Assembly (NCBI GenBank): GCA_963803145.1
Contig: CAWDLW010000023.1
Location: 96,001-160,000 of the forward strand
From: Methanotrichaceae archaeon
GTDB lineage: Archaea > Halobacteriota > Methanosarcinia > Methanotrichales > Methanotrichaceae
Direction of reading: 5' to 3'
DNA: 64,000 nucleotides
Of the stretch, positions 1 through 64,000 are shown one piece after another (positions within the stretch are counted from its first letter, which is position 1; every line of letters begins with the position of its first letter). The translations under genes and the position numbers were made by a program. The notes below the pieces were generated by a model. That model saw only the letters and a list, made by a program, of their open reading frames with translations. It did no database searches and had not been told where the DNA came from.

Positions 1-99
1 TCTTTCAAGCTCGTTTTTAGAGAGCACGACATTTGCCAGCCCAAAGCAGGACATGGTAACGAGACGCCTTCAGAACGAAGCTATAGACAACGATATTAG
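1..99 (+). CDS. C-terminal fragment of an upstream gene, possibly terminase large subunit
   Basis: Frame 1 is open from the window edge (SFKLVFREHD...RQRY*); position directly before portal is the only support. Confidence 0.3.
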   Translation, partial: SFKLVFREHDICQPKAGHGNETPSERSYRQRY

Positions 100-111
100 G
101 CGGTCAACCTC

Positions 112-1560
112 ATGAAGATTATAGATGATTTACGTTCAGCGGCGAAACAATTCCATGCTGCATTATCAGGCGGTATCTATGGCCAGCCAGCCAAAAAAGG
201 GCTATCAGGATTCACCATCTGGCGAAACCCCTATTATCATCTTTATGGGCAGCACGTACCTCCTGCATACATCCAGCGCCTCATATCCCCCTACGTAATA
301 TCAGAATACCGTGGTATCCCCTGCGTCTTATCGTCACTGATATCGCTTTCTAGATTATGCTTCCATGGCTGCAACCCTAAATTTACTTCAATAGATGGCC
401 CGGAAGACGATACTAAAGGTCCTCAAATCAAGGCCGCCACAAAACAGTTCAAGCAGATGAACAAGAGCATAGGCAGGGTAGGCAAATCCAAGAAATTAGG
501 TATCCTCCCTCTTATCCGTTATGCCGGTCTCGAAGGCTGGTCCTATAGGCAAGCGGTCTTCCAGTTCGAGATGGAGCAAAAAGGTTCCTGGATTAACCCT
601 AAAGAAATACAGGCTCTGCCTACGATATCATTTGCAAGGCCTGCAGCTTCCATAACATCGGAAGTCAACCGCTACACTCCTGACAAAATTGTTCCGGGTA
701 TAGTATTCGATCGTGACCAGGATCAGACAAGGTTCTTCCAGTCACAGCGCATAGGCGACGTTCCCCAAGAATTAGATCCAGAATCGATAATATACATCGA
801 AGACATTGCGATGCCGGATAGCCAATCGATGATGAAGGCCATTGTACCTATCGTCGAGAAAATCAGAGAGGCAGACACAAGCGGCATGCTTGCGCTTCAC
901 CGGGTGGGTGTGCCTAACCAGGTGGCTGAGCTGGACGTTGCTGCAGTAGAGAAGATGTCTCAGCTTGATCCAACTTTCCAGGTCCAGGCAGTTCTCAACT
1001 ATATGCAAGAAATGACTGAAAACCAGGGTAGTGATACAGCCAAATTAGCCGTAGGCGGTATGAAGCTGAGCTATCCTAATATTCCGATGCCTATCAACCC
1101 CTGGGATGTTGAGCAAGTGCTTGAGAAGAAGATTATAGACTTCTGGTTCCACAGGAACATCCTGGAGCAAACAGGCAGTTCGATATCGACCACAATGAAC
1201 CCTCAGAAAGCTCTGCTGGACTTGCACATAGCTTCCGAGCGCATAATTTATGGCCAACCGTTCGAGGCCTGGCTACAGAAAGAATGGGTCGATGTCAACG
1301 GCTTTGACCTTGATTTCGCATTCGACTGGTGGTCGTGGGAATCCACCGACCCCGCAGCAGAATGGGCCGCAGAACGACAGGACTTCGTGGCTGGAGCTCT
1401 CGGAATCGATGAGTATAGACAGAGGCGTGGGTATGGGAAGCTGACTCCAGAGCAGAAGAAGCAGATGATTGAGGATCATACCGAACTCTCGAAAGGCCAG
1501 GGCTTGAACGCTGCTGCAGGTCAAGCGGCAAATGTCCAGCAGCAGAAGGCAGAGGTGTAG
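112..1560 (+). CDS. Portal protein
   Basis: 482 aa, first in head module; C-terminal G-x-L-G-I-D-E-Y-R-x-x-x-G-Y motif typical of portals. Confidence 0.8.
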   Translation: MKIIDDLRSAAKQFHAALSGGIYGQPAKKGLSGFTIWRNPYYHLYGQHVPPAYIQRLISPYVISEYRGIPCVLSSLISLSRLCFHGCNPKFTSIDGPEDDTKGPQIKAATKQFKQMNKSIGRVGKSKKLGILPLIRYAGLEGWSYRQAVFQFEMEQKGSWINPKEIQALPTISFARPAASITSEVNRYTPDKIVPGIVFDRDQDQTRFFQSQRIGDVPQELDPESIIYIEDIAMPDSQSMMKAIVPIVEKIREADTSGMLALHRVGVPNQVAELDVAAVEKMSQLDPTFQVQAVLNYMQEMTENQGSDTAKLAVGGMKLSYPNIPMPINPWDVEQVLEKKIIDFWFHRNILEQTGSSISTTMNPQKALLDLHIASERIIYGQPFEAWLQKEWVDVNGFDLDFAFDWWSWESTDPAAEWAAERQDFVAGALGIDEYRQRRGYGKLTPEQKKQMIEDHTELSKGQGLNAAAGQAANVQQQKAEV

Positions 1561-1628
1561 CTGAGGATTCAAGTGTATGCAGCTCAAAAAACATAACAGT
1601 AATCGAAGAAAATGCTGGAGGTGATAAC

Positions 1629-3440
1629 ATCCCCTTACCCAATTTCCATTCTGCTAGAGTGGATGATTCCGATAAGTTCGAAAAAGATTCGTTCAGAAAC
1701 AAGACCCTGCCGAACTCTGATGGAGTTCAGCTAATCATGGGTAAGCTTAAAGGCAAAGACTCGATGACGGCCCAAGCTTATCGATTTCCAAAGGATAAAT
1801 ATACTCCTGAAGAGGCAAAGGCTTGGTTAAAAGACAACGATGTCAAAGATTACTCTTTCGAGGAAGCCAAGGAAGATAAGTCGAAGAACGCTGCATACGA
1901 TCCAACTCAGAACGATCCGCCAGACGACACTATAGAGAATATTATAATCGCATGGGTTCCATGGGAATCTGAAGAAATCAGATCCCCCGCAGATGATGGG
2001 GTCTGGAAGATCGAATCCCAGGATTGGAAGAATCCTGGCCAAATGAGGACCACCAGGTACGAGTTCGATCCTGAAAAGTTCACCGAGGAAGAGGCTAAGG
2101 ATTGGCTGCACAAGCACGATGTCGATGGAGTAACACCGATCACAATCCCGATGGCAAAGTCTCTGCATTGTAGCGGTGAAGGCAGCGGGGAAGGCGATCT
2201 GAGCTATCATTATCTGATGGGCAAGCACCTAGCCCTCGAAGCTCATCCAAGTATTCTGGATCATGTCAAGAAGCAGATCCATCTGACCGCACGAGCATAT
2301 GCTGGCGGCAAGTCCAAAGGCAAGATCAAGAGCAGCGACGAAGGCGATGAGGGCAAGGTCACCCAGGCCAAATACGCCCAGACGTTCGAGCAAGCAAAAC
2401 AATTCCAAGCTGCCAATCTGCTGCCGAACGTCGTGGAGACGTCTGATTACTTCGACGTTGACACTGTTTTTGCCAAGGAAGGCGTATTCGTTGGAACTGA
2501 TGGCAAACCAGTCAAGAGAACCTATGAAAACCTGAAGGCCAACGTCAATAGATTCTTCGGAGTTCCACAGACTGAAACTCATCTTCTCACAGATTCCCCT
2601 AGGCCAAGCGACAGGATCTTTGGACATTCGATATCATCTAAGGCGAGAGATGATCATCGGGATATTTTCGGCATCACTCGATACTATAAGAAGGATCTAA
2701 ACGCAAAAGAAATCGAGCGTATTCAGAAGAGGGAATTCCCTGATACAAGCCCTGGTTTCTTTGTTTCTCGCAAAGTCGAGGAAGGCGAATTCCAAGGCAA
2801 GAAATATCAGGCTGTTGAAGAAGGCCCGATGATAGTCACCGAGATTGCAAACTTTTTCGAGGACAAGGGCTTCGGCCTGAAGGGGGCCTGCCCCAGAACC
2901 GCAGGCTGCGGACCATATCAACACGCAGCTAATAGTCATAATCCGGCTCAAGCCGGAACTGGAGGAAACAATATGACACCAAATCCGGCAGAGCCGGATA
3001 TCAAGGAGCTTTCAGAGAGACTAATAACTCTCGAAAAGAAGCTCAATGCAGGCGGAATATCTGCTGAAGAGTTTAAGGCATTGAGGACAGATATTGACGG
3101 CATCAAGGATTCTCTGAAGACTTTCAACTCGACCGTCCAGGCCGTTAATACCATCCAGGCCAACGAGAGTGCAGCTCTCGAAGCTGCTCATAAGGCAGAG
3201 TTCGGCAAGATGCTGAATGCTGCAAACGGTCCAGACGTGCCTGAAATATTCGAAAAGAACTGGGCTGAGGCCAAACTCGATGTTCTGGGCTGGAGATCCA
3301 GGAACCCTGATAAGCTCATGAGCGCGGCTCCCGGGAAGGGCTCGCTCAACGGCAAAGCCATGAACGCTGCTATGGCTGCAGAAGATTCTGCCAAAGCGAA
3401 TGCTCATGCAGCCCTCTCTGCGGTAGGTGATAAGAGATGA
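1629..3440 (+). CDS. Prohead protease/scaffold fusion (DUF2213-like core)
   Basis: Between portal and capsid genes; FAKEGVF...VPQTETH...SPGF protease-like core; C-terminal coiled coil; duplicated N-terminal F-x-x-x-K-(Y/F)T-x-EEAK-x-WL module; RBS GGAGGTGA points to ATC 1629 (ORF track starts at GTG 1659). Confidence 0.72.
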   Translation: MPLPNFHSARVDDSDKFEKDSFRNKTLPNSDGVQLIMGKLKGKDSMTAQAYRFPKDKYTPEEAKAWLKDNDVKDYSFEEAKEDKSKNAAYDPTQNDPPDDTIENIIIAWVPWESEEIRSPADDGVWKIESQDWKNPGQMRTTRYEFDPEKFTEEEAKDWLHKHDVDGVTPITIPMAKSLHCSGEGSGEGDLSYHYLMGKHLALEAHPSILDHVKKQIHLTARAYAGGKSKGKIKSSDEGDEGKVTQAKYAQTFEQAKQFQAANLLPNVVETSDYFDVDTVFAKEGVFVGTDGKPVKRTYENLKANVNRFFGVPQTETHLLTDSPRPSDRIFGHSISSKARDDHRDIFGITRYYKKDLNAKEIERIQKREFPDTSPGFFVSRKVEEGEFQGKKYQAVEEGPMIVTEIANFFEDKGFGLKGACPRTAGCGPYQHAANSHNPAQAGTGGNNMTPNPAEPDIKELSERLITLEKKLNAGGISAEEFKALRTDIDGIKDSLKTFNSTVQAVNTIQANESAALEAAHKAEFGKMLNAANGPDVPEIFEKNWAEAKLDVLGWRSRNPDKLMSAAPGKGSLNGKAMNAAMAAEDSAKANAHAALSAVGDKR

Positions 3441-4153
3441 TGAAGGCTGTAAAATGGGATCAGGGGCAGCCTGAAGGCTGGAACCCTGCATCAAGGATCC
3501 TGTTCGGCTCCGTGGTTGTTATAAGCTCCGTGGGTGCGAAGACCTGTAAGATGGTAGGGAAAAGCACAGAGACCAACATACTAGGCGTGGCAGACTTCTC
3601 TCAGGTCCAGAAGAGAGTGGACAGTTTCTACTCACCCGAAGACGGCACAGGCCTGATTGAGAAGGTGCCAATACTTCCAGGTGGATCTTACTGTCGCTTT
3701 TGGGCAACACCTAACGGGGCTAACGTCAATGTCGATCCAGGAGACTACTTCCAGGTAGCGGATCTGGGTTCAAGCCCAACAGGAACTCATGGAATGCTCG
3801 AGCTCGTTCCAGTATCCGGACAGATTCCAGCCGGCAAGACAAAGACTGCAACATCGATAGCCCAGGCTCTTGAGTCCATCCTGATGGGATCGAACACTTA
3901 TAAGGTCCCTGCTGCAGATGTCAATATCGGAGATGCAACGGTCACAATGACATCCGGAGACGTTTCTAAGATGGGTCTGAGGGGCGGCGATCCAATCATC
4001 ATGGAGAACCTGAACGGAGATGTGAGGATCAATCGTGTGAGGAAAATCGCTAGCAACGTAATTACACTCCAGTTCCCCTCCGAGGTTGATCTAGTGGCTA
4101 CTGATAGTGACCTGATCACAGCTCCAAAGCAAGTTTTGGGGAGGCTGCTCTAA
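3437..4153 (+). CDS. Capsid decoration/cement protein
   Basis: Position between scaffold and capsid protein; Gly/Val-rich beta protein. Confidence 0.55.
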   Translation: MMKAVKWDQGQPEGWNPASRILFGSVVVISSVGAKTCKMVGKSTETNILGVADFSQVQKRVDSFYSPEDGTGLIEKVPILPGGSYCRFWATPNGANVNVDPGDYFQVADLGSSPTGTHGMLELVPVSGQIPAGKTKTATSIAQALESILMGSNTYKVPAADVNIGDATVTMTSGDVSKMGLRGGDPIIMENLNGDVRINRVRKIASNVITLQFPSEVDLVATDSDLITAPKQVLGRLL

Positions 4154-4225
4154 ATTTGTTTTTCTTGAAACAGTAAATGGTATGTTTTGTGGATTTCGTA
4201 TAACCATTTGCTGCTATCCGTTTTC

Positions 4226-4262
4226 GCGCTCGTGTGAGCGCTCGTGTGAGCGCTCGTGTGAG
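4226..4262 (+). repeat. Three exact tandem copies of GCGCTCGTGTGA
   Basis: Units at 4226, 4238 and 4250, directly before the capsid RBS. Confidence 0.95.
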
Positions 4263-4284
4263 TAATTTTAGGAGAGTGATAATT

Positions 4285-5250
4285 TTGGTATCTAACGATG
4301 GAATGAATAACTCCTCATTTATACCCATCGAATGGGCGATGGGACTGAGGACCATCGGTTACAACAGGATAACCGATTATGTGAAGAAGTACCAAGATAA
4401 CATGACTATGAGGAACGTCATAGCCAAAAAGACTGTGATAGATCCGGCTGCGGATATCGATCTGGTCCTTAGGTACGATGTAGACAATACAGAAGAGGCC
4501 AAGATCATGGCCAAGGGCTCTGTGGCCACGTCGCTCGAAGAGAACGGCAACATGGACAAGTATACTGTGATCCAGATCGGCAAGGGCTTCAAGATCTACG
4601 AGAGAGACCTGAAGAAAGATCCCGAGACCCAGACCAGGAAGATCGATATCTGCACAAGGCTGGTCCACAGGCTTGAGGATAAGCTAGCAATCCTCGGAAA
4701 CGTTGATGAAGGCATATACGGCCTTGCTAATGCAGCAGCCGATAACCCCAACGGTGAAATCCTGCCATTTGGGTCAGAAGAGGTCGAGAACGACAGCGGC
4801 GGCATCTCGATACCTAATAACGGTCAATGGAACGGCAAAGGACCCAACGGTAGGAGAGACATCTACGAAGATATCCTCGAAGCCACGACCAGAGTGGACC
4901 CTGACTTCGGATTCATGCCAGCATTCTTCATGGGCAATATCAGAACTTGTGCCATGCTGTTCAATAACGATTCCGAGAGGCATCCATTCGCTGACCAGAT
5001 CTGCGGCCTGTTCGGTAAGAATAGGGGCGACTATTCCTGGATATGGAGGTCTAACCTGATTCCTAATGGCATAGGCTATGTCATACCCAAGGATATGCTG
5101 GCTGCAGAGTTTGCCATCCAGTCTGAACTCCAGTTGAACACAGATTATCCGATCCAGCAGGGTAGGTTCTGGCCTGTAGACCTTACTGAGTGGATCGTGC
5201 CTGTTGAGGTCCACAGGAAGCAGGCTATAGTTCGAGTAGCTACGACTTAG
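4285..5250 (+). CDS. Major capsid protein (HK97 fold, encapsulin/DUF2184-like)
   Basis: ~321 aa; RLEDKLAILGN...GIYGLAN and YEDILEA motifs; RBS AGGAGAGTGA favours TTG 4285. Confidence 0.85.
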   Translation: MVSNDGMNNSSFIPIEWAMGLRTIGYNRITDYVKKYQDNMTMRNVIAKKTVIDPAADIDLVLRYDVDNTEEAKIMAKGSVATSLEENGNMDKYTVIQIGKGFKIYERDLKKDPETQTRKIDICTRLVHRLEDKLAILGNVDEGIYGLANAAADNPNGEILPFGSEEVENDSGGISIPNNGQWNGKGPNGRRDIYEDILEATTRVDPDFGFMPAFFMGNIRTCAMLFNNDSERHPFADQICGLFGKNRGDYSWIWRSNLIPNGIGYVIPKDMLAAEFAIQSELQLNTDYPIQQGRFWPVDLTEWIVPVEVHRKQAIVRVATT

Positions 5251-5264
5251 GGGGCCTACTATCC

Positions 5265-5564
5265 ATGGTCGATTCGAAATATGGAAAGCTAGTGATAGTC
5301 GGCACGGACAATATCGTTGACCAGGCCATTACCCTAGCTAAGCTTTATGGCGGCGGCGGGAAGTTCACGATTCCCGCCAATGCTGGAACAGTTACAATAG
5401 AGCATGGATGCCCTGAAGAGCCCGGCGTCGTCCTCCTAACAGACATCGACCTTCCGGCCATGGCCGTTGTTGATTCTGTAGATGAAACAAACTTAGTAAT
5501 CAAGTATAAAGGTGGAGTTAAACCGGATGTAGTAGGGCATGGCTATTGGATAGTGATTGCATGA
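5265..5564 (+). CDS. Small virion protein, possible head-fibre/decoration domain
   Basis: VTIEHG-x-x-x-x-P-x-V motif seen in fibre tip domains; follows capsid gene. Confidence 0.45.
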   Translation: MVDSKYGKLVIVGTDNIVDQAITLAKLYGGGGKFTIPANAGTVTIEHGCPEEPGVVLLTDIDLPAMAVVDSVDETNLVIKYKGGVKPDVVGHGYWIVIA

Positions 5565-6118
5565 AAAGAGTATTAATGGCAATAATGATTTTCATAGCGA
5601 TAGCGGCAATTTTTCTATTCTCCGCAGAAGGATCTCATTTCTTGACTATGCCTAATGATACCTATGTCAATGGCACTTTTGCCGCCCTGAACCCACAAAC
5701 GAGTAACATTATTGATACCAACTATGGCCTAACCAACTCGTCCAATAAGATCAGAGTAAACATAGGGAGCGCTACCGGCCTTCAGTTCTCAGCGGGTTCT
5801 TTGGGAATAAAAGCTGCAGATCCCACAATAGGGCTAAGCTCATCAGGTGCAAAACTTGGAGCCTCAAAGGTACATGTCTCAACAATATCAGGCGGCGCGG
5901 CTGGAAATCATACTTTAACTGGGTCAGCCCTGGGAGATGAGGTATGCGGCGTGACATATTGGGCAAAGCCTACTTACAATCTATCATCAATGTCAGACCT
6001 TACTACGGAATTCCAGGGAACCGGTAAAGGGATAATTGCTTCTAATGTGATAGCCAACGGAGGAGGTACAAATACGGCAGGCGGATTCCTACAGATATTT
6101 TGGATAGACAGGACATAA
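5561..6118 (+). CDS. Fibre-like protein with N-terminal signal peptide/TM
   Basis: MKRVLMAIMIFIAIAAIFLFSAEG; GL-x-x-x-x-x-(I/L)-x-(V/I) shaft-like repeats; five N-x-S/T sequons. Confidence 0.55.
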   Translation: MKRVLMAIMIFIAIAAIFLFSAEGSHFLTMPNDTYVNGTFAALNPQTSNIIDTNYGLTNSSNKIRVNIGSATGLQFSAGSLGIKAADPTIGLSSSGAKLGASKVHVSTISGGAAGNHTLTGSALGDEVCGVTYWAKPTYNLSSMSDLTTEFQGTGKGIIASNVIANGGGTNTAGGFLQIFWIDRT

Positions 6119-6156
6119 GCGGATTAATCCCGCCTATACCTTTTTTAGGAGGCTTT

Positions 6157-6627
6157 ATGGTCACGAAAAAAGTAGGTACCTTTTCAGGAAATCCGATGTT
6201 GAGTAAAAGGGATTATCTCAGGTTAAGGCTTAACGATATGGAAGAGCCATTCAACTTTTCAGATTTAGAAATTGATGCTGAGTTATCAATGAATCCACCA
6301 TTAAAGGCGGCTCATCACCTGGCCACTGCGATGGTAGCCAAATTTTCAAGTAAGCCTTCGACAAGCATCGCCGGGAGTTCAGTAAACATTAGGGAGGTAG
6401 TTGAAAACTGGAGACGACTCGCAGAAGATTTCTTAACAGAATTCAGGCAAGATAATATGAGCATCAGCTTCCCGGCAGTCGGGAAAGTCGCCGATTCTAT
6501 ACCTGAGAATTTCCCAACCAGATTGAAGCCTGTTGATATTGAGCTACAGTCGTGGGATAATGATTCAAAGGCATCTATAGGGCCCGTAGATGTGAATAGA
6601 CCGGCGAGGCTTGAACACGGGGTATAG
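6157..6627 (+). CDS. Putative head-tail adaptor
   Basis: LRLRLND...FSDLEIDA...AA helical pattern of gp6/gp15-like adaptors; RBS AGGAGG. Confidence 0.6.
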   Translation: MVTKKVGTFSGNPMLSKRDYLRLRLNDMEEPFNFSDLEIDAELSMNPPLKAAHHLATAMVAKFSSKPSTSIAGSSVNIREVVENWRRLAEDFLTEFRQDNMSISFPAVGKVADSIPENFPTRLKPVDIELQSWDNDSKASIGPVDVNRPARLEHGV

Positions 6628-6635
6628 GAGGTATT

Positions 6636-6827
6636 ATGGCAGGTGAAACAAGACCACGCTCTACAGGAACAAAAATAATCATGGTTATAGATCCGAGCGG
6701 CAACTCCATAGAAGTAGCTGGTGGCGTTGGAGGAGAGATCAAGGTTATCTTATGCGGCATTCACAACAACACAGTAACGCCATTGCAATGTACTTCTGAT
6801 GGAAAACTGATAACATCCAGCAGTTAA
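6636..6827 (+). CDS. Small hypothetical virion protein
   Basis: Strong RBS AGGAGGT; tightly packed in the operon. Confidence 0.6.
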   Translation: MAGETRPRSTGTKIIMVIDPSGNSIEVAGGVGGEIKVILCGIHNNTVTPLQCTSDGKLITSSS

Positions 6828-6836
6828 GGTGAGGTC

Positions 6837-7439
6837 ATGGGCTACCTTGCAGATTACTTTTTAAAAGGGAAAAAAAATGCATGGCAAGTCAAACAAGGAC
6901 CTTTCATACTTTACAATGCCCTAACTCTCGATACAATTCCAATCGATTCAGCTCCAGAGGATAATTATCTTCTCATGATAACTATCCAGCCATCAGGAAC
7001 GCATGTTAATTGCGGATCTGTGGACCACCCAGGCCACGTAATCATAAACGACGAGGACTTAGTTTTCAAGGGAGAGGACAAACGAGCCAATACTTTAACC
7101 TTGTCCGGATTACCTGAAATAACCACCAGTGGCCTAGATTGTGGTATAGAACTCTTATGTATAACCACCAGCGGAAGCCCAATGGTCACAGATGTTTTAG
7201 AACCTATCGAAATATTGGTAAAACACAAAACAAGAAGAATCGAAAAGAGCCCGGGCATATTCACGGCCACCAATTACGATGTATATACAGAAGCCAAACT
7301 AGGGATGAACGATGTAATCCGGTTCAGAGATCCATTCAGAAACAATGAACTTCACGATATAGTAGTAAAAGACGCGCAAGATGGTTTAGACCCTACTCAA
7401 CACTATGAAGAAGCATTTAGGATTTTGAATTGCTTCTAA
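6837..7439 (+). CDS. Hypothetical protein, possibly head closure with an N-terminal extension
   Basis: RBS GGTGAGG; C-terminal beta pattern; follows the adaptor. Confidence 0.4.
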   Translation: MGYLADYFLKGKKNAWQVKQGPFILYNALTLDTIPIDSAPEDNYLLMITIQPSGTHVNCGSVDHPGHVIINDEDLVFKGEDKRANTLTLSGLPEITTSGLDCGIELLCITTSGSPMVTDVLEPIEILVKHKTRRIEKSPGIFTATNYDVYTEAKLGMNDVIRFRDPFRNNELHDIVVKDAQDGLDPTQHYEEAFRILNCF

Positions 7440-7501
7440 AGCGTGCAGCGCGGCGCAGCGCTGCAACGTTGCGCAACATTGCAAATCAGCCAGGAGGTAG
7501 A

Positions 7502-8257
7502 ATGGTCGTAATGAACATGGCGCCGGCAGCCGAGGAATCAGGCGAGGACCTGAAATCTTTAATTGAAAAAGGAAATTCAGCTTACCTTGATGACAAAGAG
7601 CTAATTGCCCTCGGCAGGCAATCTCTGGATATGGCAAGTGTTCTGGGTATTGAAGAACTCAAAGAGCTTGAGACTTTGATGCCCGAGATCCAGCATGCCA
7701 TCTATACCAGGACGATCTGGAGAACAGAAACAGAGATGAGGTTTTCAGTCCTTAACGATATGGACCACCCCACAACAGCCAGCAAATATCATCAGGCTAA
7801 GCTGGAAATGGCCGTGTTTGCTGAGAATCTTATTCAGCTCTCTTTTGAATACAGGCTCAAAAAGATCGAATTTGACGAGACTCTAGATAAAATGAAGAGT
7901 GCTGAACGTTTTGAAAAACTGAAGTTGGAGGTAGAACGGGATAAACTTCGCTGGACGCTTGAGGCCATGCGGATAGAAGCCAATCATCGATTAAGAGAGC
8001 TCAAATTGTGGCACAAAATCATGACGGAGCTAGTTTCTTCAGAGAAATTTGATATCGATGATAAGGACACGCAACAGCTGACGGCGTTACTTAAGAGGTA
8101 TCTGCAGGAATTGCCGGTAGCTCTTCGAAGCAAGAATGACACTTCAGCAAACAGGAACATCATAGCACACACGATAACCCTGATTGCAGAATGTGACCGT
8201 AGGAAAATAAAGTCTCAAGAGATTGAGAGAGGACGAAAATTATTGAGGTGCGTATAA
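7502..8257 (+). CDS. Coiled-coil phage protein with RTETEM motif (possible fibre chaperone)
   Basis: WRTETEMRFSVLND-x-x-HPT-x-ASKYHQ motif; RBS AGGAGGT. Confidence 0.55.
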   Translation: MVVMNMAPAAEESGEDLKSLIEKGNSAYLDDKELIALGRQSLDMASVLGIEELKELETLMPEIQHAIYTRTIWRTETEMRFSVLNDMDHPTTASKYHQAKLEMAVFAENLIQLSFEYRLKKIEFDETLDKMKSAERFEKLKLEVERDKLRWTLEAMRIEANHRLRELKLWHKIMTELVSSEKFDIDDKDTQQLTALLKRYLQELPVALRSKNDTSANRNIIAHTITLIAECDRRKIKSQEIERGRKLLRCV

Positions 8258-8258
8258 T

Positions 8259-8699
8259 ATGACCAATGTTAGAGGTTTGTTAGTTGCCGGTCAAAACCAG
8301 GCCCTGGATGCAGTCTTTGGCTCTGGAACCCCGGCAACATTGTATGCAGGATTGGCCCAAAGTGTAACAGGATCTCCTTTGGCTCCATCGGGCGAGCCGA
8401 CCATAGGAAGCAATGGATATGCCAGGGTAGCTATTACAAATAACGCTACCAACTGGCCTGCTGCATCAGCGGGCGCTAAGACTTGCCAGGTTGATGTAGT
8501 ATTCCCAACTTCGAGCGGTGCATGGGCTTCAGGAAACCAGCTTACAGTATTCGTACTGTATGATTCCACAAGTGGCGGAGCAGCAATAGGGTTTGCGACG
8601 TTATCAACGCCCATAATCATATCAGGTGCGGGCATCACTGTAAAGCTACTGCATGCGAACAACGACCTGCAGGTGTCCATAACCGGGTCCGATACGTAA
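8259..8699 (+). CDS. Phage fibre-attachment protein (Gp80-like, E-x-x-x-x-x-x-GYAR family)
   Basis: LYAGL...GEPTIGSNGYARVAITN...VFPTSSGAW...LYDSTSGG. Confidence 0.7.
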   Translation: MTNVRGLLVAGQNQALDAVFGSGTPATLYAGLAQSVTGSPLAPSGEPTIGSNGYARVAITNNATNWPAASAGAKTCQVDVVFPTSSGAWASGNQLTVFVLYDSTSGGAAIGFATLSTPIIISGAGITVKLLHANNDLQVSITGSDT

Positions 8700-8700
8700 A

Positions 8701-8897
8701 CGACGTAGAAGATCGGCGAAAAAGTACGCTGAGCTACGTTGGTTTGGTATAGCGGTTGAACATCTGTTATGGTCGAGCTTTCAGGCTATTGACAATATTA
8801 ACATTACAGTCCTTAGCCTGAACGCCCGACCTATGAAAGATCTGTTCTATGAACAATACCAGGAGAGCTTTCTGGCGAAAGATCCGCTCGGAAGCTC
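8701..8897 (+). ncRNA. Candidate structured RNA, three consecutive hairpins
   Basis: Helices 8701-8708/8734-8741, 8771-8788/8814-8831 and 8865-8872/8890-8897, several closed by G-U pairs on the + strand. Confidence 0.5.
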
Positions 8898-8923
8898 AAA
8901 ATTATTTAGCCAGGAGGAATATA

Positions 8924-9415
8924 ATGTCGAAGGAAAAAGACGATCTTGGCGACATGCCTGTATTAGACAGGTTAGTGCCGAATATACTAAGAGATGAAAG
9001 CAAAGATTGGTTGAACGACGATCTCTGTAACTACACAGGAGACGGCTCAGATCTGCCAACCGGAGGATATTCTACAGTCCCAGGTTGGAACCCTGAGAAG
9101 GTCGTTAGACAATGGATGGTAGAAGATGTAGACGCTGACGAGGGCTTCTCTCTAAAGCACACCAGAGAGCTTGTTGCTGACGATATTATTGTTGGCACAG
9201 TAATGAATCTGAAAGCTCTTGCCGTGATTGTCAGCGCTTTTGGCAGAGACTTCTATACTATCGAGGACGCCAATGGAGAGAGACTGACTCTTGACAAATG
9301 GTATCAGAAGTATGGCACAAATGGTCTCGGCCTGGTCGCTATTAGAAACATGAGAGAAGAACTCACAGGTGGCGGAGTTCATTACGGTGATAAGAAAGCA
9401 GAGGGATCTAAGTGA
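8924..9415 (+). CDS. Hypothetical acidic protein
   Basis: RBS AGGAGG before ATG 8924; overlaps the next gene. Confidence 0.65.
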   Translation: MSKEKDDLGDMPVLDRLVPNILRDESKDWLNDDLCNYTGDGSDLPTGGYSTVPGWNPEKVVRQWMVEDVDADEGFSLKHTRELVADDIIVGTVMNLKALAVIVSAFGRDFYTIEDANGERLTLDKWYQKYGTNGLGLVAIRNMREELTGGGVHYGDKKAEGSK

Positions 9416-9756
9416 GAATAAGAATCTTTGAATCCCTTATCATTATTTTACTCCTGATGTCTGTTGTTACTGCACATCTAGCCACACCGTTGAATATCGT
9501 GCAGAATGCAGGCAAAGAGAACATAACTACAATCTCTATTTCAGGCCTGAACTCAAGTGCCGCTGATGCGATGGGAAAACTCAACAACAATAATTCTCTG
9601 TGGCGAGGATCGACCTTCCGTAATTTCGACAACGGAATTCGCGTTGATGCGGAATATACAATTATTCAAGGAACAAATAGCACTATCGGCGGAGTTCCTA
9701 CAAATCTACTCAACTTCTCAAAGACTATGCCGCCAATCGTGAAAGTAGGTGATTAA
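9412..9756 (+). CDS. Small secreted or membrane protein
   Basis: N-terminal hydrophobic signal; several N-x-S/T sequons. Confidence 0.65.
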   Translation: MRIRIFESLIIILLLMSVVTAHLATPLNIVQNAGKENITTISISGLNSSAADAMGKLNNNNSLWRGSTFRNFDNGIRVDAEYTIIQGTNSTIGGVPTNLLNFSKTMPPIVKVGD

Positions 9757-9757
9757 A

Positions 9758-10687
9758 ATGGTTGATAATCGTCGTACACACGGAATAAAAATATCTGATG
9801 ACCAGCGCCATGCTAATCGTAAGAGAAGCATGGTAGCTCATCAAAAGCTGAGAGCCGAGCACTTCACATATCCGAATTCGACTGACTGGCGCAATGTTGA
9901 CGGTAAAGACTTTACTACTTCGATAAAAGATCAACTGCAATGTGGAGCATGTACTGCTTTTGGAACTTGCGGAGTTGGTGAGTGCGTGTTTAAGATCACT
10001 CAGAACGATCCAACGTTGCAGCCGGATTTCTCGGAGCAGTTCTTGTTCAATGCAGTGAAAGGAACCTGCGAGGATGGTGCTGACATCAACGATATCACTC
10101 AGGCTCTAGTCGCACCAGGAACACCGGACGAGGCGTGTTGCGAGTATCTCCAAAAGCAAGTTTGCCCAGATGCTATCACGAGACTTTTCAAGGCAACAGG
10201 CAATACAGAGATTGTGACGGATGCCGAAGCTAAGCAGTGGCTAGCCACGAAAGGTCCGTTGGTATCGGGTATGGGAGTTCCAAAATCGTTCAATGATTAT
10301 AATGGCGGGATATTCAAACAGCAAGGAGCTAATGATGCAATAGAAGGATATCACTGCATAGGAATTTACGGATACAACGAAAAAGAAGGTTATTGGATCT
10401 GTAAGAACTCCTGGGGATCAGATATTTGGGGAGAGGCAAACCCGAATCCAAACGCTGATCTGACTAAGAAAGGCTGGTTCAAAATGGGCTATGGCGAATG
10501 TGGCATGGGATCTGATATACCGTTCTTCGGATTCCAGGCGGTGAAAGGCCCAAACTCGCCTAACCCAAATCCTGAGCCAGACCCAACCCCAAGTCCGATT
10601 AACGAGATTCCGTTGTGGATTAAAATAGCGGCTATCGTTGTAACGGTCGTTATCATCGCGCTCGGATTATACTTCAGAGCGAATTAA
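9758..10687 (+). CDS. Papain-family (C1A) cysteine protease with C-terminal TM anchor
   Basis: DWR, DQLQCGACTAF, SEQFL, GYHCIGIYGY, KNSWG, GWFKM; Pro-rich linker then LWIKIAAIVVTVVIIALGLYF. Confidence 0.92.
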   Translation: MVDNRRTHGIKISDDQRHANRKRSMVAHQKLRAEHFTYPNSTDWRNVDGKDFTTSIKDQLQCGACTAFGTCGVGECVFKITQNDPTLQPDFSEQFLFNAVKGTCEDGADINDITQALVAPGTPDEACCEYLQKQVCPDAITRLFKATGNTEIVTDAEAKQWLATKGPLVSGMGVPKSFNDYNGGIFKQQGANDAIEGYHCIGIYGYNEKEGYWICKNSWGSDIWGEANPNPNADLTKKGWFKMGYGECGMGSDIPFFGFQAVKGPNSPNPNPEPDPTPSPINEIPLWIKIAAIVVTVVIIALGLYFRAN

Positions 10688-10698
10688 AGATCAAACGA

Positions 10699-13650
10699 CT
10701 GAGAGGCAGTATTATAAAAATTTTATTTTTATTCTTGGCAATCCTGTTAACAGGATTGCTGGTATCGACATCGATTGCATCAACTGCGCCTGTTGTAACG
10801 AACGCAAACTACTTTGCCTCGGAAAGTGCGAGACTAGGAGGAGTTGTATTAGATACAGGCGGAATTAATCCAACTGTTCATATATATTGGGGAACCTCAG
10901 ATGGTGGAACAACTGTGGGAAGTTGGCAGCATGACGAGAATCTTGGTATCCAGCCTCAAGGCGCTTTCCATAAAGACATAACCGGCCTCAGTCCAAGTTA
11001 TACGTATTATTTCAGATGTTATGCTGTTAACACCGTTGGGAGTGCGTGGGCTGACGGAACTACAAAATTTATAACCCAATCGTTGCCTGGCGCTCCGAGT
11101 GTCTCAAATTCTTACGGTGCGTCTAATATAGCTTATTCGTCAGCTAGATTAAACGGACTTATAACAGCCACTGGCGGTGAAAATCCCACGGTTCGAATCC
11201 ATTGGGGAACTACGGATAATGGAACTGCCGCCGCCAACTGGCAGCATAATGAAAGTCTAGGAGTATTGCCAGCGGGAGCCTTTTATGAAGATATAAATGG
11301 TCTCAGTGGAAATACTACATACTATTATAGGTGCTATGCAGCCAATCCAGGCGGGAGCGCATGGGCAAACAATACCTCAAATTTCACAATTACAAATTCG
11401 CCGATGCCGCTTGTAGGATCTAATGATAATGGCCCATGGCCCTATGGCGCAGGATTAGACTACTTTGATTTGATCCAATATAAAGCAACATCCAGCGGAA
11501 TAATAAACGATTTCAGGGTCAAGACATCAGGAAGTGGACATGTAAAAGTTGCAGTATATGCCGATAGTTCAGGCGCGCCAGGTGCATTGCTTTCCCGTTC
11601 CGACAATGCGGGAACAGCAGTAAGCGCGGGCTGGAATAATATAAGCATAGATGAAACAACCATAACCAAAGATAACTATTATTGGCTAGCATTCGATGCT
11701 GATGCTAATATTGTATGCTACAATTATTCCAGTAGTTGGCCGCTATCCTGGTATGGTAAAACTGCCATATATAGCAGCTTTACATTCCCACAGACAGCAG
11801 GTACGGGATTTGGTACATGGACAGGATACGCAGCAGCCGTATCTGCATGGTACGTTCCAGTGACTTCAAAGAAGCTAGTAGGAACGGCAGATAACGCCTA
11901 TCCTTACTTCTCAGGTAGTGGATGGTTTGCTCTTAATGAGTATAAAGCAACATCCAGCGGGATTGCAACTGTTTACAGGGTCAAGACATCAGGAAGTGGA
12001 CATGTAAAAGTTGCAGTATATGCCGATAGTTCAGGCGCGCCAGGTGCATTGCTTTCCCGTTCCGACAATGCGGGAACAGCAGTAAGCACGGGCTGGAATA
12101 ATATAAGCATTCCGGCAACGATTATAAATAAGAATAGTCACTATTGGCTGGCATTTATCGCCGACAGCGATATTATATGCTATACCTACGAAAGTGATTA
12201 TCCTATGTCATGGTATGGTAAAACTGCCACTTATAGCAGCTTTACGTATCCATCGACAGCGGGAGGAGGATTCACAACTTGGACGGGATATCATGCTGCG
12301 TTGGCTTTGTGGGATATGTCGATATTTCCGACAATCCCAAATCCTTACCAATGCTATAAAGGCACAAAAAACTTAACTTCTTTTTATCCCAATGCCCAAA
12401 TAGCGTACTGGACTCCATCAACTACTTATCCTGATGGATATGTCGCATTGTATACGCCTGCCAATGAATCTACACCGGCTAAAGTGATTGATCCTTTTCT
12501 TGGTATCAGTGATGCGAGTAAATATCCTGTGATAAGCAAGACTTTCGACAATTTGACGGCGTTCGATGACTATATGATATACGTCAATCCATATCCTGAA
12601 AACTACAGCTTTGCCAATACGTCCTTAACAGCTTTCAGAGATTCAATTAAAAACGCTTCCAAGAATGCAGCGATTAGTATAACTGTTAGTTCAAGTGATG
12701 ACGTTCCGATAGTCATAACAACAGATCTACCGTATATTTATTCTATAGGAGAGAGCAACGGCCAAACTTCGAGATGTCTAATATTCCCAGTGGCGGATCT
12801 AGGATATTGTGAAGCTGGCACGCTGGCTTTATGGCAACATTATCATGATCTGGGTATATCTTGTTGGATTGCTACATGGACCACACCGTTCTGGAGCAAT
12901 CAACCAAGTCATGACGAGCTGTGGATTCCCAACTGCGTCTCTGTACGATATCCGTCGGTGTTTCCTGGGCTGGTCGGCACAGACCCTAGTGGCTTGGGCA
13001 ATACGCCTTATTTCTCATACATTCAGGAATGGGAGGATACGCACGATAACAATCAACTTTCGTTTGCTTTGAAATTGGGGCAAGAGGCGGGGCTGGAACA
13101 ATATCTTGGAAGCAGCCCATTATATAGCCTGTTTACTAATTCGGCTGGCGGCACTTTGATAGATTCGCACTATGGGCCAGAATTCTGTGACCAGATGCCC
13201 ACTCCTTCACATTTGAGTGCTACCCCGGCTGAATATCAAGCATATGAGAGGTCGTTATGGGCTGATGTAACAAATTTGAAGCTTAGTGCCAGTCATATGA
13301 AATGGAGCCCTTCCCAACTCGAACATATCAATAGTAGGCTTGAGGAAATCAATAGAACTTTGGACATTATCAACGCTTCGATGAGCTCTTCGGAACCTCT
13401 CAATAACACCATGCAGCGCTATTTAAACTACGGACTTAACAACAGCAGCCTAAATCTAACAGTGAATATGAACATCACAGAATGCGGGCCTATTGGCGAT
13501 TGTTACAACATTACTGAAGAGCCTAAATATTCCAACGAAAGCGAAAATCTGACATTTGCCAGATTCTCGCCACAGAGAATATCGATAAAGACTTCACCGA
13601 ATGCGAGCACAGCGGCTCGCAGACATCGAAGCCAGAACAATCAATTTTGA
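10699..13650 (+). CDS. Large secreted modular protein: 2 FN3-like repeats, 2 beta-sandwich repeats, C-terminal transglutaminase-like domain
   Basis: Signal peptide; GGxNPTVxIxWGT x2; VKVAVYADSSGAPG x2; GYC...LGI...H...DPS triad; start CTG 10699 or TTG 10735. Confidence 0.7.
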   Translation: MRGSIIKILFLFLAILLTGLLVSTSIASTAPVVTNANYFASESARLGGVVLDTGGINPTVHIYWGTSDGGTTVGSWQHDENLGIQPQGAFHKDITGLSPSYTYYFRCYAVNTVGSAWADGTTKFITQSLPGAPSVSNSYGASNIAYSSARLNGLITATGGENPTVRIHWGTTDNGTAAANWQHNESLGVLPAGAFYEDINGLSGNTTYYYRCYAANPGGSAWANNTSNFTITNSPMPLVGSNDNGPWPYGAGLDYFDLIQYKATSSGIINDFRVKTSGSGHVKVAVYADSSGAPGALLSRSDNAGTAVSAGWNNISIDETTITKDNYYWLAFDADANIVCYNYSSSWPLSWYGKTAIYSSFTFPQTAGTGFGTWTGYAAAVSAWYVPVTSKKLVGTADNAYPYFSGSGWFALNEYKATSSGIATVYRVKTSGSGHVKVAVYADSSGAPGALLSRSDNAGTAVSTGWNNISIPATIINKNSHYWLAFIADSDIICYTYESDYPMSWYGKTATYSSFTYPSTAGGGFTTWTGYHAALALWDMSIFPTIPNPYQCYKGTKNLTSFYPNAQIAYWTPSTTYPDGYVALYTPANESTPAKVIDPFLGISDASKYPVISKTFDNLTAFDDYMIYVNPYPENYSFANTSLTAFRDSIKNASKNAAISITVSSSDDVPIVITTDLPYIYSIGESNGQTSRCLIFPVADLGYCEAGTLALWQHYHDLGISCWIATWTTPFWSNQPSHDELWIPNCVSVRYPSVFPGLVGTDPSGLGNTPYFSYIQEWEDTHDNNQLSFALKLGQEAGLEQYLGSSPLYSLFTNSAGGTLIDSHYGPEFCDQMPTPSHLSATPAEYQAYERSLWADVTNLKLSASHMKWSPSQLEHINSRLEEINRTLDIINASMSSSEPLNNTMQRYLNYGLNNSSLNLTVNMNITECGPIGDCYNITEEPKYSNESENLTFARFSPQRISIKTSPNASTAARRHRSQNNQF
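11514..12110 (+). repeat. 135-bp intragenic direct repeat (11514-11648 and 11976-12110), one mismatch
   Basis: Direct comparison; offset 462 bp; G11626 vs A12088. Confidence 0.93.
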
Positions 13651-13729
13651 ATCATTTTTCAGTGCTCGGCAGTCGCTTTTTTGTTGCTGTCAATCTCGCA
13701 TTGAATGTTTAAGAAAATCTAGGAGGAAA

Positions 13730-14047
13730 ATGAAAATGGCAGATAAAACTGTAGAGAAACTTGGTATAGATTGGAAAGGGTTTAGACAGGATGCTTTGCT
13801 GACAGCTCAGGAGATCATGAATGCGAAAGATGCTCTTGAGTCGAACCCCAAGATAATGAGCGATGCTATGACTCTTGGCACTGCTCTTGGCGTGTGCATC
13901 GGAACATGGAGCCTAGTCCCAGGATTTGCAGTAGGTCAGGCTGCAATGAACCTCATGAACGATATCGTTGCCGATAAAACCCTGGTGACCGAGTGCGCCA
14001 CTCTTGTAGAGCTTCTAAAGAAGCTGGCAGCCGACATAGCGCAGTAA
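13730..14047 (+). CDS. Small helical protein with a Gly-rich hydrophobic hairpin (possibly membrane-active)
   Basis: RBS AGGAGG; LGTALGVCIGTWSLVPGFAVG. Confidence 0.55.
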   Translation: MKMADKTVEKLGIDWKGFRQDALLTAQEIMNAKDALESNPKIMSDAMTLGTALGVCIGTWSLVPGFAVGQAAMNLMNDIVADKTLVTECATLVELLKKLAADIAQ

Positions 14048-14148
14048 GAAGGGATGCCTTATCACCACGAGCGCCCGTGTGATAAGACAGAGCCCTCATC
14101 GACACCTAACTCTCTCTCAGATTTTAATCTTTTTCGAGAGGCGATCGG

Positions 14149-14472
14149 ATGGCTGAGATTAATGTCGTGTCTCGGATGGCCGTTTTTGAGGACTTCAAAA
14201 CGAGGGCCGAGAAACAGATCGAAGAGCTTTTCAGCAAGATCAACAGCTACGAGGTGTGCACAGCCACAATCAATGTGATGCTGCCTACAATTCAGCGAGA
14301 TTTAACGAAGATCACGGAAGATCTTGAGTCGTTGAAGACATCGCTGAACCAGGGCAAAGGCAAGTCGAAAGCTTGGTATGAGATCCGAGAGTGGCTAGCT
14401 GTTTTCTGTACTCTCGGAGCGGTTGTCATAGCCGGCATCTCTCTCGTAGTCGGCCACATGTTCTGGAAATAA
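14149..14472 (+). CDS. Holin/XhlA-like protein (coiled coil plus C-terminal TM)
   Basis: Heptad coiled coil, basic GKGKSK, then WLAVFCTLGAVVIAGISLVVG. Confidence 0.6.
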   Translation: MAEINVVSRMAVFEDFKTRAEKQIEELFSKINSYEVCTATINVMLPTIQRDLTKITEDLESLKTSLNQGKGKSKAWYEIREWLAVFCTLGAVVIAGISLVVGHMFWK

Positions 14473-14496
14473 CATCTGTGTTCGTCGGTTAAAGTT

Positions 14497-16722
14497 ATGA
14501 CTCTGCTAAAGTTCAATAGCAAATATGTATTGACGGACTCTTCTCATTCCGTCAACGTCTCATCGTCAACTTTAGCCGATGACACATACGCCTCTCAGAC
14601 TTTTTCATTATCTAAGACTCAAACAGTCCTTGTTATATATCAGGTCGCTAATAATTATGGAACTACTGAAGATTCAGCAGGAAAATATATAGCCATCAAT
14701 GTAGATGGAGTGAATTACGGTCAGGTTGGCCAATGTCCATACGATTCTAATTTTCCTGAAGGGGAGACAACTTTCTGGATCGGTTCATTGGCTGCAGGGA
14801 ACCATACTATTAAAGGCCAATTTGCTGCTACAGTCAATACGAAAACTGTTACTATCGATAACAGAAGCTTGATTATAATAATCTTTGACGGTGACGAATT
14901 TACTTTAGCAACAAGCGCAGTCGCTAACACATTTACGAGTACCTCATTTGCTGATGATAACGTTTCAATTACCGCAACTCCATCAGGGTCATGTGTTGCG
15001 TTAGCAATTTATGCCGTATCTAATAATAAAGGATCTGTAGAAGGAGGTTATGGCAGAAAGATTGCAATTAATTTTGGCGGCAGTGATTTGGTTCAGGTTG
15101 AAGGTACGCCAGCATGTGCCGCAAATTATACAGAGGCGGAATTTACAGCTTATGCAGCTAGTCAAGATGCAACTTCGCTGACGGTTAAAGGAAGGGCAGC
15201 GGTAAACTCATCAGGTACATCAACAATAGATAGGCACTATTTGGCATTGCTGTTTTTCGATCCATCGACTCTACTTGATATAAATACTACAGTTTCTCAA
15301 GTATCTACTACCAGTAACACATTAGTTGATGATTCACAATGTACTATCAGTAGAACAACTACCGACTCAAGAGAACTGCTAGTTATTGCAATAGGCACAA
15401 AACGCCGACCAACGAGCTCGGATTTTCATGGCGAATGTTATGGAATAAGTATCAATGGCGTGGATGTTGCTAGTTCGAGACAGTCACCGTTTAACTCCGG
15501 CGAAGCTAATTCAGTGTCTACAAGCTATGGTCTTACGGTAGCTGCAGGAAGTCAGACAATTAAAGGCAGACTCTCAAACAATTTGACCACCAGCACCGCA
15601 ATAATCGATGCCAGGGTAGTTATTGCATTATGGTTCTCATCAGGTTCTACCGTTGAAGATACTGCTTCAATTGGATCTATAAGCAATTTAACATCTACTG
15701 ATGAGCCATTGATTGAATTATCTGCTAATTTAGCGAATATATCAAAGATTTACGGTGTTAGAGAACTTATACAACAGATCCAATCAATCTTAACCAATTA
15801 TAGCTCTATTCAGTCAACGGACAGAATAATAGCAGAATTGGGCCTTATAATAGAGAGCATATCAAGTGCAAGCTCAATAGATGAGGTTACAGCCGAACCT
15901 ACAGCATCTATTAGTACATTAGCTCGAATCTATAGTGCCTATTCGTTATTTGAATTGATTGAAATAGCTGCATCCTGTCGGTCAGCCTCCCTAATTTCTG
16001 CTGTTGATAGGGTCCTAGCCGAGGCTGCAGCCCAGATCTTATCAGAGACGAATGTTCAGGCCATAACCGAGAGATTGCATGAATCTAGGGCTAATATAGA
16101 GGCTTCAAGCCTGCTTCAATCTAATGATGAGGTCCTGGAAATCGTACATTTAGCAATAGATTCAATCTCTAGGATTTTGTCAGATAACGAAAACATAGCA
16201 GAGACTGCAGCCAACTTGAGATCAAATTCAAAGCTTATGGCCGCTGCGTCCTTGATCTTGATAGAGGTTATAGAGAGGATAATTTCATCTTCTGAAGTAA
16301 ATCCTACGTTATGGCAAATCCAAGAGAGCCAGGCTAGATTATCATCAATATCTTCAGAATATAGCCATCTAGATTTAATTGCTGATATAGCCGCATTAAT
16401 CGTAGGCTCTTCAAGGATCTTATGTTCATCAAAGCAGGACGCAGAGTTTAAAGCGAAAGTATTTTCAGATTCCATTTTCTTTATAAACGAGTTTACCCGC
16501 CTATACGAGGCGTCAGCTGACATAAAATCTCTCGGCAATCTCATTTCAAGAATAAATGAGATTCAGGAAATCCAGGGCCTTATTCTTTCCGATTCTGAAT
16601 TAGAGGCCATGGCTTGGGCTGAAATGATCTATGTTAAGCTTTGGATGGAGACCTCTCTTTATAGAAATAACTTTGATAAAACCCAGATATTCAGGAAGAT
16701 GTATGATAGCTCGGAGGTGTAG
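14497..16722 (+). CDS. Fibre/receptor-binding protein: three ~125-aa head repeats plus Ser/Ile/Ala spacer
   Basis: STLADD, TSFADD and NTLVDD repeats; A-x-I-x-S-x-S repeats in the C-terminal half. Confidence 0.65.
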   Translation: MTLLKFNSKYVLTDSSHSVNVSSSTLADDTYASQTFSLSKTQTVLVIYQVANNYGTTEDSAGKYIAINVDGVNYGQVGQCPYDSNFPEGETTFWIGSLAAGNHTIKGQFAATVNTKTVTIDNRSLIIIIFDGDEFTLATSAVANTFTSTSFADDNVSITATPSGSCVALAIYAVSNNKGSVEGGYGRKIAINFGGSDLVQVEGTPACAANYTEAEFTAYAASQDATSLTVKGRAAVNSSGTSTIDRHYLALLFFDPSTLLDINTTVSQVSTTSNTLVDDSQCTISRTTTDSRELLVIAIGTKRRPTSSDFHGECYGISINGVDVASSRQSPFNSGEANSVSTSYGLTVAAGSQTIKGRLSNNLTTSTAIIDARVVIALWFSSGSTVEDTASIGSISNLTSTDEPLIELSANLANISKIYGVRELIQQIQSILTNYSSIQSTDRIIAELGLIIESISSASSIDEVTAEPTASISTLARIYSAYSLFELIEIAASCRSASLISAVDRVLAEAAAQILSETNVQAITERLHESRANIEASSLLQSNDEVLEIVHLAIDSISRILSDNENIAETAANLRSNSKLMAAASLILIEVIERIISSSEVNPTLWQIQESQARLSSISSEYSHLDLIADIAALIVGSSRILCSSKQDAEFKAKVFSDSIFFINEFTRLYEASADIKSLGNLISRINEIQEIQGLILSDSELEAMAWAEMIYVKLWMETSLYRNNFDKTQIFRKMYDSSEV

Positions 16723-16725
16723 GGC

Positions 16726-17025
16726 ATGTATGCTATACAAGGAGATACGGGAGGTCAAATAATTATAGATGTCTATGAGCGGGATGAGAACCAAGTTAAA
16801 CAGCCCGTAGATATAAGCGCTGCAATGCTGCTAAGGCTTGATGTAACCAGGCAGGACGGATCAATGGAGCAATGGACAGCAACCTTCTTTTCCAATACCC
16901 AGATATCTTATGTCATTCCGGCTAATGCTCTTCCTAAAAAAGAGACTATAAAAATTGATCCTTTTATTAAATGGTCTCCTGATCTATATTTCCATGGAAC
17001 GCCGATTTATCTTATTGTAGGGTGA
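16726..17025 (+). CDS. BppU N-terminal-like fibre/baseplate adaptor
   Basis: QGDTG...PVDISAA...DG...W-x-A...ISY pattern. Confidence 0.6.
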   Translation: MYAIQGDTGGQIIIDVYERDENQVKQPVDISAAMLLRLDVTRQDGSMEQWTATFFSNTQISYVIPANALPKKETIKIDPFIKWSPDLYFHGTPIYLIVG

Positions 17026-17028
17026 ATC

Positions 17029-18420
17029 ATGAGGCATAATACAGGAGTTATCAAGCAGAAACCAGACCCAAGGGATTATTCGATATATCACCCTAAAGTA
17101 AGATCATACTTCGAAAAAACTTTATTGCCTCATTTCTTGTTACCTTCATCAATAGACCTTAGATCTACCGGCAATATGCCTGAAAAAATATGGGATCAGG
17201 ACGGATTCAATACATGTGCTGCTTTTGCTTGTGCCGGTTGCATCGATTATGTTCTTCATAGGGATTATGGAATATTTTTAGATCCTTTAGGCCCATCTAA
17301 GGCATTTCAATATTATAATGCTACAATTCTCGAAGATGGAATCCCAATACAATTATCGCCATCGGCAGGAAGTACGATACGAGGTAACATGATGGCCGTT
17401 ATTGATTACGGGACCATTCCAGAATCGGATTATCTTTACACTGGTGATAACTGTGTGATGGACCCAGGAAGTGAAAATTATAATCTCGGGTCTCGAAATC
17501 TTGCCACTGCTGCAGTACTTATAAGTCAGCCAGGAATGAATTTAACCCAAATTCATAACGCAGCAAAGGCGCAAATTGCGGCAGGCAATCCAGTCGAATT
17601 CTGGGTAGCGTATTATCAACAGTTAGATGATGCAGACCATAGCACCGGAAATATAGGTATACCTTCATCATCAGGGGATTATCACAATACATTGCATGCA
17701 TTAAATTTAATTGGATATGATAATAACCATCTTAATTCAGATGCTTCATTAGGAGCTTACATTGTCCGCAATCATTGGGGTACATCCTGGGGGTTGAATG
17801 GCTATGGATGGCTTCCTTATTGGTGGTTCACTCATTTAGATCCATGGCTTAGTTCTCCTATGGTAGGTGATTTCTGGGTTTTAGTTTCAATGAACTATAA
17901 CTCAGCTCTGGATAAGGAGATATCGGGAGTTCTCAGAACAGTTTCAGAATTCAATGCAACTCCTGAAACTACAATATTCACAGAAGGAGCTAGCGGTTTA
18001 TTTGATGCATATCTTAACATAGCGCTAGATTCCGTACTTGGTTCAGGCAGTCCATCAAGTCTTTATGCGGGCCTGGTTACAGATTGCAGCAAAGACGGCA
18101 TATTAACCGGCGAGCCTACGATAGGAGTTAACGGATATGCCAGAGTCCAAATGGATAACGACGATACTGTTTTCCCTGCTGCAGCAGGTGGGGTTAAGAC
18201 TTGTGCTGCAGATATATTTTTCCCAGAATCTACCGGCTCATGGGCTTTAGGTAATGCATTTACGTATCTAGTTTTGTTCGATGCACCGAGCAGCGGGAAT
18301 GCTCTTGCTGCAGCACCACTTTGGCAGCCTTTCTATGTTCCTTCAGCTCGATACATGGCCGAATTCTTAGCCTTGTATCAATCCATCCAATTCTCATTAT
18401 TGCGAGTAGGTGGGGGTTAG
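17029..18420 (+). CDS. Papain-family (C1A) protease fused to a C-terminal Gp80-like virion domain
   Basis: PDPRDY, LPSSIDLR, DQDGFNTCAAF, HALNLIGYD, RNHWG, GYGWLPY; C-terminal ~150 aa paralogous to 8259-8699. Confidence 0.9.
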   Translation: MRHNTGVIKQKPDPRDYSIYHPKVRSYFEKTLLPHFLLPSSIDLRSTGNMPEKIWDQDGFNTCAAFACAGCIDYVLHRDYGIFLDPLGPSKAFQYYNATILEDGIPIQLSPSAGSTIRGNMMAVIDYGTIPESDYLYTGDNCVMDPGSENYNLGSRNLATAAVLISQPGMNLTQIHNAAKAQIAAGNPVEFWVAYYQQLDDADHSTGNIGIPSSSGDYHNTLHALNLIGYDNNHLNSDASLGAYIVRNHWGTSWGLNGYGWLPYWWFTHLDPWLSSPMVGDFWVLVSMNYNSALDKEISGVLRTVSEFNATPETTIFTEGASGLFDAYLNIALDSVLGSGSPSSLYAGLVTDCSKDGILTGEPTIGVNGYARVQMDNDDTVFPAAAGGVKTCAADIFFPESTGSWALGNAFTYLVLFDAPSSGNALAAAPLWQPFYVPSARYMAEFLALYQSIQFSLLRVGGG

Positions 18421-20580
18421 ATGACTGTTTTGACCTGGACCCAAACGAGCAGCAACTTAAATAGTACGAAATATGCGATGGGCGGGGATGGGAACAGAGG
18501 CGCAGCTATTTGCATTGGTGGTGATCATTACGGATCAGACATAATAGAAACTGAAGTATTCAACGGCTCTTCATGGTCTGTAGTGAGCAGCATGAATTAT
18601 AGCAGGCAATTTTTAGCGGCCGGAGGTTCGCCATCGGCAGCTTTTGCAACTTGCGGCCAAAATATGTATGTAGGCGGATCTATTAAGTCTACAGAACTCT
18701 ATAATGGTACTACATGGGCTATTTCTATTGATTGTTCAACTGCACGAAAGGAGCTAGCCGGTGGAGGTTCACCTTCTGCAGCTATAATTATGGGAGGCCA
18801 AGACGGCGTACAAACATACGATTTGTGCGAAACCTTTAATGGATCGGCATGGAGCACTCAAGGCAGCCTAACAGCAGTAACCCAAGACATGGGAGGCCAT
18901 GGAGATCCAACAAATGCCATAATTGCCGGTGGCATTGATGATATAGGTGTAACAAATACCACCCAGATTTGGAGCGGTTCAGCCTGGTCAAACACTGGAA
19001 CTTTAAACACATCTCGGCAAATGTTAGTAGTCGGCGGATCTTCAACTAACGCCTTATCAGCTACAGGAATGACGGCTACAGGTTATTGGTCTAACGCAAC
19101 AGAGCTATTCAATGGATCAACATGGTCAGTTGATTCTGCATTTCCAATGTACTGCGGTTATGGTGCAGGCAACGGCAATGCATCAACGGGTATAATTTTT
19201 GGTGGTCGAGCTTCAGCACCTCTATATCTATACTATACCTGGACGGCGCTTGCATCGAATATAGAAGAATCAGCATCTTTAGTTTCAGTCTCGAAGATTA
19301 GATCAAACTTCGAATATCCTATAGAAATATCTGAGAGTATAGGAAGTATATCGGGAATAACCGCAAATATTAGTGCTCTGGATGCTGAAAGAGTAGCGCT
19401 GATAACGACTATCTCCAGCATTCTTGCGACAGGGACACCATACGGGCCTAGGGAGATTGTCGCAGATTCAATAAGCGTTTCGGAAATTATAGCAAATGCT
19501 GAATATGAAATAGAAAAGGCCGCACACATCCTGAGTATATCCTTAATGGATGGCCATTTCGATTTTGGCGCTACAATAGATTCAGAAAGCCAAATCATAG
19601 CCAATCCCGAGCTAATCTATGAAGCTCATGGCAATATTCATAGCATCTCAAATGTTCTGGCCTATATCAGCGAGTATTATCTTCATACGGCAGCTAACCT
19701 GAATTCAGAGACCCAGTTTTTAGCCTGGCCGGAATGGGGGGATGTCTATACTCAGCTCGAAATAGCTCATATAACTTCAAGCTCGATAGTTAACGCAATA
19801 GGTAACTCGGAGCACGAATTAAGGGCTCTTTTGGCTTCTGGATCATCTTTAAGTTCAATCCTCCATTTAATACAAGATTGCTGGGCGGCAGGCTCAAACA
19901 CCTCAAAAATCTGGGTAGTAGGGACTGAAATTGATGTTCCTTTGGATATCATTTTAGCAGAATTTACCGTCCCGCCGCTATCATTAGTCTTTGCCAGGGT
20001 TTGCCCAATAAAAGATTTCACCGAGGAGGTAAATGTGGCTCAAAACGAAATAATATTTAAAGGGCAGTCTATGCTGAGGCTGCAGATAACCACGAACACG
20101 CCGATATCCGGAGCACAAGAATTAAGGATCAAATACAAGAAACCATCTGGAGTTACTGGACATTTTAGCGCTACGTCTATTGATGACATAAACGGTGTCT
20201 TAATTAGAGATATCATAGACAATTCCGAGATAGACGAGCAAGGAGATTGGACTATATGGCCATGGGTGAAGTTTTCAGATGGTCGAGATGCTCCGGGGTT
20301 CTGGGTAAAGATGACAATCATAGACGAGCCAGGCCATGAGCTAACCAGAGCCAAGCCTGTTAAACAGGCGAATCCTCGGACGCCCTTTACCTATATTTAC
20401 AAAAAGAATGGTCATCCTATTGCTTATGCCAAGCTGCTAATAGTTCAAAGGGATGAGCAAATCGAGGCTAAAACAGATATTCACGGCAAAGCAGGTCCTT
20501 ATTTGCTGATGCCTGGGCGCGTAGATATCAGGTCTCTTGATGGCCTCAATCATCATGAAATTTGCGAGGTAGGGGGATAG
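18421..20580 (+). CDS. Kelch-like beta-propeller fibre protein with spacer and BppU-like domain
   Basis: Six ~47-aa GG...TE-x-(F/Y)NG-x-x-W repeats; S-x-S spacer; YKKPSG...GDW-x-I-x-PWV domain. Confidence 0.75.
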   Translation: MTVLTWTQTSSNLNSTKYAMGGDGNRGAAICIGGDHYGSDIIETEVFNGSSWSVVSSMNYSRQFLAAGGSPSAAFATCGQNMYVGGSIKSTELYNGTTWAISIDCSTARKELAGGGSPSAAIIMGGQDGVQTYDLCETFNGSAWSTQGSLTAVTQDMGGHGDPTNAIIAGGIDDIGVTNTTQIWSGSAWSNTGTLNTSRQMLVVGGSSTNALSATGMTATGYWSNATELFNGSTWSVDSAFPMYCGYGAGNGNASTGIIFGGRASAPLYLYYTWTALASNIEESASLVSVSKIRSNFEYPIEISESIGSISGITANISALDAERVALITTISSILATGTPYGPREIVADSISVSEIIANAEYEIEKAAHILSISLMDGHFDFGATIDSESQIIANPELIYEAHGNIHSISNVLAYISEYYLHTAANLNSETQFLAWPEWGDVYTQLEIAHITSSSIVNAIGNSEHELRALLASGSSLSSILHLIQDCWAAGSNTSKIWVVGTEIDVPLDIILAEFTVPPLSLVFARVCPIKDFTEEVNVAQNEIIFKGQSMLRLQITTNTPISGAQELRIKYKKPSGVTGHFSATSIDDINGVLIRDIIDNSEIDEQGDWTIWPWVKFSDGRDAPGFWVKMTIIDEPGHELTRAKPVKQANPRTPFTYIYKKNGHPIAYAKLLIVQRDEQIEAKTDIHGKAGPYLLMPGRVDIRSLDGLNHHEICEVGG

Positions 20581-21026
20581 TGGCTTCTCTTCAGTTTCAA
20601 GGAATAGATAAATTAATAGAGGACTGGACAGCCAGAAGGGATCGAGCTCAGTCCGTGGCTGAGTTAATAGCCCTTGAAATGGGCCATATTGCAGAGAATG
20701 AAATCCATCCCTTGACTCATAAAATAACTGGAAATTGGGATAGATCGATACATACCGAAGTTGAATCAGATGGAACGATTATAAGGGCAAAGGTAGTTTC
20801 CCATGGCGCTTTTGCTTCTAACGGCTTCAATTATGGACCTCTTCAAGAGGCGCTGAATCATCCTATAGAAATTGGATTTTATCGAGCAATTCCGGAAATG
20901 ATTCAATTCTGGGAAGACAATTTTTTTAAGTCTATTGAATCGGGCGAAGTTCCTAATATCGAAGTTATGGATATCGGAATTCCGTATCCTCCAGGAAGCA
21001 AAAATCTTTCTAAAAATAATAGATAA
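20580..21026 (+). CDS. Tail completion protein (HK97 gp10-like)
   Basis: FQGIDKL...TGNWDRSI...Y-x-x-x-x-E pattern. Confidence 0.65.
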   Translation: MASLQFQGIDKLIEDWTARRDRAQSVAELIALEMGHIAENEIHPLTHKITGNWDRSIHTEVESDGTIIRAKVVSHGAFASNGFNYGPLQEALNHPIEIGFYRAIPEMIQFWEDNFFKSIESGEVPNIEVMDIGIPYPPGSKNLSKNNR

Positions 21027-21049
21027 TATAGCAGGGCTAAGGAGGTTCA

Positions 21050-21502
21050 ATGGCCGATCCATCGTTATATATAAAGTTTGTAGCTGATGCTCTTTTGGCT
21101 AAAACAGAGATACAAAAAGCTACAAACGGTCAGATCATCCCCAACTTCAACTTAACTTCAGCTGACGATTATTTGAAAGAGGCTAACCATTGCTGCATCG
21201 GAATCCATAGCATAGATCTGCTCAGTACGGGTTTGCCTGGTGTAGATTTTCACGGTATGTCTGACCATGTTCATATGATAGCAGTTGACATTCTACAGAT
21301 TAACAAAAATGACACTTGCATATCAGGAGTCGCTAAAGACGTTGCCAATGTTCTCAAAAAGCCAATAAGAGCAGTTCGAAGCGGGATCAATTATTACTTC
21401 AGTATCAGGCCACCAATCCGGGTGGTAACCGTTACAAACCCAGATTTTCCAGACCGTGTTCAAATCACCATAACAACCAGGCTAAGATATCTGGACGAGT
21501 GA
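21050..21502 (+). CDS. Putative tail terminator
   Basis: 150 aa, between the gp10-like gene and the tube gene. Confidence 0.55.
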   Translation: MADPSLYIKFVADALLAKTEIQKATNGQIIPNFNLTSADDYLKEANHCCIGIHSIDLLSTGLPGVDFHGMSDHVHMIAVDILQINKNDTCISGVAKDVANVLKKPIRAVRSGINYYFSIRPPIRVVTVTNPDFPDRVQITITTRLRYLDE

Positions 21503-21512
21503 AGGAGTTAGT

Positions 21513-21695
21513 ATGGTCGATAGAAGAAAAGAAATGCCTCTGAGCCACATCGACCCGATAGGGGGAGAAAGGCTATACGAGGAGATAGGGAGCGGAGTCA
21601 GGCTAACAGCCTCAGATTACGCTCATAAGCATGGATTTACAAGCACCGAAGAATTTCTCAAAGCATATGAGGACCATCTGAGAGGCGAATTTTGA
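21513..21695 (+). CDS. Small hypothetical protein
   Basis: RBS AGGAG; overlaps the tube gene start. Confidence 0.55.
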   Translation: MVDRRKEMPLSHIDPIGGERLYEEIGSGVRLTASDYAHKHGFTSTEEFLKAYEDHLRGEF

Positions 21696-23008
21696 TGGCA
21701 ACAGGTCCACAGCCAATAACGACTAAGCGGATAGGGTTAGCATTTGAAAACGCTGCTATAAAGGCATCAGCTCCTGCTGTTTATGTGATAGTTGACGGCA
21801 AGCTAACACCAAAGTCAACCAAGCCCACGACTAAGAAGAGAATATCAGGTAACAGAGATCCCGTATTAGGCATCAGGGCTGCAGAGGGATTCAAGATATC
21901 TATTCCCATGCCACCTTTGATTGAGAGTAACGGCCTAGGGGAGCTCATTTTGGCCCAGATGGGCACAGATACGCTAGGAAGTGAACTAGGAACTAGCGGC
22001 GGGTATGACCATGTTTTTACTGCCAATGACACCATAAAATCATTTACTTTATGGTGCTGGGATACACTAAATCCGCTTGATATCCGAATGTGTGTAATAG
22101 AACAGCTCAAGGTAGAAATCGATAAAGATAAGAACACTCTATCAATGATTTTCGATTGCTCTGGCGCAGAGATGACTGACTCATCAACGTTTGGAACTGC
22201 TACATACATCAATGTTCAAACGGATAAGCCCAAAATGCTCATGGCTTCTCAGTGTATCTTGGAGTTCGGCCAGCCTCAATCAAACGTCAGCCAGTTCTGG
22301 AATAAGCTTACGCTGACAATGAAAGAATCTCCTAAGTTCGGGGCAAATCAGAAAGCTCCAGTACCTTCTGGTGCTGCAGCTCCCCAGCTGGTGGTTAAAG
22401 GTCCCAGGGATACCGACCTCCAGCTAGATTACAACGATCTGGACAGGCAAGAGCTCAAGAGATTTAGGCAAGGCGTTGAAACTACGCCGACAGCAACGGC
22501 TCAAATGGATGCAGCCGGTCTCATTGGCTGGCGTTTAAGGGTCTTTGGCAATGAGATAGGCGTTTCGAACATCTGGGGATACTCTCACAGAGCGAACGCG
22601 GGAAGTGCGACAATAATATGGGGTGGGACCTACACAGGGACCGATCCGGCCGAGTTCGAGGTATACGTTACAACGGACGGAACGCCAGATAAATTTAAGT
22701 GGCGCAAAAATAACGGTGCCTGGAGCGCTGAGATCTCAGTAACAGGATCGGCTCAGACCCTCTCAGATGGAGTTACCGTTACATTCTCGTCAACCACTGG
22801 CGCAGCGCTTAACGACACATTCTATGGATTCACACATTATCAAAGAATGTTGGAGCTCACATCCTTAACCAACGTCTTTGATGACTGGTCCGATGTCTCA
22901 GCTGATGACTTCTACAAGGCAAGTCTAAAGGTATTCCATGAGAGCGGGATAGGCTCAACCAAGCCAAGTATCACCTTAAGGAACACAAAATCGACAGCAT
23001 ATACATAA
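21692..23008 (+). CDS. Major tail (tube) protein with an inserted extra domain
   Basis: IGLAFE...YDHVFT...KSFTL pattern of siphovirus tubes; FKWRK...LSDGVTVTF insertion. Confidence 0.75.
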   Translation: MMATGPQPITTKRIGLAFENAAIKASAPAVYVIVDGKLTPKSTKPTTKKRISGNRDPVLGIRAAEGFKISIPMPPLIESNGLGELILAQMGTDTLGSELGTSGGYDHVFTANDTIKSFTLWCWDTLNPLDIRMCVIEQLKVEIDKDKNTLSMIFDCSGAEMTDSSTFGTATYINVQTDKPKMLMASQCILEFGQPQSNVSQFWNKLTLTMKESPKFGANQKAPVPSGAAAPQLVVKGPRDTDLQLDYNDLDRQELKRFRQGVETTPTATAQMDAAGLIGWRLRVFGNEIGVSNIWGYSHRANAGSATIIWGGTYTGTDPAEFEVYVTTDGTPDKFKWRKNNGAWSAEISVTGSAQTLSDGVTVTFSSTTGAALNDTFYGFTHYQRMLELTSLTNVFDDWSDVSADDFYKASLKVFHESGIGSTKPSITLRNTKSTAYT

Positions 23009-23162
23009 ATCGATATCTGTAGCGGCCGCGTAAAATGCCCTACATTTGAAGATCTCGGTCCCTTCCTAGTGTCTAGACGCGAAAAGCCCTAGATTGACCT
23101 CCTGGCGGGCCTGGTTGGGACCGATAAAAGGCCAGGATATAATAAAACAGGAGAAATACAAA

Positions 23163-23633
23163 ATGGCAGAAGAAGAAAAGCCAATAAGAACCGAAGAACT
23201 CTTTGTAGACCCAACCAATATTGAGGCATTGACTAAGGCATTGAAGCCGAAGCGTGGCATATACTCCTTAACCATGCCTTCAGGTGAGGCTCTTGCGGTT
23301 CCATACCATGAAACTGGGCATGTCTACAATCTGGAATCTACAAGGGGAGAGCATAAAGTAAAAGAGTCAGACAAAATAGATCCTACCAGAGAGAGACGAA
23401 TTTGGATTCGGAGAATCAATAAGGCTCTCGAAGATGGCTGGCGAGTTGTAGACGATCTTCTTGAGGGACCAAAAAAGTCCCTTGCTGAATATCTCTTAAA
23501 TAAAGAGATACCAGTATCTATAATCAACTCCGAGGATTGGGCCACGATGGTTGAGGTATGCTTTCCGGGAATCTACGACGATACTAGCACTATCCAAGAC
23601 CGGGCTAAGTCAATCCGCATGCGCGCTAGCTAA
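23163..23633 (+). CDS. Tail assembly chaperone (G-like)
   Basis: Between tube and TMP genes; RBS AGGAG. Confidence 0.65.
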   Translation: MAEEEKPIRTEELFVDPTNIEALTKALKPKRGIYSLTMPSGEALAVPYHETGHVYNLESTRGEHKVKESDKIDPTRERRIWIRRINKALEDGWRVVDDLLEGPKKSLAEYLLNKEIPVSIINSEDWATMVEVCFPGIYDDTSTIQDRAKSIRMRAS

Positions 23634-23658
23634 GGCTTTTCCGGGCCTTGGCACGCCT

Positions 23659-23937
23659 ATGAATGCTCTGATTAATCACTACAAAATTCTTGATCCTGGA
23701 TTTGTAGCCTCTTTAACTCCGGAAGATCTTTTCTTTTTGGATCTCTCGATTTTGATTGAATTCAATCATAGAGAAAAGGAGCTCTTAGAAAAGCAGAAAA
23801 AGAAAGAGAGGGATGAAGAAGAGCATGAAGGCATGGAGCGGTATGAATCGGAGGATGATTTCTGGGCTGAAGTTGAAGCCGCTAATGATGAAGCAATAGC
23901 CTTAAAAAATGAGGCAGTAATAGATAATCAAAACTAG
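23659..23937 (+). CDS. Second tail assembly chaperone ORF (T-like; may be frameshift-expressed, frame open from 23551)
   Basis: Overlapping +1 frame, no clear RBS, precedes TMP. Confidence 0.55.
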   Translation: MNALINHYKILDPGFVASLTPEDLFFLDLSILIEFNHREKELLEKQKKKERDEEEHEGMERYESEDDFWAEVEAANDEAIALKNEAVIDNQN

Positions 23938-23988
23938 TTGTATGTTCACAGGGAGCATACAACTAAAATATTTTTAGGATTGATACTT

Positions 23989-26900
23989 ATGGGCGTTGAT
24001 GATATTGGCTCGGCCGCAATGCTGGATATCTCTAATTATGTAAGTGCAGCCGATGCACTTATTGATAAGACCGAGCAGATGCAAGAGAAACTTAATGCCA
24101 TCTCTGAAAGTCTTAAAGATCCTATCCCTATCACCGTAGATATCAGCCAGATAGAGCAGGCCACAGAAAAGCTGGACGAGCTTAAGCTAACGAACATCGA
24201 TGTTTCAATGAATGCTGCAGATGTTCAGGAGCAACTAAACAATTTAACAGAGTCGTCAAGCGGTTTAGATAAGGAGCTGGAGATAGGCGTTACCGCTGAT
24301 ACGTCAGCTGCATCTGCTTCTATTTATGATCTAACCGACTCGGCAACAAGTCTAGCTGAAAATTCTTATGAACTTCTCATAACTGCCGACGATACACAGA
24401 CAATAGATAAATTTGTAGAAATTGAAGATAAATATGAAGAAATCAAACAGAAGGTAGCGGAGCCTTTAAAAGTAGGGGGTGAGGGAGGCGGGGAAGAAGA
24501 AGGGGGGATGTTGGAAAAGCTCAAAGGAGCGGCTGAAGGTTTTGGCGTTCCAACAGGTCTATTAAATGCGGGTCCTGAAATGCTGGTTGGCGCTGGTGCT
24601 GCAGTAGCTTTAGGCGAGGGCCTGCATAAGTCCGTTGAGGCGGCTACATCATTTCAACAAAGCATGCAATCAGTAGGAGCTTTGACGGGACAGACCACTA
24701 GCGGACTGAAAGAAATAGCCGAGGAAGCCAGCGGCGGAACTACAGTAGGCTTGAACGAGGCAGGCCAGGCCATGATTTCCCTGGCAGATAACGGCGTTCG
24801 AACAAAGGATATGGAAAAAGATCTAGCTGCCTCAATAACGCTTTCAGAAGGCGGAATAATAAGCATGGGGAGCGCTACAACAGTTTTGAGCACTACGCTA
24901 AAGCAATTCCATCAGGACGGGACCCAGGCGGCGCAAGATGTGAACATTATGATTGCCGCTTCGCAGCTGGGAAAGACTTCAACTGAGGATATGGCATCTG
25001 CATTGAGGATAGCGGGGCCTACCGCCTCAGCAGCCGGGTTATCATTTGCGGATACTGCAGGCTCTCTCTCTCTGATGGAGGGAGCCGGTATAAGGGCTAG
25101 AACCGCTTCAAGCGATCTAAATACAATTTTAAAAGATATGTCAGATCCGCCCAAGAAGGTTGCCGAAGGTTTAACCTCTATAGGTGTATCTGCTGACGAT
25201 ATTAATCCTCAGCTTCATTCTTTTGATGATGTAATCGCAGATTTAAAAACTCATATTACATCATCGGCTGAAGCATCAAAAATATTTGGTACTACTGCAG
25301 GCCCTGGACTTTGGGCGTTGCTGCAGCAGGCAAATTTAAAAGAATATACTCAAGATCTCCAAAACAGTAATGCCGGAGTCGAGGCGGCGGACAAAAACAC
25401 TCAGACATATGAAGCATCTATGAAAAAGTTTGGTGCGGCAATAGAAACATGCGAGATAGACTTAGGTACTCTTCTTCTTCCTATTTTAACAGATTTTGTT
25501 ACTGTTGTTGATGAAGGCGTTACCGCTCTTGATAAACTCGGAAAAGGCTTGTATTCAACTGGCGAATATGCGGCAAACACAACCAATTCAGGGCTTCAGA
25601 GTCTTGGTAATGTGGTGCAGCAGGGCACAAACTGGCTTGACAAAAATGCGCTTGGTATGACTGATGATCAAATATCGGCACAGTATGCCGATCCTGGTAA
25701 GAAGATAGGAACAACTGTAGGAGAGAATATCTGTAACGGCATCAGTGATTCATATGATGACATAAACGGCACCATGAACGATGTCTTAACAAAATCTGGA
25801 ACGGATGCAGGAACAGCTGCCGGAGCTGCAGCAGCAAAGGCTTTTTCGGATGCCAACGATGCTTATGCTAAATCTTATGGAAGCTACATAAGCAATGATT
25901 ATATCATGAAATGGAGAACATACGACCAAACAACGGGAGCGGTTACAAATCCCGGCGCATGGGTGAACCCTAATGAAGGGCAGCCAACGCAATCATACGA
26001 TTCAGGATTTAGCACCACGACTCATGCATTAAATGCAAAAGTCCCGCTAAGTTATTCAGAAAGTTATGGTGACTCCAGCGGTTCCGAATACGGTATGAGT
26101 GAGATGAATTTAACGATTGCCGGAAAGACTTATTCTTCTGGCTGGATAAAAAATGACTCATTCGACAGAGCTAATGAATTAAACAAGCTGATTTCGGAAG
26201 CGAGCGGGGATCTACATACTGATGTTAATACCTTGATCGGGGCCGAAGGAATGAATCTGCTGCAGGGAAAAGAGGATCAGACAACATATAATGCTAGGAT
26301 GGCGGTAAATTCGATAGCTGATGTAAAAATTACTCCTGCAACAGTCACAATAGACCCGACTAAACTTGATGAAGATAAAGCCTTTACAGATGATATAAAT
26401 AAAATGTATAAGGACAATACCGTATCTATAGATGATCTGACCAAGGCATACAAGGACTTTCAGAATGCGCCGAATCTTTCAACTAAAGTAATGGAAGATT
26501 ATTCCAACGTTCAAAGGGAAACCGAAGATTTAAAGAAATGGAATGAGCAATTACAAGAGCTTGAGGCAATGCCTGCAAAAGCTCAGCCTTCAGATTATTT
26601 GAATCAACTGAATACTTTAAAATCGGAGATCGAAGGAGCACAAACTTCTATAGCAGCGAACGTCAAGGACATCCATTCTGAACTTTCGAGTGTTTTTGAT
26701 ACTTCCGACATACCGATAGGAAACGTCAAAGGATGGATTGATACCCAAGTTGCTTCAATGGCGTCCACGATTAGCGATGATTGGAAAAAAGGATTCACTA
26801 TAACGGATGAAGATACAATTGCAGCTTTTGTACCAATGCTCCAATGGATGGAGAACAATATGCCCGTCGAGTTTGCCAGGATCGGCGGCACTTCAACTCT

Positions 26901-28764
26901 TGCCTTTGCTGAAGCATGCGCCGACAAATCATCAGATCTTGATGCTGTCTGGGCTAAGCTGGGGCAAAGCGCCGGGACTGCGTTAACTACAAATTTATTT
27001 GGAAATGTTGGAAATGTTCAAATCCCAGGGCAAGGCGGCATAGAAACCCTTCAACAGCAGATCCAGGATTGGATAAGCGATCCTTCAAAGCTCAAGGGAT
27101 CCGTCGATAACCTGGATGATTTCATGAAAAACTATTTCCAGCCCAAACTAGGGGATGACCTGAAAGGATTGGAAGATAACATGAGCATGGGATACAAAGG
27201 TTCCATCGAAGCGACTCAGACTTTTATTACCCAGCTTGAAACTTTGGCTTATCAGACGCCCGATATGTTCACCACTGATGAACTTAATGCCCTCTCGGAA
27301 TACAAGGATCATATGATAGACCTTAAAACGCTCTTAAAAGATATGGGAATAGATGTATCCAATTTAGCTGATGCCCAAAAGAAGCTATCCGACAGCACGA
27401 AAAACACCAACGATCAACTTAATGCTCAAAGATATGATCTTGCGGATCTGGGTACTGAAGGCGGCATGTTCGAGAAAGGCTTTATAGGCCCTGCAACCGA
27501 TCCTAACGCTTTAAAGACCTGGCAAGATAACATGCTCAACCTGGCACATACTAAATGGAGTATGGATCAGCAGGGAGGCTTAACTGTCGGATCTGGAACT
27601 AATGTTGCTGCAGCACCACCAGATATAGACACCTGGGCAAAATACCAGGATTATATCAAGACCGGAAAAGATGATACAGCCCAAACCCAAATTAACTTAG
27701 AGAATACGAATACAGCAGTAAATAATATCAAAGAGGGTTTCAAGGATGTTAACGATACAGCAACATCATTGAATAAGACGGTTGAGGCCACAAAATTAAA
27801 TATGGTGGATATGGAAAGCGCCATGACTAAAACCTTAGCATACTCGCCAAATGCAAATATGCTCGGGACTCAGACTCCAGCAGGAAGCATCCCATCTTTT
27901 GGAGCTCAGCCATTCAGCCCAATGAGCCCAGGATTAGCCAGCCTTCCAAACATTTACACATCTCAGAGCTCAAATTCAGTTTTAGAGTTCAATAACGCCC
28001 TTACATTGGTTAACAACTCGGCCAACGAATTAGGCACTACAACAGATAAACTCCTTACAACAGTAAATAATATCCAGAATACAACAAATGCGGTCGAGAA
28101 GGAAACGGATAATTCTTTAACAATATCAATGCAAATAAAAAATTTAGAAACTCAATCGAGTTCCATAGCGACCAACATTGATAAAACGCTATCAACATCA
28201 AACACGACTATTGCATCAATGAATACCTCTTTAGATACTCTGAATAAAGACCTCAATAGTACCGATAAGCTAATAGAATCAATGATTACGGATCTTGGTA
28301 CTGTCGAGGGAATTTTAACAGAAATTGGATCTATGGTTGCTACGATAGATGGAATATTCCAAGATATATTTATGAATGGCCAAGGGGGTGATACCGGCAG
28401 CATGTCAAGCGGTGGCGGCGGTGATTGGCTAAGCTTTGCCTCAGGCGGATTCATCCCAGGACCTACACCTATTATAGCCGGAGATTCGCCAGGTGGAGAA
28501 TGGCTGATACCTAACGATTTGATGAGCTCATTACTTAACAGCCTCTCGGATATCAGCAACCTAGGATCAGTAGGCAAAGCTTCAGCCTCATTGAGTCTCG
28601 ATACTTCATCGGTGAATTCAGAGATTGAAAAGCTTGCTGAATTGCTAAAATCGAACCCTGTAACGATACCGGCAAAAATTGTTTTCACAACAGATTCAAT
28701 AATGCTAAAGCAGGCTATTGAAGCTGCAGTTTATGAAGTTCTGAAAGATGTTAGGGTATCGTAG
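23989..28764 (+). CDS. Tape measure protein (TP901-like)
   Basis: ~1590 aa helical; AGPTASAAGLSF...G-x-x-A...L core; C-terminal FASGG...AGD...EWLIP motif. Confidence 0.92.
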   Translation: MGVDDIGSAAMLDISNYVSAADALIDKTEQMQEKLNAISESLKDPIPITVDISQIEQATEKLDELKLTNIDVSMNAADVQEQLNNLTESSSGLDKELEIGVTADTSAASASIYDLTDSATSLAENSYELLITADDTQTIDKFVEIEDKYEEIKQKVAEPLKVGGEGGGEEEGGMLEKLKGAAEGFGVPTGLLNAGPEMLVGAGAAVALGEGLHKSVEAATSFQQSMQSVGALTGQTTSGLKEIAEEASGGTTVGLNEAGQAMISLADNGVRTKDMEKDLAASITLSEGGIISMGSATTVLSTTLKQFHQDGTQAAQDVNIMIAASQLGKTSTEDMASALRIAGPTASAAGLSFADTAGSLSLMEGAGIRARTASSDLNTILKDMSDPPKKVAEGLTSIGVSADDINPQLHSFDDVIADLKTHITSSAEASKIFGTTAGPGLWALLQQANLKEYTQDLQNSNAGVEAADKNTQTYEASMKKFGAAIETCEIDLGTLLLPILTDFVTVVDEGVTALDKLGKGLYSTGEYAANTTNSGLQSLGNVVQQGTNWLDKNALGMTDDQISAQYADPGKKIGTTVGENICNGISDSYDDINGTMNDVLTKSGTDAGTAAGAAAAKAFSDANDAYAKSYGSYISNDYIMKWRTYDQTTGAVTNPGAWVNPNEGQPTQSYDSGFSTTTHALNAKVPLSYSESYGDSSGSEYGMSEMNLTIAGKTYSSGWIKNDSFDRANELNKLISEASGDLHTDVNTLIGAEGMNLLQGKEDQTTYNARMAVNSIADVKITPATVTIDPTKLDEDKAFTDDINKMYKDNTVSIDDLTKAYKDFQNAPNLSTKVMEDYSNVQRETEDLKKWNEQLQELEAMPAKAQPSDYLNQLNTLKSEIEGAQTSIAANVKDIHSELSSVFDTSDIPIGNVKGWIDTQVASMASTISDDWKKGFTITDEDTIAAFVPMLQWMENNMPVEFARIGGTSTLAFAEACADKSSDLDAVWAKLGQSAGTALTTNLFGNVGNVQIPGQGGIETLQQQIQDWISDPSKLKGSVDNLDDFMKNYFQPKLGDDLKGLEDNMSMGYKGSIEATQTFITQLETLAYQTPDMFTTDELNALSEYKDHMIDLKTLLKDMGIDVSNLADAQKKLSDSTKNTNDQLNAQRYDLADLGTEGGMFEKGFIGPATDPNALKTWQDNMLNLAHTKWSMDQQGGLTVGSGTNVAAAPPDIDTWAKYQDYIKTGKDDTAQTQINLENTNTAVNNIKEGFKDVNDTATSLNKTVEATKLNMVDMESAMTKTLAYSPNANMLGTQTPAGSIPSFGAQPFSPMSPGLASLPNIYTSQSSNSVLEFNNALTLVNNSANELGTTTDKLLTTVNNIQNTTNAVEKETDNSLTISMQIKNLETQSSSIATNIDKTLSTSNTTIASMNTSLDTLNKDLNSTDKLIESMITDLGTVEGILTEIGSMVATIDGIFQDIFMNGQGGDTGSMSSGGGGDWLSFASGGFIPGPTPIIAGDSPGGEWLIPNDLMSSLLNSLSDISNLGSVGKASASLSLDTSSVNSEIEKLAELLKSNPVTIPAKIVFTTDSIMLKQAIEAAVYEVLKDVRVS

Positions 28765-28778
28765 AAAAGAGTAAAAAA

Positions 28779-31700
28779 ATGTCTCTAACTTGGAGCTCAG
28801 GCCCAACGCTCAATAATCCTCGCTCTATGCTGGGTGGATCTGGAAATTTGGCCTCGGCAATATCTGTATGTGGAGAAAATTCCGGATATACTCAAAGCCC
28901 CATATCGGAAATATTCAATGGTTTTACCTGGGCAAATGCATCAAACCTGAATTCAGCCAGGCTCTTGAATGTGGCCGGTGGCAATCCATCTGCAGCTATA
29001 TGTATTGGTGGCTATACCTTTGCAACAAATCAAGAAGTAGCTCAAACGGAACTATTCAATGGTGCCGCCTGGACGAATGCCGCCGCCTTAGGCACTCCCA
29101 GGGATAGCTTAGCAGGAGATGGGACACCTTCTGCGGCTATCTGCATGGGAGGCTCAATCCTTCTCATAGTTGATACCGTGGAAGGCTGGAATGGATCAGC
29201 TTGGAGCAATAAAGCCAGCTTAGCCAACAAGAGGCAGCTTAACGCTGGCGGAGGCAATCCATCTGCAGCATTTACGGTAGGCGGAAACTATGATAATGAT
29301 CATTTAGCCTGGTTTGAAGTATTGATATTAGAGACATTCAACGGCACAACCTGGGCATCCGGAGGCAGTTTAAACACTGGCAGGAGTTCTCTATCTGGAG
29401 GAGGCACGCCATCAGATGCTATTACGATGGGCGGGGCAAAATATGATAATTCATCTGTTTACAGCCTTATTGAGCTATACAATGGATCTGCCTGGACAAA
29501 CAGCGGCGATCTTTTACAGACCAGATGGAATCATTCCGGAGATGGAAATTCTAATCAAGGAATAGTAATAGGCGGAGCCCATAACGGAATTTTAGGGACT
29601 ATAGAGCTCTCAGGCAGCTTAGAAGATTATTCAGCAAATATTGAGTCAAATAGCTTAATATCGGCAATGATAGAGGCTGAAATCAATGCCAGCCTTCAAA
29701 GCTTATCAAAAATTTTTGCCAATGCATATAGCTGGATACCTGGCGAAAATTCGGCAATTATTCAATCAAAATCGTCTATGCTTGCGAATTGGACAGGCTC
29801 AACTGAGCTTTCAGCGAACATCCCGAGCCATTCGTCCATAATATCAGAACAAACAAAACCGCCGCTTATAGTGCCTCTTATAAAGGATGGCCTGTATCTG
29901 ATCAGAAGATCGATGGATTTAACCTATTGCCCAATAAAATTTAAGCATGTTAAAGGCTACAATGATCATTATTTAGATTTTCTTCTCCACGGATGCCCGG
30001 TTAACGACGAAATTGGATGGTATTATATTATTCCAGTAACCAGAAAGTCCTGGGAAGATTGGGATTATTTCAATTTTCTGCAAGACGATGAAGTTTTTGA
30101 TCTGGGTTGCCGTATATCTTGGGGCGGAGATGTAGCAGGCTTCTTCTTCCCAGATCCCGGCATAAGCTCTGGAATTATAACCAATGTAAGCATATGGGGT
30201 TATATGCGAGGCAGCGGAGCTCTTCTTTATATAGACTCTATTAATTCTTTTTGGAATTTTGGCAAAGTAAAATATAATTTACCTTTTTTTCAATGGGTAC
30301 ATGCCGATTATCCGACAAATCCCGAAACAGAATTAAGCTGGCAGTGGTCGGAGCTTGCAAACGGAGTTTTTTGTGCTGGACTTGCCTTGTATTCGAACAC
30401 AAATTCTGATGATCTAGTAAGAGAGTTCAGCAGATGTCGCTATTTCAAAGTCACAATCAACTATATCGATATCATTGGCAATCCTCAAGTTATCACATTA
30501 TGGCCGAACGCTGACGCACCTATATGGCATGATATTAATACAGGAGAGCATTATAAATATCGTTGCTCTACTTATGGTGGTATAGGGCCGGAATGCAGAT
30601 CTCCTTTCATGCTTCCAAATGGATTAAATTATTATTGGTCTGAGCCAACGCTATTGAGATTCTTATACAGCAATCGATTTATTACATATGATTGTTTAGA
30701 TGATAGCGTTATAGATCTCTTTAACATCGCCCTGGATGGCCCGCTGACACCAAAAAGTACCCCGGCGTTCATATACTGCAACATTCCTGATATTCCTTCA
30801 AGCCTTTTATTCAATAAGGTAACGCTTGATTGTGATATTGATCAAGTTTCGAATATTGGAGCAGATGTAACCGTTACTCCTTTTTTACTAATAAACGATA
30901 TAAAATATTACGGAACAGGCGTTTATGTTCCGGTACATTTCATTGGAACTCGCATCATAACAGCGGGATCATTAAATTATACATGGAGCATCAACCCAGC
31001 AACTACCCAACCCTGGACTTATGCGGATCTTGCAGGCTTAAAGTATGGATTTGAGCTTACTTTCGGCAGCTATGACCAGCAACCGACAGTAATCATAAAT
31101 CCAAGAATATCGATGTATCTGGATGCCTCTTTACAGTTTTCATCCAGACATGGGATCTATAAACAAAGTAGATACGGCTGGTTATGCAATCATGCTTTTT
31201 CGGATTATGCACTTCCTGCGCCTATAGCTAAATTATGTCGCAACGATGGGACATTAGCAACAAAAAGATATGGTTCTAGTCTTTCCGAGATTCCATCAAG
31301 CCTTTCCACGATCTTTCAAATAAAAGTTAACGCCTCATTTTGGGCTTTCGGAGACCGGGAGCATTCAGGTTATAGGCTATTTCTGTATTATAATGGGCAA
31401 TATTATTACGATGGCGACCGAAGGCCATTTGATAACGATCCTCTTTATAAATCAGATGTAACCTATACTTGGGCTCTCAGTCCAGCCACCGGCTTACCAT
31501 GGACTTATGAAGAATTTCAGGGATTGATATATGGAATAGAGGTATCAAGCGATTCAACTTATGATATCTATACTATGGAACTCCTAGATTTGAGCGCTGA
31601 TTATATTTTCAGGGAGCTCGAAGGCCCGAAAGTTGAATATACGCCAATAGATGCCTATATGCTTGGATTTACTCAATATGCTCAGAATCCAAATATCAGG

Positions 31701-33527
31701 CCGGATGATTTGGTATTTGTTCTTCCACCGGGCGGGTTCTTGCCTGAACGCACAGAAGTTTGTTATATCAAATATGGTCAAATGGTTTTTCATGGTATTG
31801 TGATAGGAGTTACTGAAATAGTCCAAAGTCCGAATTCAACGATCAAAACCGTCCAAGTATATGCAAAGTCTCAACAGGTAATGCTTTTCTATAGAGATTT
31901 GCCATATTTCTTCTATAATTCATCAGCCGATTATCTAGATAAGCCAGTTACACTTAATGAACTTTTCTCTGATGATATACCAACGTATCCCTATTTCCAA
32001 TGTTGGAACAAATTCTCGGCGTTTTATGAACGTAACTCGGGGGATGCTCAATATGAGCCATCACCTGTAGGATATATGCTTCAAGGCGGATTGGAGCTAT
32101 TGAGAAGCATAGATTCCAAGATAGGACTATTCTTCTTTTTGAACTCTAATCTTGCCGGAGTAAGCAAAGATTCCAAGCTCACGAACATAAAATCATTGGT
32201 TTATAACAGAGCTAAGTTCTTGACTAACCACGATCCGATATTAGATAATGAAGCAGATTATTCTGATACGCTTGCAGATTGGTCTTTAGATCATGGATCT
32301 TGTGGACTAGCTAATCATGGTGTGCCGGAGTGGGACGGTTCCGCATTTCAGTCTGGAACTAGATTCAATCTGGATAATATTGGCGGTATTCGTAGATATC
32401 GTACTGGAGATCCCGACATTCAATCAAATCTAGCTATCGATGAATACAGCTATTCGGGAGAAGATATGTTAACTCATGATTGGCCTGGGTCTTTCATGAT
32501 ACTGGTTGATCATGCTTTTCCAACATATCTTAAGCCGGGCGAATTTGAAAAAGGAGATTATCATCTTAGCGTACCATGGCTATTCCATGACGTAGCTAAT
32601 CTAGCATTTGATAAATTTTTCTTAAGGCTTGGCTATGAGCTTCAGTTCGAGAATTTGTTAGATGGCTATGTTTATATGAATGCAAAAAGCGAGATCTCCA
32701 GAGATACCGGACGCCAATTCATTCATAACATTGATAACGCATATGTCATAAAAAAGATACCTGCAAACCCTGTTCCTAACGAAATTGTAGCCATATCAGC
32801 AGTTCCGCAGGCGGTCAGCTCTCTTGAAAGGACATTAACCACTTGGATAACTCAGGTGGTGAATGTTCAAGATATCTCGGGTCCTGACCTTCTGAATTAT
32901 ATAACTGATTTGTATAACGATGATCCAGCCCAATACACTATATCAATTCTGGCGGAGGAATGGCTTCTCCGGCCGGGAGATTACATCTGGGTCCAGGCAG
33001 CTAATGAAGGCTTAAGAAAATTGAGGACTCGCCAGGTTACTATTCTGAAAGGCAGATCTGAACTTATTGCAGGCAAGCGGTATCTAGCCTTAAATCCTCA
33101 ATGGGGAGCTTGGAAAAAGGCTTCAGCATCGAAGGAAACAGACCATCTAATTCAGTCTTTGGCCATTGATTTTAACGCGCCGGGAGGTTCAAAAACATTT
33201 GACGTCCTCTATCACGAATTTGGAACAGAGGTTAAGCTATCCCTGAATTGGACTCTCTGGGTAGCTCAAGGCCAAACTGCGCCGATTCTATCTCAAGACA
33301 TTTTCATAGTTGTTAAAGTCGATGGCTTTATAGTAACGCCAGGCAGGATTTATTGTTCAAATACAGGCGGGACGCTTCTTGATTTATCTAGGTGGTGTCC
33401 TCAGGGTGCTACTCATACTATTCAAATTATTATGAAAAACGGCATAGCGCCAGACAGCCGGTACGGGCATAAAATTTCAGGAACGATAAATCAATATGCG
33501 ATAGTTGAGGCCCTTCAGAATACTTAG
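28779..33527 (+). CDS. Tail hub/tip protein 1 with N-terminal Kelch-like propeller and three internal repeats
   Basis: Six E-x-(F/W/Y)NG-x-x-W repeats; three (N/S)P-x-T-x-x-x-W repeats; C-terminal ~630 aa paralogous to the next gene. Confidence 0.7.
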   Translation: MSLTWSSGPTLNNPRSMLGGSGNLASAISVCGENSGYTQSPISEIFNGFTWANASNLNSARLLNVAGGNPSAAICIGGYTFATNQEVAQTELFNGAAWTNAAALGTPRDSLAGDGTPSAAICMGGSILLIVDTVEGWNGSAWSNKASLANKRQLNAGGGNPSAAFTVGGNYDNDHLAWFEVLILETFNGTTWASGGSLNTGRSSLSGGGTPSDAITMGGAKYDNSSVYSLIELYNGSAWTNSGDLLQTRWNHSGDGNSNQGIVIGGAHNGILGTIELSGSLEDYSANIESNSLISAMIEAEINASLQSLSKIFANAYSWIPGENSAIIQSKSSMLANWTGSTELSANIPSHSSIISEQTKPPLIVPLIKDGLYLIRRSMDLTYCPIKFKHVKGYNDHYLDFLLHGCPVNDEIGWYYIIPVTRKSWEDWDYFNFLQDDEVFDLGCRISWGGDVAGFFFPDPGISSGIITNVSIWGYMRGSGALLYIDSINSFWNFGKVKYNLPFFQWVHADYPTNPETELSWQWSELANGVFCAGLALYSNTNSDDLVREFSRCRYFKVTINYIDIIGNPQVITLWPNADAPIWHDINTGEHYKYRCSTYGGIGPECRSPFMLPNGLNYYWSEPTLLRFLYSNRFITYDCLDDSVIDLFNIALDGPLTPKSTPAFIYCNIPDIPSSLLFNKVTLDCDIDQVSNIGADVTVTPFLLINDIKYYGTGVYVPVHFIGTRIITAGSLNYTWSINPATTQPWTYADLAGLKYGFELTFGSYDQQPTVIINPRISMYLDASLQFSSRHGIYKQSRYGWLCNHAFSDYALPAPIAKLCRNDGTLATKRYGSSLSEIPSSLSTIFQIKVNASFWAFGDREHSGYRLFLYYNGQYYYDGDRRPFDNDPLYKSDVTYTWALSPATGLPWTYEEFQGLIYGIEVSSDSTYDIYTMELLDLSADYIFRELEGPKVEYTPIDAYMLGFTQYAQNPNIRPDDLVFVLPPGGFLPERTEVCYIKYGQMVFHGIVIGVTEIVQSPNSTIKTVQVYAKSQQVMLFYRDLPYFFYNSSADYLDKPVTLNELFSDDIPTYPYFQCWNKFSAFYERNSGDAQYEPSPVGYMLQGGLELLRSIDSKIGLFFFLNSNLAGVSKDSKLTNIKSLVYNRAKFLTNHDPILDNEADYSDTLADWSLDHGSCGLANHGVPEWDGSAFQSGTRFNLDNIGGIRRYRTGDPDIQSNLAIDEYSYSGEDMLTHDWPGSFMILVDHAFPTYLKPGEFEKGDYHLSVPWLFHDVANLAFDKFFLRLGYELQFENLLDGYVYMNAKSEISRDTGRQFIHNIDNAYVIKKIPANPVPNEIVAISAVPQAVSSLERTLTTWITQVVNVQDISGPDLLNYITDLYNDDPAQYTISILAEEWLLRPGDYIWVQAANEGLRKLRTRQVTILKGRSELIAGKRYLALNPQWGAWKKASASKETDHLIQSLAIDFNAPGGSKTFDVLYHEFGTEVKLSLNWTLWVAQGQTAPILSQDIFIVVKVDGFIVTPGRIYCSNTGGTLLDLSRWCPQGATHTIQIIMKNGIAPDSRYGHKISGTINQYAIVEALQNT

Positions 33528-33535
33528 GAGGATCT

Positions 33536-35806
33536 ATGGCCGAGGTTTATATTATTGCAATAATATCAAGCAAATCATCTTTAAATGCTGGAGATGCAAA
33601 ATATGATCTGAGCGCTTCGGCGTCTATAGCCAATTTTTCATCAATTTCAGGGATAGCTGAAATTGATATAGAGCCTTATGTACCGATCTATAACCTCAGC
33701 CGGGTTCTTGCTGCAGCCTCGAGGGAGAGAGTTCAGGAATATTCTGCTCTAATTAGCTCCAGGTCCCCAGTTGTTGCGGACTATGAAACGACGCAGCTGA
33801 TATTGATCAATGCAAGCCTATTCTCTCAGTCCTCGGCCAGGGCATCTTTTTATATCGGGCAGCTGCAGGAGATTTCAGCCTCGATAGATAGCATTTCTTC
33901 AGCCCATGCGAGCTTATCATGGTCTGCTTTTCTGGAGTCGATCTCGAGACTCGAGGCCAATGATGAGATTACCATAGAGGATAAATCAAGCATAAAGTCA
34001 GGATCCGGGATTTTAGCCATTCCAGAGATTCTTATTGAGGACTCAGCTGATATCCTATCGATTTCTGATGTTAAGCCTATATTCTCTTATTTCATTGCCT
34101 CCGTAGCTCAAACAATATTAGCTAACGGCTTTTATTTCCGTGGCCTGGGTGGAGGCTCAGATTATCAGCCATTCAAAGCCAAAATCGTAACATACAAGCA
34201 ATATGCCCAGAATCCAATCAAGGCAGATGAGCTTGTTTATACCTGTTCTATACATGAGCCGGCGCCCGCTCTACAGCAGGTAATCTTTGTAGATCAAGGA
34301 GAGCATGTTTTCAATGGTCTCATAACCAAAGCCGAGGATAACAAAAATTTTTGGAAAATAACTTGTCGGTCGATGGCCTATACATTAGATTTCAGAAGAA
34401 TCCCAGAGGTAGTTTATGGAGCAGGCTTAGCGCTAAATGATATACTTTCATCGGATTTGCCTTCATTATCTCCCCCGAAAATAGGTGTCTTATTCTTAAT
34501 TAGTAGCACCATCTCAGAGGGTCTATGGACTGCCTATAATGCGTATGCTCATAAGTTACCTAAGGGAGGCTTAAAGAGTCAAATTCAGGATTCGGACCTT
34601 TATGTATTTACCAGCATGCCATTCATAACCGACTTCGATGCATATGATGGAATTATCCATCTTTCCGAGGTAGGCAACATCCCGCCAGGCCCGAACCAAT
34701 CTTCGAGGGATGAAGATTATCTTTATATCAGGGTCGGAGATGATTCTTACTGGCCTAATGCGTTCCATGTAGCGGCTCCATATAAATTCGATTGCCAAAT
34801 ACGGTTTGGCGGTATCGATATAGGAGAATATACTAACACTATACCATTCTCTTTAGGCGGGTTAGCATCAAAGAATTTCGACGACTTCTTTATCAATATC
34901 GGTCGAGAGCTTCAATTTAAAAATGGTCTTGATGGCTGCGTTTACATGTTTCTTGCTGCAGAATGCAGCAGAGGATCACCGTCAAGTCCAGTTCGATATA
35001 TCAACGATGGCGAGGACGATTTCAGAATTTTAAGGATCAACCAGAAAGATCCTAATGTTCAAGCGGCAATAGGGATAGACTCAAATGATGCAGCCCAGCC
35101 TGAATATTCGATAACAGATTATGATAAGACCTCCGATATCCAGCTTTTCAAAGTATTTGATCGCAAAGGAGCTGAAAAGGATGAAACTCTATTTCAGTTA
35201 CAGCAGATCATAGATAACAACGATGATAGCTTTTCGGCAACCTCAAGAAATGTAGATTGGCATCTGAAAGTTGGAGATTGGCTAGTTTTACATAGGGATG
35301 ATTACGGCACTTTCCAGGTTAGGATCAGAGAGATAGATTATGATAATGGAATTCAAAGCTTAATATGCGGTAAAAGATTATTCACAGTAAGTAATAAATT
35401 TGGCGAGTATCTGAGAAAATCTATTCCATCCAGAGCAACGCCAATACAGACCACTGCGTTAGCAGGCGGAGCAGGAAGTTTTGTAATAAAGGCTTCTGAT
35501 GTCCAGGCCGGAGGCTTGGTAATCTATTTCGAGGACTCATTTGATACCTCTAACGAATCTGATATCTCGGTCCAGGTAGGAAGCTATTGTGATCTTCTAA
35601 TCAATAGTAAGATAGTTCCTCCAGGCAGGATCAAGCTGATCGATCAAACCAGCGTTAAAATCGATATAACGGACTATTGCAATATGTCATCAAGCGTAGA
35701 TACAACAAATACTGTAACAAGGAATTTCTATCAGGCTTCAGGCTGGTCCAGCCAGGGAGCTAAAATCACTCAATGGAGAGCTCTTAAGTTCCTCTCGCCG
35801 TTATAA
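33536..35806 (+). CDS. Tail hub/tip protein 2 (Tal-like paralogue)
   Basis: VFNGLI and LKVGDWLVL...RI motifs of hub proteins; N-terminal S-x-S spacer. Confidence 0.65.
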   Translation: MAEVYIIAIISSKSSLNAGDAKYDLSASASIANFSSISGIAEIDIEPYVPIYNLSRVLAAASRERVQEYSALISSRSPVVADYETTQLILINASLFSQSSARASFYIGQLQEISASIDSISSAHASLSWSAFLESISRLEANDEITIEDKSSIKSGSGILAIPEILIEDSADILSISDVKPIFSYFIASVAQTILANGFYFRGLGGGSDYQPFKAKIVTYKQYAQNPIKADELVYTCSIHEPAPALQQVIFVDQGEHVFNGLITKAEDNKNFWKITCRSMAYTLDFRRIPEVVYGAGLALNDILSSDLPSLSPPKIGVLFLISSTISEGLWTAYNAYAHKLPKGGLKSQIQDSDLYVFTSMPFITDFDAYDGIIHLSEVGNIPPGPNQSSRDEDYLYIRVGDDSYWPNAFHVAAPYKFDCQIRFGGIDIGEYTNTIPFSLGGLASKNFDDFFINIGRELQFKNGLDGCVYMFLAAECSRGSPSSPVRYINDGEDDFRILRINQKDPNVQAAIGIDSNDAAQPEYSITDYDKTSDIQLFKVFDRKGAEKDETLFQLQQIIDNNDDSFSATSRNVDWHLKVGDWLVLHRDDYGTFQVRIREIDYDNGIQSLICGKRLFTVSNKFGEYLRKSIPSRATPIQTTALAGGAGSFVIKASDVQAGGLVIYFEDSFDTSNESDISVQVGSYCDLLINSKIVPPGRIKLIDQTSVKIDITDYCNMSSSVDTTNTVTRNFYQASGWSSQGAKITQWRALKFLSPL

Positions 35807-35834
35807 AATAGATACAAAATAGCTATGAGGTAGC

Positions 35835-36989
35835 ATGCCCGAATATATGAAGCTTGGAATTCTTGATTTAACAAATCGAGTCTATGGAGGGTTTAATTTC
35901 TTCGGCGGCCAATGGGAGATCAAGCAGGATGGAGCCAGGTCTTTAAAGACCGGCGCAAGAAAAGATGTTCCAGATGGCACTTATGTAAGGTTCAATGTCT
36001 ATTTCAAGACCGATGCCGAGATGCATACATTCATGCAGTATGTAGCAGGCAAAGACGAGGACGCGAACATCCAGTTATGGGTTCGTACTTCAGATTGGTA
36101 TTTCAAGGTCTGGGGAATCCAGGTCCTCCAGCTGCCGACAAGCCAAGAAAACCCTATGGATTGGATGCTTTACGGCTATCAGGTCACTTGCTATTTATAT
36201 TCTCCATGGACTTATAGCAATAATCCCTTACATTGGGTCCCGTCAAGCCCTGCAACGTTACCTCAAACATATAGCTCCTTGAATAACTCCGATGGACATT
36301 ATAATTCAAGCTTCGACGATCTGATAATTCAATGCTTTTATGATTCAGCCCATGTAAAGGCCCTTGCAGCTGCTATAGCCTCCGGTGGATCAATAAAGAT
36401 AACAGATGAAGCTCTAAGCGACGAAATCTTTGAATTGCTGGCCAATGATAAAAGGTTACTTGAAACCTACGAGGACCTATTTCTTAGCTCTACCAAAATG
36501 ACCCAAGATTCTACGGGTACGGCCAACTTTTCCACTGATCATATGAGGATAGATGACGGCGAATACCAGATTTACAAGCTATCAGGCCCTATTAATGTGC
36601 GATATCCTATAAAAATGACTGCCAACTTTGCCATTGATGCCGGAGGGGCTACGAATAAAGCTTATGTCGATATCTCGCCTGATGGCGAGGCATGGACTAC
36701 GGTAATCGATAGCCGCATGTTTCTTTTAGGACAGGATAACGTTTACTACCTAAATGGCTCAGAGTATATGAAAGACGTTTATGTTAGGTTCAGGTCAGAT
36801 ACAGGTACAGCTGGCAAATACTTCAAGATATATCATCTGAAGTTTGAGGTCGAACGCTGGGTTCCAGCTGGGTCTGCGCCAGTTTTAGCCGTTAACGAAA
36901 TTCAGCCAATGACTATAAGCTGCGATGAGAATTTTTCTAAGAAAGTTGCTATAGATTGCACTTATAGACCTGTTAGGCTTTGGAGCTAG
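35835..36989 (+). CDS. Distal tail (Dit-like) protein with inserted jelly-roll domain
   Basis: C-x-x-x-SPW-x-Y motif and terminal Y-x-P-x-x-L-W; ISPDGEAW...YVRF insert. Confidence 0.6.
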   Translation: MPEYMKLGILDLTNRVYGGFNFFGGQWEIKQDGARSLKTGARKDVPDGTYVRFNVYFKTDAEMHTFMQYVAGKDEDANIQLWVRTSDWYFKVWGIQVLQLPTSQENPMDWMLYGYQVTCYLYSPWTYSNNPLHWVPSSPATLPQTYSSLNNSDGHYNSSFDDLIIQCFYDSAHVKALAAAIASGGSIKITDEALSDEIFELLANDKRLLETYEDLFLSSTKMTQDSTGTANFSTDHMRIDDGEYQIYKLSGPINVRYPIKMTANFAIDAGGATNKAYVDISPDGEAWTTVIDSRMFLLGQDNVYYLNGSEYMKDVYVRFRSDTGTAGKYFKIYHLKFEVERWVPAGSAPVLAVNEIQPMTISCDENFSKKVAIDCTYRPVRLWS

Positions 36990-37002
36990 ATTCTTCTTTT
37001 TC
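36990..37002 (+). terminator. Oligo-T terminator of the virion operon
   Basis: TTCTTCTTTTTC directly after the last + strand gene. Confidence 0.5.
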
Positions 37003-37064
37003 GGATTTCTACTTTAATATAACAGAAGCTATTGTAGTTGGCTCGCGCGCTTCAAAGTAGCACG

Positions 37065-37129
37065 GTGACATCCTCCCTACCCCTAAAGAGTTAAGGCTTC
37101 CTTCCTCTAGAGGTGGGAGTGGATGTCAC
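37065..37129. mobile_element. Miniature IS200/IS605-like relic
   Basis: GTGACATCC...GGATGTCAC inverted ends; CCCTAAAG hairpin motif. Confidence 0.55.
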
Positions 37130-37292
37130 ATAGCTTAATTCCGGTACCTCGCAGCCTTCTTTGTTGCATTTATGCAAATATCTCAATGGATGTAAGCAAA
37201 AGATTCCATATTCGTAAGGACATAGTTTTTCTTCGTCCATAATATCCTTCATTCGTCGTTTTTTTGCGAGTCATTTTCTAACATTTGATACA

Positions 37293-37532
37293 TTAATCTC
37301 TTCCGGGGATCAGGTCAGCCTCTGCTTTTGCAGCATCCTCGACAGGCACAGATCCGCCGATGCAATATGCGATCCGCCAGGGATACTTCGAGGTCTTCTT
37401 TAGCTTTCGCATATGGCTATCCGCCGCCTGCTTATCGCCGAATATCGCGAAAACAACTGTTCTCTCAGGATTGTTCGGGTCTGGCCTGCGATCGAGTATA
37501 GCTATATCAGCCTTTGCTTCTATTGTTTTCAT
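37293..37532 (-). CDS. Small hypothetical protein downstream of the integrase
   Basis: ATG 37532 just after the integrase stop. Confidence 0.5.
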   Translation of the reverse strand: MKTIEAKADIAILDRRPDPNNPERTVVFAIFGDKQAADSHMRKLKKTSKYPWRIAYCIGGSVPVEDAAKAEADLIPGRD

Positions 37533-37536
37533 TTTC

Positions 37537-38505
37537 TCACACCCCCAGCTGTGGTATGCATGCCAGATACTTTTCTCTGACAAGTTCCATATCAATTTTA
37601 TTATACCTGTGGAAAGCTAGCCCCCTCATGGAATCTCCCCTCAGGACCATAATATATTCTGTGGGCATACCAGCTCTCCATAAATATGTGGTGAACCAAT
37701 GCCTGCAGCAGTGCGCCGTGAACTGATCCTCCAGTCTGGAAGAGTTCGGATTATGAAGCCCGACACGCTCGGCATGGGCTTTGATGATCTCATTTATTTG
37801 CCAGCCAGTTATACGGCCGGATATCCCTCCTGGAAAGAGAGCCTCGCTGCCATGAGATCTATACTTTCTGGCCTGCAACCAGGCCTCCAGGACATCCGCA
37901 GTCTCGTTGTCGAAGAATAATAGCCTGTTGGAACGCTTAGCTGTCGGCTTCAGAAGGATCTCCATTTTTTCCAGATTGACATCAGATACATCGAGATTGC
38001 GCATCTCTTCTCTTCTCATACCCATCTTCAGAAGACTCCATACGATCGCCCTATCTCTGCTGTTTAATATCGAGTTTGCAAGCTTTGATGCGTCCTTGAT
38101 GCTTATTAGCTGTCTTGACTCCTGATAGCTATCCTCTTTATACCTATGCAAATACCGTTGCTTGAATGGGATAATTGGATTGTAGGCGATCATATGCTTA
38201 TATGCCAAGAACGAATAGAATTGTGATAAGCTGGCAAATATGCGATTCAGGCTAGATGGTTTGAGGCTCCTGGATTTAAGGTCTATAAGATACGCCTCCA
38301 TATCGCTTTCTTCGACCTCCAGAGGAGTCTTTCCACGGGCCTGCAGGAATCCAATGAATGCGCGGGTATATGTCATAGAGGCCTTGGGATTTATACCCCT
38401 CAAAATACAATCAGCCTTAAACTTATTTGCTAAATCTTCGGGAGAGAAAGTATCCTTTTCCAGGCCTTGAAAGTCAATTGTTTTGGCAGCATTCATCTGA
38501 TCCAC
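37537..38505 (-). CDS. Tyrosine recombinase/integrase
   Basis: SAM-like N domain; GMRREE, K, HCCRH and catalytic Tyr in HRYNKID. Confidence 0.95.
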   Translation of the reverse strand: MDQMNAAKTIDFQGLEKDTFSPEDLANKFKADCILRGINPKASMTYTRAFIGFLQARGKTPLEVEESDMEAYLIDLKSRSLKPSSLNRIFASLSQFYSFLAYKHMIAYNPIIPFKQRYLHRYKEDSYQESRQLISIKDASKLANSILNSRDRAIVWSLLKMGMRREEMRNLDVSDVNLEKMEILLKPTAKRSNRLLFFDNETADVLEAWLQARKYRSHGSEALFPGGISGRITGWQINEIIKAHAERVGLHNPNSSRLEDQFTAHCCRHWFTTYLWRAGMPTEYIMVLRGDSMRGLAFHRYNKIDMELVREKYLACIPQLGV

Positions 38506-38999
38506 TTCCAGCCATTATTAGTTTCCTTCACGAGGCCAAAACGTCTCAACTCCTCAAGCTGATTAGAAACCAATTTAACAGCCATAGAATCGGAAGGGTC
38601 GATTTTTAGGGCCTTGAAGATATCATAATCCGCTATTGCTCTCCCTTTCTTGAGTATCCCTATCAGCTCGGGGCTATATTCTTCAGCTTCGTCGGAAGCC
38701 AACCTTTCGAATGCCTTGTGGCGCAGCTTGAAGAGTTCCGACTCGTTTTGCGCTATTATAACGTTCTTCTGGCGGAGTTCTTCCTGCAGGGCAATGAGGT
38801 CTCTTTTAAGCTCAATATTATCTTGTGCCAAATCGCTTCTCTCTTTAGCCGGAGGCATGGCAGATCTTCCTCGTTCGAACAATTCTAAAATATATTGATT
38901 AGTCGAAGAGCCGCATTTTTCAGCTTCCTTTGCACAATCATCTAAATATTCTTGCGACGGTGGATAGATTGTAAACTGGATCTGCCCTTTCCGAGCCAT
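38493..38999 (-). CDS. RHH plus coiled-coil/wHTH regulator paired with the integrase
   Basis: QFTIY beta strand then helices (GSSTNQYILE); C-terminal LRRFGLVKE...W. Confidence 0.65.
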   Translation of the reverse strand: MARKGQIQFTIYPPSQEYLDDCAKEAEKCGSSTNQYILELFERGRSAMPPAKERSDLAQDNIELKRDLIALQEELRQKNVIIAQNESELFKLRHKAFERLASDEAEEYSPELIGILKKGRAIADYDIFKALKIDPSDSMAVKLVSNQLEELRRFGLVKETNNGWKWIR

Positions 39000-39000
39000 A

Positions 39001-39028
39001 ATACCAGATAGCCCATCTGGTATATAAA
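39001..39028 (-). promoter_or_regulatory. TATA box (TTTATATA) with an overlapping 9-bp inverted-repeat operator
   Basis: ATACCAGAT-N5-ATCTGGTAT at 39001-39023; TATA ~22 nt from the ATG. Confidence 0.7.
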
Positions 39029-39039
39029 CTGTACAGGTA

Positions 39040-39153
39040 CTAATCTTCGCTCTTCAGAATGATCATCTTCCTGCGGATAGGATTCTCCAGGGCGTGGTGC
39101 ACCAGGGCCATCTCTTCGGGCGACTGTGGCTTGGCCTTGCGTCCGATTTCCAT
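39040..39153 (-). pseudogene. 5' fragment of an ArsR-like HTH gene, probably interrupted by integration
   Basis: MEIGRKAKPQSPEEMALVHHALENPIRRKMIILKSED*: the AL-x-x-P-x-RR helix is present, the HTH and wing are absent. Confidence 0.7.
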
Positions 39154-39338
39154 ATAAGTTAATTGGGCAGAAGCTATGAATAAAATTTGCTCATTTGGAC
39201 ATCTTTATGGATGCCGTCTTTTCTGACCATAAAAATTAATCGTGTCGAATATTTGGATTAACCCAAAGATAGTAATATTCGCTATAATAGTCTTTCTTTC
39301 GACTAATTGCCTAATAAATTCAAGCTTTGAAGTTTAGT

Positions 39339-39407
39339 CTTTGTGCCTTCGTGTCTTTGTGGTGAGCGTTCAGTGCTTGCCAACCACAAAGGCACAAAGT
39401 CACGAAG
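39339..39407. repeat. REP-like hairpin built from 8-bp CTT(T/C)GTGN units
   Basis: Three units face three inverted units (21/25 matches, two more by G-U). Confidence 0.8.
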
Positions 39408-39508
39408 AACGCTTAAGGGAATTTGGGATTAAGATACGAAATGTATAAGGTAAAAGAACTGAGAGAAGCACTATAAAAGTAGCATTCGCTATTAACAAGG
39501 TGAAATTT

Positions 39509-40087
39509 ATGGATGAAGACTTCAAGAAAGCCGTCGAGTTTCACGGCCACACCTGCCCGGGGCTTGCAATAGGCTACAGGGTTGCAAAATACATCAAGGG
39601 CAACTACCCGAGGTCAAAGGACGAAGAGCTTGTCTGTATTGTTGAGAACAAATCATGCAGCGTCGACGCTATTCAGGCCCTTTTGAGCTGTACCTTTGGC
39701 AAGGGCAACCTTATCTTCGTAGACAACGGAAAGCAGGTCTTCACATTCTATTCTCGCGACAAGGGCAAAGCCCTAAGGATATACTTCAAAGGCGACATCT
39801 TCAAGCGCCTGGACGAGCTGAGACAGAAAGATGCAAATGGCAAGCTTAGTCCTGATGAGAAAAAAGAGCTTGAGGGCATGAGGGAGCAGATAATCCAGAA
39901 GGTACTGAGCGCACCTGATAAGGAGCTTCTATCGGTAAAAGAGGTGGATATTCCAGCGCCTGAGAAGGCACATATCTATCCGTCACTTAGCTGTCAGGAA
40001 TGTGGCGAAAACTTCATGGAGATCAAAGGTAGAACAGCCAACGGCAAAGTGGTCTGCAAGGATTGCTTCGAGAGGCTGGTTTGCTAA
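39509..40087 (+). CDS. fmdE: FmdE family protein
   Basis: FHGHTCPG, C-x-x-DAIQ...CTFGKGN, C-terminal Zn finger. Confidence 0.92.
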   Translation: MDEDFKKAVEFHGHTCPGLAIGYRVAKYIKGNYPRSKDEELVCIVENKSCSVDAIQALLSCTFGKGNLIFVDNGKQVFTFYSRDKGKALRIYFKGDIFKRLDELRQKDANGKLSPDEKKELEGMREQIIQKVLSAPDKELLSVKEVDIPAPEKAHIYPSLSCQECGENFMEIKGRTANGKVVCKDCFERLVC

Positions 40088-40174
40088 AATTTGTGGCCAT
40101 TATGTCCGATAATACAGCTTGAGATGTATCACTATCATATTTACTGCCGAACTCTGTAATCATCCCGAGGTATT

Positions 40175-40612
40175 ATGAAAGAAGAGAACAAAAAGCTGGT
40201 CAACGATCTGCTGGATCACAGCAGCTCGCTGGCAGAGGATATATTCGATGATAGCCAGGATATGCTTGGCCTTGTGCCCTTCATCTTAAATATCATGGCT
40301 AAGAGGCCCGCGTTCTTGATCTTCTCCAGCCTAAAGGATTTTTATGCGCTCAGACCAAAAAGCCTGGATGCCAAGACCGCTGAGCTTCTTGCGGTAGCTG
40401 CAGCGGCGAGCGCAGGCGCAGACAACTGCCTGAAGGTGCATATGCAAGCAGCAGAGCGCGCCGGCGCAAGCAAAGACGAAATTCTGGATGCCATATTCAT
40501 CGCTGCTGTTATCGGCCAGTCGAAAGTGCTTGCAACTTCCCTCAGAGCCTTCCAGGAATTTGATGAAAAAGGCGATGGAGAAAAATCGAAGGAAGTTGAT
40601 CTAGATGCATAG
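40175..40612 (+). CDS. Carboxymuconolactone decarboxylase/AhpD family protein
   Basis: LDAKTAELLA...CLKVH...AGASKDEI. Confidence 0.85.
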   Translation: MKEENKKLVNDLLDHSSSLAEDIFDDSQDMLGLVPFILNIMAKRPAFLIFSSLKDFYALRPKSLDAKTAELLAVAAAASAGADNCLKVHMQAAERAGASKDEILDAIFIAAVIGQSKVLATSLRAFQEFDEKGDGEKSKEVDLDA

Positions 40613-40621
40613 TTGATTCAG

Positions 40622-41470
40622 ATGCCCACACAAACTGCTATACTCTTAGCTGCCTTCGGCTCACTTCAGCCCTCGGCCCTAGACACATACGAAAAAATCA
40701 AGATATTTTACATGCGAGAATTCCCTAACTCAGATGTAAGGATTGCCTTCACATCCGGTTTCATAAGGCACAAGTTGAGAGATGAGAGCATTTACTTCCA
40801 GAGCCCATTGATGGTTCTGGCAGAGCTACAGGATCAAGGTTTTCATGATATAGTCGTTCAACCTCTTCAAATTGTTCCAGGCAGCGAGTTCCATGAGATC
40901 GCATCTTTGGTCCAGCATCTGGAAGGCATTCACGGAAGGTTCAGGTTTCATAACCTTGTACTGGGGATGCCCTTGCTAACGAGCTTCGAGGACTGTAAAA
41001 AGACTTCAGTCGCGTTGAAACCAATCTTTGAGGAAATAGATGAACTAAACAAGTCAAAAGATCGGAATAGGAGTGTAATAGTCCTTGTTGGTCACGGAAC
41101 TGGCCATCCTGCAGATAGCCTTTACTCTCAGATGGCTTCGGTTTTGGCGAACAGCCGCAAAAACATCCTTTTTGGAACTCTGGAGGGTCATCCAGGGCTT
41201 AGTAATGTGCTTTCTTGGCTGATGGAGATTAAGAAAGAGAATAAGATAGAAAAAGTTGTGATAGTGCCTTTTCTACTAGTTGCAGGAGGCCATGTGCTGG
41301 AGGATATCGCAGGGAGTGGACAAAGCTCTTGGAGAACTATCCTTGAACGTCGAGGCCTCGATGTCGAGGTTTGCCTCAGAGGATTAGGCGATGAAGAAGA
41401 GATAATCAAACTGTTCATTGAACATACTTCAGACGCGATGAAGAAGGGTTTTATTCCAGAGCAGCAATAG
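40622..41470 (+). CDS. cbiK: Sirohydrochlorin cobaltochelatase
   Basis: AFGS, AFTS, PGSEF, GHGT-x-H, EGHP, LLVAGGH motifs. Confidence 0.92.
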   Translation: MPTQTAILLAAFGSLQPSALDTYEKIKIFYMREFPNSDVRIAFTSGFIRHKLRDESIYFQSPLMVLAELQDQGFHDIVVQPLQIVPGSEFHEIASLVQHLEGIHGRFRFHNLVLGMPLLTSFEDCKKTSVALKPIFEEIDELNKSKDRNRSVIVLVGHGTGHPADSLYSQMASVLANSRKNILFGTLEGHPGLSNVLSWLMEIKKENKIEKVVIVPFLLVAGGHVLEDIAGSGQSSWRTILERRGLDVEVCLRGLGDEEEIIKLFIEHTSDAMKKGFIPEQQ

Positions 41471-41527
41471 TACAGGCATAAATTAAGGGTATGAAATAAG
41501 GATATAATGTAAGGTACGATAAAAAGC

Positions 41528-41908
41528 ATGAAGCAAGATAGTCCGAAGCCTAATAACTATTGGGAAAAGCGAAAGTCCTTCTGGACCTCGCCTAAGGGAG
41601 TTGTCATATATATAGTCATATTGTTTGCCTTGCTGGCCGGAGGCCTGATAGCTCTCAATATCTATTCATCGCCTTTTCCTGTCATTGAATCATTTATTGC
41701 TAGACCGGTGGTAATTAGCCCAGGAGGCATCTCCAATCTGAGCTGGGAAGTCATCGGTGCAGAGAGAGTGAAGATAACTCCTGGAATAGGTGCCGTTGAA
41801 CTTAGAGGTTCGAGGCGAATTTCACCTTCCACGACCACTGTTTACACGCTCATCGCTATCAACGGTACGAGAAACAGATCGGCTGAGGCTATGGTTAGGG
41901 TAGAATGA
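41528..41908 (+). CDS. Membrane-anchored Ig-like protein
   Basis: TM then P-x-I-x-x-F...LSW...TTVYTL. Confidence 0.65.
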   Translation: MKQDSPKPNNYWEKRKSFWTSPKGVVIYIVILFALLAGGLIALNIYSSPFPVIESFIARPVVISPGGISNLSWEVIGAERVKITPGIGAVELRGSRRISPSTTTVYTLIAINGTRNRSAEAMVRVE

Positions 41909-41960
41909 TAATGCCGGATATATCGATCTCAATGTTTCAATTTATCTATATGGAGGCAGG

Positions 41961-42590
41961 ATGGCTCCCAAAATAATGCTAATAGCATTAGCATTGTCTT
42001 TAATCTTGCTGGAGCTGCCATTGGCTGTGTTGGCCGCCCCTGACGAAACATACGGCAGTGTCATTAATGTAGTCGACGGCAATACCTTTGATATAGCAAT
42101 AGAGAAGGCCGATCCCAGGATAATATCCAGCGTGGAGCGCATAAGGCTGGCCGATATTAGCTCGCCTGATGTAAGCACGCCTGAGGGCCTTCTTGCAAGG
42201 GACTTTACTTCGGCTGTTCTGCTAAATAAAAAGGTTTATCTTGATATCGATGATCTTTCAGTTAGGGACCCTTATGGCAGACTTCTCTGCGTTGTGTACC
42301 TTATAGGGGTATATGGCCAGCCGATTGTAACTCCCTGTTTTAATCGCATGCTCGTTGATTCAGGTTATGCTAAAATCGATAACTCCACAAATAATGAGTT
42401 CGATCCTTCGAAATGGTGGCCAGATATTAAGTCAAATAATACGCTTCTGCCTGAGTCTGGTGACCTTGCTGGGAGATTAGAGAGATATGCTGGGGATTTG
42501 TTAAACCAGCCACCTGAAAAGCAAGTGAATGAACTTGGAGGATTGGCGAAGCAAGCAGAAGACTTGCTTCATAGCCAAGTGGCAAGATGA
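41961..42590 (+). CDS. Secreted thermonuclease (SNase) family protein
   Basis: VVDGNT, RIRLADI, DPYGRLL, N-x-x-LV-x-x-GYA. Confidence 0.88.
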   Translation: MAPKIMLIALALSLILLELPLAVLAAPDETYGSVINVVDGNTFDIAIEKADPRIISSVERIRLADISSPDVSTPEGLLARDFTSAVLLNKKVYLDIDDLSVRDPYGRLLCVVYLIGVYGQPIVTPCFNRMLVDSGYAKIDNSTNNEFDPSKWWPDIKSNNTLLPESGDLAGRLERYAGDLLNQPPEKQVNELGGLAKQAEDLLHSQVAR

Positions 42591-42802
42591 AACCGTCTGA
42601 TGTCGGAAAACATGGATCTCTCGAATGATGGATAGCAGTATACCAAGGATAGCTAGCATACTCAGTCTAAGAATATTTTCGCTTGGCAAGTTAAATAGTC
42701 TCAATCAACTATCACTAATCAGCCCAAGTCAATTCCCAACTAAAACATATAGCTAAAGAAACCGAAAGACAATAGCTACCAAAAAGTAGGGCTAGAGGGG
42801 AT

Positions 42803-43786
42803 TTATCCAGAGAACTGCGCTTTATCTGGCACCTTAAAGCATGAGCAATCGAACATGTCTTCGGTGCTTGACCCAAAGCCCTTCTTGTCAGTAGCATTCA
42901 TATCGTTCCAACCGCCATTGCCGCCATACGAGCCACAGCATGGCAGCCATTTCTCATCCTCGTCTTCTATATCCGATGATTGTGTTAATAGAGCCATTCT
43001 CTTTGTTATGTTGAAGGTCCCAATATAATCTTCGTCCACCACAGTCAAGGGCTTTTCCCATGCCTTCATCGCTAACCCAAGAGGAAGGCTTTCTTCCTCA
43101 GACATCTCCTCTGGAACTTCGTCTACTGGAATTCCCTTAAGTTCAAGAACCCCAAAATGGATCTTGCCGTTGGTTAAGCTCTCATTCACAGTCATTACTG
43201 TGCTGGAATAGTCAGCCTGAATATCAAGCATCCTGTCCAGTTCGTGCGCTCCCTCAGTCATGTAATTCATAGAATTCAAATTATCTCGATTCTTTATCCA
43301 GGCATCATCCTTTAGCAAAGAATTGAAAACAACTGGATGAATGTTATAATATCGCGAATCTATAGCCATAGATAGCGGGCTATAGGCCATTTTACCGTCT
43401 TCTTTAAGCTGGATAATGCTATTTGCATCTTCGAAATCATCATATGGTTGCCCATATTCATCGTATTTGGTATCGGTGTAATTCTCGTATAAGTGATAGC
43501 TTTCTGCGTACATATTAGAATCGGTATCTATTGTGCCGCTCCCATGGTTTTTGCTCTTTGTCTCCGCACCATTGAACATAGCTCCTGTAGGACCGAGGGC
43601 ATCTGGCATAAACGCGTATTTGTAGGTAGAGAAAAAGCCTATCCCGCTAACTTTCTGGTCATACTTAAGAATTAGATGTTTTTCTTCTTTATAGGTAATA
43701 TTGTTTTCTTCTGCACATCCTACGGTCGCCATTCCCAAAATAATAACAGCTGCCAACAGCGTAAAAACAACATCCCTCAGGGCCAT
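42803..43786 (-). CDS. Secreted hypothetical protein (Methanothrix-type)
   Basis: Signal peptide; DEDYIGTF, WLPCC, FDCSCF. Confidence 0.7.
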   Translation of the reverse strand: MALRDVVFTLLAAVIILGMATVGCAEENNITYKEEKHLILKYDQKVSGIGFFSTYKYAFMPDALGPTGAMFNGAETKSKNHGSGTIDTDSNMYAESYHLYENYTDTKYDEYGQPYDDFEDANSIIQLKEDGKMAYSPLSMAIDSRYYNIHPVVFNSLLKDDAWIKNRDNLNSMNYMTEGAHELDRMLDIQADYSSTVMTVNESLTNGKIHFGVLELKGIPVDEVPEEMSEEESLPLGLAMKAWEKPLTVVDEDYIGTFNITKRMALLTQSSDIEDEDEKWLPCCGSYGGNGGWNDMNATDKKGFGSSTEDMFDCSCFKVPDKAQFSG

Positions 43787-44005
43787 CCCTCCTCGAATAA
43801 TAGACGACGTTTTTTACATGCATCTTCTATTATTTAAGATTACTTCCGATAAGAATTGCTTCTTGTTGTTCTAAGCAATGGAGACTTTATGGCACTTTAT
43901 GGTACTTAGCTAACTTTACATCTTTAAGCCAATATAGCAAGTTTTGAGTAGTCGCATAACCGATCAAACGATTAAAGCGCTTCAATTCTGCATTCCTTTG
44001 ATATG

Positions 44006-44054
44006 AGTAATACTTTATCTTGTAAGTAATAAATTTTTCAGATAAAGTATTACT
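44006..44054. promoter_or_regulatory. NikR-type operator GTAATA-N16-TATTAC within a 15-bp perfect inverted repeat
   Basis: Box at 44026-44053; IR 44006-44020/44040-44054; upstream of a CbiM/NikM gene. Confidence 0.7.
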
Positions 44055-44280
44055 ATAGGATACTAATCGCTCATTGGAAAAGGTTGATTTCAAGCTATAT
44101 TTAATGGAGCATGGTTCCGAACGGCAATGTTATTTATTAGATTGTCTATCCTTTCGGACTGGGACGAATCCGAAATTGGATATACCTAATCAATAGCATT
44201 TTTAAGTAAAATGTTATTACTAGGTATGCGCATCCGACATCTTTTTATAACTATATGAGGCTGTAGCAATAGGTGAGATT

Positions 44281-45000
44281 GTGCATATCCCCGATGGCTA
44301 TCTTGGACCCTACACCTACCTGACATTATGGATCATCATGATTCCAATCTGGATTTATGCCGGGAAAAGATTAAGTGCGGAGCTCAGATCAAGACAGGTT
44401 CCCCTGTTGGCGCTTTCTTCTGCTTTCGCATTCGTGATAATGATGTTCAACATCCCTGTTCCCGGCGGCAGCACAGGCCATGCTGTTGGAGGAGCAATAA
44501 TTGGCATAGTCCTAGGTCCCTGGGCTGCGGTAATATCCATCTCTGTCACTCTAGTGTTGCAGGCATTAATATTCGGAGACGGGGGAATAACTGCCATCGC
44601 CGCCAATTGCTTCAACATGGCGGTTGTAATGCCCTTCTCTGCATATTACATTTATAAGTTTATCAGCGGAAATACAGAGATTGCTTCGTCGCGTAGGATC
44701 ACAGCCTCAGCCATCGCTGGATATATCTCCATAACCCTTGCTGCAGCATCTACAGGCTTCATGTTCGGCATACAGCCTATATTGCATCATGATGCAAGCG
44801 GCATGCCGCTGTACATGCCCTATGGTCTAGGGATAACTTTGCCAGCAATGGTTTTGGAATATGCCCTGGTATTCGGCTTCATTGAGGCGCTCGTGACCGC
44901 GCTGATATTCGCCTACATTCAGAGAACCGACTCGTCTCTGCTTGTGGAGAGCGCAACTAAGTCAAAGGCGAGCAAGTCCAAAGCGTCAGCGCCTGTGTGA
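44281..45000 (+). CDS. cbiM: ECF Ni/Co transporter substrate component CbiM/NikM
   Basis: MHIPDGYL, GGSTGHAVG, GDGG...ANCFNM. Confidence 0.93.
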   Translation: MHIPDGYLGPYTYLTLWIIMIPIWIYAGKRLSAELRSRQVPLLALSSAFAFVIMMFNIPVPGGSTGHAVGGAIIGIVLGPWAAVISISVTLVLQALIFGDGGITAIAANCFNMAVVMPFSAYYIYKFISGNTEIASSRRITASAIAGYISITLAAASTGFMFGIQPILHHDASGMPLYMPYGLGITLPAMVLEYALVFGFIEALVTALIFAYIQRTDSSLLVESATKSKASKSKASAPV

Positions 45001-45010
45001 GGTGATTTCC

Positions 45011-45322
45011 GTGGACAAGATCATGAGGAACCTTGCGATCGGTCTGTTAATATTAGTGATACTCACACCCCTCGGCCTTTTAGCCACGGGCGGTACCTTT
45101 GGCGAGTGGTCGAATAAAGAAGTCAAGGAGAAGCTCGGCTTTGTGCCCAGCGGACTGGAGCATATATCTTCTCTATGGGGGGCACCACTGCCAGACTATG
45201 CTATTCCAGGTGAGGGCTCACAGCACAGTGCAACGGGGACATATATTCTATCAGCTGTAATAGGCGTGATAGTATGCGCAGGGGTGTTGTACTTTGTGGG
45301 AAGGAGGCTAGCTAAAGATTAA
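45011..45322 (+). CDS. PDGLE-domain ECF component (NikN-like)
   Basis: PLGLLA...GEW, APLPDY, C-terminal TM. Confidence 0.85.
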   Translation: MDKIMRNLAIGLLILVILTPLGLLATGGTFGEWSNKEVKEKLGFVPSGLEHISSLWGAPLPDYAIPGEGSQHSATGTYILSAVIGVIVCAGVLYFVGRRLAKD

Positions 45323-45640
45323 AATGCATTTTTGTGCTTATTTGCAAAGGACCTTTAGCGAGTGATCGAATAATGATATTAAGTAGCTCCGTCTAATGCC
45401 CAACGATCCGGAAGTATTTAACTCCGTTTTGGAGCATACTAGCCAGATTATACCATTCAGAAAAAACTGGTCGAAGCATAGCGCTGAAGCCTGATGTTAT
45501 TACTCTAGGCAAAAAGAACCTGTCTATCTTAGATAACCTCGACGAGCCATCTGAATATGCTTGAAGACTCAGATAGATTAGGTTACCGATCCTTATTTTC
45601 GAGAAAGGTAAAATAAAATGGAAGATATAAAATTTGAAAT

Positions 45641-46018
45641 TCATCCGCAGGCGCAGTGACCGCATATCTGTCTGTGCAATTTCTTACATATTAGTGCTAA
45701 ATCGTGTCTGAAAACGGGGTTGGAATGATGAAGTAGTTCGTCAATACGCGCTTGTAAATTGGCCTCAGTAATCCCGGCTGGATAATTTCCGTTAGCCGGC
45801 GGTTGAAATACGCTAGCATCATCTATTACAGTGGGATCAAGCAAACCCGCAAGCAAACCCAATATATACCAAATGTTTTGGGCATCCCAATAAAATGCTT
45901 CGGTCTGTGCTTTAAATTGCGTATTTCTCATATCCCAAAGATCTCCAGCCAGTTGTTGTACTTCAGCTTTTGTGGCCGGTGAAATTGGCGTTTTAACCTT
46001 ACTTCCAGTGGTCGGCAT
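45641..46018 (-). CDS. Hypothetical protein ending in CGHCACG
   Basis: RBS GGTGAGG before ATG 46018. Confidence 0.55.
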   Translation of the reverse strand: MPTTGSKVKTPISPATKAEVQQLAGDLWDMRNTQFKAQTEAFYWDAQNIWYILGLLAGLLDPTVIDDASVFQPPANGNYPAGITEANLQARIDELLHHSNPVFRHDLALICKKLHRQICGHCACG

Positions 46019-46344
46019 CTCCCTCACCTTTCCGATTACTTCATTTTCTACTAAAACTCGTTAACTAGCCGTATTTGTATTCGTGAAAAGATACATCAAT
46101 GGCTAGTTCCGTTTTTTATATTGAGTTTACGGCAACCCTTGATAAGAACTGCAACTATTTAAGTCTTTTTAAGAACAATTTTTTGATACGGAGCTGATCT
46201 CAATACTCTTGGCAGTATTGCGTTCTCGGCACCTTATTTTTGGAAGCTATGCTGGAATTGATTACCATAATTTAGAAAAATCTATATCTAAAGACTTTGT
46301 ATCCTCCATTATGTGAAAATATTTATGTTCAGAACAATAAAATC

Positions 46345-46600
46345 AAACTGCGTGCGGCCACCCCACCCTAAAGGATGGGGTATGCTTCGGTCCGCACGCC
46401 GATCGGTTTTCAGGAAGCTAGAAACCGTCTAATTTTCGTTGTCTGGATCTCTTGATCTGAATTATTGTAACTTTGCTTTCGGTTTCCAGAGATTTCTTGT
46501 TGATCAATATAAGGAAACATGAAAACCAGGCGAGGGTTCACTTCATCCCCGACCTGAAGGTCTGGGTATTCGTGACCCTCCGCACTCCCAATGTAATAAA
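46345..46600. mobile_element. Non-autonomous IS200/IS605-type element with two terminal hairpins
   Basis: CCCCACCCTAAAGGATGGGG (46361-46380) and CCCCGACCTGAAGGTCTGGG (46547-46566), each inside an outer helix; no transposase. Confidence 0.7.
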
Positions 46601-46717
46601 TATTCGTAATGCTGCAATACTTTTCTTATACTTGTTTCAGGATGTCCTCGTACAATAGATAGAACACAATAGTAATCCAAAAGATTTTTAAAGTAGAAAT
46701 GCTTAATAAACACTCGT

Positions 46718-47344
46718 ATGTACAAAAACTCGTCAATTTTGCTAACTTTAATAATGCTGGTTCTATTAGTATCTGGCCAGGAAAACACAGCAGGTTATTG
46801 GTTAGCGAAAGCTAACGAGTTGTCTCAAACGGGGATGTACAACGAATCGATACCATATTACGATAAGGCTATCAGCCTAGACTCAAAAAGCGCAGATGCA
46901 TGGAATAGTAAGGGCTTAGCATTGCAAAATTTAGAAAAATACGACGAATCAATTAAATGCTTTGATACAGCTATCCAACTGAACCATTCATACAAAGAAG
47001 CTTGGTATAACGAAGGTTGGAGTTATCACGAACTTGGCCTATACGATAAATGCATAGAATGCAATAAAAACGCCTTGAAAATAGATCCAAACTATTGTGA
47101 TGCATCTAATGATATAGGCGTTGCCTATTATACAGAACGAAATTATGAAGAGGCTGAGAATTGGTATCGTAAGACACTAGAAATTTGCCCAGACAGAGGA
47201 GAAACTTGGTATAACTTAGGTTTGTTATTAAAGTCTCAAGGCCGCAATAGTGAAGCGTATGATGCTTATCTTAAGTCTAAGAACTATGGTTATACCGGCC
47301 CAGAAGACTGCAACAAAGAATTCGAAAATCTCGCTTCATTCTAG
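46718..47344 (+). CDS. Secreted TPR protein
   Basis: Signal peptide; AWNSKG and AWYNEG TPR repeats. Confidence 0.9.
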   Translation: MYKNSSILLTLIMLVLLVSGQENTAGYWLAKANELSQTGMYNESIPYYDKAISLDSKSADAWNSKGLALQNLEKYDESIKCFDTAIQLNHSYKEAWYNEGWSYHELGLYDKCIECNKNALKIDPNYCDASNDIGVAYYTERNYEEAENWYRKTLEICPDRGETWYNLGLLLKSQGRNSEAYDAYLKSKNYGYTGPEDCNKEFENLASF

Positions 47345-47415
47345 TGGCCATAATTTTAATTAGCCAAAGGATGAGACCATAATCCTTTTTTATAAGTAAA
47401 TAGTAATCAACATCT

Positions 47416-48708
47416 GTGACAGATCTCTCAAAGAGGGTCTTTGTTATAATGTTGTTTATAATGTTCTTATCAGTAGAAGGATCTGCTATTGAATTAGAGA
47501 GCTCTAGAGTAATCCCGTCTAGCCAAATTTTGGCCCAGATCAGAAATAGTACGCCTGTAGAGTACACCAACATTGAAGTGATGGGTGATCTAGATTTGAG
47601 CAACATATCAGAACCGATAACCTCTCCAATCACAATTAAGGATTCTGAGTTTCACGGTGTAGTGATCTTTAACGATTCTATCATAAAGGAACCAATAAAC
47701 TTTGAAAGGACACTATTTCTTAAACCTGCGTACTTCTTCCAGACTAGGTTTATGGAAGGTGTAAATTTTAATCACGCCCAGTTTAATGAAACAGCGATAT
47801 TTAGGAAATCTCTCATAAACCAAGCGGCTGATTTTGGAGAAGCTAGATTTAATGGACGTGTGGATTTCAGGGATTCTATCATAACTGCAGAGATCGCTGA
47901 CTTTGGGGGAGCTTATTTCGATGATGATGCGCAATTTATTGAAACTGGATTTAGCGTTAAAAATGCTAACTTTGAATGGTCTCAATTCAATAAGTCTGCA
48001 AAATTTTGGCATTCTGTATTTGGCGAATATGCAGATTTCCGGGGCGCACATTTCGGAGATATTGCAGATTTCTATGTAGTTCAGTTTAATGACACTGCAG
48101 ATTTCTGGGGCGCACAATTTGAAAAAGAATTGTTTTTCAATGATGTAAGCTTCAAAACCTTTAGGATTCAATGGGCATCAATAGAAGGTAAATTGAATTG
48201 TAATGGTCCGCCGTATCTTCTGCTGATCAAAAACTTCAAAGATTTAGAGCAGTTTGAAGATGCTGATAGCTGTTACTATCAGTATAGAGACTGGAGAAGG
48301 ACCAACAGGCCCTTAGAATGGGCCATAATTGGCGATTATGTCTCCTGGCTATCCTGTGGATATGGGGTCCGATGGCATTACACTATATTTTCTAGCATTA
48401 TGGTTATAATGCTTTTCGGTTTGTATTATGAATCATTTAACTTTAGACATGTACTGCGAAATTTGTCAAATGAAAGGGGTCAAAAAAATACAAACCAATA
48501 CGAGTTTAAAGAAAACCTTAAAAGAGCCATAACTTTTAGTGCAATAACTTTGTTATCGTTACCCTCCGATTGGTATCCATTTGGAAAAGATGAATATGCA
48601 CAATTTATAAAACAGCACTTAATTTCAGCCATCTTTGAGCGTATTGTTGGTTGGGGCCTTATGTTGCTGCTAATCGGCACTCTGAGCAGACTAATGGTAA
48701 GATACTAG
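47416..48708 (+). CDS. Pentapeptide-repeat membrane protein
   Basis: ADF-x-x-A-x-F repeats; CGYG and C-terminal TMs. Confidence 0.88.
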   Translation: MTDLSKRVFVIMLFIMFLSVEGSAIELESSRVIPSSQILAQIRNSTPVEYTNIEVMGDLDLSNISEPITSPITIKDSEFHGVVIFNDSIIKEPINFERTLFLKPAYFFQTRFMEGVNFNHAQFNETAIFRKSLINQAADFGEARFNGRVDFRDSIITAEIADFGGAYFDDDAQFIETGFSVKNANFEWSQFNKSAKFWHSVFGEYADFRGAHFGDIADFYVVQFNDTADFWGAQFEKELFFNDVSFKTFRIQWASIEGKLNCNGPPYLLLIKNFKDLEQFEDADSCYYQYRDWRRTNRPLEWAIIGDYVSWLSCGYGVRWHYTIFSSIMVIMLFGLYYESFNFRHVLRNLSNERGQKNTNQYEFKENLKRAITFSAITLLSLPSDWYPFGKDEYAQFIKQHLISAIFERIVGWGLMLLLIGTLSRLMVRY

Positions 48709-48828
48709 ACTAGTGTTAAGCTTAGATAGCGCTGATGGCGTAGATATTGCATATAGTTTACATTACTTCTGCCAAAATGCAGTAACAATTTAAGCTTCAA
48801 GAAAATTTAGGGATCGTAGAATTGATCC

Positions 48829-51108
48829 CTATGCGTATATCTCCCCGACTTTCTCGATTTCGCGAGACGCCCTCTTGCGGAGCTCTCCGCCAAGCTTCGT
48901 ATAGTACTTCATCGTGTCGGGAGTAACCGATGGCCCTATCTCCTCTATGGCAGCAATGAAGTGCCTCTGGCTGACGATCTGCGTTTGCATATTCTCCCTT
49001 AGAGCCATGCGCCCAGCCTTACGCACCACAGCGGCTATATCTGCACCTGTATATTGATCGGTTAGACTGACAAGATCATCAATATTAACGTCCTTGTCCA
49101 GAGGCATCCTCTTAAGGTGCACCTCGAAGATGTTGTGTCGGGATTCAGCATCCGGTACGGGCACCATAATCAGCTCGTCAAACCTCCCAGGGCGAAGCAG
49201 TGCAGGATCGATTATATCCGGCCTGTTCGTCGCTCCTATTACTACTACTCCTCTCAGCTCCTCAAGGCCGTCCATCTCGCTCAAGAGCTGGTTCACAACG
49301 CGCTCGGTCACATGAGGCTCTCCCAGGGCCCCGCCTCTGATCGGCACAAGTGCATCAAGCTCATCAAGGAATATTATCGTTGGAGCAACTTGCTTGGCGC
49401 GACGGAAGATCTCCTCGACGCGCTTTTCGCTCTCTCCGTACCATTTGGATAGCAAAGCGCTCCCCTTAACTGTAATGAAGTTAGCCTCGCTCTCATTGGC
49501 CACGGCCTTTGCAAGCATCGTTTTACCTGTTCCCGGAGGACCGTAAAGCAATATGCCCTTTGGGGCATCGATACCCAGGCGCCTGAAGCTTTCAGCATGG
49601 CGGAGAGGCCATTCTACGGCCTCGACCAAAAGGTCCTTGACATTCTCCAGGCCACCTATATCTTCCCATTTCACGTTTGGAATTTCAACCAGGACTTCTC
49701 TTAGAGCCGATGGCTGAACCTCCCTCATAGCATCCTCAAAGTCGTCTCTATGAACAATCAGCCTGTCCAGAATCTCCTTTGGTATTGTCGGCTCATCCAG
49801 ATCGATCTCAGGCAGGATACGCCGCAGGGCATTCATAGCAGCCTCTCTAGTTACAGATGCAATGTCGGCGCCCACAAAGCCGTAAGTTCTCTCGGCCAGC
49901 TCCTCCAGGTTCACATCCTCATTCAAGGGCATGCCCCTGGTGTGGATCAGGAAGATCTCTCTTCGTCCATCTATATCTGGCACACCCAGCTCAATCTCGC
50001 GGTCAAATCGACCGGGCCTCCGAAGGGCCATGTCCAGAGCTTCAGGCCTATTTGTGGAGCCTATCACTATCACATTCTTGCGCTCCTTCAGGCCATCCAT
50101 CAAAGAGAGAAGCTGGGCAACGACACGGCGCTCAACCTCACCTGTAACTTCACTTCGTTTGGGTGCTATAGAATCTAGCTCGTCGAGGAATATAATTGCA
50201 GGAGTGTTCTTCTCAGCCTCCTCGAAGATATCTCTTAGCGCCTTCTCGCTCTCTCCATAATACTTGGACATGATCTCAGGGCCGTTGATGCTTATGAAAT
50301 AGGCGTCACTCTCATTTGCAACTGCCTTGGCCAGCATCGTCTTGCCTGTGCCTGGCGGGCCATGTAGCAGAACACCTTTAGGTGGATCAATTCCAAGTCG
50401 GTCGAATAGCTCAGGGTGCTTCAGCGGAAGCTCGATCATCTCGCGAACTTTAGTTATCGCTGGCTTGATGCCGCCAATATCCTCGTAGACTACTGATGGC
50501 ACCGGCCTATCTGCAGCCTCAATGGCCTGAGGCAGAAGCTCCATCTCTGTGCTTTCCGTAATCTTGACTATTCCACTGGGGCTGGTAGAGATAACTCGTA
50601 GCTTGATCTCTCCAAGGCCGAATGCCTGAGCACCTAAAAAGCCCCTGAAGATCTCCTCGAACATAGTCTCTCGCCCCAGAGAATCCGTAGGAGGCTTCCT
50701 GACACTTGTTGTGGAGATGATATCTCCCTTTGTAACAGGCCTTCCATGGAAGACCTTCGTAAGAACATCGCCCGGCGCGAAGATCTGCATGCCCGGAGTT
50801 ACTGGGGCCAGGGTCACGTGCTTCGCCTCGCTCCAAACAGCCTTTTTGATATCAATGTACTGGCCTATGCTTGTGCCAGCATTTGATCTTATGAGGCCGT
50901 CCATTCGGGCTATATCCGATCCCTGATCTGCTGAATAGGCGTTCACTGCCAGAGCTGCCGTTGCTCTTGTACCTGTGACCTCGACCACATCAAGGGTACG
51001 TGCATTAAGCTTTTCCAGGAAATGCTCGCTGACTCTGATTATGCCCTTTCCCACATCTCCTTGATTCGACTCGGCTACCTTGAGCCTGATGGGTTCTCCG
51101 TTGCTCAT
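48829..51108 (-). CDS. cdc48: CDC48/VAT family AAA+ ATPase
   Basis: Two GPPGTGKT Walker A motifs, DELD, RPGRFD; N domain. Confidence 0.97.
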
Positions 51109-51369
51109 ACTTTCCACACCTGATACCAGATAAAGATATACGGGTTTATTTTTTAAGTAGTTTGCCGTATCCATTGCAAGCAACCTAGCTCGTATCAACT
51201 AGCATGAAGGCGAAAATGTCTCTAGACAGAATTTAGATCTTTTAGGCACAATGAAAATAGTCTCATCACATGATTATTTACAGTTTGATAAGGGATTATC
51301 TTAATTATTTGTAGTACCCGGTTTTTTATATGATTTGAATGTTATAAGATATTATCCATTAGTGATAAT

Positions 51370-52002
51370 ATGAAAATAGGAATAATCGGCTCAGGCAACG
51401 TCGGCAGCGGGCTTGGAAAAATATGGGGGAGAGGAGGTCACGATATCATGTTTAGCTCGCGTCATCCTGAAGAGCTGAAAGGCCTCGCAGAATCGATAGA
51501 CAAGAATGCACGCTACGGCACCCCCACCGAAGCAGTGAAGTTCGGAGAAGTTGTAGTTCTGGCAGTTCCCTGGACACAGGCTAAAGATGCTCTAAATTCT
51601 GCTGGCCCATTCAATGGCAAGATTCTTATCGACTGCACAAATCCCTTGAAGCCTGACTTGAGCGGCCTTGCTGTAGAGCCTAACACATCCGCTGGCGAGG
51701 AAGTTGCCAAAATGGCAAAGGATGCACGTGTCGTTAAGGCATTCAATACAACCTTTGCAGCGCTGATGCAATCAGAGTCCAGGATGTTTGGATCTATGCG
51801 ACCAGTGGACTTCTATTGTGGCGACGATGATTCTGCCAAGGCTGTTGTGTCCGGCCTAATAAGAGAAACAGGGCTTGAGCCAGTCGATGCCGGACCGCTA
51901 ATGAGCGCTCGCTACCTTGAACCTATGGCTATGCTTATTATTCAGCTAGGCTATGTCAGAGGAATGGGCACAGATATGGCCTATGCACTCCTCAGGCGTT
52001 AA
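51370..52002 (+). CDS. F420-dependent NADP oxidoreductase-like dinucleotide-binding enzyme
   Basis: GSGNVG, LAVP, IDCTNP, VVKAFN. Confidence 0.85.
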   Translation: MKIGIIGSGNVGSGLGKIWGRGGHDIMFSSRHPEELKGLAESIDKNARYGTPTEAVKFGEVVVLAVPWTQAKDALNSAGPFNGKILIDCTNPLKPDLSGLAVEPNTSAGEEVAKMAKDARVVKAFNTTFAALMQSESRMFGSMRPVDFYCGDDDSAKAVVSGLIRETGLEPVDAGPLMSARYLEPMAMLIIQLGYVRGMGTDMAYALLRR

Positions 52003-52076
52003 CAGATGATGTTAAGGCCATCATTCCGATTATTCTATCATTTTGATTATTATAAACATTGTAAGCTCTGTCTGTT

Positions 52077-52595
52077 ATGACTAATATTACAACTAGAAAT
52101 GGGGTGGATCTGGAAAAACTGGTTGCAACTACCAGTGCAATCAGAGCAGATCCAAACATGGCTCAATCGAATTTCCAGGCAAATACAAAATGGCTGAATG
52201 GTGCCAGATCGAGAACAACGATAAGAAATTTCACCATTGAGTCCGATGAGCCGACCTTCCTCTTAGGCAGCGATAAAGCACCTAATGCCGTTGAGATGGT
52301 CCTGGCGGCTTTGGGATCTTGCCTTGCAGTCGGATTTGCATATAATGCCGCCGCTCGGGGAATCGCTCTGGAATCGCTGGAGATCAAGCTCGAAGGAGAT
52401 CTTGATCTTCAGGGATTCCTTGGAACGTCGGACAAAGTTCGACCTGGCTATCAAAATATTAGGGTCGTATGCAAATTGAAGAGCAATGCACCTAAGGAAA
52501 AGATCGAGGAGCTTTTCAAATATGTCCAGCGTACATCGCCGGTAACGGACATAGTCCGCAACTCCATGCCTGTGACTATGAAGCTTGAAGAGTAG
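52077..52595 (+). CDS. OsmC family protein
   Basis: DEP-x-x-LG...PN-x-x-E...ALGSC; SPV-x-D. Confidence 0.88.
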   Translation: MTNITTRNGVDLEKLVATTSAIRADPNMAQSNFQANTKWLNGARSRTTIRNFTIESDEPTFLLGSDKAPNAVEMVLAALGSCLAVGFAYNAAARGIALESLEIKLEGDLDLQGFLGTSDKVRPGYQNIRVVCKLKSNAPKEKIEELFKYVQRTSPVTDIVRNSMPVTMKLEE

Positions 52596-52670
52596 AGACG
52601 GTAAAAGGATGGTAATATTGGCAAACGATGCTGAAGCAGGCAGATTGGGGTTGTGACTGTAAATGGCCTG

Positions 52671-53495
52671 ATGAAAGGCAAGACTGTTCTCATCACTGGT
52701 TCTACAGATGGCATAGGAATGCAGACTGCCATTGGGCTGGCACGCATGGATGCAAATGTTCTCATCCATGGCCGGAACCGAGAGAAGGGCAAAGCAGTTT
52801 TAAAGGAAATCGCCAAGGTTAGCGGCAACAGCGATCTGGAGCTTTTCATTGCGGACCTCTCCTCACAGAAAGAGGTGCGACGCCTGGCAGCAGATGTTCA
52901 GAAGAATCACAATCGTCTGGATGTCTTAATAAATAACGCTGGGATATTCGAAAAGGAGCGCAGGCTTACCGAGGACGGAATTGAGGATACATTTGCGGTC
53001 AACTACCTTGCACCATTTCTTCTCACGAACCTTCTGCTGGATCTGCTTAAGATAAGCGCTCCCTCAAGGATTATAAACGTGGCATCAATTGCTCACAGAT
53101 CAGCGGCCATTGATTGGGATAATCTTCAGGGCGAGAGATATTACGACGACTATAATGCCTATGCTGTATCAAAATTATGTATAATTCTATTCACCTATGC
53201 GTTATCCCGGCGCTTGGATGGCTCAGGAGTTACCGTCAACTGCCTTCATCCCGGTGTCATAAAAACAAAGCTGCTGCGTGAAGGCTTTGGGGATTATCCG
53301 GGAGAGACTCCAGAGAAGGGGGCCAGAACATCAATCTATCTTGCCAGCTCTCCAGAGATGGATGGTGTGAGCGGTAAGTACTTCGAGAACCAGAGGATTG
53401 CTCGTTCCTCTACAATCAGCTACGATGAGGCACTTCAGGGAAGGCTCTGGAAAATCAGCGAGAAGCTCACAGGTTTTGGCATAAGAATTTTTTGA
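52671..53495 (+). CDS. Short-chain dehydrogenase/reductase
   Basis: TGSTDGIG, NNAG, YAVSK, HPG. Confidence 0.93.
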   Translation: MKGKTVLITGSTDGIGMQTAIGLARMDANVLIHGRNREKGKAVLKEIAKVSGNSDLELFIADLSSQKEVRRLAADVQKNHNRLDVLINNAGIFEKERRLTEDGIEDTFAVNYLAPFLLTNLLLDLLKISAPSRIINVASIAHRSAAIDWDNLQGERYYDDYNAYAVSKLCIILFTYALSRRLDGSGVTVNCLHPGVIKTKLLREGFGDYPGETPEKGARTSIYLASSPEMDGVSGKYFENQRIARSSTISYDEALQGRLWKISEKLTGFGIRIF

Positions 53496-53872
53496 TTGGC
53501 ACTGATCGACTGGCACTAATCTACACTATAACTACCATCATAAGTGTTTTTTAGAACAGATGATCGTCCTTCAAGTATCCATTCTTTATCATTCTTTGGA
53601 TAATACCCATCCCATCATCTACAGCTAATGCTAAGAAAATCATAAATCTAGAATTGGATTAAATAATATCCACAATTATCCTGCAATCCTGCATGCAATG
53701 GAAAAAGGGATAATCGGCATATTCCAAGTCTTTTGGACCTTAAAGAGGCTGGGCTGGCTCCTATAATATAATTGGAAGCTTAGGAGCAATGCCGTTATTG
53801 ATATTAGCCCCTTCAAGCTGTAAATGATCTAGGAGATCTTGTCGTATGCCTTTTAATATTATTCTTATGCCT

Positions 53873-54244
53873 TTAGCTACTATTATTCTGTCCCAAGCCA
53901 ACAAGCAATCCAAGCCTTAATGGTCTCATGGCGATTTTGCTGATGCCTGCGTCTGAACCGCTATTAAGGAAGCTGTTGATACTTGAAGTATACGGATCGC
54001 CTGATGATAAGCCCCCAGTAACTTTGGCGAATGTGGGACTCTTAAATATCTCAGGATTTACGCCTGAAAGACTGATTACAGGCAGACTATTCAGTGTATA
54101 TCCGGACCCTAATGGATTTATTACAGAGGTATTGGATCGATATCCAACTGTTATGTAGTTTTCATTTAATGCATTTGACGGCAATTCTGCAACAATGAGT
54201 GCTATCAGAATGGCTTTGAGTAGTAATCTAGAGTATCTCTTCAT
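53873..54244 (-). CDS. Secreted hypothetical protein
   Basis: RBS GGAGGTG; signal peptide MKRYSRLLLKAILIALIV. Confidence 0.6.
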   Translation of the reverse strand: MKRYSRLLLKAILIALIVAELPSNALNENYITVGYRSNTSVINPLGSGYTLNSLPVISLSGVNPEIFKSPTFAKVTGGLSSGDPYTSSINSFLNSGSDAGISKIAMRPLRLGLLVGLGQNNSS

Positions 54245-54635
54245 ATAACACCTCCAATGTTCCCATTTCACTTTTCTTCTTCGGTCATTGACGAAATAAA
54301 ACCGAAGTGCAACCTCCCGTACAGATCGCCCAAATCTTAAATACCATTTATTTTTACGGCAAACGACGAGATGATTTTCAGGGTTATAAACCTTACGGTA
54401 GTATACTAACACGCCGAGTTATTATCCCTCGCATCGTATGCTTTTTGGCCCAATACATACAGATATTTCATTTATAAATTATTTTCAAGAATTCTAAGTG
54501 CATTATCTCAATTCACCAACTTATTCAGACTTAAATAGACCATATGGGCGCTGTCTCAGGTTCCCCCATCGTGAGGTATCCATCATGGGGCTACCCCATA
54601 CATACCATACTTGCAATCATAAAGATTAAATATTA

Positions 54636-54942
54636 TTATGTGGCACTTTTACAGGTACAAAATCGATATGCGTAAAGAAAAGTACTAAATTTGCTTCGCG
54701 ACCTCAAATAAAAATATTGCTTGTCTTCTCTTTCCTTCATCATCTCCACCAGCACCGAAAACACGGCAGCTTCAAGGGGATCATCTATGGCATAAAATGC
54801 CTCGCCTGAGTACTTCTTGGCCATCTCCGCGAGCCTTTGCCCGTAAATTTGATCTTCCCTTCTTCAGCGCCTTTGAAGCCTTCAGCCACCTGGCCGAGAC
54901 ATCCCTTGCGGTCATCCTAATGCTCTCAAAGCTTCTGCCCAA
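54636..54942 (-). pseudogene. Frameshifted small helical protein (arCOG07300-like, normally PolB2-associated)
   Basis: MGRSFESIRM...RWLKASKALKK then EDQIYG...DDPLEAAVFS in another frame; one extra base in the run at 54857-54859. Confidence 0.6.
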
Positions 54943-54959
54943 CTACTCACCCAGACAGA

Positions 54960-54987
54960 AGGCCACAGGCCACAGGCCACAAGCCAT
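54960..54987 (+). repeat. 7-bp tandem repeat AGGCCAC x3 plus a degenerate copy
   Basis: Read directly from the sequence. Confidence 0.85.
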
Positions 54988-55567
54988 CAGATGCCGGCAT
55001 TTGCTCTACAGCCCAATTCCTCTCCTTAAGTCTGCTCTTGATCATGTCCTCAATATCCTCAGGCCTGAGCTTCCTGCCTATAATGATCTTAGCAATATTT
55101 ATCCCAACGCTGACTGGAGCATTTCCAGCAGCAGCCGCTCCTAGTAAAAGTGCAAAAAAGATGGATATTGCCCAGCCCATCTTCAACATTAAACGCATAT
55201 AATGATGTGGGTACAGGCCCTAGCATACACTTAAATGATCTGGCAGCTTGGCCAGGACCATTGAATACAATCAAAAAGCCTTCATCAAGGCCCGGGAGCT
55301 CTATCATCTATGCCTACAATAAAGCCGCTAGGCTTAATCCTAAAAAGCATTGGTCAATGAGGCTTTCCAAAAGTACAATCATCAACTTTGATTACCTTGT
55401 CACTTGATTATGAGAAAGCCTCCAATGTGGTCTGGCTCTTCTGTGTCCTCGGAATGGCCTTTGCTATAACTCTCGCCTCAGCCCTAAGCCCCAACGCAGG
55501 AGCTTGATGAATTGAGTATCCTGCAATAAAATCTTTCAGGCTGCTGCATAGGAACATTGGATGCCGC

Positions 55568-56407
55568 TTAAAAGTTTATAATCTTATGATACTCTTCCAG
55601 CAAATCGCTAGCAAGCATGCTCTCTCCATACTTCTTTCCTGCGAGTTCCCCAGCCCTTCCGTTTATATAAGTTGCGGCCAATGCTGCCCTAAAGCAGGAG
55701 ACTTTCCTAGCCATTATTGCACCGCATATTCCTGCAAGAAGGTCTCCAGTACCTCCTTTTGTCATGAACGGCGAGCGCCGCTTATCTATTTCAGTCTCTT
55801 GGCCATCGGAAATAGTATTTTCGATTCCTTTATACAGAATTGTGCATCCAAATTTCCTTGCTGCTTCTTTGGTCGCTTCCATTTCAGCATCAAGCTTTGG
55901 TGATACTCCCGATTTGATCAAGCTCAGGAATTCCTTTCTGTTTGGTGTAAGCAAAAACGATTTACCTTTAAAGATCTCTGGCCTTGAGGCCACGGCATGT
56001 ATCGCATCTGCATCTATCACGCATGGCAGGTCAGTCTTTTCTAGAAACTCACAGACTGCTTCAGCTGTCTCCTTCTCGTTCCCAATTCCGCCGCCAATAA
56101 CACATGCATTGAACCTCCTCTTGATTCCATATATCTCCTTTACATGCTTACTTGTGAAATAATCTCCTTCGAGAGGGTAAGTCACAAGATCCGGCAAGAA
56201 GCCAGCAATAATATCCGCGGATCGCCTTATAGTCACAACAGTTACCATATCAACGCCACACCTCAAAGCTGCAAGAGCGTTTAAAGCCGGAGCGCCTGAA
56301 TACATTTTTGATCCGCCTATAACGAGGAGATGGCCATAATCATACTTGCTGGTGCCGGAATCTCTTTTTGCATAGATACTCTGAACTAATTTAACTACTT
56401 CAGTCAT
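55568..56407 (-). CDS. nnrD: NAD(P)H-hydrate dehydratase
   Basis: GGS-x-x-YSGAP, VIDADA, LTPN-x-x-E, GGTGDLLAG. Confidence 0.93.
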   Translation of the reverse strand: MTEVVKLVQSIYAKRDSGTSKYDYGHLLVIGGSKMYSGAPALNALAALRCGVDMVTVVTIRRSADIIAGFLPDLVTYPLEGDYFTSKHVKEIYGIKRRFNACVIGGGIGNEKETAEAVCEFLEKTDLPCVIDADAIHAVASRPEIFKGKSFLLTPNRKEFLSLIKSGVSPKLDAEMEATKEAARKFGCTILYKGIENTISDGQETEIDKRRSPFMTKGGTGDLLAGICGAIMARKVSCFRAALAATYINGRAGELAGKKYGESMLASDLLEEYHKIINF

Positions 56408-56459
56408 CTTATGATAATATGCTCGAAGGGTAATATAATAATCACTAATAGTGCTGCAG

Positions 56460-56490
56460 GTAAACTACTCCGGCCTAAAGACCAGAGTCT
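56460..56490. mobile_element. Isolated degenerate IS200/IS605-like end
   Basis: GTAAACTACTCCGGCCTAAAGACCAGAGT hairpin. Confidence 0.45.
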
Positions 56491-56590
56491 CCAGCCTTGA
56501 GTTTCTATGAGACTTCTTGACTTTGGATTATTCATGCAGGCTCTTCGATTTCACTTGTTCTGGTAAAACAAGATAATGGAGTTGAGATAA

Positions 56591-56773
56591 ATGGCTGAAG
56601 AGAGAATGAGAAAAGAAGCAAAAGGCGAGACGACTGTTGCTGAGGCAGGCCATAAGGGCGGAGAGAGAACCGCTGAAACCCATGGCAGAGAGTTCTACAG
56701 TGATATCGGACATTAGGGCGGTCAAAAAGTAAGAGAGCTGATTGAAGCTGGCAAAGATGCCGAGCGAAGATAG
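56591..56773 (+). pseudogene. KGG-repeat stress protein (Em/GsiB-like) with an in-frame TAG
   Basis: TVAEAGHKGGE...HGREFYSDIGH*GGQKV; TAG at 56714. Confidence 0.8.
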
Positions 56774-56853
56774 GCTAAATTGTTCGTTTGCCCTCCCTGG
56801 TTCAAACAGAGGAGGGCCCTACTAGTGTTGTATAACAGAGGATATGCAATAGA

Positions 56854-57708
56854 TTAATAAACGGGGGAATAAGATGAGATTACCCCTTTTCCTAGCCTTA
56901 TTGTGCCTGATTTATCAGTTGCAACTGTTGTTGCAGTGTTTTTAACATCGCTCGCCTGAGATCCATTATCACCCTGAGTATCTGCTGAATTGGAGGCCGA
57001 AGTCAAAACGCCTATAGGTGCAGAGCCTGCAATATCACCAGACCATGTGGCTCCGCTGGCCGAGTACCCTGAATATGTTCCAATTGTGTGAACGTCGAGA
57101 GATAGATCGAGGTTATATAGATCCTTACTATCTGTGGGCGTCACAGCCAGCATTAATTTGCCACCTTCTTCCAAACCACTAGCTATGATCTTATGAGTTC
57201 CATTATCATCGTTTAAGGTGCCATAGCCAGTGATTGCATCATTATTCTGAACTAAAGCTAGGTTTAGATGCTTAAGACCCTGGTCCAGCGCTATTAGGTC
57301 CAGCGACCATGGGCCACTGACATTTGCATTCTGCGCTGACTCTTTAGGTATATTAACTACATTAGGCACATTAACAGCATTAGATCCGTATCCATAGGAC
57401 CCTGCTGCTGGAGGTGTATTATCAAGATATGTTACCGCAGGTTTGCTAACCACTTTATAAGGTGTATTGGAATCCGTTATTGCATTCCAATCCGTTATTA
57501 TTCCTGCTGCTTGAGCTTGATGTAAAGTATCCTGATCCATAGGCATATCCATTGTCTCGCCTACAAAGCTTGGATCGAGAGGATCTCCTGGATCATTGCC
57601 CGTCCAATCAATATTATTTGAATCTACAAGCATAGGCGGCAGCGCATATGCATGGGCTGTAAGATAGGCGATAGCAATCAAACAGAGTAATACCTTAGTG
57701 TATATCAT
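56854..57708 (-). CDS. Secreted hypothetical protein (Methanothrix-type)
   Basis: Signal peptide; VSGPWSL...G-x-G beta domain. Confidence 0.7.
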   Translation of the reverse strand: MIYTKVLLCLIAIAYLTAHAYALPPMLVDSNNIDWTGNDPGDPLDPSFVGETMDMPMDQDTLHQAQAAGIITDWNAITDSNTPYKVVSKPAVTYLDNTPPAAGSYGYGSNAVNVPNVVNIPKESAQNANVSGPWSLDLIALDQGLKHLNLALVQNNDAITGYGTLNDDNGTHKIIASGLEEGGKLMLAVTPTDSKDLYNLDLSLDVHTIGTYSGYSASGATWSGDIAGSAPIGVLTSASNSADTQGDNGSQASDVKNTATTVATDKSGTIRLGKGVISSYSPVY

Positions 57709-57956
57709 ATCGGTCTATTATAGGGACGGCCAATCAGGCCAGGGTATTTGCTGATAGCAATTGGCTAATTACGCTATAAGTATATGACGATTTCGGTTTA
57801 AGCAATAGTCGATAATCGGGTGAAAGATATATACATAGCTTATGGCTGAATAAGAAGAAAGTTGAAGGCCATAGTAACCCAACACCCCATATTGCGCCCG
57901 CTAATTTTCATCCATATGCTGGAATATTCACTCCTCTTACGTCCGCTTATTTGCGT

Positions 57957-58436
57957 TCAGCCGATTTGGACTGCCAGCATGGAAACCGAGCCTCCATCTA
58001 TGCCCTTTACAGGAAAGCTGACCTTCTCGCCTCTTTTTTTGCAACCTATGACATAGAGGAGCGGCAGATAGTGATCCGGTGTAGGAACAGATAGCATTGC
58101 ATCTTTGCCCAAATCCTCATAGTTGATGAGCGGACCGTAATCTTCAGCCAAGAGCAATTCTCTGGCGCGTTCCGCAAGGTCTGGATCTCCTGGTGCAGGA
58201 TACTCGACCTCGTAAAGATCCTGAGGAAATCCGCCGAAGTCATGAATCGTTCTAGGTGTCTGCATTGCAGTTACTGCAGTTCTTCCGATGTACCAATGTG
58301 CGGAAATGGAGAGTATTGCTTTTGGCCTGGGAATGCTGTTTCCTATAGCTTCCCAGGCTCTTGTATAATCATTTGATTGCAAGGCATCCATTGGATTTCC
58401 ATGTCCCAGGAAAATGGCTGGCATAGTCTCAATCAT
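57957..58436 (-). pseudogene. ygiD: 4,5-DOPA extradiol dioxygenase (YgiD/LigB) with an internal in-frame deletion
   Basis: GHGNPM, SAHW, HDFGGF and PTPDHYLP present; DHG and HNL segment absent. Confidence 0.8.
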
Positions 58437-58941
58437 TTTAGTAGAGGTACGTGTAACTTGTGAGTTCTCCAACGACTTCTTTTCGATATTTGCCACATAT
58501 CCTGCCATAGAGATCCTCCTGTAGAGATACAACTGTGCTCTCATCACATGGGAGCGTATCTAAAAATTTTCCATAGAATGAAAGGGAGTAGAGCCTTCGA
58601 ACCTGAAGGGGGGAATGATCGATCGAGGCTCTCTATAAGCTAACAGGATTTTATCATATTTAAATTTAATTAATTGTGTGGCGGCCCAATTAAACGCTAG
58701 GAATAGTCATCATAGTAATATCCATGAACAGAATTATTGATAGTAATCTTATGATTAGTATCCCAGCTCCTTTATGGCAACCAGGCAACATTTCAGTTGA
58801 TTATCAGTAAATCCCTATAAAGTCACAGGTATGAGAGCACCACATATAGGATCTCACCTCCAGAATTTTGGGCAAAATAAGTGCGCGCACAGGGCGAAAG
58901 TAATAAAGGAAGCAATAGAGAAGATGTGATAGAGTGCTTGT

Positions 58942-59997
58942 ATGCGGATAATTCTGCATGTCGACCTTGATGCCTTCTATCCCTCCGTAGAAGTTCGGGA
59001 ACATCCAGAGTTAAAGGGTAAACGTGTAGTAGTCGGAGCAGATCCAAAAGGAGGAACCGGAAGGGGTGTTGTGAGCAGCGCCTCTTATGAGGCCAGGAAA
59101 TTTGGCATCAGATCAGCCATGCCTATATCTAAAGCCTGGAGGCTATGCCCGGATTGCGTTTATCTTAGACCCCACTTTGACCTCTATGTTCCTGCATCCA
59201 ATGCGGTAATGGCGATTTTAAAGAGCCATGGCGATAAGTTTGAACAGGGTGGTATAGATGAAGCGTACCTCGACATATCCGGCAAGGTGAAGGATTTCGA
59301 TGAAGCCGGAGAATTTGCAAAAGGCCTGATGGAAGAGGTACTTGAAAGGGAAAGACTGACCTGTTCGATTGGCGTTGGGCCTAACAAGCTGGTTGCTAAG
59401 ATCTCCTCTGATTACAAGAAACCTTACGGACTGACTGTAGTTAAGCCCGAAGAAGTCAGGGACTTTCTATTCCCCATGAAAGTAGGAAAGATCCCGGGCG
59501 TTGGCAAAAAGACTGAGCAAGCATTGAATGAATTAAATATCGAAACCATACGTGATCTTGCTTCATTAACGCCTGATAAGCTGACAAGACTCTTCGGTGT
59601 ATGGGGCAAAAGGCTTCACGATGCCGCCAATGGGATCGATAACATTGAAGTCATAGAGGAATATGAAACAAAATCCATTGGAAGAGATATCACCTTTGAG
59701 AGTGACCTGAGTGACGAAGCCCAAATATTCCAGGTCCTGGATGAACTGGCAAAAGAGGTCCATACCGATGTGATCGCTAATAACTTCAAGTTCAAAACAA
59801 TTACCGTTAGAGCCAGGTATGAGGATTTTGACACGCATACCCGCTCTAAATCCCTTGTATTTCCCACGAATGGTTTAGATATCCTCAAGAACAATGCCAA
59901 GCGACTAATTGCTCCATTTCTTCGGGGAAACAAGAAATTGAGATTGGTTGGTGTCAGGGTATCAACTCTCAGCAAAGGAAATCCAGTTTCAAATTGA
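58942..59997 (+). CDS. dinB: DNA polymerase IV (Y family)
   Basis: HVDLDAFY, SYEAR, IDEAYLD, NKLVAK. Confidence 0.96.
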   Translation: MRIILHVDLDAFYPSVEVREHPELKGKRVVVGADPKGGTGRGVVSSASYEARKFGIRSAMPISKAWRLCPDCVYLRPHFDLYVPASNAVMAILKSHGDKFEQGGIDEAYLDISGKVKDFDEAGEFAKGLMEEVLERERLTCSIGVGPNKLVAKISSDYKKPYGLTVVKPEEVRDFLFPMKVGKIPGVGKKTEQALNELNIETIRDLASLTPDKLTRLFGVWGKRLHDAANGIDNIEVIEEYETKSIGRDITFESDLSDEAQIFQVLDELAKEVHTDVIANNFKFKTITVRARYEDFDTHTRSKSLVFPTNGLDILKNNAKRLIAPFLRGNKKLRLVGVRVSTLSKGNPVSN

Positions 59998-60107
59998 ATT
60001 GGCTATTATGGGTTGGAAAAGTCTTCTTTTGCTCGTAACATTATGGGATGTCAAAAAAGAGGGATTGTGCGTTTAATGCAAGATTATAATGCTTCTCTGG
60101 ATTATCT

Positions 60108-60248
60108 ATCGAGAGTTCTCTTAAGAAGTTAGAAGCCACTGATGCTACGGTTCATATGGATGTCAAGAATGTTGGAGGCGGCTTATTGGTGGCTCAGGTT
60201 GAAGATGCTGATGGCAACATTTTAGGTCTGAGGCAGCAATCGAAATAG
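60108..60248 (+). pseudogene. C-terminal relic of a glyoxalase/VOC protein
   Basis: DVKNVGGGLLVAQVEDADGNILGLRQ* with no start codon in frame. Confidence 0.65.
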
Positions 60249-60428
60249 AGTCTAAGATTGTTCACGGATGTAAGCCAAGAAAGACGCAGATTCTCATGAA
60301 GGCTTTCATACGCCTAACACAGTAAAGGAGAATCCTATTGAGTTTGGATGGAAAGATTTGAAAAGAGATTTTTCTAAGTATTTGATCAATAGGGTCCTTG
60401 GTGAAGAAAGTTAAGAGATTAACTATAA

Positions 60429-60752
60429 TTAAGACCTAATCATAACCAGAAGCATCTTAAATTTGCTCAATGCCTTCAGCGCGTGGGTCTTATTGGCTGG
60501 CAGGATCACCATTTGACCTTGCTCCATTCTATAAGCTTGACCGGCTATTGTTACCTCTGCTTCGCCATCTAAAATGGTAATAAGTGCATCGAATGGAGCT
60601 GTATGTTCACTTAGCCCCTGACCTTTATCGAAGGCAAAGATAGTAACTGTTCCTGTGCTCTTGCGAATTATCTCCCGGCTCACGACAGAGCCATCTTGGT
60701 AGTTTACCAGATCACTAATGAACTCGACTTTGGGTACATTATCATCTGTCAT
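60429..60752 (-). CDS. Cupin domain protein
   Basis: FAFDKGQGLSEHTAP...GE...PA-x-x-x-H. Confidence 0.9.
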   Translation of the reverse strand: MTDDNVPKVEFISDLVNYQDGSVVSREIIRKSTGTVTIFAFDKGQGLSEHTAPFDALITILDGEAEVTIAGQAYRMEQGQMVILPANKTHALKALSKFKMLLVMIRS

Positions 60753-60773
60753 TCAATATCACTTCTAACAAGC

Positions 60774-61028
60774 CTATTTCTTATCCTTCAATTCTTGCCG
60801 ACCTAAATCTGAGAGATATACTCTTGAAATAGCATTCGGGAGGGTTAGACTCGAGGGATATTCACTGGTCATAAGATCAATGTAACCTGAATTCTTCAAT
60901 AGCATCAGGCGATTTCCAAGCAGTGTTGTATCCATTTTAAGAACTTCATTAACCTTGACTGGACTGATAAATGATTTTGGAGATACCTCATTAATTGCTT
61001 TGAGAATCTTCAGATCGACGTCATCCAT
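60774..61028 (-). CDS. Small winged-helix protein
   Basis: DLKIL...L-x-x-L-x-x-x-GYI...LSDLG. Confidence 0.6.
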   Translation of the reverse strand: MDDVDLKILKAINEVSPKSFISPVKVNEVLKMDTTLLGNRLMLLKNSGYIDLMTSEYPSSLTLPNAISRVYLSDLGRQELKDKK

Positions 61029-61184
61029 AATCTCACCAACCCTTACTTAGCTTTGATCGGATTTAAAATGTTAACTCGCATAATTCTTCAATCAGAAAGA
61101 GCTGAAGAAAGTGAGCATGAATTGGCGAGGGAACTATTCCCTCAGGCCTAAAACTTGTTGATAGCAAAACTTCAACCGCGGGCA

Positions 61185-61238
61185 TCATATTTGCCAGTTA
61201 TGAGCGTCCAGAAGATAGCCCTTTAAGTTCTCGTCCAT
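61185..61238 (-). pseudogene. Truncated PIN toxin start
   Basis: MDENLKGYLLD... overlaps the antitoxin stop and ends after 17 aa. Confidence 0.45.
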
Positions 61239-61435
61239 TCATCCCTCAGAGATTTGCTCTCTTTAGCCACATCTACCTTAAAGTTTTTATATATTCCTCT
61301 ATATTTTGAGGGATCCCACTCGCTTTTTTCTTCGCGGGCCAATTTTTCTAGGTTGCTTATTTTGTTCCAGAGTTCGATAGGAACGATAACTCCTGTCCGC
61401 CTGCCTTCTTCATCATAGATGTATTGAACTTCCAT
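61223..61435 (-). CDS. Putative type II antitoxin
   Basis: QYIYDEEG-x-x-TGVIVPI; LRDEW terminus. Confidence 0.7.
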   Translation of the reverse strand: MEVQYIYDEEGRRTGVIVPIELWNKISNLEKLAREEKSEWDPSKYRGIYKNFKVDVAKESKSLRDEWTRT

Positions 61436-61516
61436 TTGATCGCCTGAAAGGATTTTGCTTCGCGGTTATGATTAAATTATATCTTCACTTTGTATAAAGC
61501 CTTATTTCGGCTTCCA

Positions 61517-61680
61517 TTACCTTGCTGAATTTCCCTCCACAATCGCAATCTCCTCCTCCGTCAGCCCATACAGCCTGTAAACGATCTCATCAATCAGCGT
61601 ATCCGTATCTTTGATGCGTCCTATCAGCGGCTGCAGCTTCCCAACAGAAGCATCGAACTCCCGCCGCAGATTTTGAATAT
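61517..61680 (-). pseudogene. C-terminal relic of a type IIG restriction-modification enzyme
   Basis: TDTLIDEIVYRLYGLTEEEIAIVEG*. Confidence 0.8.
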
Positions 61681-61859
61681 CCCTTTTCTGTATGTTGCAC
61701 CCGCCTCAGTGCTGCCATTATTATGCAATACAGGATTGTTCTATGTCATTTTTACTATTTCATAGAAAAATACCATAGAATGATTTCGGAACACTCGCCT
61801 TAGAAGTACTGCATCTTTGGGATCTGATGGGGGAATGTTCCCTTTGGAGCAGCCCGACG

Positions 61860-61990
61860 TGGACATCTCCAGTATATATTTAGAGAGCGGAACAGTCCTA
61901 CTCCTTTGCATAGTTTTGCCAATTCTCACGATCTTGAGGGGTTTTGAAGTAAATAGTATACTCTCGGCCCTTGACCTCTTTGGGCGGCAT
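61860..61990 (-). pseudogene. Frameshifted RHH regulator relic similar to 38493-38999
   Basis: MPPKEVKGREYTIYF...W...AK / ...VPLSKYILEM. Confidence 0.55.
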
Positions 61991-62108
61991 GAGCTCTTTT
62001 TAAGCTTTTTAAGCGGTCTCATCATTTGAGCTTGCCTGCAATCGTAAGGTTAAAATATTATTACGTAACTAACTTCAGGTTATCAATAGTAGAGGTAAAT
62101 AAAAAGCC

Positions 62109-63164
62109 ATGGAAACTCTAATTCATACTTCACCGGATAAGATCACGACACCCGAGGTGGTCATCCCTCCAGAAGGAGAATTTCTGGATGCATACTCGAG
62201 AGCAGTGATCAATGCAGCAGAAAGGGTCAAACCGTCGGTTGTGAACGTTGAGGTTTACCACGGATCTGGCAGCGCCAGGCTCAACCCCCAGATGAACCGC
62301 GGGGCGAAGGGCAGCGGCTCAGGCTTCATATTCACACCGGATGGATTCATACTCACAAACAGCCATGTGGTTCACAGGGCTTCAAAGATAGAAGTGACTC
62401 TGCAGGATGGCAAAAAGCTCCAGGCAAAAGTCATCGGCGATGATCCCTACACAGATCTTGCCGTTATCAAGATCGATGCCTCAGACCTAACACCGGTCCA
62501 GTTCGGAGATTCAAAATCGATAAAGGTTGGCCAGCTGGTAATAGCCATCGGAAACCCATATGGATTCCAGTGCACAATTACGTCAGGAGTTGTGAGCGCT
62601 ATGGGCCGCACTCTCAGAACAGACTCGGGAAGGCTGGTGGATGATGTCATCCAGACAGATGCAGCCCTTAACCCAGGAAATTCTGGTGGCCCACTCATAA
62701 CGTCTCAGGGAAATGTCATCGGCGTGAACACTGCCATAATCTACCCAGCCCAAGGCATCTGCTTTGCCATACCCTCGAGCGTTGCACAATCGATTGCATC
62801 AAGGCTTATCAAGGATGGCAAGATCAGGCGCGGCTATATAGGCGTCGTCGGGCAGGATGTAACTCCTGAGAGCTATGTCGTCAAGACCTTCGGCCTGCAG
62901 TGCGATAAAGGCGTGCTCGTTGTTCGCATCGAGAAGGATGGGCCTGCAGATAAGGCCGGCCTGCTAAACGGCGATGTGATCGTGAGCCTTGATGGCAAGG
63001 CGATTACAAACGTCGATGAGCTTCACAAACATCTCACCGAGGACAAGATAAACACGAGGTCGTTGCTCGATGTGCTGAGAATGTCCGATAAGCTCAGCAT
63101 CGAGGTCATACCTGAGGAGCTGAAAGCTGAAAGCGTCTCAGAGCACCTCATCATCGAGAATTAA
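62109..63164 (+). CDS. HtrA/DegP-like serine protease with PDZ
   Basis: TNSHVV, DLAV, GNSGGPL, PDZ; no signal peptide. Confidence 0.94.
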   Translation: METLIHTSPDKITTPEVVIPPEGEFLDAYSRAVINAAERVKPSVVNVEVYHGSGSARLNPQMNRGAKGSGSGFIFTPDGFILTNSHVVHRASKIEVTLQDGKKLQAKVIGDDPYTDLAVIKIDASDLTPVQFGDSKSIKVGQLVIAIGNPYGFQCTITSGVVSAMGRTLRTDSGRLVDDVIQTDAALNPGNSGGPLITSQGNVIGVNTAIIYPAQGICFAIPSSVAQSIASRLIKDGKIRRGYIGVVGQDVTPESYVVKTFGLQCDKGVLVVRIEKDGPADKAGLLNGDVIVSLDGKAITNVDELHKHLTEDKINTRSLLDVLRMSDKLSIEVIPEELKAESVSEHLIIEN

Positions 63165-63307
63165 TTAAACATTTAGAGACATTAACCGATAAAATCTAAA
63201 TCGGTCTCCAGTGGGCTCTTACTTCAAAGAGTCCCACTTCATACTATTTTGAAACCAATTTATGAGGAAAATATTTTTGTAAGACGAATCACAAATAATT
63301 GTTGATT

Positions 63308-64000
63308 ATGACTATTATTATCAGAACCCCGGAGAGCATCTACCAGGCATACGGCAATATCGAGAACGGCACCTTCCATGGTCGCTGGCACTTCAGCTTC
63401 GGCGATAATTATGATCCAGAGCATATGAGCTTTGGAACGCTAAGAGTATTCAATGATGATACTCTGTCTCCTGGCGCAATCTGGCCGTTACATCCTCACA
63501 AGGAGATTGAAGTTGTGACCTACTGCGCAGATGGCGAGTTCAGGCACGCTGATAAGCATGGTGTGGGAGGAATCCTGAAAAAAGGATGGGTACAGCATAC
63601 AACAGTCGGCAAAGGGATGTGGCACTCAGAGATCAATAACCGCCCAGATGTTCCAATGAGGTTTATCCAAATGTGGTTCGTGCCATCAGCCAGAGGTCTT
63701 AAGCCGTCTGTAGAGCAGAGGGGGATCGAGAAATCAGAGAGGACAAACAGATTTCTGCCGCTTGTATCGAATGCCCATTCGGGAGCTCTACATATAAACT
63801 CCGATGCGAAAGTTTTCTCATGCTTTCTTCAAGGTGGAAGAGATATCGTCCATTCCATTGAGCCGGAGCATGGGAGTTATCTCTACGTGATCGAGGGCGG
63901 GCCTGCAAAAGTTAGCGACGAAGTTGTTGAAACTTTCGGTGCGGCGATGATCTCTGGCGAGTCGACGATTAATGTTAATGCAGAGAATGATGCCGAGCTC
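63308..64000 (+). CDS. Pirin family protein (runs off the window; absent from the ORF track)
   Basis: HFSF...LRVFNDD...HPH-x-x-IE...H-x-D...HSE-x-N...QMW. Confidence 0.92.
   Translation, partial: MTIIIRTPESIYQAYGNIENGTFHGRWHFSFGDNYDPEHMSFGTLRVFNDDTLSPGAIWPLHPHKEIEVVTYCADGEFRHADKHGVGGILKKGWVQHTTVGKGMWHSEINNRPDVPMRFIQMWFVPSARGLKPSVEQRGIEKSERTNRFLPLVSNAHSGALHINSDAKVFSCFLQGGRDIVHSIEPEHGSYLYVIEGGPAKVSDEVVETFGAAMISGESTINVNAENDAEL

What the first reader, a model, noticed from the sequence alone, without database searches (positions are those of the whole stretch)
8700..18420. Candidate protease-based entry and egress system: three cysteine proteases plus holin-like genes in a Methanothrix-type provirus
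Seen: the virion operon encodes a TM-anchored papain (9758), a secreted protein with a Cys-His-Asp motif (10699), a second papain fused to a structural domain (17029), a small secreted protein (9412) and two membrane-active candidates (13730, 14149). No glycan hydrolase or pseudomurein-binding repeat is visible in the window. Known: Methanothrix has a protein S-layer and sheath and no pseudomurein. Characterised methanogen virus lysins (PeiW/PeiP) cut pseudomurein. Inference: the virus breaches an all-protein envelope with proteases, one on the particle for entry and two exported for release or spread along the filament. I do not know of a described lysis system of this type.
Basis: partly seen in the sequence, partly recalled or inferred. 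Interest (0 to 1): 0.85.

Follow-up and report, generated by a model that had tools for sequence, protein, structure and literature searches.

The report
Cysteine proteases in a Methanothrix-family provirus
An integrated tailed virus of a sheathed methanogen carries two intact papain-type protease genes, one fused to a virus fibre subunit and one sitting among small membrane proteins, which makes a protease-based way through an all-protein cell wall a testable idea.

Summary
Two of the three claimed proteases are real. ORF 9749-10687 and ORF 17029-18420 both pass Pfam's cut-off for Peptidase_C1 and keep the Gln/Cys/His/Asn/Trp catalytic set. The third, the 971-aa secreted protein, has no support from Pfam, PF01841, PDB, the Atlas or a fold.

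The host belongs to Methanotrichaceae, inferred from kin. No conventional lysin was found in the window or the left arm.

- **Fibre papain.** The second papain is fused to a Gp80-type chain-like fibre monomer. A stand-alone paralogue lies at 8259-8699. Only one other such fusion turned up.
- **Membrane papain.** The first papain has a C-terminal membrane anchor and no signal peptide, so "exported" is not shown.
- **Related viruses.** None of 18 related viral loci or 10 whole records carries a papain. Three related records carry a caspase-family (C14) protease at the same place in a syntenic module of small membrane proteins.

Best reading: a fibre-borne envelope protease plus a protease-bearing egress module. 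This is inferred, not shown. The idea is interesting and the evidence is moderate.

The parts
8259..8699 (+). Stand-alone Gp80-type chain-like fibre monomer (146 aa)
   Evidence: PF23140 E 1.6e-12, 48.3 bits against a cut-off of 27. It is 45% identical to residues 321-457 of ORF 17029-18420.
8849..9415 (+). 188-aa protein of unknown function, the first gene of the syntenic module
   Evidence: Relatives at 40-50% identity in 5 IMG/VR loci of 4 records and at 28% in one more (alignment). No Pfam or PHROG match.
9412..9756 (+). 114-aa protein with an N-terminal signal-like hydrophobic segment
   Evidence: Hydropathy. Proteins of 112-123 aa with signal-like starts sit at the same position in L126, L154, L155 and L123. 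Homology is not shown (hhalign probability 40.6%).
9749..10687 (+). Papain-family (C1) protease with a Pro-rich linker and a C-terminal membrane helix; no N-terminal signal peptide
   Evidence: Pfam; catalytic residues; helix at 289-307. Nearest relatives are cellular C1 peptidases of Methanotrichaceae at 36-46% identity. The best non-self representative is 50% identical.
10735..13650 (+). 971-aa secreted multidomain protein: signal-like start, FN3-like region, two ~170-aa repeats and an orphan C-terminal 430 aa. Not shown to be a protease.
13730..14047 (+). 105-aa protein with a weakly hydrophobic Gly-rich stretch; membrane association uncertain
   Evidence: Kyte-Doolittle maximum 1.44 over 19 residues. 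No family match.
14149..14472 (+). 107-aa coiled-coil-like protein with a C-terminal membrane helix (holin-like candidate, unproven)
   Evidence: Helix at 83-101. Relatives at 30% identity in 7 of 18 related loci and at 35% in L158. Next to a 65-aa two-helix ORF in L120.
14497..16722 (+). 741-aa fibre-like protein: three ~125-aa N-terminal repeats and a C-terminal region with 20-residue periodicity (possible fibre 'rope'; inference)
   Evidence: Autocorrelation peaks at lags 20, 40, 10 and 60. The C-terminal region is 28.6% identical over 210 aa to that of ORF 18421-20580 (E 7.7e-14).
16726..17025 (+). 99-aa ORF of unknown function between the fibre genes
   Evidence: No family match.
17029..18420 (+). 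Papain-family protease (about residues 40-290) fused to a C-terminal Gp80-type fibre monomer (about residues 320-460)
   Evidence: Pfam; catalytic residues. PDB best match is 3ois xylellain by sequence (E 9.9e-12) and by fold (Foldseek E 1e-15, TM on target 0.75). AF2 gives pLDDT 80-90 for the papain part and under 50 for the C-terminal part.
18421..20580 (+). 719-aa fibre-like protein: ~45-aa N-terminal repeats and a C-terminal region related to that of ORF 14497-16722
   Evidence: phrog_27227 E 1.2e-30. The N-terminus is 34% identical to that of ORF 28779-33527. Repeats.
4234..5250 (+). Major capsid protein (context)
   Evidence: phrog_264 E 2.6e-6. Relatives in 3 of 104 other family genomes and in 15 IMG/VR contigs.
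23938..28764 (+). Tape-measure protein (context)
   Evidence: PF10145 E 5.8e-26.
37537..38505 (-). Tyrosine integrase (context; near the right end of the provirus)
   Evidence: phrog_1 E 9.5e-28.

Best explanation
The window holds most of an integrated tailed virus of a Methanotrichaceae archaeon, a host whose wall is a protein S-layer plus a protein sheath. Two intact papain-family genes sit in its late operon.

(1) ORF 17029-18420 is a subunit of a chain-like fibre. Its C-terminal Gp80-type domain joins the fibre together with the stand-alone paralogue at 8259-8699. This probably happens on the repeat-rich proteins encoded at 14497-16722 and 18421-20580. The N-terminal papain is therefore displayed on the particle, where it would cut sheath, plug or S-layer protein during adsorption, much as a tailspike depolymerase cuts capsule.

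(2) ORFs 9412-14472 form an accessory envelope module: a small signal-peptide protein, a membrane-anchored papain, a large secreted adhesin-like protein and two small proteins, one of which has a clear membrane helix. It would work like a holin-endolysin cassette in which the wall-cutting enzyme is a protease held at the membrane until late permeabilisation.

Shown here: domain identities, catalytic residues, hydrophobic segments, synteny and distribution. Inferred: virion location, substrate, timing and pore formation. The third claimed protease is not part of the system as far as any tool can tell.
For: - **Domains and catalytic residues.**
- **Fibre monomer biology.** Gp80-type monomers form dimers strung on a rope or fibre-dock protein in phages GP4, VP1 and A1002 (PMC13730344, section 11 read in full).
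- **Two Gp80-type genes here.** They are 45% identical.
- **Predicted pairing.** The stand-alone monomer and the C-terminus of the fusion scored ipSAE 0.53 against a best control of 0.00, with runs agreeing in at least 90% of contacts and partner pLDDT at least 82. The tool rates this as weak support: the mark was reached by 51 of 78 solved pairs and 2 of 108 mismatches, and at 0.60 or under by only 5 of those 78 and by all 4 passing mismatches. Similar dimers are solved, so the pass may come from memory.
- **A second fusion.** One other papain+Gp80 fusion exists (P0159, 410 aa). Its papain aligns full-length with the membrane-papain type (32%) and not with the window's fusion, so the fusion arose twice.
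- **Fusions are unusual.** All 15 of 15 Gp80-like ORFs found in IMG/VR are stand-alone, at 134-151 aa.
- **A protease slot in related viruses.** Three related viral records (L126/L157, L154, L155) have this order: 8849-like gene, 112-115-aa signal-peptide protein, small membrane ORFs, Peptidase_C14 (E 2.2e-29, 7e-26, 8.5e-32), 93-aa protein with a C-terminal helix, then a further membrane protein.
- **Membrane-protein clusters.** Small membrane-protein clusters after the head genes occur in L120, L123, L125, L128 and L130 as well.
- **No other lysin.** Pfam shows none in the provirus.
- **C1 domains in other phages.** They occur in uncultured tailed phages, some named peptidoglycan-binding or muramidase. 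A C1+Amidase_2 protein exists in a Negativicutes genome.
- **Literature.** How tailed archaeal viruses without pseudomurein hosts lyse cells is stated to be unknown (PMC10791045, passages). Virus proteases against the sheath are named as a possibility (PMC11576556, passages).
Against: - **No papain in related viruses.** There are 0 hits in 18 loci by tblastn and by a papain profile. PF00112 hits 0 of 10 whole records, 2 of them complete. PF00656 hits only 1 of those 10. The proteases are therefore accessory and not a lineage core.
- **No export signal.** The membrane papain has none. A C-terminal anchor would normally leave the enzyme in the cytoplasm, and the C14 proteases have neither a signal nor a helix.
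- **Host-like genes.** Both papains, and the C14 genes, have their nearest relatives among cellular genes of the host family in non-viral contexts. They could be cargo with another role.
- **No holin family matched**.
- **Module partners are analogues only.** The 107-aa and 93-aa proteins are not detectably homologous (hhalign probability 1.8%). The same holds for the small secreted proteins (40.6%).
- **Gp80 fold not confirmed.** The Gp80 part of the AF2 model is of low confidence, so its fold was not checked against the solved fibre.
- **Synteny differs.** In the C14-bearing viruses the module is followed by DUF4417-type genes rather than tail genes.
- **No data on expression, virion content or activity.**
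Confidence: 0.45

Rival explanations
1. The proteases are host-derived cargo genes with a non-lytic role at the cell surface. They could remodel or remove receptors (superinfection exclusion), process the virus's own secreted proteins (the 114-aa and 971-aa proteins), or serve the lysogen. Their place in the late operon would then be incidental.
For: - Nearest relatives are cellular C1 peptidases of Methanotrichaceae (f1 22 of 36, f3 0 of 21) and about 305-aa cellular C1 genes in non-viral contexts.
- The papains are absent from related viruses.
- The block 9412-13650 looks like an insertion when compared with L120 and L153, which lack it.
Against: - Spacing is tight and all genes lie on one strand inside the structural operon.
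- A non-homologous protease (C14) occupies the same slot in three related records.
- The fusion to a fibre monomer arose twice. That is hard to explain for a gene that serves the lysogen.
Confidence: 0.25
2. The membrane-anchored papain, and the C14 proteases of related viruses, act inside the cell. They would cut host proteins (takeover or counter-defence) or activate a pore-forming partner by cleavage, in the way caspase-like proteases activate bacterial gasdermins. That comparison is recalled and comes from no call.
For: - Neither the papain nor the C14 proteins has a signal peptide, and the anchor is C-terminal.
- Small membrane proteins lie next to the protease genes.
Against: - No gasdermin-sized partner and no matching family was found.
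- A signal-peptide protein always precedes the protease, and a large secreted protein follows it here, which points outward.
- Ordinary endolysins also lack signal peptides.
Confidence: 0.15
3. The papain of ORF 17029-18420 is an assembly or maturation protease of the fibre. It would trim fibre subunits or release itself, and it would not attack the host.
For: - In phage A1002 the first ~30 residues of a Gp80-type monomer are missing from the map, and the authors suggest proteolytic removal (PMC13730344, section 11).
- The gene lies between two fibre-like genes.
Against: - All 15 of 15 other Gp80-type genes found in IMG/VR have no protease attached, so fibre assembly does not need one.
- Two different papain subtypes were fused independently. 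This fits a payload better than a dedicated maturase.
Confidence: 0.1

Closest known systems
Holin-endolysin lysis cassettes of tailed bacteriophages, including PeiW/PeiP of methanogen viruses
   Same: A wall-degrading enzyme gene lies beside small membrane-protein genes in a late operon. The enzyme has no signal peptide, which is also true of the C14 genes in related records. C1 domains joined to peptidoglycan-binding or amidase domains occur in other phages and bacteria.
   Different: The predicted substrate is protein (S-layer or sheath), not murein or pseudomurein. The enzyme family is C1 (or C14), not a known lysin family. No holin family matched. The papain carries its own C-terminal anchor. 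PeiW/PeiP-type domains were not reported by Pfam in any ORF scanned.
Chain-like fibres of podophages GP4, VP1 and A1002 (Gp80-type monomers; PF23140)
   Same: Two genes have domains that pass the family cut-off. Using two paralogous monomers in one fibre is described for A1002.
   Different: Here one monomer carries a ~290-aa papain at its N-terminus. The virus has a long tape-measure gene, so it is not a podovirus. The host is an archaeon. The rope or dock partner is only guessed.
Tailspike and fibre depolymerases of phages (virion-borne enzymes that cut surface polymers)
   Same: An enzyme domain is joined to a virion attachment domain and encoded among fibre genes.
   Different: Known depolymerases cut glycans or peptidoglycan. 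A 2026 review of S-layers and viruses has no occurrence of protease, proteolytic or peptidase (PMC13437554, term search only). Here the enzyme is a papain.
Viral sheath-like (SH-like) proteins proposed for egress from sheathed archaea (Medvedeva, Borrel and Gribaldo 2024, PMC11576556)
   Same: The host group and the problem are the same: getting out through a protein sheath. The paper names virus proteases as a possible alternative (passages). This provirus has a signal-peptide protein of 185 aa (5561-6118) after the capsid gene, which meets their size and signal criteria.
   Different: Their mechanism is tampering with sheath assembly, not proteolysis. I did not test whether 5561-6118 has the amyloid-like fold. 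Their supplementary lists of (pro)viruses could not be seen, so this provirus may already be among them.
Xylellain and other bacterial C1A peptidases
   Same: It is the best solved match of the fused papain by sequence and by fold, with the same catalytic residues.
   Different: Identity is about 23%. Here the domain is part of a virus fibre protein.

Membership tests
Peptidase C1 (papain family), ORF 9749-10687 | Match to the family profile above the curated cut-off | tested here: met
   PF00112 91.7 bits against 20.7.
Peptidase C1 (papain family), ORF 9749-10687 | Oxyanion Gln, catalytic Cys, His and Asn, and the following Trp | tested here: met
   Q62, C68, H202, N220 and W222 are invariant in 13 of 13 sequences.
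Peptidase C1 (papain family), ORF 17029-18420 | Profile match, catalytic residues and papain fold | tested here: met
   PF00112 40.2 bits against 20.7. The same invariant columns are kept. Foldseek best match is 3ois, E 1e-15, TM on target 0.75, on a model with pLDDT 80-90 in this domain.
Peptidase C1 (both genes) | Proteolytic activity | not testable with these tools
   Needs an enzyme assay.
Gp80-type chain-like fibre monomer (PF23140), ORFs 8259-8699 and 17029-18420 | Match to the family profile above the curated cut-off | tested here: met
   48.3 and 46.9 bits against 27.
Gp80-type chain-like fibre monomer | Fold like the solved monomer | tested here: inconclusive
   The AF2 C-terminal part has pLDDT under 50, so the fold searches reported only papain matches. 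ESMFold2 gave pLDDT 83-86 for the two domains, but no fold comparison was possible on that model.
Gp80-type chain-like fibre monomer | Forms dimers | tested here: inconclusive
   Complex prediction gave weak support: 0.53 against a best control of 0.00. Similar dimers are solved, so the pass may come from memory.
Gp80-type chain-like fibre monomer | Dimers dock on a rope or fibre-dock protein of the tail | not tested
   Candidate rope regions with 20-residue periodicity lie in ORFs 14497-16722 and 18421-20580. No docking test was run.
Transglutaminase-like cysteine protease (PF01841), ORF 10735-13650 | Match to the family profile, or any relative or fold of that kind | tested here: not met
   No Pfam match at E 0.1. 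The genome-wide PF01841 search hits two other places only. No PDB match. AF2 pLDDT 32.9. Only a motif seen by eye remains.
Holin, ORFs 13730-14047 and 14149-14472 | Small protein with at least one membrane helix next to a lysis enzyme | tested here: inconclusive
   ORF 14149 has one C-terminal helix. ORF 13730 has only a weak stretch. Both lie within 3.5 kb of the papain.
Holin | Membership of a described holin family | tested here: not met
   No Pfam or PHROG holin family matched. The only matches are weak and are to families of unknown function.
Holin | Timed pore formation | not testable with these tools
   Needs expression tests.
Pseudomurein endoisopeptidase (PeiW/PeiP type) or other conventional lysin | Any such domain in the provirus | tested here: not met
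   None was reported by Pfam in 28 window ORFs and 16 left-arm ORFs. About 22 ORFs under 120 aa were not scanned (list).
Viral SH-like sheath protein (PMC11576556) | Signal peptide and a length of 150-350 aa | tested here: met
   ORF 5561-6118 is 185 aa with a hydrophobic start. This rests on a hydropathy heuristic, not on SignalP.
Viral SH-like sheath protein | Amyloid-like core of two beta-sheets | not tested
No paralogue in the host genome by tblastn at E 1e-4.

The most novel reading that the evidence does not exclude
A lineage of tailed viruses of sheathed Methanotrichaceae has recruited host cysteine proteases, papain (C1) in this provirus and caspase-type (C14) in three related viruses, as the wall-cutting enzyme of a lysis cassette built from small membrane proteins. 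This provirus also arms a chain-like fibre with a second papain to cut its way in. That would be the first protease-based entry and egress system for cells with an all-protein wall.
Probability: 0.3. Interest if true: 0.85.

Novelty: new variant of a known kind. Interest (0 to 1): 0.68.

Why it matters
- **An open question.** How tailed archaeal viruses leave hosts that have no pseudomurein is stated to be unknown (PMC10791045, passages). For sheathed methanogens the only published proposal is sheath-like decoy proteins, with proteases mentioned as an untested alternative (PMC11576556, passages).
- **Concrete genes to test.** This provirus, together with the three C14-bearing relatives found here, supplies two papains, a conserved small membrane protein and a fibre fusion.
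- **What it would show if true.** Viruses would meet a protein wall with proteases, much as phages meet murein with muramidases and capsules with depolymerases.
- **Possible tools.** It would yield enzymes that open Methanothrix sheaths. This genus is a major acetoclastic methane producer and hard to handle genetically (statement from general knowledge, no call).

Tried and rejected
- **Third protease.** Pfam, PF01841 over the whole genome, PDB sequence search at E 10, the Atlas (0.78), a homologue search of residues 540-971 (self only) and a single-sequence fold (pLDDT 32.9) all gave nothing. I rejected it as a shown protease.
- **Close DNA relatives among phage records.** None found.
- **Single-protein scans for relatives of the fused papain and of the capsid protein.** None found. 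Alignments were needed.
- **Papain alignment in IMG/VR.** It gave 6 loci, two of them giant-virus records. The 4 loci I checked (of the 6; the two giant-virus records were left out) share no other gene with the provirus.
- **Provirus ends.** A 17-base direct repeat lies at C23:77255 and at window 39302. However, the left and right flanks map to different contigs of the same-genus genome G002. The first ~157 bases right of the repeat are a dispersed repeat with many copies. The ends stay unresolved, and no tRNA gene is nearby.
- **Homology of the module's small proteins between papain- and C14-bearing viruses.** Not shown.
- **Contexts of the cellular homologues.** The 6 contexts of C14 homologues and the 6 contexts of fused-papain homologues that I fetched hold no other provirus or module gene.
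- **Metagenome scan with P0159.** It gave 9 loci that match the protease part only, so the context of that second fusion is unknown.
- **Sequencing runs.** None was listed and no RNA holder was listed.
- **Papers not seen.** Medvedeva et al. 2023 (the compendium of methanogen viruses) is not held, and supplements are closed. I cannot say whether those lists already include this provirus or annotate such proteases.
- **Searches behind 'not described'.** They are listings; term search in one review. 'Archaeal virus' plus 'papain' returned 10 papers, and none is on this topic by title.

Full report
**Where the window lies.** The window is G000:C23:96001-160000 of a 4.13-Mb genome in 51 contigs, with about 45% G+C. 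The genome has mcrA and two 16S genes. Its McrA is closest to Methanosarcinales-type enzymes in the PDB. The first papain has relatives in 22 of 36 sampled genomes of the same family (f1) and in 0 of 21 genomes of family f3 of the same class. When the papain alignment was scanned over named genomes, the best matches (35-44% identity) were records titled Methanothrix sp., Methanotrichaceae archaeon or Methanosaeta sp.. I therefore take the host to be a member of Methanotrichaceae. This is an inference from kin, because the genome's own record is withheld. That members of this order have a protein sheath and S-layer comes from PMC11576556 (passages).

**The element.** One strand carries, in order:
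- a portal-like gene (112-1560, conserved in 17 of 18 related loci);
- a major capsid gene (4234-5250, phrog_264);
- the region of the finding;
- a tape-measure gene (23938-28764, PF10145);
- large fibre-like genes;
- on the other strand, an integrase (37537-38505).

It holds a beta-solenoid protein, DUF5131, a Dam methylase, DUF4417, a radical-SAM protein and the N-terminal half of a large terminase. Host genes (MFS transporter, PAS kinase, Hef) lie further left. The ends of the element are not settled.

**The observation.** Both papains are real and look active.
- The first papain (9749-10687) ends in a Pro-rich linker and one membrane helix. Its first 40 residues are hydrophilic, so it has no signal peptide.
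- The second papain (17029-18420) is xylellain-like. It carries a C-terminal domain of Pfam family PF23140.
- A stand-alone member of PF23140 lies at 8259-8699 and is 45% identical to that C-terminal domain.
- The small secreted protein, the signal-like start of the 971-aa protein and the helix of the 107-aa protein are confirmed by hydropathy.
- The 105-aa protein is only weakly hydrophobic.
- The 971-aa protein could not be shown to be a protease by any route.

**What the fibre domain implies.** Section 11 of PMC13730344 (read in full) describes Gp80-type proteins of 140-171 aa. They form dimers strung along a rope or fibre-dock protein to make chain-like fibres in phages GP4, VP1 and A1002. 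A1002 uses two paralogous monomers. Here there are also two paralogues, one of which carries a papain.

The neighbouring 741-aa and 719-aa proteins share a C-terminal region (28.6% over 210 aa, E 7.7e-14), and in the 741-aa protein that region has a 20-residue period. I guess that these are the ropes. A predicted pairing of the stand-alone monomer with the C-terminus of the fusion got weak support (0.53, best control 0.00). Such dimers are already solved, so the pass may reflect memory.

A search for longer proteins with the 146-aa domain found one protein, P0159, which also has PF00112 plus PF23140. Its papain is of the other subtype, so the fusion arose at least twice. In IMG/VR, all 15 of 15 Gp80-like ORFs are unfused. 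A protease on a fibre is thus rare but recurrent.

**Related viruses.** The capsid protein has relatives in 3 of 104 other family genomes and in 15 IMG/VR contigs.
- None of these 18 loci has a papain.
- PF00112 hits 0 of the 10 whole viral records searched, two of which are rated complete.

The neighbourhood is nevertheless telling. The 107-aa protein has relatives in 7 of the 18 loci. In L120 it follows a 65-aa ORF with two helices. L123, L125 and L128 have clusters of small membrane proteins at the same stage of the gene order.

The record behind L126 (61.5 kb, rated complete) has a homologue of ORF 8849-9415 (47% identity). It is followed by a 112-aa signal-peptide protein, a Peptidase_C14 caspase-domain protein (E 2.2e-29), a 93-aa protein with a C-terminal helix and another membrane protein. 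A scan with the 8849 family found two more records with the same order, L154 and L155, whose C14 matches have E 7e-26 and 8.5e-32. So a cysteine protease of an unrelated family occupies the slot that the anchored papain fills here.

The small partners are analogues by position and build only. In the C14 viruses the module is followed by DUF4417-type genes rather than tail genes.

**Origin of the proteases.**
- The anchored papain is 36-46% identical to cellular C1 peptidases of the host family. Most of these are long multidomain proteins, and one has a signal peptide.
- The fused papain's domain is 28-34% identical to cellular ~305-aa proteins in non-viral contexts.
- The C14 proteins are 38-50% identical to genes in 24 of 104 family genomes, and the 6 contexts I checked are non-viral.

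All three therefore look recruited from the host lineage. This fits both the 'weapon' reading and the 'cargo' reading.

**How it most likely works, and the rivals.** I favour two linked roles. The first is a fibre-displayed papain that cuts envelope protein at entry. The second is a module in which small membrane proteins give a membrane-held or cytoplasmic protease access to the wall at the end of infection.

Domains, residues, hydrophobic segments, gene order and distribution are shown. Location in the virion, substrate, timing and pore formation are inferred. The rivals are surface remodelling by cargo genes, intracellular action (including activation of a pore former) and fibre maturation. 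They are set out with their tests in the report sections.

**Comparison with what is known.**
- The logic matches holin-endolysin cassettes and tailspike depolymerases, but the enzymes and the presumed substrate differ.
- C1 domains do occur in tailed phages. Some are named as peptidoglycan-binding or muramidase proteins, and one is fused to an amidase in a Negativicutes genome. A C1 domain in a lysis enzyme is therefore not without precedent.
- For sheathed archaea the published proposal is SH-like decoy proteins, and the same paper names proteases as a possibility.
- This provirus also has a 185-aa signal-peptide protein after the capsid gene that meets their size and signal criteria. Relatives at 36% identity occur in L154 and L156. 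I did not fold it.
- I found no paper describing a papain or caspase-type gene in an archaeal virus lysis or fibre module (searches; term search). The compendium paper and all supplements could not be seen.

**Verdict.** The finding is not ordinary. The fibre fusion and the swap of C1 for C14 in a syntenic membrane-protein module are new, concrete leads on an open question. Nothing here shows activity, export or virion location, and the papains are accessory among relatives. I rate it a new variant of known kinds, with interest 0.68 and confidence 0.45 in the favoured mechanism.

Noticed in passing
L126 16339-17133; L154 8310-9050; L155 8159-9019: Caspase-domain (Peptidase_C14) genes sit in three related IMG/VR viral records, each between a small signal-peptide protein and a 93-aa protein with a C-terminal membrane helix. 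Cellular homologues at 38-50% identity occur in 24 of 104 Methanotrichaceae genomes.
   Followed up: partly
P0159 (protein from the homologue search; contig of 5.5 kb not readable here): A second papain+Gp80 fusion (410 aa). Its papain is of a different subtype from the window's fusion. Its genomic context is unknown.
   Followed up: partly
window 5561-6118: A 185-aa Gly/Ser/Thr/Asn-rich protein with a signal-like start lies right after the capsid gene. Relatives at 36% identity occur in L154 and L156. It is a candidate for the published viral sheath-like proteins but was not folded.
   Followed up: partly
window 14497-16722 and 18421-20580: Two fibre-like proteins share a C-terminal region. 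In the 741-aa protein that region has a 20-residue period. The 741-aa protein also has three ~125-aa repeats, and the 719-aa protein has ~45-aa repeats that are also found at the start of ORF 28779-33527.
   Followed up: partly
window 39302-39475 and C23:77255: A 17-base direct repeat flanks the element about 58 kb apart. The ~157 bases to the right of it are a dispersed repeat with many copies in the same-genus genome G002, so it may not be an attachment site.
   Followed up: partly
L010 16519-17364 and 17384-18115 (C23:94519-96115): The large terminase seems to be split. A 281-aa ORF holds the N-terminal ATPase domain (PF03237) and is followed by a separate 243-aa ORF with no Pfam match.
   Followed up: no
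L126 12115-12882: An HNH/NUMOD3 homing-endonuclease-like gene is inserted among the head genes of a related virus.
   Followed up: no
L125 13119-13895 and L128 14733-15482: Homologous proteins of about 250 aa, signal-anchored and beta-rich, lie inside small-membrane-protein clusters of two related viruses. They have no Pfam match and may be sheath-like proteins.
   Followed up: no
L027, L030, L031, L032, L035 (Methanotrichaceae genomes): Cellular C1 peptidases of 670-780 aa, related to the anchored papain, carry two to four C-terminal repeats of about 130 aa. Most have no signal peptide, and their role is unknown.
   Followed up: no
P0005 (Negativicutes protein): A bacterial protein combines Peptidase_C1 with Amidase_2 (PF01510). 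That is a lysin-like domain pair.
   Followed up: no

Follow-up and report, generated by a model that had tools for sequence, protein, structure and literature searches.

Chain-like tail fibers of the podophages GP4 (gp80; PDB 8JOU), VP1 (gp11), and A1002 (gp40/gp41) are built from subunits of ∼140 amino acids (aa) that belong to one family, PF23140. Gp80 is the small subunit of such "chain-like" phage tail fibers; it dimerizes, and the dimers sit in a row along a "rope" protein (PDB 8JOU). In all three podophages the subunits form dimers on a rope or fiber-dock protein (PMC13730344). Envelope-degrading enzymes on virions are known for phages from virion-associated peptidoglycan hydrolases and depolymerase tailspikes (PMC10791045 and PMC13437554); the accessible text of these two reviews contains neither "protease" nor "proteolytic". 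In viruses of methanogens, the provirus enzymes PeiW, PeiP, and PeiR cleave peptide bonds of the methanogen wall in a cysteine-type reaction, and passage of the S-layer by most tailed archaeal viruses is "still a mystery" (both from PMC10791045). Methanotrichales are surrounded by a protein sheath, which in Methanothrix is an amyloid-like structure, and PMC11576556 proposes that viruses of sheathed archaea secrete structural mimics, the SH-like proteins, to weaken it at exit; virus-encoded proteases are also suggested there for sheathed methanogens. No report of such proteases was found in the literature searched. Xylellain-type peptidases are stand-alone proteins of ∼250 aa. Their genes are described from tailed phages and also from giant viruses (PMC10380794); BFVD also yields xylellain-type matches.

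The window analyzed here, a DNA stretch of 64,000 nucleotides, contains an integrated tailed virus carrying an integrase in a Methanotrichaceae-type methanogen. A major capsid protein-like gene (4234..5250, plus strand; phrog_264 major head protein, E 2.6e-6) is followed by a gene for a tail tape measure protein (23938..28764, plus strand; PF10145, E 5.8e-26; phrog_1533, E 8.8e-51), the presence of which indicates a long-tailed virus. The right end of the provirus is marked by a tyrosine integrase gene (37537..38505, minus strand; PF00589, E 1.2e-18), beyond which Pfam identified the methanogen genes FmdE, CbiK, CbiM, CDC48, and F420 oxidoreductase. The host McrA falls into the same 90% identity cluster as "Methanothrix sp." and "Methanotrichaceae archaeon", and the host genome yields 8 matches to PF07752 of S-layer proteins (DUF1608). 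One of these S-layer genes, at C8:236263-237876 of the host genome (G000), has the domain in tandem. Among public sequencing runs, one DNA run contained a small share (0.07) of the provirus DNA, of which just a 151-base and a 187-base contig fell within positions 14400-20700, and none of the listed matching runs was an RNA run; these traces say nothing about expression or habitat.

Within a single same-strand run of structural genes, which extends from the capsid-like gene to the tape measure gene, lies an open reading frame (ORF) with an ATG start that encodes a C1A peptidase-Gp80 fusion of 463 aa (17029..18420, plus strand; PF00112 and PF23140). The gaps to its two neighbors are 0 to 3 bases, and the structural genes around it are all intact and tightly packed. 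All features of the fusion are on the plus strand: a xylellain-type C1A peptidase domain (residues 4-290; 17038..17898), delimited by the AlphaFold2 (AF2) model, the Foldseek match to 3OIS, and conserved residues; a linker (residues 291-325; 17899..18003), recognized by predicted secondary structure and a drop in pLDDT, which lies outside both Pfam matches and includes a low-confidence helix at residues 292-308; and a Gp80-like fiber-subunit domain (18004..18417), of which residues 339-434 (18043-18330) form the Pfam core. Domain order and gene position thus join an enzyme domain to a virion structural module amid structural genes. The ORF, which had been proposed on the sequence-only reading, is real, and the strings quoted at that time were found in it and in ORF 8259-8699. 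The N terminus, read by eye, has no hydrophobic stretch, which is in line with the earlier claim that a signal peptide is absent and is as expected of a cytoplasm-assembled protein. NCBIfam profiles matched neither the fusion nor its neighbors.

The peptidase domain matched Peptidase_C1 (PF00112) with an E value of 5.3e-10 and 40.2 bits (cutoff, 20.7). In an alignment of the fusion with 55 homologues (A6), which was restricted to C1 homologues and used for the AF2 model, Gln57 (17197-17199), His223 (17695-17697), and Asn248 (17770-17772) were invariant, and Cys63 (17215-17217) was present in 54/55. The model reached a pLDDT of ∼90 across residues 4-290; prediction from the single sequence gave a mean pLDDT of 29 and was unusable. 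Two joint C1 and Gp80 alignments (A5 and A7) were discarded, as the C-terminal half of C1 proteins had been misaligned onto the Gp80 domain. Among solved structures, the top match of the model was xylellain of Xylella fastidiosa (3OIS; Foldseek E 2.9e-17; TM 0.80 on the target), followed by Der p 1, cathepsins, and falcipains, all pointing to a papain fold. Xylellain was also matched by sequence, with the catalytic residues aligned (phmmer E 9.9e-12), so that it and the "short" bacterial C1A peptidases are the best sequence and fold match to the fusion. The string PDPRDY was found at residues 12-17, as had been noted before, and its Asp16 is kept in 51/55 homologues, which makes it a family-wide N-terminal motif. 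The earlier claim of an intact Gln/Cys/His/Asn C1A domain therefore holds, on the evidence of the Pfam score, the alignment, and the modeled fold: sequence and model assign the domain to peptidase family C1A with a papain fold, and proteolysis is its predicted activity. Catalytic residues and N-terminal motif are those of the xylellain type across the 55 homologues, but the xylellain-type proteins stand alone, whereas that of the provirus is joined to a virion fiber domain.

The C-terminal domain matched Gp80 (PF23140) at residues 339-434 with an E value of 4.3e-12 and 46.9 bits (cutoff, 27), in agreement with the Gp80-like assignment made previously. The window contains a second, stand-alone Gp80-like fiber subunit of 146 aa (8259..8699, plus strand; PF23140, E 1.6e-12), to which the C-terminal domain of the fusion is identical at 61/136 positions (45%; BLASTP E 5e-35). 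This similarity is far beyond chance and upholds the paralogy suggested by the sequence-only reading. A family profile including both window copies (A1) matched chain a of 8JOU, the GP4 gp80 subunit, with an E value of 1.1e-21. The near-invariant residues G26, E50, Y58, R60, and W93 of the family correspond to G338, E362, Y370, R372, and W405 of the fusion and are all kept. In the fusion model, the C-terminal 150 residues, comprising the Gp80 part, had a pLDDT under 50, because no usable alignment was available for this part (A6 is without Gp80 homologues).

The Gp80 family as found comprised 485 representative proteins and 130 phage records. A homologue in phiM5 adjoins tail tubular protein A and a host-binding fiber and bears the annotation "detected in phage particle proteome", and those of Pam4 and Pipefish are located among tail and baseplate genes. 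Gp80 was present in 2/101 genomes of the host family, with G000 counted among the 2, and each of the 28 Gp80 loci from species genomes bore a bacterial title. The module may accordingly be a recent import, and its function in an archaeal virus is putative.

Proteins with an exact 20-residue period were found to sit beside Gp80 genes, which is a new observation. At metagenome Gp80 loci, 30/487 same-strand ORFs within 3 kb were 20-residue periodic (lag-20 score threshold for these other loci, 1.1) versus 0/212 beyond 4 kb; other lags gave 2/487 near the genes. At least one such protein occurred in 25 of the 54 metagenome loci having at least 1.5 kb of flank. A second collection, of species genomes, showed 8/276 near versus 0/227 distant ORFs, distributed over 8/28 loci.

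Periodic-repeat proteins also adjoin the Gp80 genes of the provirus and could be a rope as in the GP4, VP1, and A1002 fibers. The best candidate is a 741-aa protein (14497..16722, plus strand) with degenerate 20-residue repeats at about residues 381-720 (15637-16656). Its lag-20 signal is the strongest in the provirus (score 0.88; z 6.9; reached by 0/200 shuffles), but the score is below the threshold of 1.1 applied to the other loci, the provirus repeats being degenerate; the repeats may serve as docking sites for Gp80 dimers. Between this gene and the fusion lies a 99-aa gene (16726..17025, plus strand) similar to a 94-aa gene (BLASTP E 4e-7) on contig C2 of G038. The latter likewise has a 20-residue-repeat protein on one side and Gp80 on the other, so that the order of repeat protein, ∼95-aa gene, and Gp80 is common to both. 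That contig has a match to the bacteriophage holin family PF05105 (E 6.5e-42) and possibly derives from a bacterial phage that was binned in error. The gene whose start abuts the stop of the fusion encodes a 719-aa protein (18421..20580, plus strand; phrog_27227, E 1.2e-30) that is beta-propeller-like at residues 1-270 (∼45-residue repeats) and weakly periodic at about 275-490. It shares 35% identity over 260 aa (E 3e-24) with a protein of metagenome locus L047, in which the same propeller is followed by perfect 20-residue repeats. Its own lag-20 signal (z 2.4; matched by 2/200 shuffles) did not exceed that of two unrelated ORFs. A second rope candidate is encoded downstream of the tape measure gene (33536..35806, plus strand; 756 aa), with 20- to 22-residue repeats at residues 10-190 (lag-20 z 4.3; reached by 0/200 shuffles; best lag, 22). 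Directly upstream of the stand-alone Gp80 gene, a 275-aa helical protein of unknown family (7430..8257, plus strand) represents a conserved Gp80 neighbor, being 42% identical over 219 aa to a gene product encoded next to Gp80 in L047 (E 4e-50); it gave no Pfam or PHROG match and no usable ESM Atlas match.

Sequence searches of solved structures with the 741-aa repeats and two strongly periodic ORFs gave no match to the 8JOU rope chain; the sole match was a weak one to the "60 kDa protein" of 9LC0 (E 0.014). Prediction of a complex between two copies of the fusion Gp80 domain and residues 281-370 of the 719-aa protein, run without controls, scored 0.00 and is evidence neither for nor against binding.

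The provirus encodes another C1 peptidase of a different lineage, 312 aa in length (9749..10687, plus strand; PF00112, E 9.2e-26), with a Pro-rich linker and, as read from the sequence, a C-terminal hydrophobic anchor. It is 22% identical to the C1 domain of the fusion and 32% identical (E 1e-34) to the Gp80-fused C1 domain of protein P0007. Neither the fusion nor its neighbors matched a holin or wall-binding family in Pfam, PHROGs, or NCBIfam, searches that small membrane proteins without a family could escape; ORFs 8849, 9412, 10735, 13601, and 14149 likewise gave no holin or further protease family in Pfam at E values up to 0.5.

The sequence-only reading had called for a search for further fusions of C1A and Gp80 domains. 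Among the 6 matches of a two-domain search, the provirus fusion was the sole protein bearing both domains and is otherwise a singleton, but two additional, newly recognized proteins combine predicted protease and Gp80 domains: P0007, with a C1 domain of another lineage, and P0090, with trypsin-like motifs. P0007 is encoded on a 5.5-kb contig. In P0102, a non-protease domain, DUF4082, is joined to Gp80 as cargo. Of the 485 Gp80 representatives, the best 150 included 12 longer than 300 aa, and of 18 proteins scanned from these best 150, only P0001, P0007, and P0090 contained a protease-like domain. Relatives of the fusion or of P0007 were not found in viral contigs. C1 domains of the same type also occur outside the Gp80 context, as modules of envelope-degrading proteins: P0005, of bacterial phage type, combines one with Amidase_2, and a 753-aa protein of Alicyclobacillus phage MMB025, annotated as an endolysin, has a C1 domain together with a glycoside-hydrolase-like domain and PG_binding_1. 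The partner domains of these C1 lysins bind or cut peptidoglycan, whereas the partner in the fusion is a fiber subunit.

Taken at a probability of roughly 0.5, our main reading is that the fusion is a fiber-displayed protease that attacks the protein envelope of the host at entry. Its product would be a fiber subunit carrying an enzyme, whose Gp80 domain would pair with another of its own kind or with the 146-aa paralogue. Through beta-strand addition, this dimer would attach to one of the 20-residue repeats in a rope protein, for which the 741-aa protein encoded two genes upstream is the best candidate. This would leave the papain-type protease at the N terminus suspended from a chain-like fiber of the virion, where, on contact with a Methanotrichaceae-type host, it would cut the envelope locally (the S-layer, perhaps the sheath), so that the tail could reach the membrane. 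The earlier proposal of a protease on the particle aimed at a protein wall stands as far as domain layout, gene context, and a Methanotrichaceae-type S-layer host are concerned, all of which fit it; presence in virions, activity, and substrate we infer, as we do dimerization, docking, and action at entry rather than exit.

In having two different Gp80-type genes, the provirus resembles A1002 (PMC13730344). Unlike in GP4, VP1, and A1002, one of its subunits is preceded by a 300-residue protease, and the virus is long-tailed and archaeal, with docking on a rope as a presumed property. Virion-associated hydrolases and depolymerase tailspikes follow the same logic of an envelope-degrading enzyme with a virion anchor among tail genes; in the fusion, however, the predicted substrate is protein instead of glycan or peptidoglycan, and the anchor is a Gp80 bead instead of a tailspike or hub. 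The Pei enzymes differ in family and in substrate, as they cut pseudomurein, and they act at exit; the Pfam family of pseudomurein endoisopeptidases found no match in the fusion. Methanotrichaceae are not known to have pseudomurein. The SH-like proteins are a proposed answer to the same obstacle, the Methanotrichales sheath, but are secreted mimics, whereas the fusion is a predicted enzyme that lacks a signal peptide and is tied to a virion module.

Rather than acting at entry, the protease might open the envelope from inside late in infection, with Gp80 as a wall or sheath binder or a shuffling relic. We regard this as unlikely. Similar C1 domains do form part of lysin-like bacterial phage proteins (P0005 and the MMB025 endolysin), and egress from sheathed archaea "may require ... 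virus-encoded proteases" (PMC11576556), but the fusion has by eye neither a signal peptide nor a membrane segment, is located among fiber-type genes and not in a lysis cassette, and has no holin family in neighboring genes (Pfam). Moreover, wall binding is not known for any Gp80 relative, those examined being in tail modules, and the anchored peptidase at 9749-10687 is a more natural exit candidate. A protease of assembly or maturation, which trims viral fiber or rope proteins or itself and leaves the host untouched, seems slightly less probable again. The density map of A1002 gp41 is without ∼30 N-terminal residues, for which the authors suggest proteolytic removal (PMC13730344); most Gp80 systems nevertheless appear to do without a protease (3/18 scanned from the best 150 of 485 carry a protease-like domain), and an enzyme fused to a structural subunit remains part of the product, an unusual arrangement for a processing enzyme. 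That proteases of other classes and lineages, and the non-protease DUF4082, are fused in the same manner looks more like display of cargo.

Display on the virion could also serve something other than a breach of the wall, if the domain were a latent or inactive binder or digested extracellular matrix, pili, or archaella, for which we see a slim chance. All four catalytic residues are kept, which speaks against a dead enzyme, yet the surroundings of Cys63 depart from the family consensus (NTCAAFA versus GSCTANA), and the N-terminal segment with PDPRDY is conserved. As in the xylellain structure, this motif may mark a pro-segment, which may keep the enzyme latent or occlude the active site. Least probable, in our estimate, is a defective provirus or a fusion that arose as a recent, functionless accident. 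A singleton in very large protein collections, with mere traces of provirus DNA in one public run, would be compatible with such a relic; against it, 463 codons are open, every catalytic and Gp80 signature residue is retained, the neighboring structural genes are all intact and tightly packed, and P0007 came to the same architecture from another C1 lineage.

The preferred reading, a fiber-displayed protease acting at entry, can be extended to a more general and rather doubtful one, in which chain-like fibers serve as modular scaffolds for display. Each rope protein would present 20-residue docking sites in a row, loaded with plain and enzyme-bearing Gp80 beads; the provirus would apply such a "proteolytic bead chain" to the S-layer, and possibly the sheath, at entry, and its anchored second C1 peptidase would act at exit.

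The fusion is a concrete candidate for study, as a small soluble predicted enzyme with a known inhibitor class and predicted substrates in the same genome. The 485 representative proteins and 130 phage records suggest a wide distribution of Gp80 chain-like fibers, which have been described in three podophages to date, and fibers with a recognizable 20-residue-repeat partner and the ability to carry enzymes may aid the annotation of many "hypothetical" tail genes. Methanothrix-type archaea are major producers of methane, and enzymes that open their envelopes are therefore of practical interest. If the bead-chain reading is true, the fusion would be the first case of a protease borne on virions to breach the protein envelope of an archaeon.

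The fusion gene (positions 17029 to 18420, plus strand; ATG start, 463 aa), whose coordinates and quoted strings in the sequence-only reading were borne out by the ORF, lies within a tailed provirus. The provirus extends from window position 1 to ~38500 and includes genes for a capsid-like protein (4234 to 5250), a tape measure protein (23938 to 28764), and a tyrosine integrase (37537 to 38505). Within it, the fusion gene is part of a same-strand block (8259 to 20580) between head and tail genes and is separated from its adjoining genes by gaps of 0 to 3 bases. Methanogen genes are found beyond the provirus (FmdE, CbiK, CbiM, CDC48, and an F420-dependent oxidoreductase). McrA is present in the genome, with a 90% identity cluster including "Methanothrix sp." and "Methanotrichaceae archaeon," and the S-layer family PF07752 gave eight matches (best E value, 4.7e-97); the host is therefore an archaeon of the Methanotrichaceae type that has a proteinaceous envelope. 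According to PMC11576556, the Methanothrix sheath consists of amyloid protein hoops.

Peptidase_C1 was matched in the fusion with an E value of 5.3e-10 (Pfam; 40.2 bits versus a cutoff of 20.7), and the best solved sequence relative was 3OIS (E = 9.9e-12, residues 37 to 286), named in the Foldseek table as xylellain of Xylella fastidiosa. In an alignment of the fusion with 55 C1 homologues, Gln57, His223, and Asn248 occurred without exception and Cys63 was conserved in 54, in keeping with the intact Gln/Cys/His/Asn set claimed from the sequence alone. Asp16 of the PDPRDY motif was conserved in 51 of the 55, and the motif is an N-terminal feature of the whole family. As in the xylellain structure, the N-terminal segment with this motif may occlude the active site before activation. 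Using the same alignment, AlphaFold2 modeled residues 4 to 290 with a pLDDT of ~90; the top Foldseek match of the model was again 3OIS (E = 2.9e-17; TM score of 0.80 on the target), with mite allergens, cathepsins, and falcipains ranking next. The peptidase domain has all family features that can be tested in silico. The homologues were mostly stand-alone proteins of ~250 aa with the source name "C1A family cysteine protease." Kordis and Turk (PMC10380794) describe the acquisition of xylellain-type short C1A peptidases by Myoviridae, Siphoviridae, and giant viruses, as well as frequent transfers into methanogens. In agreement, the top matches in a viral structure library were peptidases of giant viruses and uncultured tailed phages.

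Residues 339 to 434 of the fusion matched the Pfam family Gp80 ("Podophage GP4 fiber I protein gp80"; E = 4.3e-12, 46.9 bits versus a cutoff of 27). The claimed paralogy with a stand-alone gene (8259 to 8699; 146 aa; Gp80, E = 1.6e-12) held, with 61 of 136 residues identical to the C-terminal part of the fusion (E = 5e-35). A 71-member family profile including both window copies matched chain a of 8JOU, the solved chain-like fiber of phage GP4, with an E value of 1.1e-21; this chain is a 140-aa "Virion-associated phage protein" present in 10 chains. As stated in PMC13730344, GP4 gp80, VP1 gp11, and A1002 gp40/gp41 are dimer-forming subunits of 140 to 171 residues from which chain-like tail fibers are built, and A1002 uses two distinct subunit genes. 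With residues 313 to 463 of the fusion as the query, an exhaustive phmmer search yielded 485 Gp80 representatives (E ≤ 0.001); the best 150 were mostly single domains of ~130 to 150 aa or tandem doubles of ~260 to 280 aa. Homologues occurred in 130 phage records (79 Mycobacterium, 16 Stenotrophomonas, and others). The Sinorhizobium phage phiM5 homologue, annotated as "detected in phage particle proteome," is flanked by tail tubular protein A and a host-binding fiber, and in Pam4 and Pipefish the homologue lies among tail and baseplate genes; wherever context was readable, Gp80 is therefore a virion tail component. All 28 species-genome loci around Gp80 genes carried bacterial titles, and among 101 genomes of the host family the domain was found in just 2, including that of the window; for an archaeal provirus to carry Gp80 is therefore unusual in its own right.

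A first search (6 hits) returned no protein with both C1 and Gp80 other than the fusion. The sequence-only reading had proposed looking for further fusions of this kind, and one more, the 410-aa protein P0007, was the single find when longer proteins related to the 146-aa paralogue were sought. Its C1 domain was 32% identical (E = 1e-34) to a second window peptidase (9749 to 10687) and showed no likeness to the fusion's C1 domain past the family level; two C1 lineages have therefore been joined to Gp80. Among the best 150 of the 485 relatives, 12 exceeded 300 aa, and a domain scan covered 18 relatives including all 12. The part of P0090 (355 aa) ahead of Gp80 is trypsin-like and carries the motifs GDSGGP and TAGHV, with weak Pfam trypsin-family matches below the cutoffs; by its sequence, P0090 is a putative third kind of protease-Gp80 fusion. 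P0102 carries DUF4082 and P0151 a long N-terminal region besides Gp80. In 5 of 6 proteins with foreign parts, Gp80 was at the C-terminal end, suggesting an arrangement of cargo ahead and bead (the Gp80 subunit) behind.

Gp80 genes were frequently accompanied by proteins with 20-residue repeats. In 80 metagenome loci retrieved by Gp80 alignment, we counted ORFs on the strand of the Gp80 match, read from stop to stop, with a lag-20 self-similarity of at least 1.1. This value was reached by 30 of 487 ORFs within 3 kb of the match versus 0 of 212 beyond 4 kb, and control lags (16 to 18 and 23 to 25) gave 2 of 487 and 1 of 212, respectively. Among loci flanked by 1.5 kb or more, 25 of 54 had such an ORF, as did 9 of 15 with 3 kb on both sides; many were <100 bases from the Gp80 gene, with repeats plain to the eye. 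The independent 28 species-genome loci gave 8 of 276 near versus 0 of 227 far, with 8 loci containing a lag-20 ORF. In many bacterial phage-like loci (e.g., L062, L013, L028, L053, and L038), proteins with an exact 20-residue period directly adjoin Gp80 genes; no Pfam family was found for such proteins in the cases scanned. Adjacency and the literature suggest that these proteins may be a general partner of Gp80, the "rope" on which its dimers string, with the repeats as putative docking sites. The rope chain of 8JOU was not recovered by sequence search. One strongly periodic protein (L062:2750-3505) weakly matched (E = 0.014) PDB 9LC0, in whose "60 kDa protein" the aligned sequence is periodic in a similar way.

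In the provirus, the best rope candidate is a 741-aa protein (14497 to 16722) encoded two genes upstream of the fusion, with degenerate 20-residue units in residues 381 to 720. Its lag-20 score exceeded all others in the provirus (0.88, below the threshold of 1.1 used for other loci; z = 6.9, matched by none of 200 shuffles). Its N-terminal 380 residues (14497 to 15636), which may be a receptor-binding part, apparently comprise three ~125-residue repeats by eye, each ending in a hydrophobic strand (…IDNRSLIIIIFDG, …IDRHYLALLFFD, …IDARVVIALWFS). A 756-aa protein (33536 to 35806) ranked second (z = 4.3, 0 of 200 shuffles). The 719-aa protein directly 3' of the fusion had a weak signal (z = 2.4, 2 of 200 shuffles) that two unrelated ORFs equaled; its propeller-like N-terminal region was 35% identical (E = 3e-24) to a protein of metagenome locus L047 with perfect 20-residue repeats behind the propeller. 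There, the repeat protein comes after the Gp80 gene and a homologue (L047:2019-2693; 42% identity, E = 4e-50) of window gene 7430 to 8257. Both homologues adjoin a Gp80 gene and encode helical proteins of ~225 to 275 aa without known family, which may be assembly factors. The 719-aa protein and a 1582-aa protein share the N-terminal propeller-like region with ~45-residue repeats (18421 to 19230 and 28779 to 29600, respectively), and both matched phrog_27227 (E = 1e-30 and 8e-34, respectively); the provirus therefore combines one kind of head with different tails in two proteins. Contig C2 of G038, another genome of the host's family, mirrors the window order of 741-aa protein, 99-aa gene (16726 to 17025), and fusion: a 194-aa repeat protein is followed by a 94-aa gene matching the 99-aa gene (E = 4e-7) and then Gp80. 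This stretch (G038:C2:7000-26999; G+C content, 51.6%) also has a Phage_holin_4_1 gene (E = 6.5e-42); given this bacteriophage holin family, the contig is perhaps nonarchaeal and may stem from a bacterial phage that was placed in the archaeal bin.

Phage-borne C1A genes of the xylellain type, chain-like Gp80 fibers, and virion-borne wall-degrading enzymes are already known. A full-text literature search, outside of which lay the methanogen-virus compendium of Medvedeva et al. 2023 and supplements that may list the provirus or its genes, returned no report of a protease-Gp80 subunit fusion or of a virion-borne protease directed at the envelope of an archaeon. The words "protease" and "proteolytic" are absent from two reviews that describe virion-borne wall-degrading enzymes (PMC13437554 and PMC10791045).

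The main rival to a function at entry is a role of the fusion protease in exit. The same C1 type is found in lysin-like bacterial phage proteins, combined with Amidase_2 or, in a 753-aa protein, with glycoside-hydrolase-like and peptidoglycan-binding domains; however, the fusion carries a fiber module and, as the sequence-only reading had held for a signal peptide, has no export signal by eye. Moreover, the second C1 peptidase (9749 to 10687; 312 aa; PF00112, E = 9.2e-26), which is membrane anchored, would be better suited to exit and is a possible exit enzyme. By eye, this peptidase lacks a signal at the N terminus; it has a linker rich in Pro and Asn and, at the C terminus, a hydrophobic anchor, in place of which its closest relative seen, the C1 domain of P0007, is joined to Gp80. 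The start of the peptidase overlaps by 8 bases a 114-aa ORF (9412 to 9756) with a hydrophobic N-terminal segment and no family match, which could encode a membrane partner or holin-like protein. The 753-aa protein (L130:2878-5139, Alicyclobacillus phage MMB025), annotated as endolysin, contains C1 peptidase, Big_1, Rv2525c-like, and PG_binding_1 domains; its gene lies ~1.7 kb downstream of a tail fiber gene, with four small genes in between, and the protein might be virion borne instead of a classical endolysin.

Trimming of fiber proteins by the fusion protease is also possible, but accords poorly with the repeated joining of differing cargos to Gp80. We assign a probability of roughly one-half to the entry reading, in which the fusion is a fiber bead bearing a predicted protease: its Gp80 part would be built into the fiber, the attached protease would be exposed on the particle, and the displayed enzyme would cut the protein envelope of the host during entry.
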